This document shows positions 1 to 64,000 of a DNA stretch of 64,000 nt, piece by piece. This DNA comes from Tubiluchus corallicola (lineage: Eukaryota > Animalia > Priapulida): positions 558,001-622,000 of the forward strand of contig JAQGDQ010000066.1 in assembly GCA_030141605.1 (NCBI GenBank), written 5' to 3'. The notes under the pieces are model-generated. The model worked only from the letters and a program-made list of their open reading frames with translations, had not been told where the DNA came from and searched no databases. The translations under genes and the position numbers were made by a program. Position 1 is the first letter of the stretch. The number at the start of each line of letters is the position of its first letter.

Positions 1-104
1 AAAATAAACAGTTTCATGAAATAACACAATTCCAAAAATTTGTGTTAACAGCTAACAACATAACGATTAACAGATGCACAAGTTAATATGTTAAAACCAC
101 ATAC

Positions 105-282
105 ATTTATAATCTGGTCTTGTTGATCTAAGCTGTTCGAGTCCAAATTTTTCAAAAGTGGCTCTGCATGCATCAACCAATCATTGACCTTGTTATGTGA
201 ATCATGAAACTCTTTTGCCAATGGGAGTGCTTCTTCCATCTGCTGCAGCATATCTAAACTTTTTACATTCAAATCAGTGTAC
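105..282 (-). CDS. Spectraplakin exon: spectrin repeat (YTDLNVKS...QDQIIN)
   Basis: ttgcag|G acceptor, |gtatgt donor; phases 2/0. Confidence 0.9.
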
Positions 283-3200
283 CTGCAAAAAGCAAAATAG
301 CATCAAAATTGCAAACAGAGGAATTGTTAAACATAAAAAAATTAAACATTTAAAAAAGTTGACAAAGAAACTGGTTACAAATCCATGACAGTCAGTTCTT
401 ATAACCCCATAAATGTCCCAATGACATAGGACTGTCCCGAATGTTTTAAACAAACCACATACACAATTTTTTTTCAACAGAATGGCTTTTTGAAAATCTC
501 AATGTGATAATGAACGATATTCGAAGGTTGTTTGGGCACTTGTTTTTTTACATATTAGTAATTTATTGAATTTGCGTTTCAGTTACAACAAAATTTAAGG
601 TCTATATGCTGCAAGTAGATTCTACTCGATTACAGAACTGATACAAGGAACTGCTTAAAAAGATGTAGTTTTTGGCAGTAAAACACACGACAAATGTGTC
701 ATTTTGTACAGGTATAAAGGCATGCAGGCATTACATAAATACCTTTGTTTTATAAAATCGAGCTTCTCTTGCACTCGAAGTGCCTCATCTCCCGCACTTG
801 TCTTCATCAAATCGTGTCCGCTAGCCATCACTGATTCGAAGTTAATCTGGTTTTCCGCTATTTCATTGTACAATTCCTACAACAAACAGTTATCATAATG
901 AATTAATATGTAATACAGTGAAGTTGTACGAAATCGTGCATTATTGCACATGTACACTTTATTACAAACTGGGTGGTTACCAATACTGCACAAATTTCTC
1001 TATTACATTCATATCTCGGTTTGCCGGATAAAAGCAGGGCGGCATTGGTTCAAATTTGCCGATACTAAACTAATAGTACAGTAGGTGCTGTGTATTAGAA
1101 TCATGGTAATGTAGAAATAATCGTCTAATTGTCTCAAAAATGTCTAATATGGGCCGCTCCAATGTAAAACTACATGAAAACTGTCGGCAATTGACTCAAA
1201 TAACTTTGCATAATTGATTCTATATTTTTATACATAGAGATATATACGTGGTTACACTGATGTGCATGATGTAAACAAAGTGATGGCCCACCAACTAGTC
1301 GGACGAAATAACGGACCGAGTCCCTATTATGTGGGACTTTTAACGGACCAGATTCTGTCCTAATTTTCCAATATCCGTAAAAGCAAGGTCCTGCAAACCG
1401 AGATATGAGTGTATAACAAGGTTTACGTTCAGATCAGAAAGCAGAACTTACATGTCACGTATCAGAAAAACCACCATCTTGTTATCCACGAATTCAGAAT
1501 CGACTTAATAGTAAAAAGAAATTCAAGCTAAACTTTATTCTACGTTAAGCAAAAAAAAACTGATTTCTTAAGTAAAATTATAATTTCATAAATCTTGTTG
1601 TTAAGTTAAATAGCATACAATAGAGTGTCAGATGCATTTCATGCTTTTATTCTAGTTGCTAGAATGCAAAGAAACTGAATTTTTGGGAATGTGGGGAAAA
1701 CATGCAAAGTGAATACCATAAATTGGTCTTGCTGTCGTTGTAGGGGTTCCACAAACACGGATAGTACTCGGAATCCCTGCATCTGCCGTTCCATATCCTC
1801 TAACCACGCCGTAAACTCTTCTGCAGATACACCAAACTGTTCCAGATTTTCTGAGCCACGCAGCAACAGTTCTGCTCGCGCTTCGCTTGTGGTAAACAAT
1901 TTTTCATAGCGATCGACCATTTCATCTAATTTATCATGAATGTACTCTCGATCGTCTTCAGAAACCATGTCCATGAGTATCTGCCCCACTTGTATGGCAT
2001 TATCCAATTGTTCCTTCTGATTTGAAATTTCTTCATGCAACTCCTGCGTGTGTGATAAATCATTTCATGCAATGCGACTTTTTCATGCAATAATGGATGA
2101 CATAACACTAAAACTCAGTAACTAAGAATTTCAGTTAATTTGGATAACATGTTAACTAATTTTATGCAAAAACATTTTTAAGCTAACATGCAGAATTTTG
2201 AATTAATTCAAATAATTCACTTAATAAAAATGTTAAGGTTGCGTCGTTGCATCCTCTGAAGTTACATTAAAATAACAAACAGCACTACAAGCTTTTGTTA
2301 CTAACAAGAGACACATATATTAAATAAAATCTGACACAACTATGTATTAAATTTCATGTGCACATAGTGCAAAAAAACTCACGCACCTGCTGATGTTCAA
2401 TTTGCTCCTGAATGCGATCTTGTTCTGTCGCCATGGTATCCCAAACTCCAAGCTTCTTCTCCATCTCATCAACCCACTGGGAAATGGGCTCTAGACGGTA
2501 ATGGAAGTCCTTTGCTACTTCAAGGGTTTCCTCTAATGCTTGTCTACGCTCATGTGCCACTCCTAAAGATACAATAAAAGCACATTTGTACTGCAAACAT
2601 TGCAACTGGCTAAATAAATAAGAAAACAAAGTTGTAACAAGAAAACATTATTTAGAACACAAATAAAATGACAAGTAACAAAAAAACATAGTATCATACC
2701 TCTAAGGTTGTCAAATCTTTCTCCTAAATCAGAAAGCTGATCTTCTACATTCTTGCCCTCTGCAGGACTAGCAACCTTGGCAATATCGTGGCCCATTGTT
2801 GCCAGCGAGTCCATGTTATCCTGTCTGTCACCAAGAAGCTTTTCGAGAAACTTCTGTTCTTGCAACTGTGCCCTTACAACCTTATAGTCTGCAGATGGCG
2901 GCTTCTGACTGGCCACAGCATCTTCCATCTCAGTGAGCCAGTTCAGCATGGAAATAAGAGCCTCCTGGAATTTTCCAGACTGCAGTAGCGCAACGTCTAA
3001 ATTGCGTTCACGATCAGATGCGTTCTGCTTGATGTCGCCCCATTTAGTGCTGATAATATCAATGTCGCTTTCAAGTGGACCAGTTTCTACACTATTTGCA
3101 GCAGTGTTGACTAAAGTTTGGCCTGTGGTTACAACAGCATCAACCTCTTTAGCTAGAGGTTCCATATGCTCCTTATGAAAAATTTTGAATTCGTCGTGTT

Positions 3201-6200
3201 GATTTTTTACAGCTGCAACATCACCAGAAATGGGTGCCATGTCATCTAACTCTCCAGCTGCATTATCCAAGGCATCATTCACTGCTGTTAGATCTTCTTG
3301 CAACTGTTCTAATCTCTCTAACGTGAATTTCAATTCATGTTTGCGATGCTGAGCTACTTCCTCAATTTTATCAACTTGATGCTGTAGTTTGTCAATTTTG
3401 TTCTCCAACTCATGATCATCCAAATTCAGTTCGCTGATTAGTTCTCCAGCATGTTTCCGTGATGCTTCAATGTCTGCCTTTACTTCACTAAGCCTTTTCT
3501 CAAACTCTTCCACTTCACTAGCTTGCTGGTGAAGTAATTCCACATCACGCGCTACAGGTGCCATAGAATCCAAATTGTCTTCTAATTGCCGAACCTTAAC
3601 AGCAAGTTCTGCTGTCTCTTCTTTAAATTGATCTATACCTTTATTGGCCCTATCTAAATCATCGACTTTTTCTCGTAAGGAATTTGCTAACATGTCAAAT
3701 TGATTTACCACATCATCAGTTTTATCGAGCAGTGGTTTTGTGTCAGTACCCGGTGCAGCGTTTTTGGCAATTCCGTCAGCAGCTAACTTCAAAAACTCCA
3801 CGGGTGAACGAAGCTGCTCGCATTCTTCTTGCAAAGCTTTCATCTTCTCAAGAGTTTTTATATCATTTCCACCTTGACTTTCTAATATTTCATACTTGTC
3901 TTTGCATTTTTTGACTGAAGTAAGAGTGTCTCGCAAGCTGTCTTCAAACTCGTGAAGTTTTTGCACAGTGTTTTCCAGTGAACCAACTCGCTCTCTTGTT
4001 GCCGCAGCAAGGGTATCCCATCTTGTTTGCAGATCATTTATAGCTTCTTGGATTATATCCTGATCACAGTCACAAGCATCAATAAAACTTTTTCCTAGGC
4101 TAATAGTTGTCTCAACTTCCCGGGCTTTTTTGTTAACATCCTTCTGAAATTTCTGCACATCGCGCAGCAGTTTCAGTGCATTTTCTTCTTTTAAGTTATC
4201 TGATTTAAAACTATCTAATTTTTCTTCACTTTTCTCAATCCAAGGTACTAGCACATCGCAAGCAAACTGAAATTTTTTGGAAATCTCCGAAACTTTGTCA
4301 AGGTCATCTTTACGTTTCGTAGACTTTGCTAAGAGATTATCCCAGTTTGATTTCATTTCATCCAGTTTATCTTGGATTACCTTTTGATAAGCAGGCGAAG
4401 CCTTTTCTGAGAGTACTTTTGCCTTTCCAACAATACTGTGAATTTCACTTTCATGACTAACAATTTCTTTGTGCAGTGGCTCATGCTCTATATGTTGCTG
4501 CTTTAGAACTTCCGGGTTAGCAGACAAAAGAAAGTCATCGCCTAGTATTTTATCTTGTTCTGTTTCCCATTTTATCATCTTTGTAACCATGTCCTCAAAG
4601 TCACTTCCTTCTTGTGCCAATAATCCCAACTCGGTCTTCTTTGAACTCAGTCGCTTCTGGACTTCCTTCAGTGGCCTTTCTGCAGCTGATAACTTTCCTC
4701 TGATGTCATTTTTGGAGGAACCTTCTTTCAGCATTGCGCAAAGTTGATCGCAACCATCTTGTGCACTACTCAAAACCTGCTGTTGTTCTCGCATTTCATC
4801 TTCGAGATTTTGCACGATATTTAGCTGCTCAGAGGTATCTTCAGTAGGCATGCTATCTAATCTCACCTCTGCACCTTCTGTCCATGAATGCAACTTATTA
4901 ATATTATCGTGAAAATCAATACTTGCGACTAAAGTGCTATCAAGCAGTTGCTCACGCTCATCTAACTGAGCTTGCAAAGCATCCCAATGTTGATTTACAA
5001 CAGCTAATTTTTCAGCAATTGTCTGCATCTCTTTACTATTTGGCTCGCATTTGTCCATAACAGCTTGGCCGGCTTGATTTAGCTGCTGCAACTGTGGTTC
5101 CCAGTCTTTGAATTCTTCTTGCAAAACTTTTACCTGCTGGATTTGATTATTAAGCATCCCTGGTTCTGTAGCAATGCTGCCTAGCACGCCTAACAGTTTG
5201 TCCTTTTGATTTAACCAAGTACTGAGATTATCATGAGCTTGTTGAAAGGCTTTGAGATTTTCAAGTGATTCAATTCGTGCTTCACTGGGGCTCTTCAGTT
5301 CCACCCATTTTGCATCAAGTTCATCAACTTTTTGCCAAATGTTTTCCAAGCCTTGAGAATTTGGTTTTCTTTCTGCAATAGCTGCAGCCTTAGCTTTAAA
5401 ATTTTCAACTTTAGCTTGATGTTGTATCAGTTGGTCATAAAAAGCTTTGTCAGCAGTTAATTGTTGATTAATGTCGGTAGGAGTAACTGGCATCTCGGCC
5501 TTGGGGGCTACTTTCTTCTTTTCATCGATCCAACTCAGAAGCTCTTGCAATTCGTCATTGTATTGACTGACTTCTGTCTGAGTTGTTCCGACTTCTCCTT
5601 CGCGGTCATGTAATCGCTTACCAATCATCTCGTATCGCTGATTAATGTCAGACAATTGCATCTGTACTGGTGTCATCTCTTCATAGCTGCTAATTAGTTG
5701 ATCCGAAGGGCTCCTACTGCTAATACCGCTAGATGCACTAGACATTGGACTAGATAAAACAGGAACTTGAGTATGTTCCGATGACTCACGGGGTTCAGAA
5801 ACTGCTCTCTTTGGCCTTGGTGTCCTTCTTGATGGACTTGGTGCTCGTTCACCCAAAAGCATGGCATCACAAATGTTTCCAATTTCATTAACTTTGTCAA
5901 TGGTTGGTGCATAATCGTTATACTCAACTACCATTGGCTTTACAGCCTCAATTTGTTGCTGAAGCATTTCTGGATTGACAGATACTGGTTCCAAGTTATT
6001 TATTCTGCTTTCAATGTCAGTTTCCCATTCGACAACTTGTTTTCGAAGTTTATCAAAAGCATTAAACTTATCCTGGCGCTTGTCACCCAACGATTTCTTT
6101 TCTCCCAAAAGATGATCTACTTCGTTATAATTACTCTTCAAATGAGCTAATGTTTCCTTAACTGTTCCAGTCTCAACTGTGTGATCATCATTAACAAGAT

Positions 6201-9200
6201 CTTGACCTAGTGTCAACACCTTTTCATCTGCTGTCGCTCTTGAGCGCCTCTGTTCTTCAATTTTACTAACTGCAGCCTTAAAATCATCAACATCACGCTT
6301 ATGCAAGTCACGTGACTCCAGAGTATCTATGGTCTGCAATAACCAATCGTCCATTTCAGAAGAAGCAGTCAAGAAATCGTCTAGGTCAGTGCGGAATTTA
6401 GCAAGCTGCTCTCCCCTTGCAGCCGACTTTTCTTCCAGATCAGCAAACCTAGTTGTTATTTCTTTAACTTTTTCCTCAAGTTGTGTATCATAATTCTCTG
6501 GGCTTGATGCAATCAATTCTTGAGCTGAGGTCACCACAGATTCAACACTGGGTTTCTTACCATCGATATCTGACTGTATCAGTTTATGCTCTGTTATTTG
6601 TTCCTCTAGGTTTTCTCTATTCAAGCTGACATTTGTCATGCTGGAAAGACTCTTCTGAGTATCTTTCAACCAAGCATGCAAGCCAATCATGGCATCTTGA
6701 ACTCCCTGACTGTGCACCAGCATTTGTTCCAGAGAATTGCTTTTCTCAGTGACATCACCAGAAATTTTCCTGTAGCGTTTTTGCAGTGTCTCCAGAGCTT
6801 TTCCGACAGTTTGCTTTTCATCACTAGGAATGTTCTCAGAATCAGCACAAAGATCATCAGCTGCAGATTTTGTTAGATCAACGAGCTTCTCTTGTACCAA
6901 GACGTCACCTTTGATGGCTTTCAGTGTAGCCAGCTGTTCTTGAATTTCTTTTGAACCAGCTCCCACAGGTTTAACTAACTGTTCTTCAATTCTAGCTTCA
7001 ACCTAAAAATAACGATAAAACATAATCGTGCAACTCGCAAAATCAGTCTAGTTGCAGTACTAACAATTTGTTGTACAAAAAGAAATTTTTTATTCAAAAA
7101 ATGAACCATAATTACTCACTCAATCAACGCTATGTAATCTACTAGGCAACTAATACCACACCCATTGCAAAATAAAGAAGCCACTATAAAATAAAGAAGT
7201 CTAGTTGCAGCACTACCAATTTTGTTGTACACAAAGATATTTTTATTTAAAAATGCATCATATTTATCTCCTCAATTAAAACCATTTTGTAATCTACTAG
7301 GCAACTAATACCACACCTAATGCAAAATAAAAAACCACCATAAAACAGCAGAATAATATGGCTAGTAAACCTATAATGATGTGATACTACAAAAATTTAA
7401 AAAGTCACAGAAATTGAGGAAAAACCAAAACAAGAGAAATATAGAACCAGAAATATCATACCTGATCGAGCCAAGACTCTGCTTTTTCTAAGGCATCAGT
7501 GTATTTCACGTATTTCAAATTCATCGTTGAAAGCTGGTCTGTTAGTTCGTTGCATTTATTCATTAGTAAATTATACCGTTCCTCAATACCATCTACTTTG
7601 GGCTGTACAACTTGTGTAGCACCTTCAAGAAGTTCTCTTTCATGTTCAACACGGTATTCGTTCAACAAGGTGTGGTATTCCTGCAAAGGTGAACAAAAAA
7701 AGTACATAAGAAATTCAATAGGAATTCAAGTGCATACGAGCATTATTAGTAAACTAGTCTTGATAAATCTAACCACATCAGAAGACAACCAACAAACAAT
7801 GCCTAATACAATAAACTCTTCCAGTTTAAACATAATGGCAAAACTCTTGCATTTTATCAATACCCACAAAGAAGCAGCCTTACATTTAAAAACAGCTAAG
7901 AATAACGGTAAATTTACAAGTCTGTAATTCAATCTGAGCTCAGAAACTTCATGTACAACTTTGTTCCACACAAAAGGTCATAGAATGTTCAATGGAATGG
8001 ATCATAGAATGGACAATGTGCAAAATTTGTTTTACAAATTTTTATATTTTTTTTCCATGCTTATCTGTAAACTAATTCGCTTGTACAAATTGCTTTACAT
8101 GTCATCTAGCATAATACAATAATGAGACATATGCAACGTGAGCAACTTCATCGAAATAAACAAAATGTAGCACTAACCTGGCTCTCTTCTTGAAATTTTT
8201 TCGCTAACAAACTGATGAATCGTAGATCGGCTTTACGAGCGATAATCTCGGCAGCCAATTCCTTCTGCACATTCAAACGTTCATCCAACTGGTTGAAGTC
8301 AGCACGGTCCTCCAAGCTGCTCATTTTAACCTCACTCTGTTCCAGCCAATCGAAAAATGGAACGAGCTCATTGTCAAATTTCGTGAGCTCTTCTGTGGCC
8401 GTACTGAGTAGCTTGACGCGATCAACGCACTGCCTGCTGACATCGTCGTACCTACATAAAAAAGCATCACACTTTGCAAGTCGTCGCTCAGTTAACAGTC
8501 TACACATGAGTATGAGAAAAAATATTTGTTACGTCACAATGACAACTACAAAGGAAGCCTATCTCACCTGTTTTGCAGGTCTGTTGTCTGCTGTTTGATG
8601 CCTTCGATTTGTTCCGCCGATAGTACGTCATGTTCTCTCGCAAGAGTCTTTGTTTGTGACGTCCATGTTAAGAAAGGCCCTTGATGGTCTTTAACATCAA
8701 CCTGCACTGTCTTTAATTATGAAAAAAACAGTTACACACCTTTTAAGTTTTCAGTAAAAAATTACAGTACATGTACTCAAGATGAGCGTAATTTAAATTA
8801 CTGCATATTATCACAAAAAATGCCGTAAATGGTATAGATACACTTACATACTCCTTTAAAGCTCCTTGTAAAAATTTTGCGAAAAATGAAAATAATTCTC
8901 TAGACTCTGCTTTGGGTTACAGCTCACAACTATTGAGATATAAATATAACAACCGAAATGTGTAAAATGCTAAAGTGCAATTTCATTTGCATTTTTAAGA
9001 CAAGACTATATGTATGTCTTATCTAATGCCATAATTATCTAATAATAGAAGGGCACTTATTATGTAACCAATAAGCAGAGTTACCATATATTATTTGTGA
9101 AAGATACTGTAAATGCGATCGAGTGTAAATAGTTTGAATTTTTGAATAGAAATGAACTAAATCTTATACTGGATAGGACATGTCAAAGTTAACTATATTG

Positions 9201-12200
9201 TTTATCATCTTTTTGTGTAAATTACTATAATTTGTAAAAATTCTTATTTTTGATGCTGCTAGCAAATTAAAAATTATATTACAATTTCAAAATAAATTAT
9301 GATGATGATGATGATGATAATAATAATAATAACAAATCAGACTAAATTTAAACTTAATCAGCCACAAGATGTACCTGTATTTCTTCTAATTGATCTCTCA
9401 AATCTTCAACATTCTCCTGAGCGGGTTGCTGGTTCAGCAATGCTTCTTCGACTGCACCTAGCCATTTTGAATGGTCAGCTCCTTTTTCAGTTGCTGCTGA
9501 ATACTTGTCCTCTACAGCAGCCTACAGTATTACAACAAAACAAGTTGGTCAAAAGACACAGAAGACTGCAGGGTAAACTGAATAAAGTGCAGAAATTATT
9601 TGTGGTAGGAATGTGATAAGAAAGAGTAAAACTGTTGTGTTATTATAAGGATAAGAACAGTGGTTTTGTGATGACGTAGGTCATAAAAAGGTAGTTTTTA
9701 AGAACTTTTCCAAATTCCTAATAAAAAATCCATTGATTGCAAACATGGCCACGTTGATGCGAAAAAACAGAATTTTACATAACTTAATCACAAAATAAGA
9801 GCAAAGATTTCCCAGTCTTTTGAAATTTTTGTATAAAAATTAGAAATTGTACTTCTTTACAAATGCAATTGGTTTTTTACAATGCGCAGTAATGGCAAAC
9901 ATGTTTCCCTACCGAAATGTGGCTAATATGGCGTTATTAAACTGAGTTTTACGAATACATTCGGAAAGTTTAACTCATCATTCACCAAACACGGTAACTG
10001 TGTGAATTTTTACCTTATCGCAATATGAAACACAAGATAGATTGGACAAGAATTTTCAAAATGTGTTTTCAGAAAGTTCATTGAACAAAGAGGTGCAGCA
10101 ACTGCAAACATGAATCCTTATTTGCAGTGACCCCCGACTAAATACAACGCACCAGGATGTTTAAAAATTTCGCATTTTCTCCACGTTCTACACAAACTGG
10201 ACAAACAATGGTGTGTACAAGCTATTTACTTTGCTAATATAAAATGTAAACTGATGCCATTTTTGGTTTTGGAAAACGCTAAAATATTTTGCAGTTATTT
10301 TAAAGAATAAAGACGAAATTTTAGCAATCGCAGTCATAAAAAATTAATATTTTATAGAATTTTACAGTATTTTGCATGGATATAATTAAATAAACAAAGG
10401 TCATGTGCAAAATTATTAATCAAAGTTGCCGTAAGCTGCAAATACAGCAAAGAGTTCAAAATACGTTTATAAGTGCTACTAAATATTTTAAAATGAATAA
10501 ATAGCAGATTTTTTTAGCCTTTTTAGTAATACTAGTAGTACTACCCGTCTTGTTTTGTACAAAAAGTTAATTAAAGAGTTACGACCAAAACACCAATTAC
10601 TTTACACATATGAAAATGTTGAAATGGGCTTTTTAATCATTTCCATTTTTTGCTATTTTTTCCTAAGCCTTTGACCAAAAAATTTAGCAAGTTAAATATA
10701 TTTTTTAACCGCAGATTGCAAATTTTTAGCAAATGAAATATCTAAAATATGCCAATATTATTAGCAAAATAGGTGAATTAATGTGAATCTTATGAACACA
10801 TGACCCAATAAACTTTTAAATTAACTCATCTTATATTACAAAATATTTAATACTTTCTTTACTTCCAAGTTGCAGACTATTGGTAAGTTACACTACAGTA
10901 AGAATTTACGTTTTGTTAATCTTCATGCAACTGTTAATAAATCATCTAAAAAGTGTAACATTTTCACTGTTACTTCAGGTTAAATTAGTAGAGTTTCAAT
11001 ACAAGAAAGTGGAACAAGTTGCACCAGTTTCTTATATTAAATTTTATGTAACGTCTTCTAATTGTTAGTCATATTGAAAAAAACGCTGAAATTAATCGGC
11101 TGTTAAAACGTTAATTTAGCAATTCAGTAATTAGTAACTAAACTGAAAGAATCAAACGGACAAATTTCAGCATCGAACACTCACTCTCACTTGGTGTGTG
11201 AAAACATCACAAAATATTATTTCTAACATACCAGTAACTTGTGAAATTTAATTCCTTGATACGCTCGACACCTGATACCCGCCAACTCACTCATTACATT
11301 TCTAATGCCATGGACATGATACATGATACAAAGTCCACATTTCACACTATTACTCTTCAAACACATAACAAGGTTACTAAGAGAGACAAAGGTAAATATT
11401 TCTGTAGTACATATCTCTCCTCATTTTCTTGCACAGTATAATACCTGACTAAATCAAAACCCAAGTCACTGATAGAAAATGTGTCTATAAAAACCTTTAC
11501 ATGATGTATGATCCGTTGCAGTAGGCAATGGTATCGCATCTCCGAGATTAATCAGTTAGCACTAAAAACCTGTATTTAATGCACAAGCCAGGGAATAAAT
11601 GTTGCTACTGTGCCTTTTCAAGCTACTCCAAACTTTAATCTAAGCTTATTTGCTGGCACAACTAACCTACAGTAATATTAAACTAGTAAACCCTGGGCAA
11701 ATTAGAAACTTCCTTACACTAACACGTGTTATCAAAAGTGTAATAAGTATGATAAATGAGCCTGGCTGTCAAACATACTTGGCTACTCAAATATTACACT
11801 TTTATTACATTTATTCTAGATGAACTTAAACTGAATAAACTTATCAACAACTCGATTCAAAAAGCAGTATAATAAAGTGCATATATTGTTTGCTACATTC
11901 CATGTGTAATTTTGTTTGTCATACTTATTATGTTTATATTTTGTAAAAGCTTAAATTAATGGTCTATTCCCCACTTAAGTCGCGCCAGTCATTATAAACA
12001 CTTAACAAATTTGTGTAAAATGTAACTAACTCACTTAAAGCCTTTCTAAGAACTTTATAAACAAAATAAGACCGACATATCTAGACAAAGACAGTACCCA
12101 TAAAATTCAGCTATTGAACAATGTCAGGTTTCCTCACAAAATTTTTTTAAAAATTATTCGATGTCTCATCTTACTCACTAACATTTTACAATTTTTGGTA

Positions 12201-15200
12201 AAAACTGAGTACTTATGCTCCAGTAATCATTAAGCAGTCATCATCAAAAACATGCAAAATGATAAACCACTTAATGAAATGAGATAAGTTTCAAAATCAC
12301 ACCACCAGGGTGCTCACCACATCCATGCAAAATTCAAAACAATTTTAAAACGTGCAGGGAAATATGTTTGCAAGCATGCACATAACTGTAAGAATTCATG
12401 CAATGACAAAAATATAATGGACACACAGTGACCGTGCATTGTCTACAGTAGCTTGCACTAGCATTATGCAAGGCAGATACGTAAGTTTGCCTCACCTTAA
12501 CTGCTTCAGATCCCAAAGCTGCTGATGTTCCAACAGATGGAGGGGATTCGATTGCAAAGGTGCGGCCTGGAACCACATAATCGCTCTTCTTCAAAGGTGG
12601 CTTGATGATAATACCTTGCACTACAGCTTCCGGGAAAGAGATTTTGGAGTGAGTAACAGGGTGAATGAATTTAGAGCACTCCGCATCGACAAGATCTTTA
12701 GCAATGGCATCTGACAAAGTCATAAATGTCTTTGTTCGTGGTTCACAAACAGAAATTGTATTTGCGTCTATGAAGCCATTTTCAATGGATTCGTTTAATG
12801 TCTCATTTCTGCCGGTCACCGGATTAATGAACATTTCTTTGTCAGTATCAAAAAATTCCTCTTTTGAGACAACTTGATGTACATTCAGATTTGCAGCACC
12901 AATGAGCAAACCTTGACTGAGAGCATCACTAAGGGTTACAATTTCATTTATCTTTGTGTCATGCACTTTTCCAGATTCCAGTCTTAAGATTTGCTTTCCT
13001 ATAGCTTTTTGGGCATCAATGTAATGGCCTCGTAATGTGTCATTCACCATAACAGATTTCAAGTGCACCAATCCTGATGAAACAGCATCATCTAGACTTA
13101 GTATTTTTCCAGATCCTGGATCAATAAATTGACCAGATTCAGGCTTGATAAGCTTTCGACAAATACTGTTTTCCAAAGAAATGATTGGATAAGCTTCAAC
13201 TACGAGCCCACGTCTTACAGCAGTGGCTAAATCTAAATCCTCTCCTGATCTGGAATCCTTTACACTTCCAGTTTGGAAATCTAGCAGCCCACTCTCAATA
13301 GCTTCAGAAGTGCTCAAGATTTCTTCTGTGTTTGTGTCCAGTACTGCAGGAGCATCCTTATTAATAAGCTGAGCTTTTAAGGAATTTTTGAGGTGCAGCT
13401 GTTCCCCATTTGAAGGGTCAGCAATCTTCAGTGCAGAGATATCTACCATGTTCTGAGAAAACGCCTCATGCAATGTCATAGGTAATGTTGTGTCAATAAT
13501 AAGTTCTTTTGCAAATGCTTCGTCCATTGAAATAGAATCAATAAAATTTGGATCATGGAAGACTCCTTGTATTGGGTCAAGTATTTTACATTCAATGGCT
13601 TTCTGTACTGAAATTCGTTCCCCAGTATTCGGATCTCTTACTGAAAGCGAATTGGGTTTGATAAATCGTTTAGCTAATGCGTCTTGAAGAGTCACTAACT
13701 GCCCACTAATAGGGTTTTGGAATCTTCCTGTCAAGCTGTCAAAATACCCTCTGCTAATTGCTTCATCAATTGTCATGGGTTCAATGCTCTCTGTAAGAAT
13801 TTCTTTTCTCATAGCCACATCTAAAGTCAACTTTTCATCATTTTGTGTATCCAGACATGTTCCAAATACCGTATTTAACAAATGATGATCCCTTGCTTCA
13901 TTTAGATTGTACAATGAGCCACTTTCAGTATTTGTAATAAGAGATGTGTAAGGACTGATTATATGTCTATCTATTGCTTCCTTGACAGTGATGTTTTCAC
14001 CACTGGATGGGTTAGTGATTTTGCCTGTAGACGAATTATACAGACCCATATGCACTGCTTCAAAAAGTGACGGTTTTCTTTCAAAGACTAAGATTAGTTT
14101 TTTCCGAACTGCAACTTTGAAAGGAAAAAATTGGTTGTCAGCTTTGTTTAAGACCTGTCCACTAACAGGATCAATAAGCCCATTGTCAATAGCAACATTT
14201 AAGAATCTGCTTTCGTTTAAGCTTGTATCCACAACAGCAGCAGAAGATGGTTCTATTATTTTACAATCTATGGCTTCCTTCATGTTGTATGTTTCGTTAG
14301 TCCATACATCTGTGTACTGAGCTGTTTCCAAATCAAAAGTTCCATTCTGGATAACATCACCTATCATGACAGGCTGTCGTAATTCTAACAATCCTTGTTC
14401 TACAGCATTTTTAATATGAATTACCGAGCCAGTGAGAGGATCTGTTACTCGACCGTGAAGACCATCGAGAATGCCACAATTTACAGAATCTGCCAAATCC
14501 CAAGTTTGCGTCGTTTGTGGATTGGAAATTCGTCCGGAGGAGGAATCAATCAAACCAGCCAAAATGGCTGTTTCGAGTGATACAGTTTCATTTGTAGATA
14601 ATGTGTACAATGATGTATCTAAATCAACTGTATCTGAGCTAATGGCTTTATAAAGAGGAATATTTGACATAATTAAAACTCCAAGTTCAAAAGCTTCTGA
14701 TAATGTAAGCATACTACCAGTTGGTGGATTCTTTACTAATCCTGAGCTTACATCAAAGAGACCCTGCTTAATAATTCCATCCAAGCAGATAAACTCATTA
14801 AGATTGAGCTTCATAGAAACTCCTTTAGGGTCGATGACTCCCTGAGTAATAGCTTCGTCAATAGCTAATATAGTTCCAGTAGTTGGCTCATGTACTCTGC
14901 CAAGGTGAATATCCAATATACCTTTACTGATAGCTTCACTGATTGGATAAGGCTCTTTAATTGGGCGCACATAACCCTTGATTAATGCTTCTGTAAAGTT
15001 GTATTTATTTTTTGTTACTGCGTCTCTAATAGTCCCATTTATGGCATCTAGCAAGCCCTTACTTATAAAATTACTAATATGTTGGGTTTTTCTTAGTTTT
15101 GTGTTATATATGTATGATTTACAGTCAATCAAACCTATTTTCATAGCCGAGGATAATGTCATCTTGTCACCTGTGGATGGGTCAGTAATGGTGTGAGATT

Positions 15201-18200
15201 TATTGTCATATAGACCATACTGGAGAACTTGGTACAAAGATAATGGTTTAGTGGTTCGCACTACACGTCCGACATTCAGAGCTTCCATTAATGTCATTCT
15301 GTCTTGGGTAACAGTGTCAGTATATTTACCTGTTGTAGCATCTAACAAACCGGTTTCTATTGCTTCAGATATTGTAACACTTTTTTGGTCTTTAGGATTC
15401 TTAACAGCTGGTACATTATCTAATATTATTTTTCCTAGTGCTTTTTGTAATGAAAGTTCTCTTCTTGTTAAACGATCGCGAAACTTTTCAGTTTCTGAAT
15501 TGAACAGGTTACAACTTAAAGCCTCAAACAATGTTACCGGGCAGTAAGCAGTATTTGCTTTACTGAATAAATGACTTTCAACAAGAATGCCCAGATCAAG
15601 TGCTTTCACAAAATCTATTTGTTGTCCATCCAAGACGCACATTCCAGCATTAGCATCAATAAATCCTGCATCAGTAGCAGATTCAATGGTCAAAATATCT
15701 CCCGTGGCAGGATGTACCATACCAAATGCTTGTTCATCAATTATGCCTTGAGCAACTGCTTCCGAAAGAGTCAGAGTGTTTTTTGTTAAGGGATCACAGA
15801 ACATTCCAGTGCAGGGATTGTAGAGACCAAGTTCAACGGAATCGGAGAGTGGAAGAGGTGTTTCTGATAGTACAATATGTCCTTCCACTAAAGCTTCCTG
15901 AATAGAGTAAGTCGTGGTGCTGTTTTGAGGTTTGACCATGCCAGTTTCAGGGTTAACAAACTGCAGGTCTAAAGCTTCAGCAAGTGTCACTACTTGTGGA
16001 CTAAAAGGCTCCTTAAGTATAGTACTGAATGGATTAATGACACCACGGATCACTGCCTCCTCCAAAGTAACTAGTTCTGTTTTCCTGGGGTCCATACAAT
16101 GTCCACTATCAGCATTAAAAATATCTGTTTCTATGGCTTTAACCAGTGACACAGGCAGTGCAGCTTCAAAAACCTGACCATCACATATAGCTTGACAAAA
16201 TGGTATGATTTTACCAGTTTCAGAATCTTTTACACCTCCAGTTTTGGAATCTATAATGCCTTTAGCAATGGCTTTTTGAAGTGGAAATATATGTTTTGTG
16301 ATCTTGTCCTGAACATAAATGTCATTTGGATTACCACCAACAGCAGTGATAGCAGCTACAATTTCAGTTGGCCTGCCATGAGAAAAATTAACAAAGTTTT
16401 GTGATTTTGCATCATATATTCCTTCTTCAAGTGCTGAATCTAATGAAACAAATTTATAACCAAAAGCATCAGCTAAGTTTTTTCCTCTAAATTTTCCTGA
16501 GTCAATGTCTAACAGTTGCTTCTCTGTAGCTTTAGCTAATGTCATTCCATCACCACTGACTGCATCCAAAAGGAAAATACTGTTATGTTGGAGAAGTCCA
16601 GTTTCAATGGCGGTTTTCAGTAGCATGTAATTGCCAGTTGTTTCTTCCACAAACTCTCCATTTCGTGCATCTATACGACCTTTTCTGACAAGTTCCTCTA
16701 AGGTTACTTTTTCAGCTATTGGCACATCACACATTTTGCAGGCCAAAGCAATGCTAGCAGACAAGTCAGACTGCAGCAGTCCCTTTTCAGCAGCCAAGCC
16801 TAATGGCATTTTCTCATTTGTATTTAAGTCGATCACTTTACCAGAGTCTACATCGATAATACCAGTATCTATAGCTTCACATAGAGTCACATTTGCCTGA
16901 GATTTTTCAGCTTCAAAAACATTGTATGTAGACTGAATATTAAAGTTCTTTGACATCACTTCCATAAACAATTGCTTCTTTACATCTTTTACTGCATTAT
17001 AATCAACAATTTCTCGTTGAACTGCTTCTGTGAGTGTAATAACTTCTGTGCGTCTGGGATCCATGCAGTCATTGAAGAGTTTGCTATAAATGCCTTTTTC
17101 TTCAGCTTCAGCTATTGAAATTGGCAAAACAGCATCAAATATGTTACCATTCTTAACTGCTTTATCAAAGCTAAGTTTCTGACCAGTTAGTGGATTTAGA
17201 AGAGCACCAGATTTGGGATCCAGCATTCCATTAGTAACAGCTTTTTCAAGTGGCCAAATATTACGTGAGCTCACGTCCTTTACGAACAAATCTTGAATGT
17301 TGACATCCAGTTTTCTCAAAATGTCGGAAAGAGCTGCTATCTGACCACTTATAGGATCAATGAAATTTTTCCTTTTCGGATCGTAAATTCCCTTTTGCAA
17401 AGCTTCACGAAAACTGATAAAATCTGAAAATACATGTCCTGAACTGTCATGTACAAGTTCACCACTTTTAACTTCTAGTGCACCTGCATCTAGAGATTCC
17501 TGAAGAGTCATGATTTTTTCAACTGATTTATCTGTAACTGCAGGGCTAGTTAACTTCTTTGCCAAAACATCCATAAACTCTTGCTTCTGTAGATCATCTA
17601 GTGCATCAGCATTAACAATTCCTCTTCTCACTGCTTCCTCTAAGGTCACAATTTCTGTATTTCTGGGATCCATACAGCTGCCTGTGTTAGGATTATAAAT
17701 GCCTTTCTCAACTGCCTGTATAAGTGATAATGGCAAAACTGCTGCAAATATTATTTCCTCTTGAACAGCTCTGTCAAAAATAGTTATCTCATCAGTCAGT
17801 GAATTTCTCACGTCACCAGTTTTTGGGTCTACAATTTTCATAGCAATAGCTGTTTGCAAAGGAAAGATTTTGCCAGTGTTAAACTCCCTGACATAAATGT
17901 CATTAATGTTGACACTAGCAGACAGTAGAGCACTAATAAATGATGCTGGTTGACTAGTTGAAGAATCTATAAATGATCTGCTTTCCCGGTCATAAATTTT
18001 CTTCAGTAGTGCATCATCAAAATTTGCAAATTCCAAGCCCAATGTTTCATGAGCAGTCACAGAAACTACACCAGCTTCTCCAGTGACTGGGTGCAGAATG
18101 CTGACAGAATCGGAGTCCAATAAGCCAGTATCAGCAGCATCTTGTAATGAAATTCTTTTACCAGTCTCAGGCATGACGTATTCTCCTGTCCTAGAATCGA

Positions 18201-21200
18201 CTATTCCTTGTTTGATTAATTCCACGAAGCTCACGTTTTCTGTTTTAGGTGTTTCCTCTGCTTTCAAGGCAAGTGTAACACTTTCGCAAATGTCTGAACT
18301 CTCAAGCCTTTGTTCTGGTGCCAAATCTGAAAACACATGTCCTGAACTGTTATCTACAAGTTCACCACTTTTCACTTCTAGTGCACCTGCATCCAGAGAT
18401 CCCTGAAGAGTCATGATTTTTTCAACTGATTTATCTGTAACTGCAGGGCTAGTTAACTTCTTTGCCAAAACATCCATAAACTCTTGCTTCTGTAGATCAT
18501 CTAGTGCATCAGCATTAACAATTCCTCTTCTCACTGCTTCCTCTAAGGTCACAATTTCTGTATTTCTGGGATCCATACAGCTACCTGTGTTAGGATTATA
18601 AATGCCTTTCTCAACTGCCTGTAATAGTGATAATGGCAAAACTGCTGCAAATATTATTTCCTCTTGAACAGCTCTGATGAAGGTGGTTATCTCATCATTC
18701 AGTGAATTTCTCACGTCACCAGTTTTTGGGTCTACAATTTTCATAGCAATAGCTGTTTGCAAAGGAAAGATTTTGCCAGTGTTAAACTCCCTGACATAAA
18801 TGTCATTAATGTTGACACTAGCAGACAGTAGAGCACTAATAAATGATGCTGGTTGACTAGTTGAAGAATCTATAAATGATTTGCTTTCTTGGTCATAAAT
18901 TTTCTTCAGCACTGCATCATCAAAATTTGCAAAGTCCAAGCTCAATGTTTCATGAGCAGGCACAGAAACTGCACCAGCTTCTCCAGTGACTGGGTGCAGA
19001 ATGCTGACAGAATCAGAGTCTAATAAACCAGTGTCAGCAGCATCTTGTAATGAAATTCTTTTACCAGTCTCAGGCATGATGTAGTCTCCAGTCCTAGAAT
19101 CAACAGTTCCTTGTTTGATTAATTCCACCAAGCTCATTTTCTCAGTTTTTGGTGTTTCCTCCACTTTCAAGGCAAGTGTAACACTTTCACAAACTTCTGA
19201 ACCCTCAAGTCTTTGTTCTGTTGCCAAATCTGAAAACACATGTCCTGAACTGTCATGTACAAGTTCACCACTTTTAACTTCTAGTGCACCTGCATCCAGA
19301 GATTCCTGGAGAGTCATGATTTTTTCAACTGATTTATCTGTAACTGCAGGGCTAGTTAACTTCTTTGCCAAAACATCCATAAACTCTTGCTTCTGTAGAT
19401 CATCTAGTGCATCAGCATTAACAATTCCTCTTCTCACTGCTTCCTCTAAGGTCACAATTTCTGTATTTCTGGGATCCATACAGCTGCCTGTGTTAGGATT
19501 ATAAATGCCTTTCTCAACTGCCTGTATAAGTGATAATGGCAAAACTGCTGCAAATATTATTTCCTCTTGAACAGCTCTGATGAAGGTGGTTATCTCATCA
19601 TTCAGTGAATTTCTCACGTCACCAGTTTTTGGGTCTACAATTTTCATAGCAATAGCTGTTTGCAAAGGAAAGATTTTGCCAGTGTTAAACTCCCTGACAT
19701 AAATGTCATTAATGTTGACACTAGCAGACAGTAGAGCACTAATAAATGATGCTGGTTGACTAGTTGAAGAATCTATAAATGATTTGCTTTCTTGGTCATA
19801 AATTTTCTTCAGCACTGCATCATCAAAATTTGCAAATTCCAAGCTCAATGTTTCATGAGCAGGCACAGAAACTGCACCAGCTTCTCCAGTGACTGGGTGC
19901 AGAATGCTGACAGAATCAGAGTCTAATAAACCAGTGTCAGCAGCATCTTGTAATGAAATTCTTTTACCAGTCTCAGGCATGATGTAGTCTCCAGTCCTAG
20001 AATCAACAGTTCCTTGTTTGATTAATTCCACCAAGCTCATTTTCTCAGTTTTTGGTGTTTCCTCCACTTTCAAGGCAAGTGTAACACTTTCACAAACTTC
20101 TGAACCCTCAAGTCTTTGTTCTGTTGCCAAATCTGAAAACACATGTCCTGAACTGTCATGTACAAGTTCACCACTTTTAACTTCTAGTGCACCTGCATCC
20201 AGAGCTTCCTGGAGAGTCATGATTTTTTCAACTGATTTATCTGTAACTGCAGGGCTAGTTAACTTCTTTGCCAAAACATCCATAAACTCTTGCTTCTGTA
20301 GATCATCTAGTGCATCAGCATTAACAATTCCTCTTCTCACTGCTTCCTCTAAGGTCACAATTTCTGTATTTCTGGGATCCATACAGCTGCCTGTGTTAGG
20401 ATTATAAATGCCTTTCTCAACTGCCTGTATAAGTGATAATGGCAAAACTGCTGCAAATATTATTTCCTCTTGAACAGCTCTGTCAAAAGTAGTTATCTCA
20501 TCAGTCAGTGAATTTCTCACGTCACCAGTTTTTGGGTCTACAATTTTCATAGCAATAGCTGTTTGAAAAGGAAAGATTTTGCCAGTGTTAAACTCCCTGA
20601 CATAAATGTCATTAATGTTGACACTAGCAGACAGTAGAGCACTAATAAATGATGCTGGTTGACTAGTTGAAGAATCTATAAATGATCTGCTTTCCCGGTC
20701 ATAAATTTTCTTCAGTAGTGCATCATCAAAATTTGCAAATTCCAAGCCCAATGTTTCATGAGCAGTCACAGAAACTACACAAGCTTCTCCAGTTACTGGG
20801 TGCAGAATGCTGACAGAATCAGAGTCCAATAAGCCAGTATCTGCAGCATCTTGTAATGAAATTCTTTTACCAGTCTCAGGCATGACGTATTCTCCTGTCC
20901 TAGAATCGACTATTCCTTGTTTGATTAATTCCACGAAGCTCACGTTTTCTGTTTTAGGTGTTTCCTCTGCTTTCAAGGCAAGTGTAACACTTTCACAAAT
21001 GTCTGAACTCTCAAGCCTTTGTTCTGGTGCCAAATCTGAAAACACATGTCCTGAACTGTCATGTACAAGTTCACCACTTTTAACTTCTAGTGCACCTGCA
21101 TCCAGAGATTCCTGAAGAGTCATGATTTTTTCAACTGATTTATCTGTAACTGCAGGGCTAGTTAACTTCTTTGCCAAAACATCCATAAACTCTTGCTTCT

Positions 21201-24200
21201 GTAGATCATCTAGTGCATCAGCATTAACAATTCCTCTTCTCACTGCTTCCTCTAAGGTCACAATTTCTGTATTTCTGGGATCCATACAGCTGCCTGTGTT
21301 AGGATTATAAATGCCTTTCTCAACTGCCTGTATAAGTGATAATGGCAAAACTGCTGCAAATATTATTTCCTCTTGAACAGCTCTGATGAAGGTGGTTATC
21401 TCATCATTCAGTGAATTTCTCACGTCACCAGTTTTTGGGTCTACAATTTTCATAGCAATAGCTGTTTGCAAAGGAAAGATTTTGCCAGTGTTAAACTCCC
21501 TGACATAAATGTCATTAATGTTGACACTAGCAGACAGTAGAGCACTAATAAATGATGCTGGTTGACTAGTTGAAGAATCTATAAATGATTTGCTTTCTTG
21601 GTCATAAATTTTCTTCAGCACTGCATCATCAAAATTTGCAAATTCCAAGCTCAATGTTTCATGAGCAGGCACAGAAACTGCACCAGCTTCTCCAGTGACT
21701 GGGTGCAGAATGCTGACAGAATCAGAGTCTAATAAACCAGTGTCAGCAGCATCTTGTAATGAAATTCTTTTACCAGTCTCAGGCATGATGTAGTCTCCAG
21801 TCCTAGAATCAACAGTTCCTTGTTTGATTAATTCCACCAAGCTCATTTTCTCAGTTTTTGGTGTTTCCTCCACTTTCAAGGCAAGTGTAACACTTTCACA
21901 AACTTCTGAACCCTCAAGTCTTTGTTCTGTTGCCAAATCTGAAAACACATGTCCTGAACTGTCATGTACAAGTTCACCACTTTTAACTTCTAGTGCACCT
22001 GCATCCAGAGATTCCTGGAGAGTCATGATTTTTTCAACTGATTTATCTGTAACTGCAGGGCTAGTTAACTTCTTTGCCAAAACATCCATAAACTCTTGCT
22101 TCTGTAGATCATCTAGTGCATCAGCATTAACAATTCCTCTTCTCACTGCTTCCTCTAAGGTCACAATTTCTGTATTTCTGGGATCCATACAGCTGCCTGT
22201 GTTAGGATTATAAATGCCTTTCTCAACTGCCTGTATAAGTGATAATGGCAAAACTGCTGCAAATATTATTTCCTCTTGAACAGCTCTGATGAAGGTGGTT
22301 ATCTCATCATTCAGTGAATTTCTCACGTCACCAGTTTTTGGGTCTACAATTTTCATAGCAATAGCTGTTTGCAAAGGAAAGATTTTGCCAGTGTTAAACT
22401 CCCTGACATAAATGTCATTAATGTTGACACTAGCAGACAGTAGAGCACTAATAAATGATGCTGGTTGACTAGTTGAAGAATCTATAAATGATTTGCTTTC
22501 TTGGTCATAAATTTTCTTCAGCACTGCATCATCAAAATTTGCAAATTCCAAGCTCAATGTTTCATGAGCAGGCACAGAAACTGCACCAGCTTCTCCAGTG
22601 ACTGGGTGCAGAATGCTGACAGAATCAGAGTCTAATAAACCAGTGTCAGCAGCATCTTGTAATGAAATTCTTTTACCAGTCTCAGGCATGATGTAGTCTC
22701 CAGTCCTAGAATCAACAGTTCCTTGTTTGATTAATTCCACCAAGCTCATTTTCTCAGTTTTTGGTGTTTCCTCCACTTTCAAGGCAAGTGTAACACTTTC
22801 ACAAATGTCTGAACTCTCAAGCCTTTGTTCTGGTGCCAAATCTGAAAACACATGTCCTGAACTGTTATCTACAAGTTCACCACTTTTCACTTCTAGTGCA
22901 CCTGCATCCAGAGATCCCCGAAGAGTCATGATTTTTTCAACTGATTTATCTGTAACTGCAGGGCTAGTTAACTTCTTTGCCAAAACATCCATAAACTCTT
23001 GCTTCTGTAGATCATCTAGTGCATCAGCATTAACAATTCCTCTTCTCACTGCTTCCTCTAAGGTCACAATTTCTGTATTTCTGGGATCCATACAGCTGCC
23101 TGTGTTAGGATTATAAATGCCATTCTCAACTGCCTGTATAAGTGATAATGGCAAAACTGCTGCAAATATTATTTCCTCTTGAACAGCTCTGATGAAGGTG
23201 GTTATCTCATCATTCAGTGAATTTCTCACGTCACCAGTTTTTGGGTCTACAATTTTCATAGCAATAGCTGTTTGCAAAGGAAAGATTTTGCCAGTGTTAA
23301 ACTCCCTGACATAAATGTCATTAATGTTGACACTAGCAGACAGTAGAGCACTAATAAATGATGCTGGTTGACTAGTTGAAGAATCTATAAATGATTTGCT
23401 TTCTTGGTCATAAATTTTCTTCAGCACTGCATCATCAAAATTTGCAAATTCCAAGCTCAATGTTTCATGAGCAGGCACAGAAACTGCACCAGCTTCTCCA
23501 GTGACTGGGTGCAGAATGCTGACAGAATCAGAGTCTAATAAACCAGTGTCAGCAGCATCTTGTAATGAAATTCTTTTACCAGTCTCAGGCATGATGTAGT
23601 CTCCAGTCCTAGAATCAACAGTTCCTTGTTTGATTAATTCCACCAAGCTCATTTTCTCAGTTTTTGGTGTTTCCTCCACTTTCAAGGCAAGTGTAACACT
23701 TTCACAAACTTCTGAACCCTCAAGTCTTTGTTCTGTTGCCAAATCTGAAAACACATGTCCTGAACTGTCATGTACAAGTTCACCACTTTTAACTTCTAGT
23801 GCACCTGCATCCAGAGCTTCCTGGAGAGTCATGATTTTTTCAACTGATTTATCTGTAACTGCAGGGCTAGTTAACTTCTTTGCCAAAACATCCATAAACT
23901 CTTGCTTCTGTAGATCATCTAGTGCATCAGCATTAACAATTCCTCTTCTCACTGCTTCCTCTAAGGTCACAATTTCTGTATTTCTGGGATCCATACAGCT
24001 GCCTGTGTTAGGATTATAAATGCCTTTCTCAACTGCCTGTATAAGTGATAATGGCAAAACTGCTGCAAATATTATTTCCTCTTGAACAGCTCTGATGAAG
24101 GTGGTTATCTCATCATTCAGTGAATTTCTCACGTCACCAGTTTTTGGGTCTACAATTTTCATAGCAATAGCTGTTTGCAAAGGAAAGATTTTGCCAGTGT

Positions 24201-27200
24201 TAAACTCCCTGACATAAATGTCATTAATGTTGACACTAGCAGACAGTAGAGCACTAATAAATGATGCTGGTTGACTAGTTGAAGAATCTATAAATGATTT
24301 GCTTTCCTGGTCATAAATTTTCTTCAGCACTGCATCATCAAAATTTGCAAATTCCAAGCTCAATGTTTCATGAGCAGGCACAGAAACTGCACCAGCTTCT
24401 CCAGTGACTGGGTGCAGAATGCTGACAGAATCAGAGTCTAATAAACCAGTGTCAGCAGCATCTTGTAATGAAATTCTTTTACCAGTCTCAGGCATGATGT
24501 AGTCTCCAGTCCTAGAATCAACAGTTCCTTGTTTGATTAATTCCACCAAGCTCATTTTCTCAGTTTTTGGTGTTTCCTCCACTTTCAAGGCAAGTGTAAC
24601 ACTTTCACAAACTTCTGAACCCTCAAGTCTTGGTTCTGTTGCCAAATCTGAAAACACATGTCCTGAACTGTCATGTACAAGTTCACCACTTTTAACTTCT
24701 AGTGCACCTGCATCCAGAGATTCCTGGAGAGTCATGATTTTTTCAACTGATTTATCTGTAACTGCAGGGCTAGTTAACTTCTTTGCCAAAACATCCATAA
24801 ACTCTTGCTTCTGTAGATCATCTAGTGCATCAGCATTAACAATTCCTCTTCTCACTGCTTCCTCTAAGGTCACAATTTCTGTATTTCTGGGATCCATACA
24901 GCTGCCTGTGTTAGGATTATAAATGCCTTTCTCAACTGCCTGTATAAGTGATAATGGCAAGACTGCTGCAAATATTATTTCCTCTTGAACAGCTCTGTCA
25001 AAAGTAGTTATCTGATCACTCAGTGAATTTCTCACGTCACCAGTTTTTGGGTCTACAATTTTCATAGCAATAGCTGTTTGTAAAGGAAAGATTTTGCCAG
25101 TGTTAAACTCCCTGACATAAATGTCATTAATGTTGACACTAGCAGACAGTAGAGCACTAATAAATGATGCTGGATGACTAGTTGAAAAATCTATAAATGA
25201 TTTGCTTTCCCGGTCATAAATTTTCTTCAGTAGTGCATCATCAAAATTTGCAAATTCCAAGCCCAATGTTTCATGAGCAGTCACAGAAACTGCACCAGCT
25301 TCTCCAGTGACTGGGTGCAGAATGCTGACAGAATCAGAGTCCAATAAGCCAGTATCAGCAGCATCTTGTAATGAAATTCTTTTACCAGTCTCAGGCATGA
25401 TGTAGTCTCCAGTCCTAGAATCAACAGTTCCTTGTTTGATTAATTCCACCAAGCTCGTTTTCTCAGTTTTTGGTGTTTCCTCCACTTTCAAGACAAGTGT
25501 AATACTTTCACAAACTTCTGAACCCTCAAGTCTTTGTTCTGTTGCCAAATCTGAAAACACATGTCCTGAACTGTCATGTACAAGTTCACCACTTATAACT
25601 TCTAGTGCACCTGCATCTAGAGATTCCTGATGAGTCACCACTGTTTCAACTGATTTATCTGTAGCTGCAGGGCTAGTTAACTTCTTTGCCAAAACATCCA
25701 TAAACTCTTGCTTCTGTAGATCATCTAGTGCATCAGCATTAACAATTCCTCTTCTCACTGCTTCCTCTAAGGTCACAATTTCTGTATTTCTGGGATCCAT
25801 ACAGCTGCCTGTGTTAGGATTATAAATGCCTTTCTCAACTGCCTGTATAAGTGATAATGGCAAAACTGCTGCAAATATTATTTCCTCTTGAACAGCTCTG
25901 TCAAAAGTAGTTATCTCATCAGTCAGTGAATTTCTCACGTCACCAGTTTTTGGGTCTACAATTTTCATAGCAATAGCTGTTTGCAAAGGAAAGATTCTGC
26001 CAGTGTTAAACTCCCTGACATAAATGTCATTAATGTTGACACTAGCAGACAGTAGAGCACTAATAAATGATGCTGGTTGACTAGTTGAAGAATCTATAAA
26101 TGATTTGCTTTCCCGGTCATAAATTTTCTTCAGTAGCGCATCATCAAAATTTGCAAATTCCAAGCCCAATGTTTCATGAGCAGTCACAGAAACTGCACCA
26201 GCTTCTCCAGTGACTGGGTGCAGAATGCTGACAGAATCAGAGTCCAATAAGCCAGTATCAGCAGCATCTTGTAATGAAATTCTTTTACCAGTCTCAGGCA
26301 TTATGTAGTCTCCAGTCCTAGAATCTACTGTTCCTTGTTTGATTAATTCCACCAAGCTCATTTTCTCTGTTTTTGGTTTTTCCTCCACTTTCAAGGCAAG
26401 TGTAACACTTTCACAAACTTCTGAATTCTCAAGCCTTTGTTCTGGTGCCAAATCTGGAAACAAATGTCGTGAACTGTCATCTATAAGTTCATCGCTTTTC
26501 ACTTCTAGTACACCTGCATCGAGAGATTCCTGATGAGTCACCACTGTTTCAACTGATTTATCTGTAATTATAGATTTACCAGTAGTTGAAGGTTTGTCTT
26601 CATCGAGCTTCTGTGAAAAGACATTAATAAATTTTCCTTTCTGAAGATCGTCTAGTGCATCAGCATTTATTATTTCTCGCTTTATTGCTTCAGTCAGTGT
26701 GATTGTTTCTGAGCTTCTAGGGTCGATACACTCTCTAGTGTCACAATTATAAATACCTCTTTCGATCGCTTCTCTTAAAGACAAAGGTAAGATAGCTTCA
26801 AATATATTTCCAGTCTCATAAGCTTTATTGAAAATAATATCTTTTCCCGTTGAATCTTTCATGGCACCAGATTGAGAGTTTACATAACCATCAGCAATAG
26901 CTGTTTGAAGTGGCAAAATTCTTCCTGTAGCATAATCACTGACATATACATCATTTGGGTTAATTCCTGCAGTCACTATTGCATCCAAAAATGTTGTTGT
27001 CTCTCCTGTTACGGAGTTCACAAAATGTTCATGTGCTGTGTCAAAAATCAACTTTGCACTAAATGCAGTAAATTCCAGGCCAAGTGCCTCAACAGGAGAG
27101 CCAACAGCTTCGCTATCAGCATGTATGAAAGATCCAGACTGAATGTCAAACAAATTCATTTCACTTGCTTCAGCCAAAGTCATAGATTCTTCCGTAACAG

Positions 27201-30200
27201 GGTGAATAATACAAACTGCTTCAGGATCAAGTAGTTCCTTGTCAATGGCCACCTTAAGAGGCATTCTTTCACCGGTAAATGGGTGGACGTATTCACCAGT
27301 TCTTGCATCAACTATTCCTTGCTTGGCAAGCTCTTCAAATGTTGCTTTTACTCCTGGTTTCATATTAGCCATTTTCATAGAAACCTGTAGTTCTTTTGAA
27401 ATGGTAGACATTACAATTCCTGTAGCCACAGCCTCATTAATGCTAATTCTAGTGCCAGTGTTGGAGTCAATAATTTCTTGAGAAGTCACATTAATAAGCC
27501 CCAAATTTAATGCCTCCCCAATTGTTAGATCTTTTCCAGTAGACTGATCAATCATAACTGCTTCAGAGGATGGTATACCATACTTGTTCTCCAATAAATG
27601 GAGGAATTCACTTTGTGTTCGTTCAACATCTAACTTTGCTTCTTTAACGGGCACCTTCTCAAATTTTTTGCTGATCTCATTGCCTTCATCATGTACATAA
27701 TTTGCTGGATAACTAAGAGACACATCCTTGACAATATGCGACCTACTAGTTTTTCCCTGGGCAACCTCATTGATTAAAAATTTAGCATCAGGCGATGGTT
27801 TAGATTTTTGTTCAATGACCCAGTATTCTGTCGTACTTGGAAATGTTTCTTCACGTGTAATAGTAATTTGGTGTTTTCTCTGGTGAATGACTTCAAAAAA
27901 TTCTTCTCTGGGATAATCACGCTCATTTTCCATTTTGTATTCATGACTGCCAACAGGTTCAATTGCAAAATCAGGTGGTTTTTCAAGAAGTGTATCATAA
28001 CTCATATTATCTGCCGCTAATGTTTCTCTACTTTTGCTTTCTTGAACGACAAATTGTCCAACTTGTGGCAAATCAATATGTTCACCTTCTGAAACAGAAC
28101 GTCTTTTCTGATGGGCAATTTCATATTCATCTTCAAGAAACTCAAAATCTTTATCTGGTAGACTCCTTACAAGAATCATTTCTTTATTTTTCATCACTTC
28201 AGTAATTGATGTTCTCTGTCCAGTATCTGCATTCATTACTTCCCCTGTTGATAAGTCAACTAGACCCTTTTCTATAGCTTCCCTGGCAGATAGCTGCTTT
28301 CCAGTGAGATGATCTCTCATGATAATAGCATCTACCATAGTGCCATGTTCTGCCACAAGTCTGTCGATAAAGTTCTTTATATCAACATCTTTAGTGGTAT
28401 CACTTCGGTGAAGTCTCTTGTGACGATGTACTACATCAGATTCCTCAACAACATAGTTACCATCACTTTCTGGTTGTTTTAATTGTGCAGTTTTGTAAGA
28501 ACTTTGCACAAGAGTAGATTGTTTAACGGATGGAAGCTGAAAAGTGACCTCTTTTGAAAAATAGTTTTCTTGATCAAATTGCTTTTGCACAGTAGCATGC
28601 TTAATAAAAATTGTGTCGCCAACATCACTATATGGTTGCACATGGTTAGCAGCCGCATCTTTATCTTCTGTAGAATCAAGTGAAACTTCTGACGTAATAT
28701 CATCAGAAACCGAAATTTCCTTCTTTTCATATGAATAATCATGCAAAAGCTCATGCTTTTCGGATTCAGCCATCACATGATCTTCCTTTAATTTTTTTCT
28801 TCGCGGTGGCTTTTGAGGTATCACGGCTTTCTGGGGCAGTTTCTCTGAATCAGTTGATTGCTTCTCAGTTTCTTTCACTGATGAGGAATCAGCACTATCG
28901 AACTGTTGTAAATTAGCTGTGCCCATGATTGGCATCTGATCACCTATAGTGATCTCTTGCTTTCTAATTTGGTGTACTACTGAGTATTCTTCATATTTTT
29001 CCCCGTCATCGACAACAGAAATGGATCTTTTTTCACCGTGCTTGACATCACCTGGTTCAGTTATTTGCAACTGTGTATTTATCTCAAATGGTTGTAAAGG
29101 AACAGTCTTAGTGTCTTGGCCTTCATCTGAAAAGTCTGGGAAAGGTCTTGTCTGAACTTGTTTAGTGATACTTTGTTCTTTTATTTCAAGGGGCTCTAAG
29201 TCAAATATACTATTGTCCTGTTCTGTTTTGTCTGATTGTGTCAGTGTTTGTGAAGAAAATTGTGATTCTGTGTAAGGTATATTTTGATTTAAATTCATTT
29301 CTAACTGTGCTTGACTAGATTCTGTTAGTTCTGTTTGCATCCTTAACTCTTCCAGTTTCTTGTAGTCAACTTCTTCCTGACATGGCCTGTTTTCAACAGG
29401 AACACGGGAAACGGGCATGAGATTTTCAAAAGCAACATGCGTTTCAGGGTAACCAAATTTCGTGGCTGTTGTTGTTGTAGTAACTGTTTCAATTAAGCAA
29501 CTTGCTTCTGCTTCAGAATTTACATCAATGTTAGTTGATATAAAAGGTATATTTTTGTTTAAATTCATTTCTAACTGAGCCTGCTTAGGTTCTGTGAGTT
29601 CTGCTTGCATAGTTACTTCCTCCAGTTTCTTGTGGTCAATTTCGTCCTGACTTGGACCATATTCTAAAGGAATGCGAGAAATAGCCATGACATTTTCAAA
29701 AGCAGTGTATGTTTCAGGGTAGCCAAATTTTGTGGCTGTTGATGTCATTGTAATAGTTTCTGTTAAGCCTTTTGCTGTTGCTTGAGAACTAATATCAATG
29801 CTAGGTGAGACAAAGGCAACTAAACCCAGGGCAAGAGCCTCGTCAAGGGTACATACTTCATTTGTAAATGTGTTTACAATTTGTCTTTCATTTATTACTT
29901 CGTAACCAGGTTGTACTGAGTAAGTGTCATCTTCAAGGCGAATTATTGTGGCTTCTGGTACTACATTTTCCTTATCTGATGTCAAGTGAACATCTGACGT
30001 TGCAATCAGTGTTGTAACTGGTATCTTGGTATGGAATGCATGCTTTCCCTCGTCAAATGTAGTTGTGTCAATCACAGGAGCATCTGAGACCTCGTAATTT
30101 GTGGTCACAGACATAGATTCCTGTATGGTATGGAGAATTTTTAGTAAAATTATATAAAATAATGAAAACAAAATCATGCTTATACATAAAAAATATAAAT

Positions 30201-33200
30201 CTGACAGCATCAACATAAATCAGGTTGACACTACCAGTGAAAGAATAATATGTATAGCATTGATTAAACACCGACCAATAAAAACCATTCACCTTGATTA
30301 TAAACATGCAAAAACGCCAACACCCATGTAAAACAAATTTAACCAAAGATAGACAATTTAACAGCCACCAAGTAAAATATACGAAATAATACAAAAACAT
30401 GCATAGTACCTGTTTCGTTGCATAAGATGAGATTTCTGACAGTTCCCTAGCACTTGCAGTGATTTGGCCAGATACAGGGTCAATCCAATTCCTTTCCATC
30501 GCAGAGTGTAAGGTGACTTCCATTCCAGTTGCTGGATCCCGAATGGCTGATGTCTCAACATCTATATGACCTCTCTTCACAGCTGATTCAAAAGTAATAA
30601 ACTCTCCACTGAATGGATCCACAAACTGGCCTGTGTTCTCATCTTGCTGCACTGTGCCATGAATCGTCATCATCAACTGTGTCTCCCTAATAAATGTCAC
30701 CTTAGAAATCAGTCCTTTTTTCACTGCTTCCGATAATGGTATTCTCTCACCAGTTTGTCTATTAATAATCTCCAAAGTGTTTTTGTCAATTATTTCCTGA
30801 GCTATCGCATCTTGCAAAGAAATTTCACGCCCTGTTGCAGGATCAATAATAGTTGAATCGAGACTTATGAAGTTGTTTCTCACGGCATCTTCAAAATACA
30901 TTTCTTCACCAGTTTGATTATCAGTTATTTTACCAGTTTTTGGATCTATTCCCAAAGCTCTTGATTCATCACTTGTACCCACCATTTCTTCTTCCCCTTC
31001 CTTGATAAAAGCAATTTTTGGAAGATAACCAGCTCTTATGGAATCTGAAAGGCTTGTATACTCTCCAGTCTGGAGGTTGCAAATCTGAAAGGTGTCTGCA
31101 TCAACTATACCAGCAGAAAAGGCATCACTGAGCGACATTTCTTTGTCTGATGCTGGATCTTTTACCATCGTTTCACTCTTGCTAATAATACCACTGCGAA
31201 CTGCATCCTCAATACTGCACACCTTGTTAGATGTAGAATCAGTGATTGTACCAGTATAGGGATCAATAACTTTGTCATCATAGTGTCCAACAATTTCAGG
31301 GTGACCTACTAATGTCACTTTTCGTAACGATTTGTCTAAGGTAACTGTTTCACCAGTAGTACAGTTTATCAATTCCATTGAATCTGGATTCACTAGGCCT
31401 TCTCGAATGGCCTGGGTGATAGAAATGTCGCGACCCTTATTTGGATCATGAATGTAGGACAAATCTCGATTAATGATTCCCTTATGCACAGCCTGTGAGA
31501 AAGACATCTGTATTGAAGTCTGAGTATCAGTAATAATACCAGCACCTGGGTCAATCCTTATGTATTCTACGTCTCCAACCTTTTCAAGTGAAGCAGGTTC
31601 AGATGTGTCAACCAAACCAACTGTAACAAGGTGTCCCGACTTTGCCGAATGAGAAAATGGAACACGCTCTCCAGTAACTATATTAACAACTTCCCATGTT
31701 TCAGAATCAACAAAACCTTGTTCAACAGCTTCTGATAAATTCATTTCGGCACCTGAGACTGGATTGCGGACAACAGTAGTAGTAGGACTTATCAGGCCTA
31801 GCTGAATACCTTTTTCGAATGACACAACATTACCAGATTTTGGATCAGTCATAAAACCTGTAGCTGGGTCCATCTTAATGGAAGCTATAGCCTGATCTGT
31901 ACCTTGAATCTCTAGAGCAGATTCACGTACTAAAGTAATCCTTGGTAGTTTTCCATCTACTACAGCTTCAGAGAGTGATTCTACTTGACCAGTGCGCCTG
32001 TTAATGAATTCCCCGGTGGCTTTGTCAACGATTCCTCTCCTGATCGCTTCAGCCAAAGTGATTTCTTCATTTGTCACAGGATCGTGTACAAATGTCATGT
32101 CAACACTAACCAAGTTATTTTGTAAAGCTTTCTCAAAAGGAATTGCAGAATTAGTTCGCGTATCTATAACTGAACCAGATTCTGCACTAACAGTTAAATC
32201 ACCTGAAGCACTTGTACCATGCCTAACAGTTATGGGTTTCTTTTGTTCGATTTTTTCTACTTCCTCAGCTTTTACGCCAAAAGGCCTCGTTGCGGAAATA
32301 GCTGAGGTAACCATCGGTTTTATTGTTAAAGATGCCTGAGAGATACTGGCTTCGGTGTCCTTTTCAGGTTTTGAAATTTTGGCTGCCAATTCAGGGTGAC
32401 TAGTTGGTCGCTCGTCACGTCTGCTAGGAGACTTTGAGCGAGAACGTTTTATTGCTGCAGCTACAGTCATTCCAGCTACAACAGGCGCGCCTGCTATCAT
32501 CAGCAACCCCATCCTTGCTGCCTCTGCTGCAGATATCTTTTTCCCAGTAGCTGTATCCACATAGTCTCCAGTGTTGCTGTCTACGATGCTACGATCAATG
32601 GCTTCGTCCATAGACATCTGCTCACCAGTTTTTGAATCAACAACCACCATTGAAGAACTATCTGCTTTATTGAACACAATAGCTCTGTCCATGCTAATGT
32701 ATTCGCCAGTCGACGAGTCAAACATCATTCCAGTTTCGCTATCATAAGTACTTTCAATCAACCCACTAGAAAATGCATCAGCCAGTGAAAAGAACGTACT
32801 TCCAGTATTGTCTTTTACTGCACCAGTTGACCCATCAATCAGTCCAATTTCAATTGCAGATTCCAGAGTCATTTTCTTGCCAATGTTGGGGTCAATAATG
32901 GTCACAGAGTGCCCATCAAGGAAGCCTCGATAGATTGCCTCTTGTAAGTTCATGTCTTCACCTGTGCTGGGATTAATAAACCGGCCAGTGTCTGAGTTTA
33001 GTAAACCACATTTTACTGCATCCTCAATATTCATTTTACCTGGAATGTTGCCCTGACGCCGGAGATCAATTTTTAATGAGGATGACATCGTGCCAGATTT
33101 TGGATCTATCTTTCCTTCAGTGTATGCCTCAGTGAGGGTGATAACTTTATTTGTTTGGACATCGATGTATGCTGCTTGTGTTGGATCAATATGACCTTTC

Positions 33201-36200
33201 TTTACAGCCTGCACCAGACTCATTACCTCATTTGTAGCAGGGTCAGTAAACTTTCCAGTAATTGGGTCAAATAATCCAAGACGAACAGCATCCAGCAAAG
33301 GCATGCCTCCTCTTTTCCGTGAGTAGATTTCAGAGAAAGAAATAGCCGGTTCTTCCATTGACACTATGGCTGCTTCTTCGTAATATTTGCCTAAATGTTT
33401 GGCAGACACATTTCTAACATCAGGAACCTCGTCCTTCTTTTGGCCAATTATAAACTGACCAATGGCAACTTTTGTTTGAGGTTCATGAGGCAATTCAACT
33501 TCAGGCTCGGTTTCTAATAGCTTCACACTTTCCAGTATGACATAACTGTTGTCTACGGCTTTTTGCAAGCTGAGTGTCTTGCCACTAGGTGCAACATAAT
33601 GACCAGTGGAATCAAGCAATCGTTTGCGCAATGCCTTATACAGTTTCAGGCTTTTACCTTTCGGATTAACCACTAAAGCTGACTTTCCATCTATGATGTG
33701 ATTCAACACACAGTCTTCTAATTTAATTGGTCGGTTATTACTCGGTACTGTAAAAATTCCTGTTTCGCTGTCTAATAACTCTTGTTCTATGGCAGACTTT
33801 AATGACATGCCCTCTTTCGGAATATTAAGTTCAGATTTATATGTGTGCAACTCATCAACTGAGAGCTGCTTAGTTAACATCAACTCCATGGACACGGTTT
33901 CGGTTTCCGGTGCTCCGTTTAGCATCTCAACATCGCTTGGTATGTCAGGCACATGTACAAAGAATAAGTCTGTCAGTTTTACAGCCGCTTCCATGGATAT
34001 AGTCCCCAAGGCAGCTGCTTCAAAAAGAGTAATGAATTTTCCAGTACTTGGGTCTCTAATATTTCCAGTTGTTGGATCAATCACTCCTCTCATGATAGCT
34101 TCAAGAACAGACAATTCATGGCCACGGTTATCTCTTACTTCAGCTGGTGTACTTAAAACAGTGTGTAACTGAGATTTGATCAAGTTCGCACTAACGGCTT
34201 CGTTCAGTGACACTTGGTGCCCAGAGTGGGTATCTGAAAATTTGCCAGTTCTCAAGTCAACGTACATGCATTTCGCAGCAGTGTTAAACGACACAGATTT
34301 ATTTACAGCAGTGTCATTGAACAAGTCCAAATCAAATACTAAACACTGAGTAACAGATACCAAAAGGTTTTTTCTCACTGCTTCGGTTAGTCGCATAGAT
34401 TCCCCAGTTCGAGAGTCCACAATTCGACAGAAACTATTTACTAACCCAAGTCGTAATGCATCATTCACATTTACCACTTCTCCTGTTCTTGCATCTACAA
34501 TACACTTAGTGTCAGTGTCCACTACACCACATGAAATAGATTCAAGCAGAGTTAGTTTTTTATTTGTTCTTGGATCTGTACACAAGCCCTTTCGCTCATC
34601 TATCAATCCTACATCATGCCCTTCCTTGAGTGTGTATGGTTTAATAATAAGTAGTTTATCTTTTGCAATGTAGAGACTAGATCTTTGATTGGTGGAATAA
34701 TCAATGTACTGTCCACTTTCAATATGAATGACTCCTTGCACCATGGCTTGAACTGTAGTTAGCTTGTCTCCAGACTGAGAATCTACAACTTCGCGAACAT
34801 TTGGATTGATAAATCCGCGAGTAATGGCATCTTCCAAACTGTACCTTTCATTAGTTTCTGGATTCACAAAGTTGCCCGAACGTTGATCTATCATGTGTTG
34901 ATTTAGAGCATCAGACAAAGCAAAACCAGTGTTAAACGGACTGTCAGTTAAGTAAATTAGTTCTAATTCTAAACCTTCTGTTAAAGGCATAACGGTCCCA
35001 TCACAAGGGTTGGTAAATTCACCCGTATGAACATTCAGACTTCCGCAGGCTATTGCCTCTGCAAGGCTCATCTTGGATGGTCTTATAACACCTTTTTCAA
35101 ATAAGTTTAGCACGCAGTCCTCTTCTGTGATACCTGCTACCACCGCTTCCTCAACTGTTAAAGTACGGCCAGTTCGTGGATCCTTTAACATTGCCTTCTT
35201 CACGTCATAGCAGCCAGTGATAATAGCCTCCATTAAAGTCAAGCTGTTAGAAGTTCTAGGATCTTTAATTCCGTACTGTGTGATTATCTTTTCATGAAGT
35301 GATTTATCAAGATAACCTTTTTTGACAGCATCTTGCAGTGAGCATTTTCTACCAGTTTTTGGGTCTATAAATTGACCAGTGTTTTTGTCCATCAGACCTA
35401 TGCTGATGGCATCCGACACAGAACATATTTGGTTTGTCATCGGATTTTTCACGCCTTTTATATGCACTATTAAAGTCACTCTGTGAAATTCAGCACGCTT
35501 TTTTACAGATATTTCTGTGAACACCATAGGCACATTTGTTTCTTCCATGCTTACAGGTTTGTCCACTTCGTCAATGCCTCGTTTCAACACATCTGCATGC
35601 GTAACACGTGTAATTTTTTTCTGTGCACCACCCATAGTCAAATCAGCATAAGCTGTTCTGTCGTTTTCTTCAGGAGTCGTCATTTCGGCATCTGTGATAA
35701 GAGAAGTCTCATATTCTTCTTCAGCTGGAGCATGCATCAAACCTGCAAAAGATTACAAAACATTACTTACATTTGTAAGCACATGCCTTTTGACCGACAA
35801 AATAGTCTGATCAAATTTTTATCAAATTTCGCCATACAACAGAAAAATTGCTGCACTACTACTGTTATTGCTGAAGCATATGTATCCAAACATATGTTAG
35901 ACTTCTCTGTCGGTTCAACATCTCTTCTTGGGAGGATTATTAGTTTACCATTAACTATAAAGTTCTGGTCCTGCAACAACCACTAGGATAATAAATAGAC
36001 ATATACCTGATTTCGTTGAAAGGGTGGCCATCAATGGAGTGAATGTGTCGCCACCATTCTGGTCCATATGTAAATCAGAACGGAATGTCTTCAAACTAAT
36101 GAGTGACACCTGGTCAATTTTGAACTAGAAGAAAGAAATTTCAAATAAATAAAGATAAACTAGAAAAAACAAGCAAAAAACAACAAAATAACACACATAA

Positions 36201-39200
36201 TGTTAAATGCCCTCAACTCAATGCTAAAAAGAACATTTATTCAGAAAACCTCCATTTATACTACTGGATGATTCCAAGTAAATTCAAACCACTAATGGCG
36301 TGCAAGTTTATTCTAAAACACTTTGTAATTCGTTCAGAACTCAAAAACGAATCATCGTAAAGTGCTAAGCAACATACTGACCAGGATCCTCATTTCCTCA
36401 ATATTTGCTACCCAACAAAGCTTCAGATAAATTCTCACCTCAATTCCCTCTGCTTGGGACAATATCCTGGACAAACTGTTGACCCTGTCTGTAACGGAAG
36501 CTACTAAGTCAAGATAGTGCTTATTAAGAACGTCCAACTCGTTGATAATATGATCAGCCCCTGAGATAGTTTTCCGGCGCTTCGGTAAAATTGCGTCCAG
36601 ACTGGGATGCACTTCTTCGAGTAACTCCTTGTACTTCTTCACTTCACCGTCATAGATCTTGGCTTCACGTATGTAGCGCCCGCCCTCTCGGTTCACTTGT
36701 TCTATAGCCGGCTTTCGTTCGCCAAGTGCGTTATACATATTCTAGAAGAAATGTTCTCTTTTACAAACACAAGAAATTGCTACAAACAATCATGACTTCA
36801 TATTTAGCATAATAGTCATTGGTTACGAACAGATGTAAAGTTTTACAAAAACTTCAGCTTAGACGAGGCAGTTGAAATCTGTCTTGATCAGTTTAGCTTA
36901 CTACTTACCATGGCTGGCTGGAATTGTGCCTTAGCATCCTGGACTTCAGTTGCTAGGCGTGGCATTTCCTGTAGCTTCTTCTCCATGGCATGAATCCAAG
37001 CTTCTTCCACCGGGTAGTCATTTTGATATATTAGCAGGCACTCACTGGCCTTCTCGACACCCCTACACCTGAAAAACATACAAATTATTAATAGATTATG
37101 ATAGAATATTGCAGAAATTAAACTAAATGCTGAAGCTACCAACCACATCATAAACTAGTGGTAACTACTACATAGAAAAGGAAAACACAATAATAAAATT
37201 ATCAAGAAAACAAACTGCACAAAATTTTAATCTTTAAGGAAATATGTATAAATTCCTACAGCTTAACATTTAGAAACAATAAAAAGCAGTACAAAGGTTA
37301 AACACTTAGAAAACCAATATTACAGTTTTACAAATATTACAATTTTTAAGCACTTCTTTGCTCTACAAGAGCATTTTCTGTGTTTATTCCATGTCATCGA
37401 ATACACAGTCAGTCAGAGCTACATGTGGGGTATTTCTTCTAAAAATACCGAAGACAAATATTTCAGGGAAATTATTAGCCAGATATAGTACTCTACACTA
37501 ATCTACAAAGTACAATGCAATGCAGCATTAGTTACAGCTATAGTGTTATAACATTCCCAATATTCCAAAGTACCAGAACTATCTTCTGAATGCATAAGGC
37601 AGAAATTTGGAACCTAGGGGTCTAGTAAGTGACAGAAATGTAGCACCTTAAGCCCAACATTAACCAGCAGGATTAACCAGAGTTTGCATATGATATGAAC
37701 AAATAATACAATTAACATTTTAACAGCTTTCTAATGTTAATTTACATAATTGCACAAAACTGCCACGTGTTTAATCACACAAAAATGCCATACTGTGCTT
37801 AAGATTGGACTAATCAACTTATCTTGTATATAAGACAATATACCATACAGTCAGTCGATAAACACATATTAAAAGAAAATAACAACAGAAACGAAACCGT
37901 TTTCTAACCTGTCAGCTACTTGAGCACAGACTTGGTCCCATCTACGATACAAAGCTTCTACGTCTTTTTCTAACTTTACAACATCCGGATGATTTTTCTG
38001 GCCTGGTCGACTGTGTTCTACAAGTCTCCTCATAGTCCGTACATCCTCGTTTAGCTGGTCAATGGCAGGCTGACCGTCTTGTAATTCTGACTGTAATACC
38101 TGCAAATACAAAAATCATATTGCAGATGGAAAATAAAAAGTTAGCAGTTAGGGTTTATAGATATTTTAGGTAATAAGGAGTAGCAATCTTGCTATTTCAA
38201 AAAAATGTGTGAAGCTCGCCATTTGTAGTGTTGGCTGTTTTTTAATCAACTAAAATATTTTTGCCAATTCATCCCAAATGCGTATCACTAAATATGCAGT
38301 CATTGAGCAGGTCCACCTCAAAATCATGTTCAATCAAATATGAATGACTGTAATTTCAATTTCCAATGTTGTTATTTTGAGAACGTAGAAAAATAAAACC
38401 GTTTGAAAAAACAATCAAAAGATGCCTTTGCTTATGTATCACTTAAAGAAATTTTGAGAAACACATTGCCCTAAGACTTTTTTATATACTTAGGCAACAG
38501 AATGAATCAACAGTAACAAAAGTAGGGCCTGTTCAACAAGATGTAAGGTGACATGATCGCAACCTGGCTTACTATCAAGGACAGTCCTCTAAGATAAGCC
38601 ACAGGACTGGCAAAGGTATCTTAGCCACGCGCTTTCGCTACACGGTAAACATTCAGTATGACAAATAAAGCCAACGAGCAAGTATTGCAGCAGTTGGTCA
38701 CAAGCCATTCGTGGGAACCACACCTTTGAGGCCACTTGATATGATCCCCCTTGTTTTTAAGTTCTTAGCCAAATACTTTTTGGAAACTACATTTTCAAGA
38801 ATACTATTACAAGCAGCTACAAAAAATTACATTTGATTGGCTTATTCGAACATCTCAATTTTTACAACACAGCAGATGTCATTCAATATCCGTTGTAAGT
38901 TAGGGAAACATTCGTAAAATTGTTCTACTTGCGCAAAATTAAATATTTACATATCAACTAAATGATATTCCTCTACTGTAGCTTGAGAACTTACGATGAA
39001 ATTTTCATGTGTAGTTTTGAGGGTTTTTATGTTGCAAGGCATTTTGTCCTGTGAAGCAAGCTTAAGCTCATAATCGCCTATCATGCTACCGCAGTCTTCA
39101 ACCTCATTCAAGCATATTTCACTGCATTTCAACCTGCAGAAAATAAGGTAACTTTAATTGATACAAACTTAATTGTTTAGTTTTATTACATTAAATATAT

Positions 39201-42200
39201 TACTTTTTTCATAGCAATTACAATGTAGTTGTACATATTACAAGTAATATAGATACAACAAAATACTAGTACATAGCAAAATTTAGAAAAAACTGAATAA
39301 AAAACTGAACTGATAAGGATCTGCAATGCAAGCAGAAGTTTACTGGTTCAAATCCAAGCTGCAACAAAACTTTTTTTTACATTTCCTGTCTTTCGAAATC
39401 ATATCTAAATTTAATTATTTGTGGGTTTGTACTATCATTAAAAATAATCTTAATATGATAACTGATTGATTACTTTTTAAGTTACAGGTTCTCCTTCTCA
39501 ACAATAACGAGTAAAAAGAAATTTGTTAGTGTTATTTGCGTATAAACAGAAAGAAGAAAATTAACATTACCTTTCTACATAAATATGGGATAGTGCCCAC
39601 AAGCGATCCCAAGTCTTCGTCATCAAATTAAGCTTGGTGCTCACAGCGGGAGAAAGCTCTGATTGTGGAATGTTAGCCGCCTGTTTCTTGATCGATTCGA
39701 CTTTTGGCTCAAACAGCTGTAGACTGTTCTCAAACTCCTGCACGATAGAATGAATACACCAATGTCAAAATGAAGTAAAATAAAACTTATTGATAGTTGA
39801 TCTCGTGGCATAATCAGAGGCTCTGAAAAGTGTCTAACCCAATCTAGTGTTGAGTTTTGTGTTGAGTATTGAATCTACATTGCCTTAAAAAGTCCATATA
39901 CATGTAATAGGCAATAAAAATCCAGGCATGTCCAACATGATTACAAATATGAATGTGGTTAGACTACTATATTTCTGTCACAACAACATGGCAACAAATA
40001 AATTTTAGCAAAAATGAAAAATTAAAAAAAATCAATGCCATTGTAATTCTGAAAGATAAAGATACAGTCACAAATGTCAAAATAATAAGTCCTTAAGACT
40101 CAAGGGTTTCATTTTTAGTGTTTGCTTATTAAACATTTTTGGCAAAACTAATAATCAAAAATGACATACTTAATAAGACTGCTTGCCAGAAACATGTGCA
40201 AGACAGTAAGCCACATACAAAAATAAGGCATCAAATACTTCAACAATACCTTATGTTGCACAACTAATTGCTCCAACTGATCAATATTGCTCGGAATCTG
40301 AGAAACACATCTTGACTCTAATGTCTTTGCTGCACTCTCCAAAGTCACATACAGACTGGATAAATGCTCTATTAATGGTGGTCCTGCAGCAACTACAACA
40401 GAATTAAACAATGAATAACCGCAAATAATAATCTGCTTTTGTTTTTTTTCTAAAAAATTGGGATGTTTGGTATTGACATCATCATGATTCAAATCCCCGA
40501 ACCTTGATCCCGAACTTCCCTCAAATCCAGAACCCCGTTCTGGAACATTCTGCTGCTGAAACCACTCGTCCTTTCCTGACACCAAGGTTTAAAATTTTAT
40601 AACATTTGAAAAAAAACATTTACTTTAGGTTTTTCAGATTTATTGAGAAAAATGAGATATTAATCAAGTTTTCGATACATGAGAAATATATAAAGAACGA
40701 GACTGAGTAACAAAAAATATTGAGGTGCAGGTATCACTGCTGCTAGCACCATTCCTGTCTAAAATCTGTTCAACCAACCAATGCTTCTTGGTCAGCATGC
40801 TATCCTTTCTAGCAATAATTTCACAGCAAAGAGATTACCGTTAAGGCAAAATGAAGTGGCTGTGGCCTGCTGTAAACCAATTTGAACTTATCGTGGCTGA
40901 ATCATATTGCAATTATGGAAACATTAAAGATTAGAGCGAAAACTGTCCAACTGAGAAAGACAGTGAAATAATATAGGTATAATTTTTTAATTCCTCTTTA
41001 TTGACAAACAAGTTCTGTAACCACTGATCCTGGCCCAAACCCCGATCCCATTCTGAACTCCCGAGTCATTGATAATAATTAAATTAATTTAATACCTTGA
41101 CCTTCTGCCTGACTGCCTAATGACTGGAATAAGTCTGAACAATACTGCATTTCTTGTTGCAATCTGAGAAGTTCTGGATCCGTCTTGTCTTGGCTTTCTG
41201 CCAATAACTTGTCAGCGTCTTCTTGCAGAGCTTGAAGAATAACTTCACGTTGTGATGGCTGCATAGACATGAACTGGAAAATACCAAATAAATATTTTCA
41301 AAACCGATAAAACACTTTTTCTCGTTGAATGTGTATTGTCAACAATAATTGGTGCTTACGTAGCATACGTTTCTACCTGCGGAATAACTGCAAAAAAAGT
41401 CAATAGCTGTAGAAAAAGCATAATGCATACGCAGAGTACATACACGGGGGCACTAAAACAATATAAACCAATTTTCTCTATACAGCACCTCCTAAAATGC
41501 ATATGCATCCTGATGCCTACGTAAGCGCCACTTTATACAACTAGTACTTCATTTTCTATTCCACATGTTAAAATGCTTTACTTTACTTTCCGTCTTCTGT
41601 AGAAGGGTACCAGAGTTAAACTGCACCCAACTTGAGCTAAGATCAACCCTAAATTCGTTTCATAGTTTAAAGCAACTACAGTACTGTACCTGTTTGAGAT
41701 CCCAAGATTTGACAACTTTGATTGTAGCAAAAATCATTTGCAATTTCATCTTTCGGTGCTGCTCTTTCCATAAATCTAGTAGTTGTTCATACTGCTTTTG
41801 TAACCTGTTAAATAAATTAAGTTGCTTAGTTTCGATCATTAACCATCTATAACAAGTAAATATAAAAGACTGAAGTACAAAAAGTCACGCTAGAACAATT
41901 CCTTATGTGTTTTAAAGTGCCAAACTTGATATTCAAAATACTCCTTGTTATAAATGTAAATACACTAAATTTTTGCATGCAAAAAGATTGATGTAACTGT
42001 CAGTCATTTCAACAGATGTGACAATAAACAAGATAATCTACATATTAAACAGGAAAGAGTGATAGTTAATTAGAAGTCAGTGATTTTTATCTGTACTTAG
42101 GCAGCACAGACAAGCATTGAATAATTTTCAAGATATTATGAAGAAAACAAAAGGCAAAAACAACCTATTTAATAACTCTAAACCTAAAAATAAAAAAAAC

Positions 42201-45200
42201 AGACAGCTTGCATTTTCTCATCACTGAGACTTTTTTGAAATTCAAAAAAAAAACCTAAGTTAGAAAACGTACAGCATATGACTGTTAACATACAGGAAAC
42301 TTAAAAACGTGTATATAAAAACATTATCTTAACAAGTTAACACACACCTGTTAGCAGCTTCGATGGCCTCATCATTTACAGGTGGAATGAGAAAGCAGAC
42401 AGAAGGTACAAGTCCTTCTTGTCGTGATGAATTCCTCACTTTCCATTTTGTTGCCTGGGAATTGTCCAGTAAAACACATTCCTCGTCTTTCCTGATATTC
42501 ATCTAAATTACGGAAAAAATTAATTGCCAACTGTATGTGGTGCACACTTCAAATATATTTTCTATACAATACGGCATTCTGCAAGCCAGGATGCAGCATT
42601 CAGCAACAGGTCTACTTAATGTATATGGCTGTGGCAGGATCGAAACCTAGTCTGTCATCAAAATAAATCTCTAAAAGGAGATTCTGAACCAATACATTAT
42701 AGTCACCTTTGGATGAGCAACACATCATTTCCCCAATACAGTACATAGCTGAAAGCAGTATGGCAGATAAAAACCAAGCAGGAAACGATCTACTTACTAA
42801 CCAGGTTCCACACTGCTTAACTTGAGTTCTTAATACATACTGTGACTATTCTTAGCTATTCCACACTTTTCTCTTATCCTAACAGTAGTATAATATTAAC
42901 ACTTACTGTTGACCACTCTTAAGAGCATAATATTATCACTTTGCCAAAATAAACTGCCAAAATTAATTTTCACAACATTTATGTAATTTCAACAACAGTA
43001 TTTCTTAAACTCACAAACACCTGCTGCTTAAGCTCTGAAATATCATGCTTCACTACTTTACGCGTGTCCACTAAATAACAAAAAATATTGTAAAAAATCA
43101 AAGGTGAACTGAAAATAAGAAATACATAAAACACTCACGTGTACTTGCTTGTACGTGCAGAGTGCAGTCACTGGTCTTGGTTGACTAAGTTTGTGTCGGC
43201 GAAGTTTCAATGGTACGATTTCACGACTGCGTATCTGAAGCGACTGCACCATTTCTTCATGTTGTTTCATAGTTTCTCTCATCTCCTGTAAAAATGGACA
43301 ATGTGGATAAACAAGTATAATGTGCACGTAGACAATACACTGAATGCAGGGGAACTATGTATGCTATCATAAGCAGCAAGCTCAAGATGCAATAAGCCAT
43401 GCAAAGAGGTAAGGAGTTGGCACAGCAGTCAGATAAGCATGTAGGTTATAAACAGCTTGTTTGATGAATTTTATTAGGGACTTCTTTTAGAAGGTGACAA
43501 CATGACAAAATTAACATTTCAGTGCTTTAAGATGGATCAGAAACTTGCTGTTGTAACACAGTTTTTCAGCAAAAATTTACCGTCACTGAAACCAATTGTC
43601 ATTAAATGACAACTATTAAATAAGGTCAAACTACTAGCCCATCTTTTACAAAATATATAAAGGTGTTAACAGAAAGCACTTTGATAATACTGAGGTAATT
43701 CTTAACAAGAGTCGTTGCAATTAATAAAAAATCCCACAATCAAGAAAAGAACAATGACATGGCATTTTAATCCACCACTGTGGACTACCTTCTGATAAAA
43801 AGAACAAATATAAACAAAAATATAAACCAATAAAACTGCAGAAAAACAGCACACACCAAAGAACAGAATCACTAAAACTCCACAATAAATACGAAGCACA
43901 TGAGAAAAAGCAGTAGTCACAAAGACACAGAAGAGTACATGAGAAAAAGCAGTAGTCACAAAGACACAGTAGCAAAAAGCACAAAACGTCACACAGCACT
44001 TCAATGTGTATACGTTTTGCATTTTTGTAAACGGACAAATAAGCTTATACAAAGAGGATGTAATTTTAAAACCAGTTTTTAAGCAGTGAGAACAATAATA
44101 TTGTCATGAAAAATGTAAACTAACCTGCATTTCGCGTAGGTAGCGTTCACCTTGATCTATACTAATCTCTTCTTGTCCGTATTGTCCTTTCAACAACTCA
44201 ACGCTCTTGTGTAACCAATTCTCACATTCGGCAACATCCGTAAAGTATTTGTGATATGCTGATGCGTGTTTCAGATGTGTTTCTAAGCACATTGTTAGTT
44301 GAAGCAGCCATGACCACTGTGTCTGCATTGTTGCCATATAAGCCTGAAGACATGAACACAACAAATAAACAACAATTCACACAGAATTAAAATTTCAAGG
44401 ATGTCACAAATATTCCAAAGTTGTGAAGCACACATAATTACAAGTTAATGACCTGTAGCAACAATTAAGTGAAAACCAAATTGAATTTATCACAGAAAGT
44501 GACTTAATTAATATTTGGTGAAAATACAACTGTTTTCGAAAAATTTGAAAAAAAACGCAAGCAGAAAAAACTTTTACACAAAATTTTAATGAAAGCTAAA
44601 CATTATTAGTGCAGTGCATATATGTGCCATCCACTACATTTCACTGCTTTTCTACACACAATCCTGCAAGCCGAAATCAAGCACCCAACGGCAAGTTTTA
44701 CTCATCAATCAACGCACATGCCTCTAAAGTGAGCCACTGAACCGGCAAAGGTGTCGCAGCCATGTTCAGATGTGTGTACATCCTATCTCTATAAGGAAAA
44801 CAGCCAGAATCAGCAAGGCAAGAATGAGAGGTTCACTCATCCATTAACTGGCTAGCCTTGGCATGACTGTTAACTTCGGTTGCCAAGCACAACGCTTTAT
44901 GGCGCCTTTCAGACTAGACAGTTTTCTCTGAGAGTTCTCGCAATGAATAAAGCTTGCCTGCAAGAAACTCACGAGAGAACTCTTACCGACTCTAATAAGT
45001 TAATCATGCAGCCATTGCACCTTGCACTGTGCTTGACTTGCAAAGTGTGCTGCAAATTACAATTAACATTAACCTTAATTTAGAAAAATTGCATAATTTT
45101 GCTACATACCTCTATTGTTTTTGATGCGTGATGACCTCCTAGCACTAAAGCTTCACCTTTGTCCTGAACAGAGTTAAACTGTTTTTCACGTGCCTCGAGC

Positions 45201-48200
45201 TCACTCATTAGAGTCTGTTGCGAAAAATGACAATTTTAGTAAAATTACGTAACAAAGTTTCACTAAGTAATACTTCAGTGTTATCAATACTTATGCTGCA
45301 CTATGGTTATGTTTTAACTTGGAAAGTAAGGGTAGCAATTGTCAAAAATCTAATTAATACAGTTTTATATTTGTGTCCATTTATCTGAGAAAATAAAGCG
45401 ATTAACGGCTCAATGTTTGCAGTACACCAAAGTTTTCAAACCAATATTTTAGCAATTTAAAAGAATAAATATTTTATACTCATATAAGAAATGTACTAAC
45501 AGCATAAAGTCACAAAACAAGCTTGCTTTCACAATCAATGAGTAAATATTAATTTTTAGCTAATTAAGCTACCAAGTAACTAAGAAATTGCATTCGAATT
45601 CGTTTTATGAAGAAACATTCGATCCAGGGTTTTAGAAATGATCATGCTGTGTTCGTAAGCAGTAGTACAGCACAATGACAAAATAAACAATAGAACAAGC
45701 CAGATATTTTAAAGAAACATGTAACGTGGCAATTTCGTGGCCTTAATTGAGCTTTCATAGAACTGCAATATAGAAAATGTGTGAAAAAGATTTAGCCATA
45801 TACTATGCAGACAATCATATTTACGAAAAATAAAAAAAGCAGTGTTTTGATCTAGATTAGTGGTAAAACAAGGTAGAAAACATGCAACATGATTGAAACT
45901 TTGGGAAGCAAATGCACCAGCCATGCATTAAGTACACGTTACCAGTGCAAAAAGGACTGACAGACAGTAAAATTCTAACCTTTGACGGCGTTATTTCCCC
46001 CTGTGACAGTAATGAAAAGGAAAAATAAACCTTAAATTAACTTTAGAGAAAACTAGTCTTTTAAAATCAGTCTGAATGTTTTAAAAAAGTAATTCACATT
46101 TTAGCTGCTAGAGAAAACTAGTCTTTTAAAATCAGTCTGAATGTTTTAAAAAAGGAATTCACATTTTAGCTGCTTTTCTTTTTCTTGTCAGTGCACATTA
46201 CAAGAAATCACACAGAAAAGCACTTTCAGAAAATAAAAAAAATTCATGAAAATATTACAAATCTCCTTTATATTATCAAATACATGATATATTTTTTCAA
46301 TGATATAATCAAGTGCACTACGAATGTTTTACACTTACTTGATAATAACGTTCGATGTCAGATATTGGTAGACTCTTAGAACTCCAGTCTCGTGCAATTT
46401 CTGCTTCCTCTCTTTCATTCAGCCACATCAGTTCTGTTGTTGCGGCTTGTATGAAATCATACAGCGACTCAAGACTGACTTTGCGTTTGATCGCTGCATC
46501 CTGGAAGCATAAACAAACACTGTTAATTACTGTATGCTAAAGTATGTGTCAGTATATGTTAGGTAATTATATAAGTCGACATACGACCTATGTGACTTAT
46601 GACTATTTGACTTTACAACCTGAGTGGAACATAATTAACTAATTATATAAAACCAACTATAACTCATATTTCTATCTATTTTTTTAAACAAATTAACTAC
46701 AAATTGCTATCTGCTTCGACAAATTCATTGTAGGCGCTGCCATACTTAGGGGTCTTGATTGTAGAGGCGCACCATTTTAATGTATGAGTCTGACTTTCAT
46801 CCTATTCATCTTATGACCAATCTGCCAGAACAAACTGTGGTGGTCATAAATCGACAGCTGCCTTTAACTTTTGAGCTATCAAAATCACAGCTTGAGTCAC
46901 AGACTGTTACATCACAGTCATACATGTTTCCACGCATGGAATCGTCAACTTATGATGGTTCAGAACTCTAAATTACAAACAATGGTTCTTACTGTAGAGT
47001 AATTAATTTACAAACATTTTAAACAGATGTTAGTTTTACTAATCAAAATTGTATGTACACCAGTCAGGTCTACATTACTCTACATTACTGTTGTTCTCTT
47101 ACAAAATATTTGATACATCACATTTACGACCATACAGGTGTTAGATTCCTAAAATAAACTTACAAAGCTGAAATGATAACCAAAATGAAATTAATTACAC
47201 TGATTAATTCATAATATTTACCATAAGTTGAGAGTACTGCGTCTCTAATTTTGAAAGATGCTGTACATAGAGCTTCTGTTCCTGACCCGTCAGCGTGTTC
47301 TTGCCAGCCACGCACTGATCAACTTGGGTCCGAAAATCTACAATTTGCTGGTAAAGCTGGCGATGTTCTTCCAGAAAATGTTGAACTGATGGTAAATCTT
47401 CACCCCATTTTGACATCTCCATTATGTGCTAGATTTAAAGACAACGGAAATAATTTCAATCACACATAAATCAGCTTGCAATTACAATATACATTAGTTA
47501 AAAAGAAAGTAGTAAAAAGTACTTTTTAGGTCACGCCTTAAAATTTTAAATCGATACAAACTTGTTGGTCACACAAACAATCTATTTGATTAATATTAGC
47601 AGTCTGAGGTTTATAAATTTAAACTCTGGGGTTTATTTAGCTTCTTATCCATACTTGAAATATTAGTAATTCACATTATTTCAGATAAAATTTTGTAGGT
47701 TGCTAAAATAGTTGTCAAATGTCATTGACACACTTTTTCTGAAACATAAATTAGGTTTACATAAAAGTCTAGAAATTGCAATCTGCAAATTTTTAAATTA
47801 CCATTTTGCTTTCTGTCCAGCGTATACACTCTTGCAAAAATTTAAATACTTCGTTGGTCTCTATGATGCGCATTTCGGACACGACCTCCGTCGTTCGACT
47901 GACCGTCACCTCCTCAGTAACAAACGACTTCTTGTTAAGAGCTAGCACCACATTTGTATGGTAACGGGCACGCAAGTCTGTCATTCGTTTATGTAAAAGT
48001 TGAGCTCTGGTAAAACAACAAATAAAATTGTTCTCGTATTTACAACACTACAGAGATAAACAACGAAAATCAACATTCGAGGTCAACATGTCTGCAAAAA
48101 ACTAGTTGACAGATATAAATAATTTACCTTTTAATGTACAAAAGATAATTCAGGTCTTTTCACTTTGACCAACACCTTATGCTACTAAAAGCATACTGCT

Positions 48201-51200
48201 TGTTTCGACAGTGCTCAAACAATCTTGTTTTTCATAATCTGCAAAGCTTCCACCCAACTCTCATGAGTAAAGCAATATTTCAAAACTAATTCCAGAAATA
48301 GGATTATTACCCATAATGAAATTTATGCACTAAATCGGTTTGAAATGCAGTATGTCGATTTCCTGGCGAACTAAGAGAGAAAAATTTTATTGTGAAAAGC
48401 ACTACTTAGCAAACTACATTGACTTATTGTCATTAAGAAAATACTAATTATCTTTTTCTGATAAATGTTGTCAGTAAAGGTAGAGATGTCTACATATCTA
48501 AATTTGTGTGTCATTTGGATCGTTTCAATGGTTAGTGAACAGGAAAATCGATTAGGTATTTCAGAATGTTTTAGTTGTTTCAGAATATTTCTTGCTTTTC
48601 ATATTACAAATCCACTTATTTCCTGCACATTATCCTTATGAAATGACTACTTACTGTTCTATGTATTTGTCAGCATTTTGATGTTTGCCCTCTTTCAGCG
48701 TGTGAGTATCTGTAAAAATATCTTGCAGGATTCGCTCAGCATCCTTAATTGCTGCTTCCAATTGATCACAGTTCCGCTTGGCATCCAGAGGATGGATGCG
48801 ATTCACCCGTTTCTCCTCCTAGAAAATACCAACCAATGGTGCTAAATTACGTCACTAATTAATGTACAGTAAATAAGGGGCCACCCACCCAAAACGCAGC
48901 GTTCTTTTTAATTTAGGGGCATATAAAGAAACGTTCTATATCTTTTTTAATTGAGTGGTAAATCAAAAACATGCTCAGGCCCCTAATGAACAAATTGCTG
49001 ACTAAGCCACTGAGAGACAAAAAAAATCTGATAAACTTTTTGCTGGTATTATTATAGTGGTACACATACATAACATTACAGTACATAATATTACATATTA
49101 AGCACAAACTAATGGAACCAAAATGCAACTCAAAATTCTCATTTAACAGTGATTTGTTCCACATTATTCTTGTTTATGAACAAATTAACTTCTGGTGTCT
49201 TGAACTTTTTTATAAAACAAGAATTTCACACCAAAAGCATTTTTGTACTTCACAAAAACTGATTTATAATTGAAATGTAAACTGAGAGACATTCTTGCAA
49301 ATGTATTAGACTTTAGAACACACACTTTAATAAAATGACATTTTGGACAATCAGCTTGGTATACACTTGTATCAAAACTTGCTCAAATATTCCATAAAAA
49401 AGAACTAGATGTTGCCCATAATTTCTTTTTTGCATCCGTATCGCTAATTGTACACATTATTGTTTATTAAGAGAAGCAAACCTCACCTCTGCAACTTTGC
49501 GCTCTACTGCAGTTATTCTCTCATTTGCAACCCGTAACTGTCGATTTACCTTCTCTCCTAGCCTCTGCATCCGCTCCAACCTGTGCAAAAACCGAACAGT
49601 TTTCGTCTGAATTAACGCACTCAAAGAAGCAAGGTTTTCATTCCCCGAATATGCCATGATTATTATGCACATTAATGGTAAATCCAAAGGTAATAAGTGC
49701 CCTTACTGCCACATACACACCATGAAACAGTAACAGCTGGTGAAACAGTAACAGCCGGTCTTTTTCTATCATTGCAGCCAAGAAATATATACATCTTCTT
49801 CTGCGTTACTTGCTTTTGACACAACTCTTTATGCCCAAGAGTGAATTTTAGTTTCACTTGTGAATTATCCAATATGAAGAATAACAAGTTTTCCCATTAC
49901 AGTTTTTAGTACACAAGCAGTACTTAGAATCCAAAACACAGGCAGTACATAGAATCCAAAACACAAGCAGTACTGAGTCCAAAACACAAGCAGTACTTAG
50001 AATCCAAAACACAGGCAGTACTTAGAATCCAAAACACGAGCAGTACTTAGAGTCCAAAACTCAGGCAGTACATAGAATCCAAAACACGAGCAGTACTTAG
50101 AGTCCAAAACACAAGCAGTACTTAGAATCCAAAACACAGGCAGTACTTAGAATCCAAAACACAAGCAGTACTTAGAATCCAAAACACAAGCAGTACTTAG
50201 AATCCAAAACAATAACACTCATGTTCTACATCTTATAAACTCTGCACTTGGCAATGCATCTTAGAAGCATCACTTTAAATAATCTATTAGGTAAACGTAC
50301 AAAAAAATAGGAAACTGTTTTGCTGGTGGGACAAAAATCAACAAAATACTGCTCAATTTATTCACCTCAATAGGTACAGAACACAGTAAACATGATTGAA
50401 AGAAATGCAGTGTATTCACGTAAGAATGTAAGTGGTCGTTGGGGATGAATCTTTACATTACTCAGCAAAGTTTCATTTGTCAACAACAAACAAGGTGAGG
50501 TGCCGCTCCATTGACATAATAAGGTGCCGGCCGACGCCATCAATCAGCTTTCATGACACTATAACGCACAGAATAAGTGTACACAATGTTTGTGAAACAG
50601 TCCATGTTTGTTGATCCTAGTTTCAAACACCAATAAAGCTGTTGTAAACATAGTACAGTATCGGAGAATTACAAACCGACTGCAAAACACAAACTTAAAA
50701 CATCAGCAGAATTTGTAAATAAACACAAAAATGTGTTTGTTTCGGTTTACAACTTAAATTCACACAATTTTCAACACATTAATTGCAGGAAGAACAACGA
50801 AAACAGCAATTTGCTGGTATTTGAACTGCGATTTGCCCAAAATTTGCAACACCAGCAATCGCTATTTGCACATAAACTACGTGCAGCATGCCATGAGATA
50901 CCCAACGTGATCACTATTTGGCGAATTACAGATTACGATTACTAGACAGCAAGTCTGAAAAACCAGACAGTTGACAAAAAATCTAAAATGCTAAAACAAT
51001 TTAATATTAATTAGCCAGTGACTCAAAAGCAAAATAAGCAAAAGTATCAGGTTCCGGAAAACGCCTCTCTCCTAAGAAAAATACGGGAGAAGAACTCAAA
51101 TACGGGAGTGCTTTTGATTAAGTGATTCACATCAAACATTAAAAACCAGTCATTTAACAAACTAACATGCACAAAAATTCAATAGGAACCACAATAACTT

Positions 51201-54200
51201 GGTAAAACCAAGAAATCTGCTACATATGATGACACTAACATTCTGCTACAAGTCAGGACAACTTTTGAAAATCACTAATATAAACTAACACTTTCTAGAA
51301 AGATATTAGAGGTAAATTTGCTCAAATGTGTTGTTACCCTAAGGGTCCAAATTCCATCAAAATACCGTTAACAGCAGAGGAACGTGTGCATACCAGACAA
51401 TGACGTATAAAGCAAATAATCAGATGTATGTACTGAACATAATGAAAAACAGAACATCAGAAATAAAAGTGCCAAAAGATGGCACCACCTGTGCAGTTAT
51501 GATAAACAAGTGCCTACAATCGTACAGTAGTAAAAACACAAAACCAGAAAAAATGTGCTTTGATTAGTCAAACTTAGTTAAAATCCAATCAACAGCCAAA
51601 CCCTGACATATGAACGCTCGACAAACTCAAAGCCTAACAAAAAAATCAATGGCCTTATCATGAAATGAGAGTCTAAAAAAATTCAGTAGACCTCTAACAA
51701 CACAGCACTTCACACTACTCGACCCAATTCAATTCTAGTTTTGAAGGGAACTCAAACAGGAAAATCCAGGCAGTGATGTTGTTACCACAAGACCTTACCG
51801 ATTCTCACCTCTCATTGCCTCCAGATGCCTCATCTACCTGACGCTTCATTCTGGCTAATCTTTCTTTGAAATCAAGAGAACACCTTGGTATGAGGATGAG
51901 TTTAAGAGTTCAGAACTTCAGCTGTGTATTTTATTTGCTGATGGCCGACTTCCCCAGGCCAAAATTTTTTGCCACACCTCAAATATTAAGTTCCTTTCCT
52001 AAATTACTATATTTTTGAAAGAAATCTCATTTTAACATAAATCCAAATGTTGCTTTAGCCATTCAGTTTGCAACAAATATGGGGATTGCACTAATGCAAT
52101 GTGGCGGCCCCATCTTATAATTTTGTATCAGTGTCAGTGCTGCTGAAAAAGACTAAGACCTGCAGCTTTTAATTCCATTGTGCCACTAAACAATGTGAAA
52201 TTCTATTGGTAGGACTGTATCCAAAAATGTAGGAAACTTATTAATTACTTCATAATACCTGGAAATTTCATGATGAAGAGCCAGCTCTCGTTCCTGAGTA
52301 AACGCCATCAGGCGACCCCAGCTACGATTGATCACTTCATAATGCAGCTGCGGTTCAACCTCGTACTGACCGGTAGTTCCGGGTCCCATGGCCTGTATGT
52401 CTCGATTTAGGTTATCCAACTTTCTCAGATCTTTTAATCTCGGTGGAATGTCATGCGATTTGAACCGCTGAAAGTCTTGCAACAATCGCTGCAAATCAAA
52501 ATTTATGAAATACAGTTTATCAATACATGTAAACTACGCATACATTTTGACTTTGGAAAATTATTACCAAAAATTTTTAAAGAAATTTTACATGTAGTAT
52601 TTATTTAAAAACTAATATGCAGTTTTTCATAAAAACACATTAAAAACTATTTAGATTTGCAAAATATTTCAAAACAACTTCCAAAATTACAACCACTTAA
52701 CATTGGTTGATGGTGCATTATAATGGTCATTATTACCCAAGGCCTTTTTGATGATTTAAACATGGTACAGGAGCCTAAATCTGTTATATTACAACTGATA
52801 AATTAGACAAATAGTCGGTGGAATAGCTCTATACTAAATCCAAATAACAAATCTTGTCAGATTAAATATAAAATTAACTTTTAAAAGCCAGATGGCTTGT
52901 AGACAAGAAATAACTTGAAATAAACATACAAAACAAGGAACCACAATTATTGTGCATTATTCTAAATTGATACAGACCTGCATTTCTGGGATACTGTTAG
53001 GAAAATTTCGCTCTACCATCATCGAAGCTGCTTCTTTGCACCACTTCTGTAGGTATCCAGCCAGTTCTCTATATTCATCGTATTTTGCTTGCCTCTCCTA
53101 GTTAAAGATAGTCACATTTTTTAAATAAATGCTGAAGTAAAACATTACACACAGCTCTGTCAAAGGACAAAGCAACAGAACCAATCTCTCATTTATCGTA
53201 ATCGTTATTGCAAAAAATTCTAGTCAATTTGCTAGAAAGGGAGATTAAAGTGATAACGTTTCATCACTTAGTTTCAGAGAGGGCCTGTAGGGAATCAATA
53301 AATGCAACTAGCAATCCTCTAACAGTAAATTTTTAAATTTTACCCCTAAAATTAATACGAGAGACCAATTAATTGATTTATATTCTTACTCTTGCCTAAG
53401 AGTAATCTAGCCTGTAAATGACGAGGTTTGTAATTTTGCTGTCACAGTAGTAAATGCTAAAAAACTGATGTCCATGTGAGGGGACCAGTACCAACCTATA
53501 AGAATTGGGAGAGAAGCAAAAAATGCTGCTTGCCACCCCCTCTCACGTCTTACAAACTGGCTGCTTCCCTCAGTTGGACGACACTAATTTTCTCGGTTAA
53601 CAAATGACTTAAATCTGGCTAAAGAATTTGTTTATATGATAAAGCTTCTTTTAATAAATTCCCCACTTGTTACTGCTATACAGCTGTTTACATATTTCAT
53701 TTCTGGCAATTCAACTTTCTTTGAACGTTTACAGGAATTGCAAATGAATGAGCTGCTTCTTTCTTGCTAACACAATTGATATTTCACGCGTAAGTTACAA
53801 ATATTTCCCTCTGTTTTTTTTACCTCTTAATAAAACTGAAGGAGCATGCACCATAAGACAAATGATAACACAAATTTACGTCAAAATAAGACTGCATGTC
53901 CAAGTATTCATCCAATACAATTTTAAAAATTCTTTGAAAATGATCAAGTTTCACCCCTGTCGCAAAATCCCAGGCTGTAGAGGCTCACTTGCAATAAGCA
54001 ACACTGTATTTTCATCACTTATTTCTTAGCACAAGAACTCTAAATTTAAGTAAAGACATTTACTATAAGTTCTTCTTAACATGACGATTATTCTCACTTG
54101 TTTTGGACTTGATGTTCTTAATTGTACTGAAAAAGCAGGAAATACTTACGCTAAAAATACACTGGTTGTACTTAAAAAATAACAAACACATGTACTTACA

Positions 54201-57200
54201 CTACAAATTACTCTGGTTGTACTGAAAAGTAATAAATACTTACGCTATCCTGCAGGGAGAACTGCGGTGGTGGAGGCTCAGGAAATACGTCATACAAAGA
54301 TGATATATACGTGATCATGGATTTTTCATCTGGCGTGGAAACATCTACATCTATAAAATACAAATATACAGATTAATTAGATTTCATGACTTAACTCAAT
54401 ATAGTCAACCATGACATTATGGTAAAAAATCGGACCACAAAAAATTGCCTCAAACAAGTGCAATTTAAGGTAAAGGCTACAGTAAAAATGTGAAGATATG
54501 ACCACATGAAAGCATGTCCAGGGAAAACAGGATAACTAAATTACTATTTATGTAATTACCTAGAAAAATTAAAACGAATACTACAAATAAACTGCCGGTG
54601 TTTAGGGACCACTGACTTGAGTTTTTATTGAGAGTGCTTGACTTTTTATAGAATCAGCGATAAAAAAGTCTTAACATAGCAAATGACCTTTAATGGGCTA
54701 GGGACTGCAAGACTGACCCCCCAAATTAGACCAACTAATCATCCCAGTTTGCACAAAAAGCTGAGGCAATAGCCCAGATCTGAAAGCAGTATTCCTTGTG
54801 GGGTTGTATAGTTGATTTGTAAAAGTACAGCATAGCTGAACTGCAGCGCATATGGGGAAAATCAGCATTTTCAGTAGCGTTTAGGGAATAATGTGCGTGG
54901 CCTATCATTCGAAACCCTCACCTTCAAAAATAGACTACAATTTGGCACTCTACAAACTGAAATTCATCCTTATGGGTTGTGTCAGGACAAGAGTTCAGCT
55001 AAAAGATAATGCTCTAAGAGACAGCAAACCAGTAGAGGCCCCTCTCTTAGCTACTATATGTTAGGGCACATGCACATTCTCCTTAACCCCAACAAGCAGC
55101 AGTGTAGCCGTTTTCCTGTTAGCCACATCTATTTGCTAATCAGACCCACCACTGCTTAACTTTACAGTTTGCAGCCAATTACATCATGATCCTTATTTCT
55201 CTCACCCAAATAATGGGTAGGCTTAACAAAAAAATTTTTAACCATAAAAGTCAGAGATAGAGTGCTACAGCAACTGGGCAATGTAGTAAGTAAACGCCTG
55301 ACATGTATCGGAGTGTTTTATTGAATATTTACTAAATAGTGCTGTAAAATTATTACCTTCGGGATCCAGTAGACGGGTGACACCGAATTCTTTTTCGGCC
55401 ACACTAAATGTTTCTTGTAACCGTTTCCTTGGCGGCATGGTACGCAATTTTTTAAAATCTATCAGGTCCGGCCTGTTAAATAAAAATACATTGTAGTAAT
55501 GGTATAACAGCACAATAGTGCCAAATTCAATAGCTTTTTTAAAGCTATGCACAATGAACTGCACAGCAATTCTAATAGTGTTTCTAATAATACAAGTTTT
55601 ATGTTCTAACCTTACATTGGTAACCAGTACAAAAAATAATATTTAAGAAAGTACAGTGTAACTACTATGATACTATGTTTTAGCAGGTGTTGCTGTTCTT
55701 TCAAGATCTACAAGTGTCAGTTAATGGAAAATATAAAAAAAATACTTAGAGATGAACTTATTCACTAAGGAAACAGCACCTATCTAAATGTTATTATAAT
55801 GATATAGTACACGTGAAGCTTTTTGTAAGTCAAACAACAGCCAGCTGTAATGTAAATATGAGCAAGAGTTACTATCTTTGGAATGTTCAGTCAAACAACC
55901 ACTGGGATATGATGATACAGTGTACGAACTAACATTAAAAGCTAATCATACTATTACTAATGAATACAAGCAATACCAAAATAAATTGAATACGCTTGTA
56001 AAACTTGCTAAAACTAATTACTACAAAAATAAAATAGAAAATTATACAAATAATATAAAGAAATCCTGGACAATAATGAAAGAAATCATGAGCAAAGCCA
56101 AAAAACCAACTACTATTCAACTTAATATCAATAATAAAATTCTGAAAATAAGAGTATAATAGGTGACAAAATTAGTGAACATTTAACAAATCCTGGACCA
56201 TCTTTTGCAAATCAAATTGGAAACTTAAACAAACACACGTTATTCAGAACATTTAATGGAAATTAATTATCATAATTCCTTCTTTTCTGAATCGGTCAGC
56301 CCTGCTGAGGTAATAAATAACTAAACCACTATTTTGAAATGGTAATATTTTAATTTTAGGAGATTTAATTTCATTTAATCCCTTCATAGACATGTACAAA
56401 AACATGTTGGTTTAAGTTATTTCCAACTACTTTTAACAATCCAGAATTTATTTTGGACAGGTTATTGTTTTTTCTGACGTCTTTCACACTTTTCTCTCAT
56501 AATCTTCGTTTCACACCTCATGGAGGTTTGACATAATGGCTTAAGGCCCCTTCACACTATGTGGCAAATGCCACAAATATAGTAATTTGACTCAGAAGCA
56601 TTTCTATTAATTTTATTTTATTTTTTGTTTTTTCAACTATGCTGTATTTGTAATATGTAGTTTAGTAGGTGAAATAAACTGAATTTGAATTTATTATTAT
56701 GATGATGTCATGATGTCTTCTCTACAAAATGAATCAGTAGTGACAGAATGTAGCTAAAAGTAATTTCGCCACATACGAGAAATGATGAGGAGAAGGACAT
56801 TTCCTTGTAGCTGTGTATCAGGGTACTAGGGTAGCTGTGTATTACGTTACAACAGAAAAGCGGATTTGAATGTACATGCTTGATCAGCAGTAAAATAACG
56901 TATATCAAAAACACTATTCTTCTGCCATTCTGAATGGGACCATAGTTATGGAGCTTTTTCTGTTTAACAAGTTCAGGCCGGACTTTAATCCCAATTGTCC
57001 AATATGATAATTTTTGGCTACGTGTTAACTTATAAGCTGAAATATATAGGACCTCCGGTAACCAAATACTTAAAGAATCCAAGTGTAACTATCCAAAACC
57101 ACTTAAACACCAAAAGATCTCTTAAGGGTCAGACAGGCTGTACAAAGATGTAACAAAAAAAAATCAATGATTCACACAGGGTGGGGTTAGTGTGTTTGCC

Positions 57201-59365
57201 CAGTGGGCATAGATAATAATTGGACAGGTTGAAGAGCGTGCCCAGGCGTACAAACTGGGCTAAGTATACAAACCAGGGACGTGCTGATGTAAACTTTCAA
57301 AGTGAAAAAATAATGAGCTTATGCGGAAGAGAAATTAAACGCTCTCATTCCGTTTTCATTACCAAGCTTGTATCTCCCTGTCCAGAAACTGGGGAAACAT
57401 TCAAACATGTCAAAACTTAATCTCAGTATAAATCCTGGACAATAAATTTAATAACTTAAATCACAACACTAAAATGTAACTAGACTTATAATAACAGGAC
57501 AATGTAGGACAAACAGGATAACTACAGCAGGAGAACTAATTACAAATTACTTATTATACGGACTTCTCGTACATATGTTACAAAGTAATCTACTTAGATC
57601 TTAAAATATTGGAATTTTTTCCTTTTAAATGCTGAAAACACTAATGTAAAGTATAACAGCACTCATTAGAAAGAAGGCTTAGCATTAGATGATGCAACTG
57701 GCATTTTTTTTCATAAAATTGTTTCCGTGACATACAAAATTTGCACCGCAGTAGACTACCAAATTTTTTTTACAATTTTACATTTATCAAAATACGAATT
57801 AAAGGGCCTAGGAACTGCAACATTTCAGTTAATTAAGGAATTAAGGCAGAATAAAGTCACTAGCGACCACAGGGAAACATTAGTTTCACATCAGTCAAAA
57901 GGCCCGCAATCCACGCCCTGACGTTTTTAATTACAAGGGCCAAAATGTGCAGTTTATTATGCACTTATTGTCTATTCAGGTATTTTGCTTTAAGCTCTGC
58001 GCCTCGTAAGCACTGAAAACGACATAATAATGACTTCGTTGTAACACCTTAGGCTTAAGGCCACACTAGAATTGCATGCCATATACAGCAGGATGAGATG
58101 CTGCTAAACTAAGAAATCAAATGTTGCTCAAGGTGCAAAAATGATGAAGATGCATTTATTGCACACATAGTAGAGAACACTACAATCGCGTAATATTGTA
58201 GGTCCCAGTAAACTGCCCTCTGGGACTCCTTGAAAAGACAAAATAGTTGCCAATAATTTTAGAATAACAATCCAGACAAATTTGAAAATCGAAAGTGATA
58301 AAAGACCGAGGAAATGTATTCTAAGTGACTCATGGTTGAATTGCTAAAGGAAAAATCATTAATTAAACGTGACTAGTAGGTAGCAACTCAAGAAAAATGG
58401 TGTACAAGAGAATATAAAATATCACACAATTCAACCACAGGTCAACAGTAGAAAGATTTACTTCCTGATTTAAAGATTACTAATAACAGATCCACAGGAT
58501 TTGCTGCAAACTGTTGCCCTGTTATTTTAAACATTTCTAAGGCTGTATAAAAGTGAATGAAGTAGGCCTTATACGAACTAAAATTGTTAATGAATTCATT
58601 ACGTCACTCCAACAAATGCTGATATCCTAAGTTTCAGTGCCCATTTGTAATATGTATTAAACACATTCAACAGCCTTCTGTGCACAAAAAAATATTTTTC
58701 AACAGTAGTTTGGTGGTAAACTCATAGTGGCCCTATTTACTCAACCATAACATGTAGTATAAATCTACAGTGCTGCTTCTTGGACACAGGAAACAAGCAA
58801 GATAGAAGATTTGGAAAACAAGAGACATATTTGTTAAAATCCTAATGAGCAGATACACATTGCAGTGAGTACACACTTATGTTTGCAGAACTGACTATTT
58901 CACTCTTGGTGGTATGTGAACCAAATTCCCAACAATGCTGTACATACAATACAGAAAAGTATGGATAATCAATTAGTTACACACACATTTTTATTAGTGT
59001 TTGAAAAGATGCAGTTTTTTCACAAAAAATTCCTTTTAAAGTCAACGAAATGTTCTGCAGCAGAGGCCCTGTGCCGTAACCAAGTGACTCTGCTTCAACT
59101 AATTTATACAGATGCATGTGCTTTAAATGAATAAAAATAAAATGCATGTTGGAATATTTGAAGACCATTTCAGGTAATCTTACCTGTTTCTATGTAGAAT
59201 AGCTCCTAGAGCTAGACCATCTCGCCAAGATGAACCAAAGTCACGGACTTTTACTCCTGGATATCCTAGCGTTGTCCTCTGGGCCCAGAGTAGCAGAGCA
59301 TCATGTGCGCTGACGTTCTGCTGCTCCGGTTGCCCAGGATGCGAAGGGACAACAATGTCCGATAT
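105..59365 (-). CDS. DST/MACF1 (shot): Spectraplakin (dystonin/MACF1/Short stop/VAB-10 family), 34-exon partial gene model: CH2 - plakin/SH3 - plectin repeats - spectrin repeats; continues beyond the left edge
   Basis: Family motifs: CH2 ([16 protein letters not shown]; [14 protein letters not shown]; [15 protein letters not shown]), plakin domain ([37 protein letters not shown]), SH3 ([12 protein letters not shown]), plectin repeats (DPxTG..SL.EA...G), spectrin repeats ([32 protein letters not shown]). All 34 exons have AG/GT borders with matching phases and sum to 32,577 nt, divisible by 3. Confidence 0.96.
743..876 (-). CDS. Spectraplakin exon: spectrin repeat ([10 protein letters not shown]...FIKQR)
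   Basis: ttgtag| acceptor, AG|gtattt donor; phases 0/2. Confidence 0.9.
1004..1413. mobile_element. Putative MITE (non-autonomous DNA transposon, TA target duplication, Tc1/mariner-like)
   Basis: Left end TA-cattcatatctcggtttgccg and right end ctgcaaaccgagatatgagtg-TA are inverted repeats (21/23 match including the TA); no internal ORF. Confidence 0.72.
1717..2043 (-). CDS. Spectraplakin exon: spectrin repeat ([10 protein letters not shown]...QDQFM)
   Basis: acgcag| acceptor, |gtattc donor; phases 0/0. Confidence 0.9.
2387..2562 (-). CDS. Spectraplakin exon: spectrin repeat ([12 protein letters not shown]...IEHQQ)
   Basis: ctttag| acceptor, |gtgcgt donor; phases 1/0. Confidence 0.9.
2700..7002 (-). 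CDS. Spectraplakin large exon (4,303 nt): tandem spectrin repeats
   Basis: 1467-aa ORF of helical repeats with recurring W-L motifs; ttttag| acceptor (phase 0), G|gtatga donor (phase 1). Confidence 0.95.
7045..7345. repeat. Intronic diverged tandem duplication, about 153-bp period
   Basis: agtctagttgcag at 7045 and 7198; tgtaatctactaggcaactaataccacacc is present in both copies. Confidence 0.85.
7462..7680 (-). CDS. Spectraplakin exon: spectrin repeat (EYHTLLNEY...SWLDQ)
   Basis: ttgcag| acceptor, |gtatga donor; phases 0/0. Confidence 0.9.
8178..8451 (-). CDS. Spectraplakin exon: spectrin repeat (YDDVSRQC...FQEESQ)
   Basis: atgtag|G acceptor, |gttagt donor; phases 2/0. Confidence 0.9.
8568..8710 (-). 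CDS. Spectraplakin exon: spectrin repeat ([13 protein letters not shown]...DLQNR)
   Basis: Translated by hand; ttaaag| acceptor (in-frame alternative cag 9 nt inside), AG|gtgaga donor; phases 0/2. Confidence 0.85.
9299..9331. repeat. Compound microsatellite (ATG)6(ATA)5
   Basis: Directly visible; it explains the spurious [14 protein letters not shown]. Confidence 0.9.
9375..9521 (-). CDS. Spectraplakin exon: start of spectrin rod ([21 protein letters not shown]...LEEIQ)
   Basis: Translated by hand; ctgtag| acceptor, |gtacat donor; phases 0/0. Confidence 0.87.
12496..30120 (-). CDS. Spectraplakin giant exon 2 (17,625 nt, 5,875 codons): acidic low-complexity linker plus plectin/plakin repeats, containing the 301-aa tandem array
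   Basis: 5960-aa ORF; atacag|GAA acceptor and AAG|gtgagg donor, both phase 0. Confidence 0.92.
17420..26570. repeat. Coding tandem array: about 10.1 copies of a 903-bp (301-codon) unit
   Basis: Marker aactgatttatctgta recurs at 17521, 18424, 19327, 20230, 21133, 22036, 22939, 23842, 24745, 25648, 26551 (exact 903 spacing); units differ only by scattered substitutions. Confidence 0.97.
29270..29810. repeat. Coding duplication, 2 x 270 bp (90 aa), diverged
   Basis: [14 protein letters not shown]...[23 protein letters not shown] occurs twice; ccaaattt anchors at 29453 and 29723. Confidence 0.88.
30410..35742 (-). CDS. Spectraplakin large exon 1 (5,333 nt): plectin/plakin-repeat region
   Basis: 1890-aa ORF with many DPxTG-x-SL-x-EA-xx-G plectin repeats; ttgcag| acceptor (phase 1), CAG|gtacta donor (phase 0). 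Confidence 0.93.
36007..36124 (-). CDS. Spectraplakin linker exon ([18 protein letters not shown]...TLSTKS)
   Basis: Translated by hand; ttctag| acceptor, G|gtatat donor; phases 0/1, needed to bridge into the phase-1 acceptor at 35742. Confidence 0.85.
36439..36741 (-). CDS. Spectraplakin exon: end of plakin domain ([21 protein letters not shown]...AEGIE)
   Basis: ttctag| acceptor, |gtgaga donor; phases 0/0. Confidence 0.92.
36909..37068 (-). CDS. Spectraplakin exon: plakin domain (CRGVEKASE...QFQPAM)
   Basis: tttcag|G acceptor, |gtaagt donor; phases 2/0. Confidence 0.9.
37909..38099 (-). CDS. Spectraplakin exon: plakin domain ([11 protein letters not shown]...[11 protein letters not shown])
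   Basis: ttgcag| acceptor, AG|gttaga donor; phases 0/2. Confidence 0.9.
38995..39133 (-). CDS. Spectraplakin exon: plakin domain ([11 protein letters not shown]...HENFI)
   Basis: ctgcag|G acceptor, |gtaagt donor; phases 2/0. Confidence 0.9.
39571..39737 (-). CDS. Spectraplakin exon: plakin domain ([13 protein letters not shown]...[13 protein letters not shown])
   Basis: Translated by hand; gtgcag| acceptor, AG|gtaatg donor; phases 0/2. Confidence 0.9.
40250..40383 (-). CDS. Spectraplakin exon: plakin domain ([10 protein letters not shown]...VVQHK)
   Basis: ctgcag| acceptor (an in-frame tgtag lies 9 nt upstream), |gtattg donor; phases 1/0. Confidence 0.87.
41096..41273 (-). CDS. Spectraplakin exon: plakin domain ([10 protein letters not shown]...QAEGQ)
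   Basis: ttccag| acceptor, G|gtatta donor; phases 0/1. Confidence 0.9.
41690..41804 (-). CDS. Spectraplakin exon: plakin domain ([12 protein letters not shown]...KSWDLKQ)
   Basis: Translated by hand; taacag|G acceptor, |gtacag donor; phases 2/0. Confidence 0.9.
42348..42502 (-). CDS. Spectraplakin exon: plakin SH3 ([22 protein letters not shown]...[12 protein letters not shown])
   Basis: Translated by hand; atttag| acceptor, AG|gtgtgt donor; phases 0/2. Confidence 0.93.
43139..43285 (-). CDS. Spectraplakin exon: plakin domain into SH3 (EMRETMK...[11 protein letters not shown])
   Basis: ttacag| acceptor, |gtgagt donor; phases 0/0. Confidence 0.92.
43898..43969. repeat. Intronic duplication, 39-bp period
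   Basis: acatgagaaaaagcagtagtcacaaagacacag occurs twice. Confidence 0.88.
44125..44343 (-). CDS. Spectraplakin exon: plakin domain ([16 protein letters not shown]...LREMQ)
   Basis: cttcag| acceptor, |gttagt donor; phases 0/0. Confidence 0.93.
45110..45214 (-). CDS. Spectraplakin exon: plakin domain ([35 protein letters not shown])
   Basis: Translated by hand; caacag| acceptor, |gtatgt donor; phases 0/0. Confidence 0.92.
46044..46173. repeat. Intronic direct tandem duplication, 2 x 65 bp
   Basis: tagagaaaactagtctttt...ttttagctgc starts at 46044 and 46109, one mismatch. Confidence 0.92.
46339..46500 (-). CDS. Spectraplakin exon: plakin domain (DAAIKRK...[18 protein letters not shown]...RYYQ)
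   Basis: Translated by hand; ttccag| acceptor, |gtaagt donor; phases 0/0. Confidence 0.92.
47222..47428 (-). CDS. Spectraplakin exon: plakin domain ([15 protein letters not shown]...YSQLM)
   Basis: atctag| acceptor, |gtaaat donor; phases 0/0; WGxDLPSV motif. Confidence 0.92.
47802..48006 (-). CDS. Spectraplakin exon: plakin domain ([12 protein letters not shown]...WTESKM)
   Basis: taccag| acceptor, |gtaatt donor; phases 2/0. Confidence 0.9.
48655..48818 (-). CDS. Spectraplakin exon: plakin domain ([21 protein letters not shown]...DKYIE)
   Basis: Translated by hand; ttctag| acceptor, |gtaagt donor; phases 0/2. Confidence 0.9.
49487..49580 (-). CDS. Spectraplakin exon: plakin domain ([11 protein letters not shown]...RKVAE)
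   Basis: gcacag|G acceptor, |gtgagg donor; phases 2/0. Confidence 0.9.
49911..50210. repeat. Intronic minisatellite, about 12 x 25 bp (acacaagcagtacttagaatccaaa)
   Basis: Head-to-tail copies with minor variants and no spacers. Confidence 0.93.
51809..51883 (-). CDS. Putative 75-nt cassette (or alternative start) exon: (R)[24 protein letters not shown](R)
   Basis: Pyrimidine-rich tract ending ccaag|, open frame, AG|gtgaga donor; phases 2/2, matching the host intron. Confidence 0.45.
52259..52488 (-). CDS. Spectraplakin exon: plakin domain (RLLQDFQRF...ALHHEISR)
   Basis: ttgcag| acceptor, AG|gtatta donor; phases 0/2. Confidence 0.9.
52978..53097 (-). CDS. Spectraplakin exon: start of plakin region ([19 protein letters not shown]...FPNSIPEMQ)
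   Basis: Translated by hand; actag| acceptor, |gtctgt donor; phases 0/0. Confidence 0.9.
54122..54247. repeat. Three imperfect 44-50 bp copies, each carrying a copy of the exon's 5' splice site
   Basis: ttgtact...tacttac(g/a)cta occurs three times; on the minus strand TAG(C/T)GTAAGTA at 54244, 54200 and 54150. Confidence 0.75.
54244..54350 (-). CDS. Spectraplakin exon: end of CH2 ([36 protein letters not shown])
   Basis: Translated by hand (not in ORF track); ttatag| acceptor, |gtaagt donor; phases 1/0. Confidence 0.93.
55357..55472 (-). CDS. Spectraplakin exon: CH2 (PDLIDF...VTRLLDPE)
   Basis: taacag|G acceptor, G|gtaata donor; phases 2/1. Confidence 0.93.
55880..56320 (+). mobile_element. 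Degenerate non-LTR retrotransposon (LINE) ORF2 fragment, region between endonuclease and RT
   Basis: [26 protein letters not shown]...[11 protein letters not shown], then after a disruption [14 protein letters not shown] and SFFF..VSPAEV, resembling the linker upstream of RT in CR1/L2-like LINEs; antisense to the host gene. Confidence 0.7.
59184..59365 (-). CDS. Spectraplakin exon: CH1-CH2 linker and start of CH2 (ISDIVVP...ILHRNR)
   Basis: tttcag|ATA acceptor (phase 0), AG|gtaaga donor (phase 2); CH2 motif. Confidence 0.93.
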
Positions 59366-62300
59366 CTGAAACACAAGGCAACTGTATAGTCCTTCTTACA
59401 CAGTTTAATTTTACATAGAAAGGTAAATAAAAGTGTAAAACTAAAAACATCATTTCAAGTAAGTATTGTCAAACATGCTCATCCATCTGAGTAGTTGATG
59501 CTTAACTTAACTGCAATGATGTTTTTATAGTTTTCAGCTTTATATTATAGTCTTTGATCCAATCTTGTCAATTTTGCAACCAAACATGGAAGTTAAATAA
59601 TGAAATTCAGCATTACAGGCATTTAATACACAGTATTACTTATCAAGTATTTTAGTTTTCAAGTTCACTATCGTATGGTCTGAAAACAGATATACACATT
59701 CACCTTATGTTGTGTGGATTGAAATGAGATGTGGTACCGTAGTTACTAGTAATAATAAATTTGCAAATTTGCAATTAATGTTATGGCAGTCTAACGAAGA
59801 AATGGTAAAGTGTAATAATTTTTCAATGGCTTTATGTAAACTGTTTTGCTACACATTGCTTCGTACTACTATGTGCCAGCATTTTCTCATTTTACTGCGT
59901 AAACATATGAAACAGTTATAGTATTGGTTAGAATATTGTAGTTCAAGTAGAATGCAAATGCAGATTCCAAAGACTCCACAATCCCCATTACACAATTGCC
60001 AACAAGTGGCATAGTACACAAATAATCCACCTTCAGTGACTCTGCTTTTCATAAGAAAGGTCGACTCTTACTACAAAATGGTGTAAATGCAAAATGCTAG
60101 ATGGGGTAAAGCTATCACATCATGAAAGAATTACAACCTACTTTAATCTAAAGAACAGAAGAAGAAGCTGAATGATCTAGTGATTAATGATGTTTGACTC
60201 CCATCAGAGAAGCAAAATCTAGAGTTATTCTAGATATATTTCCATTTCGGTCAAGTTGGACTTCAACTTTTATAGCTTATGACATATTCCATTATCTCAA
60301 GTTAAGTAATTTAAGCACCCCAGGTTTTGAGGTCTTACAAGTTTTGAAATTCAGAATAAATTTAGAAAACCAAAAATCCTTAGATGAGTTATCAGTAAAC
60401 CATTTCTTATGCTACTAATTTACTACAACTAAAACTTATGTAAAAACAACGCTACATGTACACCAAAAATAATTTATAAATCTTATTAAGTGCTGTGTAA
60501 AAATTTCAAAACTTTTATTCTTAATTAATGTGCCTTAATACATCGCAACAACAAATACGACCAACTCCTACATCAAATTCTTAGTTATTCCTCAAGAACG
60601 TAACAATGACAGTTTAAGACCAACTTAAAACAGACCAATGCAGTTTTTAAAGGACAATCAGCTCTAGCCCAATTCCATCACCGACTTATAATTCATAAAT
60701 TCACACGTTTCGGCTATTTGACTTTCTTTGCAGAGTAGCTTTTCTTACTCATGCTTAATCCCCTTGAGAATGTAACTTGTGTTAGTGTTCTTTTGTCAGT
60801 AACCAGGGAAAAATAGCAGTGCATTAACATCAGATAAATTCTCTTTTTAGTTAGAACTGTGGAGCACAATCCATGTCAAAACTGTATTCAGGTCAATATC
60901 TGTTTTCGCATAAGGCAAGTATATTAAAGTATAGATGCCTCCTGTCGCGTTTTGAGACAAATTTAGAAAAAAAGAGTAATTTATTCAACTACATAAGTGT
61001 TTTTTAATACTGCATGCATGCATTCAATATGCACTGGTGTTACGCCCTATTAATCAAAATATAGTGTCAGACAGAAATGCCTACAGCATTTATTCTAGTA
61101 ACAAAGATAATAATTTGAAAAATTCTATGATTGAAAAATTCTATAGTATAAGTTTTCTACAAAAACATTTCTCTTGCAATTCACTTGGTAGGGCGGTACA
61201 GTCATATGCAGCAAGTCCTGATAAAAACATTAGAACCTCTACACTCCGTTTTTGTTTTTCAGACAAGCCATTAAAACTTACTTTACAAAAGTAAATCGGT
61301 TGCAAACAAATAAACCAATAATATTCAATCGCTAATCAATAACAATAGTTAAGCAGCCACATGAACCCGCGACTCTTAACTTGTACAGAAAACGTTGTAG
61401 CTGACTACTTTCATTTGTTTATACTGAGTTATCGATTCACTTTTTGAACTGGTATTATGGCTTTTTAAGTTAGACATAAATCTCTTTAAAATTAATTTTC
61501 TGCCACCCACGATGCTCAGACTAAATTAAGTGGAGCTATCGCTAGTTTAGCTGCAGTAGTAGTAGTTTTGTTAGCAAACATGTTTGTACAGTATGCGAGA
61601 TAAACAATATAATAAACAAATCCATGTAATATGACGAATATACTTCATTGATGTTGATTTATGTTACATTATATAAATGGTAACCCCGTCAAGGTGGCGA
61701 AAACGTATTAGCCATTCTATTAGCAGACACGACAAAAACTTCTCTTTTACGCAATTAATTCTATTTATATGAAAAAATATTACAAGTTTGTGACTAATGT
61801 TATACACAGCCTAAGGAAGAAATGGTACGTATCAAGAGATCGTCCAAAGTCTAGCTGTAGCCCCAAAACAACCTGATTGCTGCTAGTCAATGACCTGACA
61901 ACGGATAGTTACAAGTGCTTATTTATGGACTCGTAAACAATGTATTTAGAGGTTGTTACTCAAGCTGAGCGCTAAAAAGCAGGTACGTACTCAGTTCCAC
62001 CGTCTGCTTATTCATTTAGAGCTCAGGTGTTGAACTAGGTGAGTGACATTCATCATGCTCTGCCGAATTTTCTCGCTAAATTAATTTGATGGTTCTTAAT
62101 TACGGCACACCCTGACAGCTCGATTCAAAAATAGATTAACGTGGTGGGTGCAAAATAACGATGCTTATCAAATGCTCTGCACCGAATTTGACCCAGCAAC
62201 GGCACATATGGCACAGTTCTAAGCCGTTCAAAGCCCAGTTTCCAGATATGTAGTTAGCACGTAGATTAATAAATTCAAATTAAAATATGGTAAAGTTTGA

Positions 62301-62524
62301 AGTACGAACTAGCTAGTGAAAATAATTTCATGATACAATTAATAACTAGGAGATAACTCTTAATGGGAAGAATAGATAGCATAGTATTTGCTTTATTGTA
62401 TAACTTGATGCATTTCGTTTTCACGCCGCTACTACATAGATAGTAATTGTTAGTAATAGTATTGTTAGTAATTCAAAGATTTGACTAGAAATTCCAGCTA
62501 TTAATGTACCACCCTCCAACGAAC

Positions 62525-63031
62525 CTTATTCTTCCGTTTCCGTTTTCTCGGTCGTTGATTCACGGCTACTTGCTCTGCACTCCCATCTTCCATTACCATT
62601 TGAGGACCTCCCCATTCTGGACCGGTCAGCATACACAGACGGCCCTCGCCGAACCCCAACTTGCTGAATTTGTACGTGTACATGTCTTTCCTTCCCGCAG
62701 GTACAGTAGTAGTAGCTTCACTCTTTTTCAAGGCAGACTCAGGTGAGACACGCGACACATCCTCTTGCTTCACAGGCGTCAACCGGGTGTTAGTTTTCCC
62801 CGATTTTGACTTAACACGCGCTGGTTTAACACGTTCCTTATTCACAGGTATCACGTAATATATCTTCCTCTTGGTGAGATGAAGATACTGGCACAACCAC
62901 CACAACCAGAGAGTGAATAGGAAGATGGCTACTGTAGCAACGCTGACGAGTACAGCGCTGAAATCAGGTTCTGGCGGTGGAATGCCGACCGACACGTCGT
63001 CGGGCGCAGCCGGCCCACCTCCGTTATGCAT
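62525..63031 (-). CDS. Candidate alternative first coding exon B with N-terminal single-pass TM helix (169 aa); alternatively a stand-alone 176-aa TM ORF ending at 62501
   Basis: GC-rich ORF in AT-rich surroundings; start context aaaccATG; hydrophobic run FSAVLVSVATVAIFLFTLWLWWLC followed by TKRK; AAG|GTTCGT donor in phase 0 after KRKRKNK. Confidence 0.62.
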
Positions 63032-63066
63032 GGTTTGACACCCGGGGGCAAGACCGCAGCTCTTAC

Positions 63067-63174
63067 TTCACTACCGTGGCGTCGTTTGCTGTCTTTTCCT
63101 CGCTTAGACATCATGGGTGCGGTATCAACGTTTACCGTGCAAACAACCTTCTTAACTCGTAAACTTTTGCTCAT
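63067..63174 (-). CDS. Candidate alternative first coding exon A (36 aa, basic: MSKSLRVKK...KRRHGSE)
   Basis: ATG at 63174, 108 nt open, then GAA|GTAAGA donor in phase 0, matching the phase-0 acceptor of the CH2 exon. Inference only. Confidence 0.45.
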
Positions 63175-64000
63175 AGATTGTAACTAAACAAACACATATT
63201 CGCCTAATCGTGTATGCGAAAATTCACTGTTGCTGACATGTACACTGTCAAGCAGCTCATGCGGGGACTTTATCAAACTACTGATGTTTACATTACCTGT
63301 TTACAGTTACATACACCTGCACTTTTACCTGGGCGCACTTGAGTCAAGGTACGTCGAATCAAAAACACAGAAAAACATCAGCAAAGTGGAATGCAGGCCC
63401 AGTAATCGAGACCAAACAAAAATACAATTGCCATCCTTTGTGAGACACAACGCTAAAGGTCGTCTTGTTGTTTGGTCCTTGACACATACATGTATAACAT
63501 GTATGTGTCCTTTAGTGAGCCCGTCCGTACATTGTTTTCAGATTATAAAAAGTATTAAGTGTCAATCGAAATAGACTGCTGAAAATTTCAAAAAATTGTT
63601 AAAATGTTGCCAAATGGAATGATTGATGACAAGTAGAAGCCTTAAGATACCAAAATATTCTAAGTTTTGCTACCATTGCTTCAGCTACACAAGACTTACA
63701 CTGTATGTAGCCATGTCGGTATTTTTTGCAGACAATTTAGAAACTAACTGTGCACTGTTAAGCTTTTTTAATATAGCTGTCAATGTTCATAGTTACGATA
63801 AGACCCGCATCTTTTTACACCAAATCTTAATTCTAGCAGCAGTTTCTGGTTTCTATGGAAACATGAGTAGCACAGCCCCCATTCTATTAACAAGACTCTG
63901 GACCGTTCACTCTCTTTCAAATACTTCCTTTCAGCTAACATGGATTTCAACTAACAGGGTATGACAAACACCTACGCAAGCTGTTGACTTGATCGCTAGT

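What the first reader, a model, noticed from the sequence alone, without database searches (positions are those of the whole stretch)
62501..63031. Candidate membrane-anchored spectraplakin isoform: TM first exon spliced directly to CH2, skipping CH1
Seen: an ORF with a good start context (aaaccATG), a short acidic/Pro-rich N-terminus, an uncharged ~24-residue helix (about 62891-62962) ending in Cys, basic residues right after it (TKRK), and an NLS-like RPRKRKRKNK immediately before a phase-0 GT donor at 62524. The next acceptor (59365) is phase 0 and starts ISDIV, the CH1/CH2 junction. I found no CH1 exon in between. Known: CH1-less alternative N-termini exist for Drosophila Shot-C/D, MACF1a3 and BPAG1a3; the TM isoform dystonin-a2 keeps both CH domains. 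Inference: an N-out/C-in signal anchor joined to CH2 only would be an unusual combination, tethering a giant cytolinker to ER, nuclear envelope or plasma membrane with weakened actin binding.
Basis: partly seen in the sequence, partly recalled or inferred. Interest (0 to 1): 0.8.

Follow-up and report, generated by a model that had tools for sequence, protein, structure and literature searches.

The report
Membrane-anchored head for giant cytoskeletal linker
Inside a giant cytoskeletal-linker (spectraplakin) gene of a probable priapulid worm lies a protein-coding stretch that likely serves as an alternative first exon, swapping the main actin-binding domain for a predicted membrane anchor, a design also seen in horseshoe crab gene models but not found in the papers searched.

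Summary
Observation confirmed: a 176-codon ORF (63031-62501, minus) with one uncharged 24-residue helix, a phase-0 donor at 62524, and the phase-0 CH2 acceptor of a spectraplakin at 59365; no CH1 in the window. The ORF is too long for chance (2 of 3000 shuffles), reads as coding on both sides of the helix, and is intact in an independent DNA run. New: from Met117 it resembles the start motif of arthropod CH1-less ('C-type', Shot-PC-like) first exons (best of 66,125 window positions, though HMMER missed it), which sit in this same intron. It is therefore likely the C-type first exon with a transmembrane extension. No RNA junction could be tested. The combination has precedent: Limulus and Tachypleus RefSeq models join hydrophobic segments to CH2 without CH1, and dystonin-a3 is lipid anchor plus CH2. 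Verdict: new variant of a known kind; TM-CH2 isoform about 0.6.

The parts
62525..63031 (-). Candidate alternative first coding exon (169 codons) of the spectraplakin; C-type (CH1-less) lead with N-terminal TM extension
   Evidence: splice inferred, not observed
62891..62962 (-). Predicted single transmembrane helix, residues 24-47, ending in Cys; acidic N-flank, basic C-flank (predicted N-out/C-in signal anchor)
62621..62683 (-). Met117 and motif resembling the start of arthropod C-type leads (M-x-x-Y-x-F-x-K ... R-L-x-M); possible internal start of a TM-less product
   Evidence: positive (top of 66,125 positions; 4 of 3000 shuffles), negative (HMMER)
62519..62527 (-).
62591..62599 (-). Second phase-0 donor ATG|GTAATG, PWM 7.4; would drop residues 146-169 with the basic tail
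62526..62555 (-). Basic, NLS-like tail just before the 62524 donor
   Evidence: function untested
63067..63114 (-). Upstream 16-codon ORF in another frame with phase-0 donor GAA|GTAAGA at 63066: candidate second short lead; if unspliced it is a 61-codon uORF overlapping Met1 and ending at 62929
   Evidence: 11 of 2000 stop-free shuffles
62392..62503 (-). Tandem stops at 62503-62498 and AATAAA at 62397: the route of the unspliced single-exon rival
59184..59365 (-). First CH2 exon of the spectraplakin, phase-0 acceptor at 59366
105..59183 (-). Rest of the spectraplakin in the window: CH2, plakin domain with SH3, two giant plectin-repeat exons, spectrin-repeat rod; runs off the window

Best explanation
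The ORF is likely an alternative first exon of a spectraplakin gene in a probable priapulid worm, and would splice in phase to the CH2 exon to give an isoform that lacks CH1 and starts with a predicted single transmembrane anchor. Shown: ORF, helix, phases, absence of CH1 in the window, coding-like statistics on both sides of the helix. Inferred: a promoter in the CH1-CH2 intron starts a transcript; Met1 is used; the helix inserts as a reverse signal anchor (acidic 23-residue N-terminus outside, basic flank inside), leaving a disordered ~100-120-residue linker, CH2, plakin domain, plectin repeats and spectrin rod in the cytosol. With CH1 gone, F-actin binding should be weak (literature), so the membrane helix would replace actin as the N-terminal attachment, tying microtubules or intermediate filaments straight to a membrane (ER/nuclear envelope or plasma membrane; which one is not resolved). 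Evolutionarily it looks like the old ecdysozoan C-type first exon (start at today's Met117) extended upstream by a membrane anchor, as happened, apparently independently, in horseshoe crabs. TM-less sister products (Met117, or the upstream 16-codon exon) may coexist.
For: ORF length: 2 of 3000 shuffles. Frame-specific coding signal from a model trained on this gene's own exons, against stop-free nulls: whole ORF 47, 10 and 78 of 1000 for orders 2, 3, 4; residues 1-23 17 of 2000 and residues 48-116 2 of 1000, both in the TM frame, and Met1 is the only in-frame ATG upstream of Met117. Helix not explained by base composition: 30 of 5000 stop-free shuffles of its 72 bases reach the same hydropathy. 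No good in-frame acceptor that would cut the helix out (best 1.5; true acceptors median 6.0). Both donors score within the range of 21 true donors (3.1-11.3); 3 of 176 intronic GTs reach 7.0. A two-block PSSM built from 12 arthropod C-type leads ranks Met117's motif first of 66,125 six-frame positions, 4 of 3000 lead shuffles reach it. Such leads lie 0.5-5 kb upstream of the CH2 exon in metagenome loci (L014, L018, L022, L023, L039, L052, L076); L039 shows CH1, lead, CH2 in order and L027 shows lead and CH2 contiguous in one frame. Precedent: Limulus XP_013790928 and Tachypleus X1-X4 (XP_076320044/47/48/49) have two hydrophobic segments, the C-type core (E 7e-9 to the lead profile) and CH2 without CH1, while Tachypleus X5-X8 carry CH1. 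DNA run X1 covers the ORF without indel; its 2 listed differences are both synonymous.
Against: The motif match is weak in absolute terms (16.5 bits against 15.4 for the runner-up and 18.9-32.3 for training leads), its form was chosen after I saw the likeness by eye, HMMER profiles of the same leads did not find it, and the second arthropod motif (RK-I/V-RKTTT) is absent. The helix codons and residues 117-145 show no coding signal (1840 and 1155 of 2000), though the real CH2 exon also fails this test (275 of 1000). Hydrophobic stretches are common in this gene's introns: 14 stop-free segments reach 2.29 in 20,795 bases. Out-of-frame ATGs at 63114/63111 open a uORF overlapping Met1 and have their own phase-0 donor, so Met1 needs leaky scanning or a start site within about 80 bases. 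AATAAA lies about 100 bases after the stop. No homologue of the TM part in 1.84 billion representatives (1 spurious repeat hit) nor in horseshoe crab leads; 0 of 13 other lead ORFs have an open hydrophobic extension.
Confidence: 0.6

Rival explanations
1. The region is the CH1-less first exon, but the products are TM-less: translation starts at Met117 (downstream start site, or re-initiation after the uORF that ends at 62929), or the 16-codon upstream exon splices from 63066 to CH2, or an intron removes the helix (63066 to 62889 is in phase).
For: Met117 matches the arthropod lead start and has a purine at -3; the short exon scores as coding (11 of 2000) with donor 6.7; 13 of 14 distinct CH1-less leads among 95 CH2-bearing proteins have no hydrophobic segment; helix codons show no coding signal.
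Against: Residues 1-23 and 48-116 carry the strongest coding signal and lie upstream of Met117 in the same frame; the acceptor at 62889 scores 0.3; 116 open codons upstream of the motif contrast with 0-27 in 13 other leads.
Confidence: 0.18
2. A separate single-exon gene (or intronic-polyadenylation product) nested in the intron encodes a 176-aa single-pass membrane protein that stops at 62501.
For: Stop only 8 codons after the donor, tandem TAA TAG, AATAAA at 62397; GC falls after about 62490, which fits stop or donor alike; ESM Atlas look-alikes are small single-pass proteins, all under 0.9 and so leads only.
Against: Same strand, same intron position and phase as C-type leads; two good phase-0 donors; motif likeness at Met117; AATAAA occurs at 1.29 per kb in this intron, so one within about 100 bases has roughly a 1 in 8 chance; no family or homologue.
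Confidence: 0.13
3. A GC/CpG-rich intronic or promoter island that happens to be open in one frame; the helix is how a G/T-rich stretch translates.
For: GC about 50% and CpG obs/exp about 1.1 against 33% in introns; chance hydrophobic stretches are common in introns; no homologue.
Against: Length 2 of 3000 at matched composition; frame contrast against stop-free nulls; helix 30 of 5000 at matched composition and only in this frame; 2 of 2 listed differences synonymous, none in 467 bases of the 5' part.
Confidence: 0.09

Closest known systems
Drosophila Shot C-type isoforms (Shot-PC, Shot-PH) and arthropod C-type leads
   Same: Own first exon joined to CH2, no CH1 (10.1101/122010 and PMC9320987, passages); arthropod leads sit in the same intron and share a start motif with Met117 onward; Shot-PH pairs this head with the plectin-repeat region, which this gene also has.
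   Different: No TM reported for Shot leads; 0 of the insect, springtail, spider or copepod leads examined has a hydrophobic segment; the window lead lacks the second motif.
Horseshoe crab spectraplakin models (Limulus XP_013790928; Tachypleus XP_076320044/47/48/49)
   Same: Hydrophobic segments upstream of a C-type core, then CH2 without CH1; the same Tachypleus gene also has CH1 isoforms.
   Different: Two segments with a Cys loop instead of one; no sequence similarity to the window lead; database predictions whose RNA support I could not see; no paper found.
Dystonin-a2/BPAG1a2 (mammals)
   Same: N-terminal TM from an alternative start, reported at ER and perinuclear membranes (PMC3279385, PMC3352950, passages; disputed according to 10.1101/122010).
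   Different: Keeps CH1+CH2; separate exon upstream of CH1.
Dystonin-a3/BPAG1a3 and MACF1a3
   Same: Single CH2 with reduced actin affinity; dystonin-a3 has a putative myristoylation motif and plasma-membrane location (PMC6975176, PMC3279385, passages).
   Different: Lipid anchor, not a transmembrane helix.
Plectin 1b
   Same: First-exon-encoded signal anchor tying a plakin to an organelle (PMC2426950, abstract and outline).
   Different: Mitochondrial outer membrane; plectin, vertebrate only; exon lies upstream of the whole actin-binding domain (recalled).

Membership tests
Spectraplakin gene | CH domain, plakin domain, spectrin-repeat rod, plectin repeats | tested here: met
   Pfam CH, Plectin, Spectrin hits; collinear tblastn to Priapulus, Tachypleus, Folsomia, Paralvinella proteins
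Spectraplakin gene | C-terminal EF-hands and GAR domain; upstream CH1 exons | not testable with these tools
   Both ends run off the window; no genome held
C-type (CH2-only) isoform | First exon upstream of CH2 with phase-compatible donor and no CH1 between | tested here: met
C-type (CH2-only) isoform | Homology to arthropod C-type leads | tested here: inconclusive
   PSSM top hit, 4 of 3000 shuffles; HMMER negative, second motif absent
C-type (CH2-only) isoform | Transcript joining the lead to CH2 | not testable with these tools
   No RNA holder listed; laid contigs show no joint there
Type III (N-out/C-in) signal-anchor protein | One hydrophobic helix of 20 or more residues near the N-terminus, acidic before, basic after | tested here: met
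   KD 2.29; flanks 0/4 and 5/1; AF2 helix; no dedicated TM predictor was available
Type III (N-out/C-in) signal-anchor protein | Membrane insertion and topology shown by experiment | not testable with these tools
   needs bench work
Dystonin-a2-type isoform | TM followed by both CH1 and CH2 | tested here: not met
   no CH1 between lead and CH2
Dystonin-a3-type isoform | N-terminal Gly2 myristoylation motif before CH2 | tested here: not met
   residue 2 is His; Cys47 at the helix end could be palmitoylated (inference)

The most novel reading that the evidence does not exclude
The CH1-less class of spectraplakin is a recurrent 'membrane instead of actin' head: the first exon in the CH1-CH2 intron has gained a membrane anchor several times independently (one TM helix in this priapulid-like worm, a TM hairpin in horseshoe crabs, Cys/lipid motifs in vertebrate a3 isoforms and possibly annelid leads), giving integral-membrane spectraplakins in invertebrates, none of which I found described.
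Probability: 0.4. Interest if true: 0.65.

Novelty: new variant of a known kind. Interest (0 to 1): 0.45.

Why it matters
The purpose of CH2-only spectraplakin isoforms is unclear: a 2022 paper says the Shot leads lack informative motifs (PMC9320987, passage). An invertebrate isoform that puts a transmembrane helix where CH1 would be, paralleled in horseshoe crab models, suggests these heads choose the attachment site (membrane versus actin) and gives a direct test: swap leads and watch localisation. It would be the first integral-membrane spectraplakin described outside vertebrates in the library searched. It remains a lineage-specific isoform of a known gene family, without transcript proof.

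Tried and rejected
RNA test: no RNA holder listed; X1 behaves as DNA (covers introns, no joints), X2 laid 1 contig on exon 52257-52404 and none on 59000-64000; this says nothing on expression of the lead. Homologue searches for the lead: 0 of 770 candidates at E<=1 among longer proteins; 1 hit in 1.84 billion representatives, a repetitive 1097-aa protein at E=5e-4 over 33 residues, dismissed; 0 of 217 metagenome stretches; Pfam none; Rfam none in 59000-64000; ESM Atlas only scores under 0.9 and none for the Limulus lead. HMMER profiles of 14 arthropod leads missed the window motif. Frameshift/assembly error between the upstream ORF and Met1 rejected: X1 contig 62707-63173 matches without difference or gap. 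Repeat origin unlikely: no second copy in the window, depth like neighbours. Extra cassette exon in 62480-59420: 2 weak candidates only. TM extension as general arthropod feature rejected: 0 of 13 genomic leads, 1 of 14 CH1-less leads; 48 more proteins added no new CH1-less lead. One search's output was cut around L057-L064, so those rows were not fully read. No whole genome was held.

Full report
Setting. The window holds most of one minus-strand spectraplakin gene: a CH exon at 59365-59184, plakin exons, two giant plectin-repeat ORFs and spectrin repeats. Over five N-terminal exons the protein is 167 of 253 residues identical to Priapulus caudatus XP_014680848 and 114-130 of 253 to seven arthropod and annelid proteins, so the animal is probably a priapulid or close kin (inference). 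No CH1 is in the window; anything upstream of 64000 could not be seen, as no genome is held.

63031-62501 gives 176 residues. Residues 24-47 are free of charged and amide residues, best KD 19-mer 2.29; flanks are 0 basic/4 acidic before and 5 basic/1 acidic after; an AlphaFold2 single-sequence model has one confident helix (24-57) in an otherwise low-confidence chain. The donor at 62524 and the CH2 acceptor are both phase 0.

Is it coding? A 188-codon open stretch was reached by 2 of 3000 dinucleotide shuffles of 63200-62480; the longest ATG-ORF in 20,795 intron bases is 106 aa. A periodic Markov model trained on this gene's large exons scores the ORF like true exons; against stop-free simulated ORFs the frame contrast was reached by 47, 10 and 78 of 1000 for orders 2, 3, 4. 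By segment: residues 1-23, 17 of 2000; 48-116, 2 of 1000; helix, 1840 of 2000; 117-145, 1155 of 2000; 146-169, 280 of 2000; the true CH2 exon, 275 of 1000, so the test has little power and a miss means little; the model had no TM helices in training. Hydrophobic stretches arise by chance in these AT-rich introns (14 segments at 2.29 or more in 20,795 bases), but only 30 of 5000 stop-free shuffles of the helix's own 72 bases reach it, and the other two frames are not hydrophobic throughout. Run X1, which behaves as DNA, covers 62366-63173 without gaps: 3 differences in one contig, of which the 2 listed are synonymous third positions, and 0 in the 467-base contig over the 5' part. That is weak support, and X1 may be related to the assembly's source.

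Splice signals. With a matrix from 21 donors of this gene (leave-one-out 3.1-11.3), 62524 scores 7.0, reached by 3 of 176 intronic GTs. A second in-frame donor at 62596 scores 7.4 and would drop the basic tail. A third at 63066 scores 6.7 and is phase 0 for an upstream frame opened by ATGs at 63174, 63114 and 63111; this 16-codon stretch also looks coding (11 of 2000). Unspliced, that frame is a uORF overlapping Met1. In-frame acceptors that could remove the helix score at most 1.5, against a median of 6.0 for 17 true acceptors (assigned by nearest AG, so a few may be wrong). AATAAA lies at 62397; the intron rate is 1.29 per kb (all). No RNA could be tested.

Comparison. Of 174 proteins (P0070-P0243), 95 had CH2, with 32 distinct leads: 18 before CH1 and 14 CH1-less. 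The arthropod CH1-less leads share two motifs, a start M-x-x-Y-x-F...R-L-F-x-x-G and a later RK-I/V-RKTTT. In 80 metagenome loci with the CH2 exon such leads lie upstream of CH2 in L014, L018, L022, L023, L039, L052 and L076; L039 has CH1, lead and CH2 in order; L027 has lead and CH2 contiguous (output cut around L057-L064). The window ORF from Met117 resembles the first motif. HMMER profiles did not detect it. A two-block PSSM from 12 arthropod leads ranked it first of 66,125 positions in the window's six frames (16.5 bits; runner-up 15.4; training leads 18.9-32.3), and 4 of 3000 shuffles of the lead reached it. The weight is in the place, since the top hit falls in the one ORF predicted beforehand; the test's form was chosen after seeing the likeness, and the second motif is absent. 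I read this as moderate support that the ORF is the C-type first exon.

Precedent for TM plus CH2. Limulus XP_013790928 has 382 residues with two hydrophobic segments directly before CH2. Tachypleus isoforms X1-X4 have the homologous lead (63% over 240 residues), while X5-X8 of the same gene have CH1. Both match the C-type lead profile at E about 7e-9. They are 1 of 14 CH1-less leads; 0 of 13 genomic leads have an open hydrophobic extension. The window lead and the Limulus lead do not align, so independent gain is the simplest reading (inference). These are database models; I could not see their RNA support.

Literature. Read as passages: 10.1101/122010, PMC3352950, PMC6975176, PMC9320987, PMC3279385; abstract and outline: PMC2426950. 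They give: C-type Shot, dystonin-3 and MACF1-3 have CH2 only and weak actin binding; dystonin-a2 has a TM before both CH domains (ER/perinuclear; disputed); dystonin-a3 has a putative myristoylation motif before a single CH; plectin 1b has a mitochondrial signal anchor; Shot leads were said to lack informative motifs. Searches for priapulid + spectraplakin, horseshoe crab + spectraplakin and spectraplakin + transmembrane + invertebrate + single calponin homology returned 0 papers; listings showed nothing on a TM plus CH2-only isoform. The library lacks most subscription papers, and I saw no supplements (the isoform figures of 10.1101/122010 may bear on lead features).

Mechanism. Most likely (0.6) an intronic promoter yields an mRNA in which this exon joins CH2; Met1 starts a reverse signal anchor, and the giant remainder faces the cytosol, tethering microtubules or intermediate filaments to a membrane with little actin binding. 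Rivals: TM-less leads only (0.18), a separate 176-aa membrane protein (0.13), chance (0.09). Several products may coexist.

Verdict. Real feature, plausible isoform, no transcript proof; new variant of a known kind, with database precedent in horseshoe crabs. Interest 0.45.

Noticed in passing
window 63114-63067 (-), donor 63066: A second candidate short, basic first exon (16 codons) overlapping the TM exon's 5' region in another frame; two alternative leads may share one GC-rich island.
   Followed up: partly
window 63328, 63316, 63296 (-): Three strong donor sites (PWM 8.4, 7.3, 10.0) within 33 bases upstream of the island; possible non-coding 5' exon.
   Followed up: no
P0063, P0099, P0121, P0127, P0173, P0228; L014, L022, L023, L027, L039, L052, L076: Arthropod C-type leads share two conserved motifs across insects, springtails, copepods and spiders, whereas PMC9320987 says the Drosophila leads lack informative homologies or motifs.
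   Followed up: partly
P0071 (Paralvinella model); L042:992, L043:960, L072:1919: CH1-less or upstream-of-CH2 ORFs that start with Cys-Gly-Cys and basic residues, a possible palmitoylation anchor recalling dystonin-a3; lead status of the L ORFs is inferred.
   Followed up: no
P0067, P0157, P0162-P0164: Horseshoe crab spectraplakin models with a two-helix hydrophobic hairpin and Cys loop before CH2; no paper found.
   Followed up: partly
window 35752-30068 and 30219-12334 (-): Two giant plectin-repeat ORFs (1894 and 5961 codons stop to stop), apparently separated by a short AT-rich intron; the second has an internal tandem array of about 903 bases (301 aa).
   Followed up: no
P0245 (Trichonephila model GFY44145): CH-less spectraplakin model with a hydrophobic N-terminal segment (KD 2.47); 1 of 80 distinct CH-less starts; may be an annotation artefact.
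   Followed up: no
window 55851-56159 (+) and about 49865-50150: An ORF that looks like a LINE remnant (recalled likeness, untested) and a short tandem repeat in introns.
   Followed up: no
window 52257-52404: Run X2 has one contig 11 letters different over this exon whose loose end reads, by eye, like the next exon (49581 onward): a related organism splices this gene.
   Followed up: no
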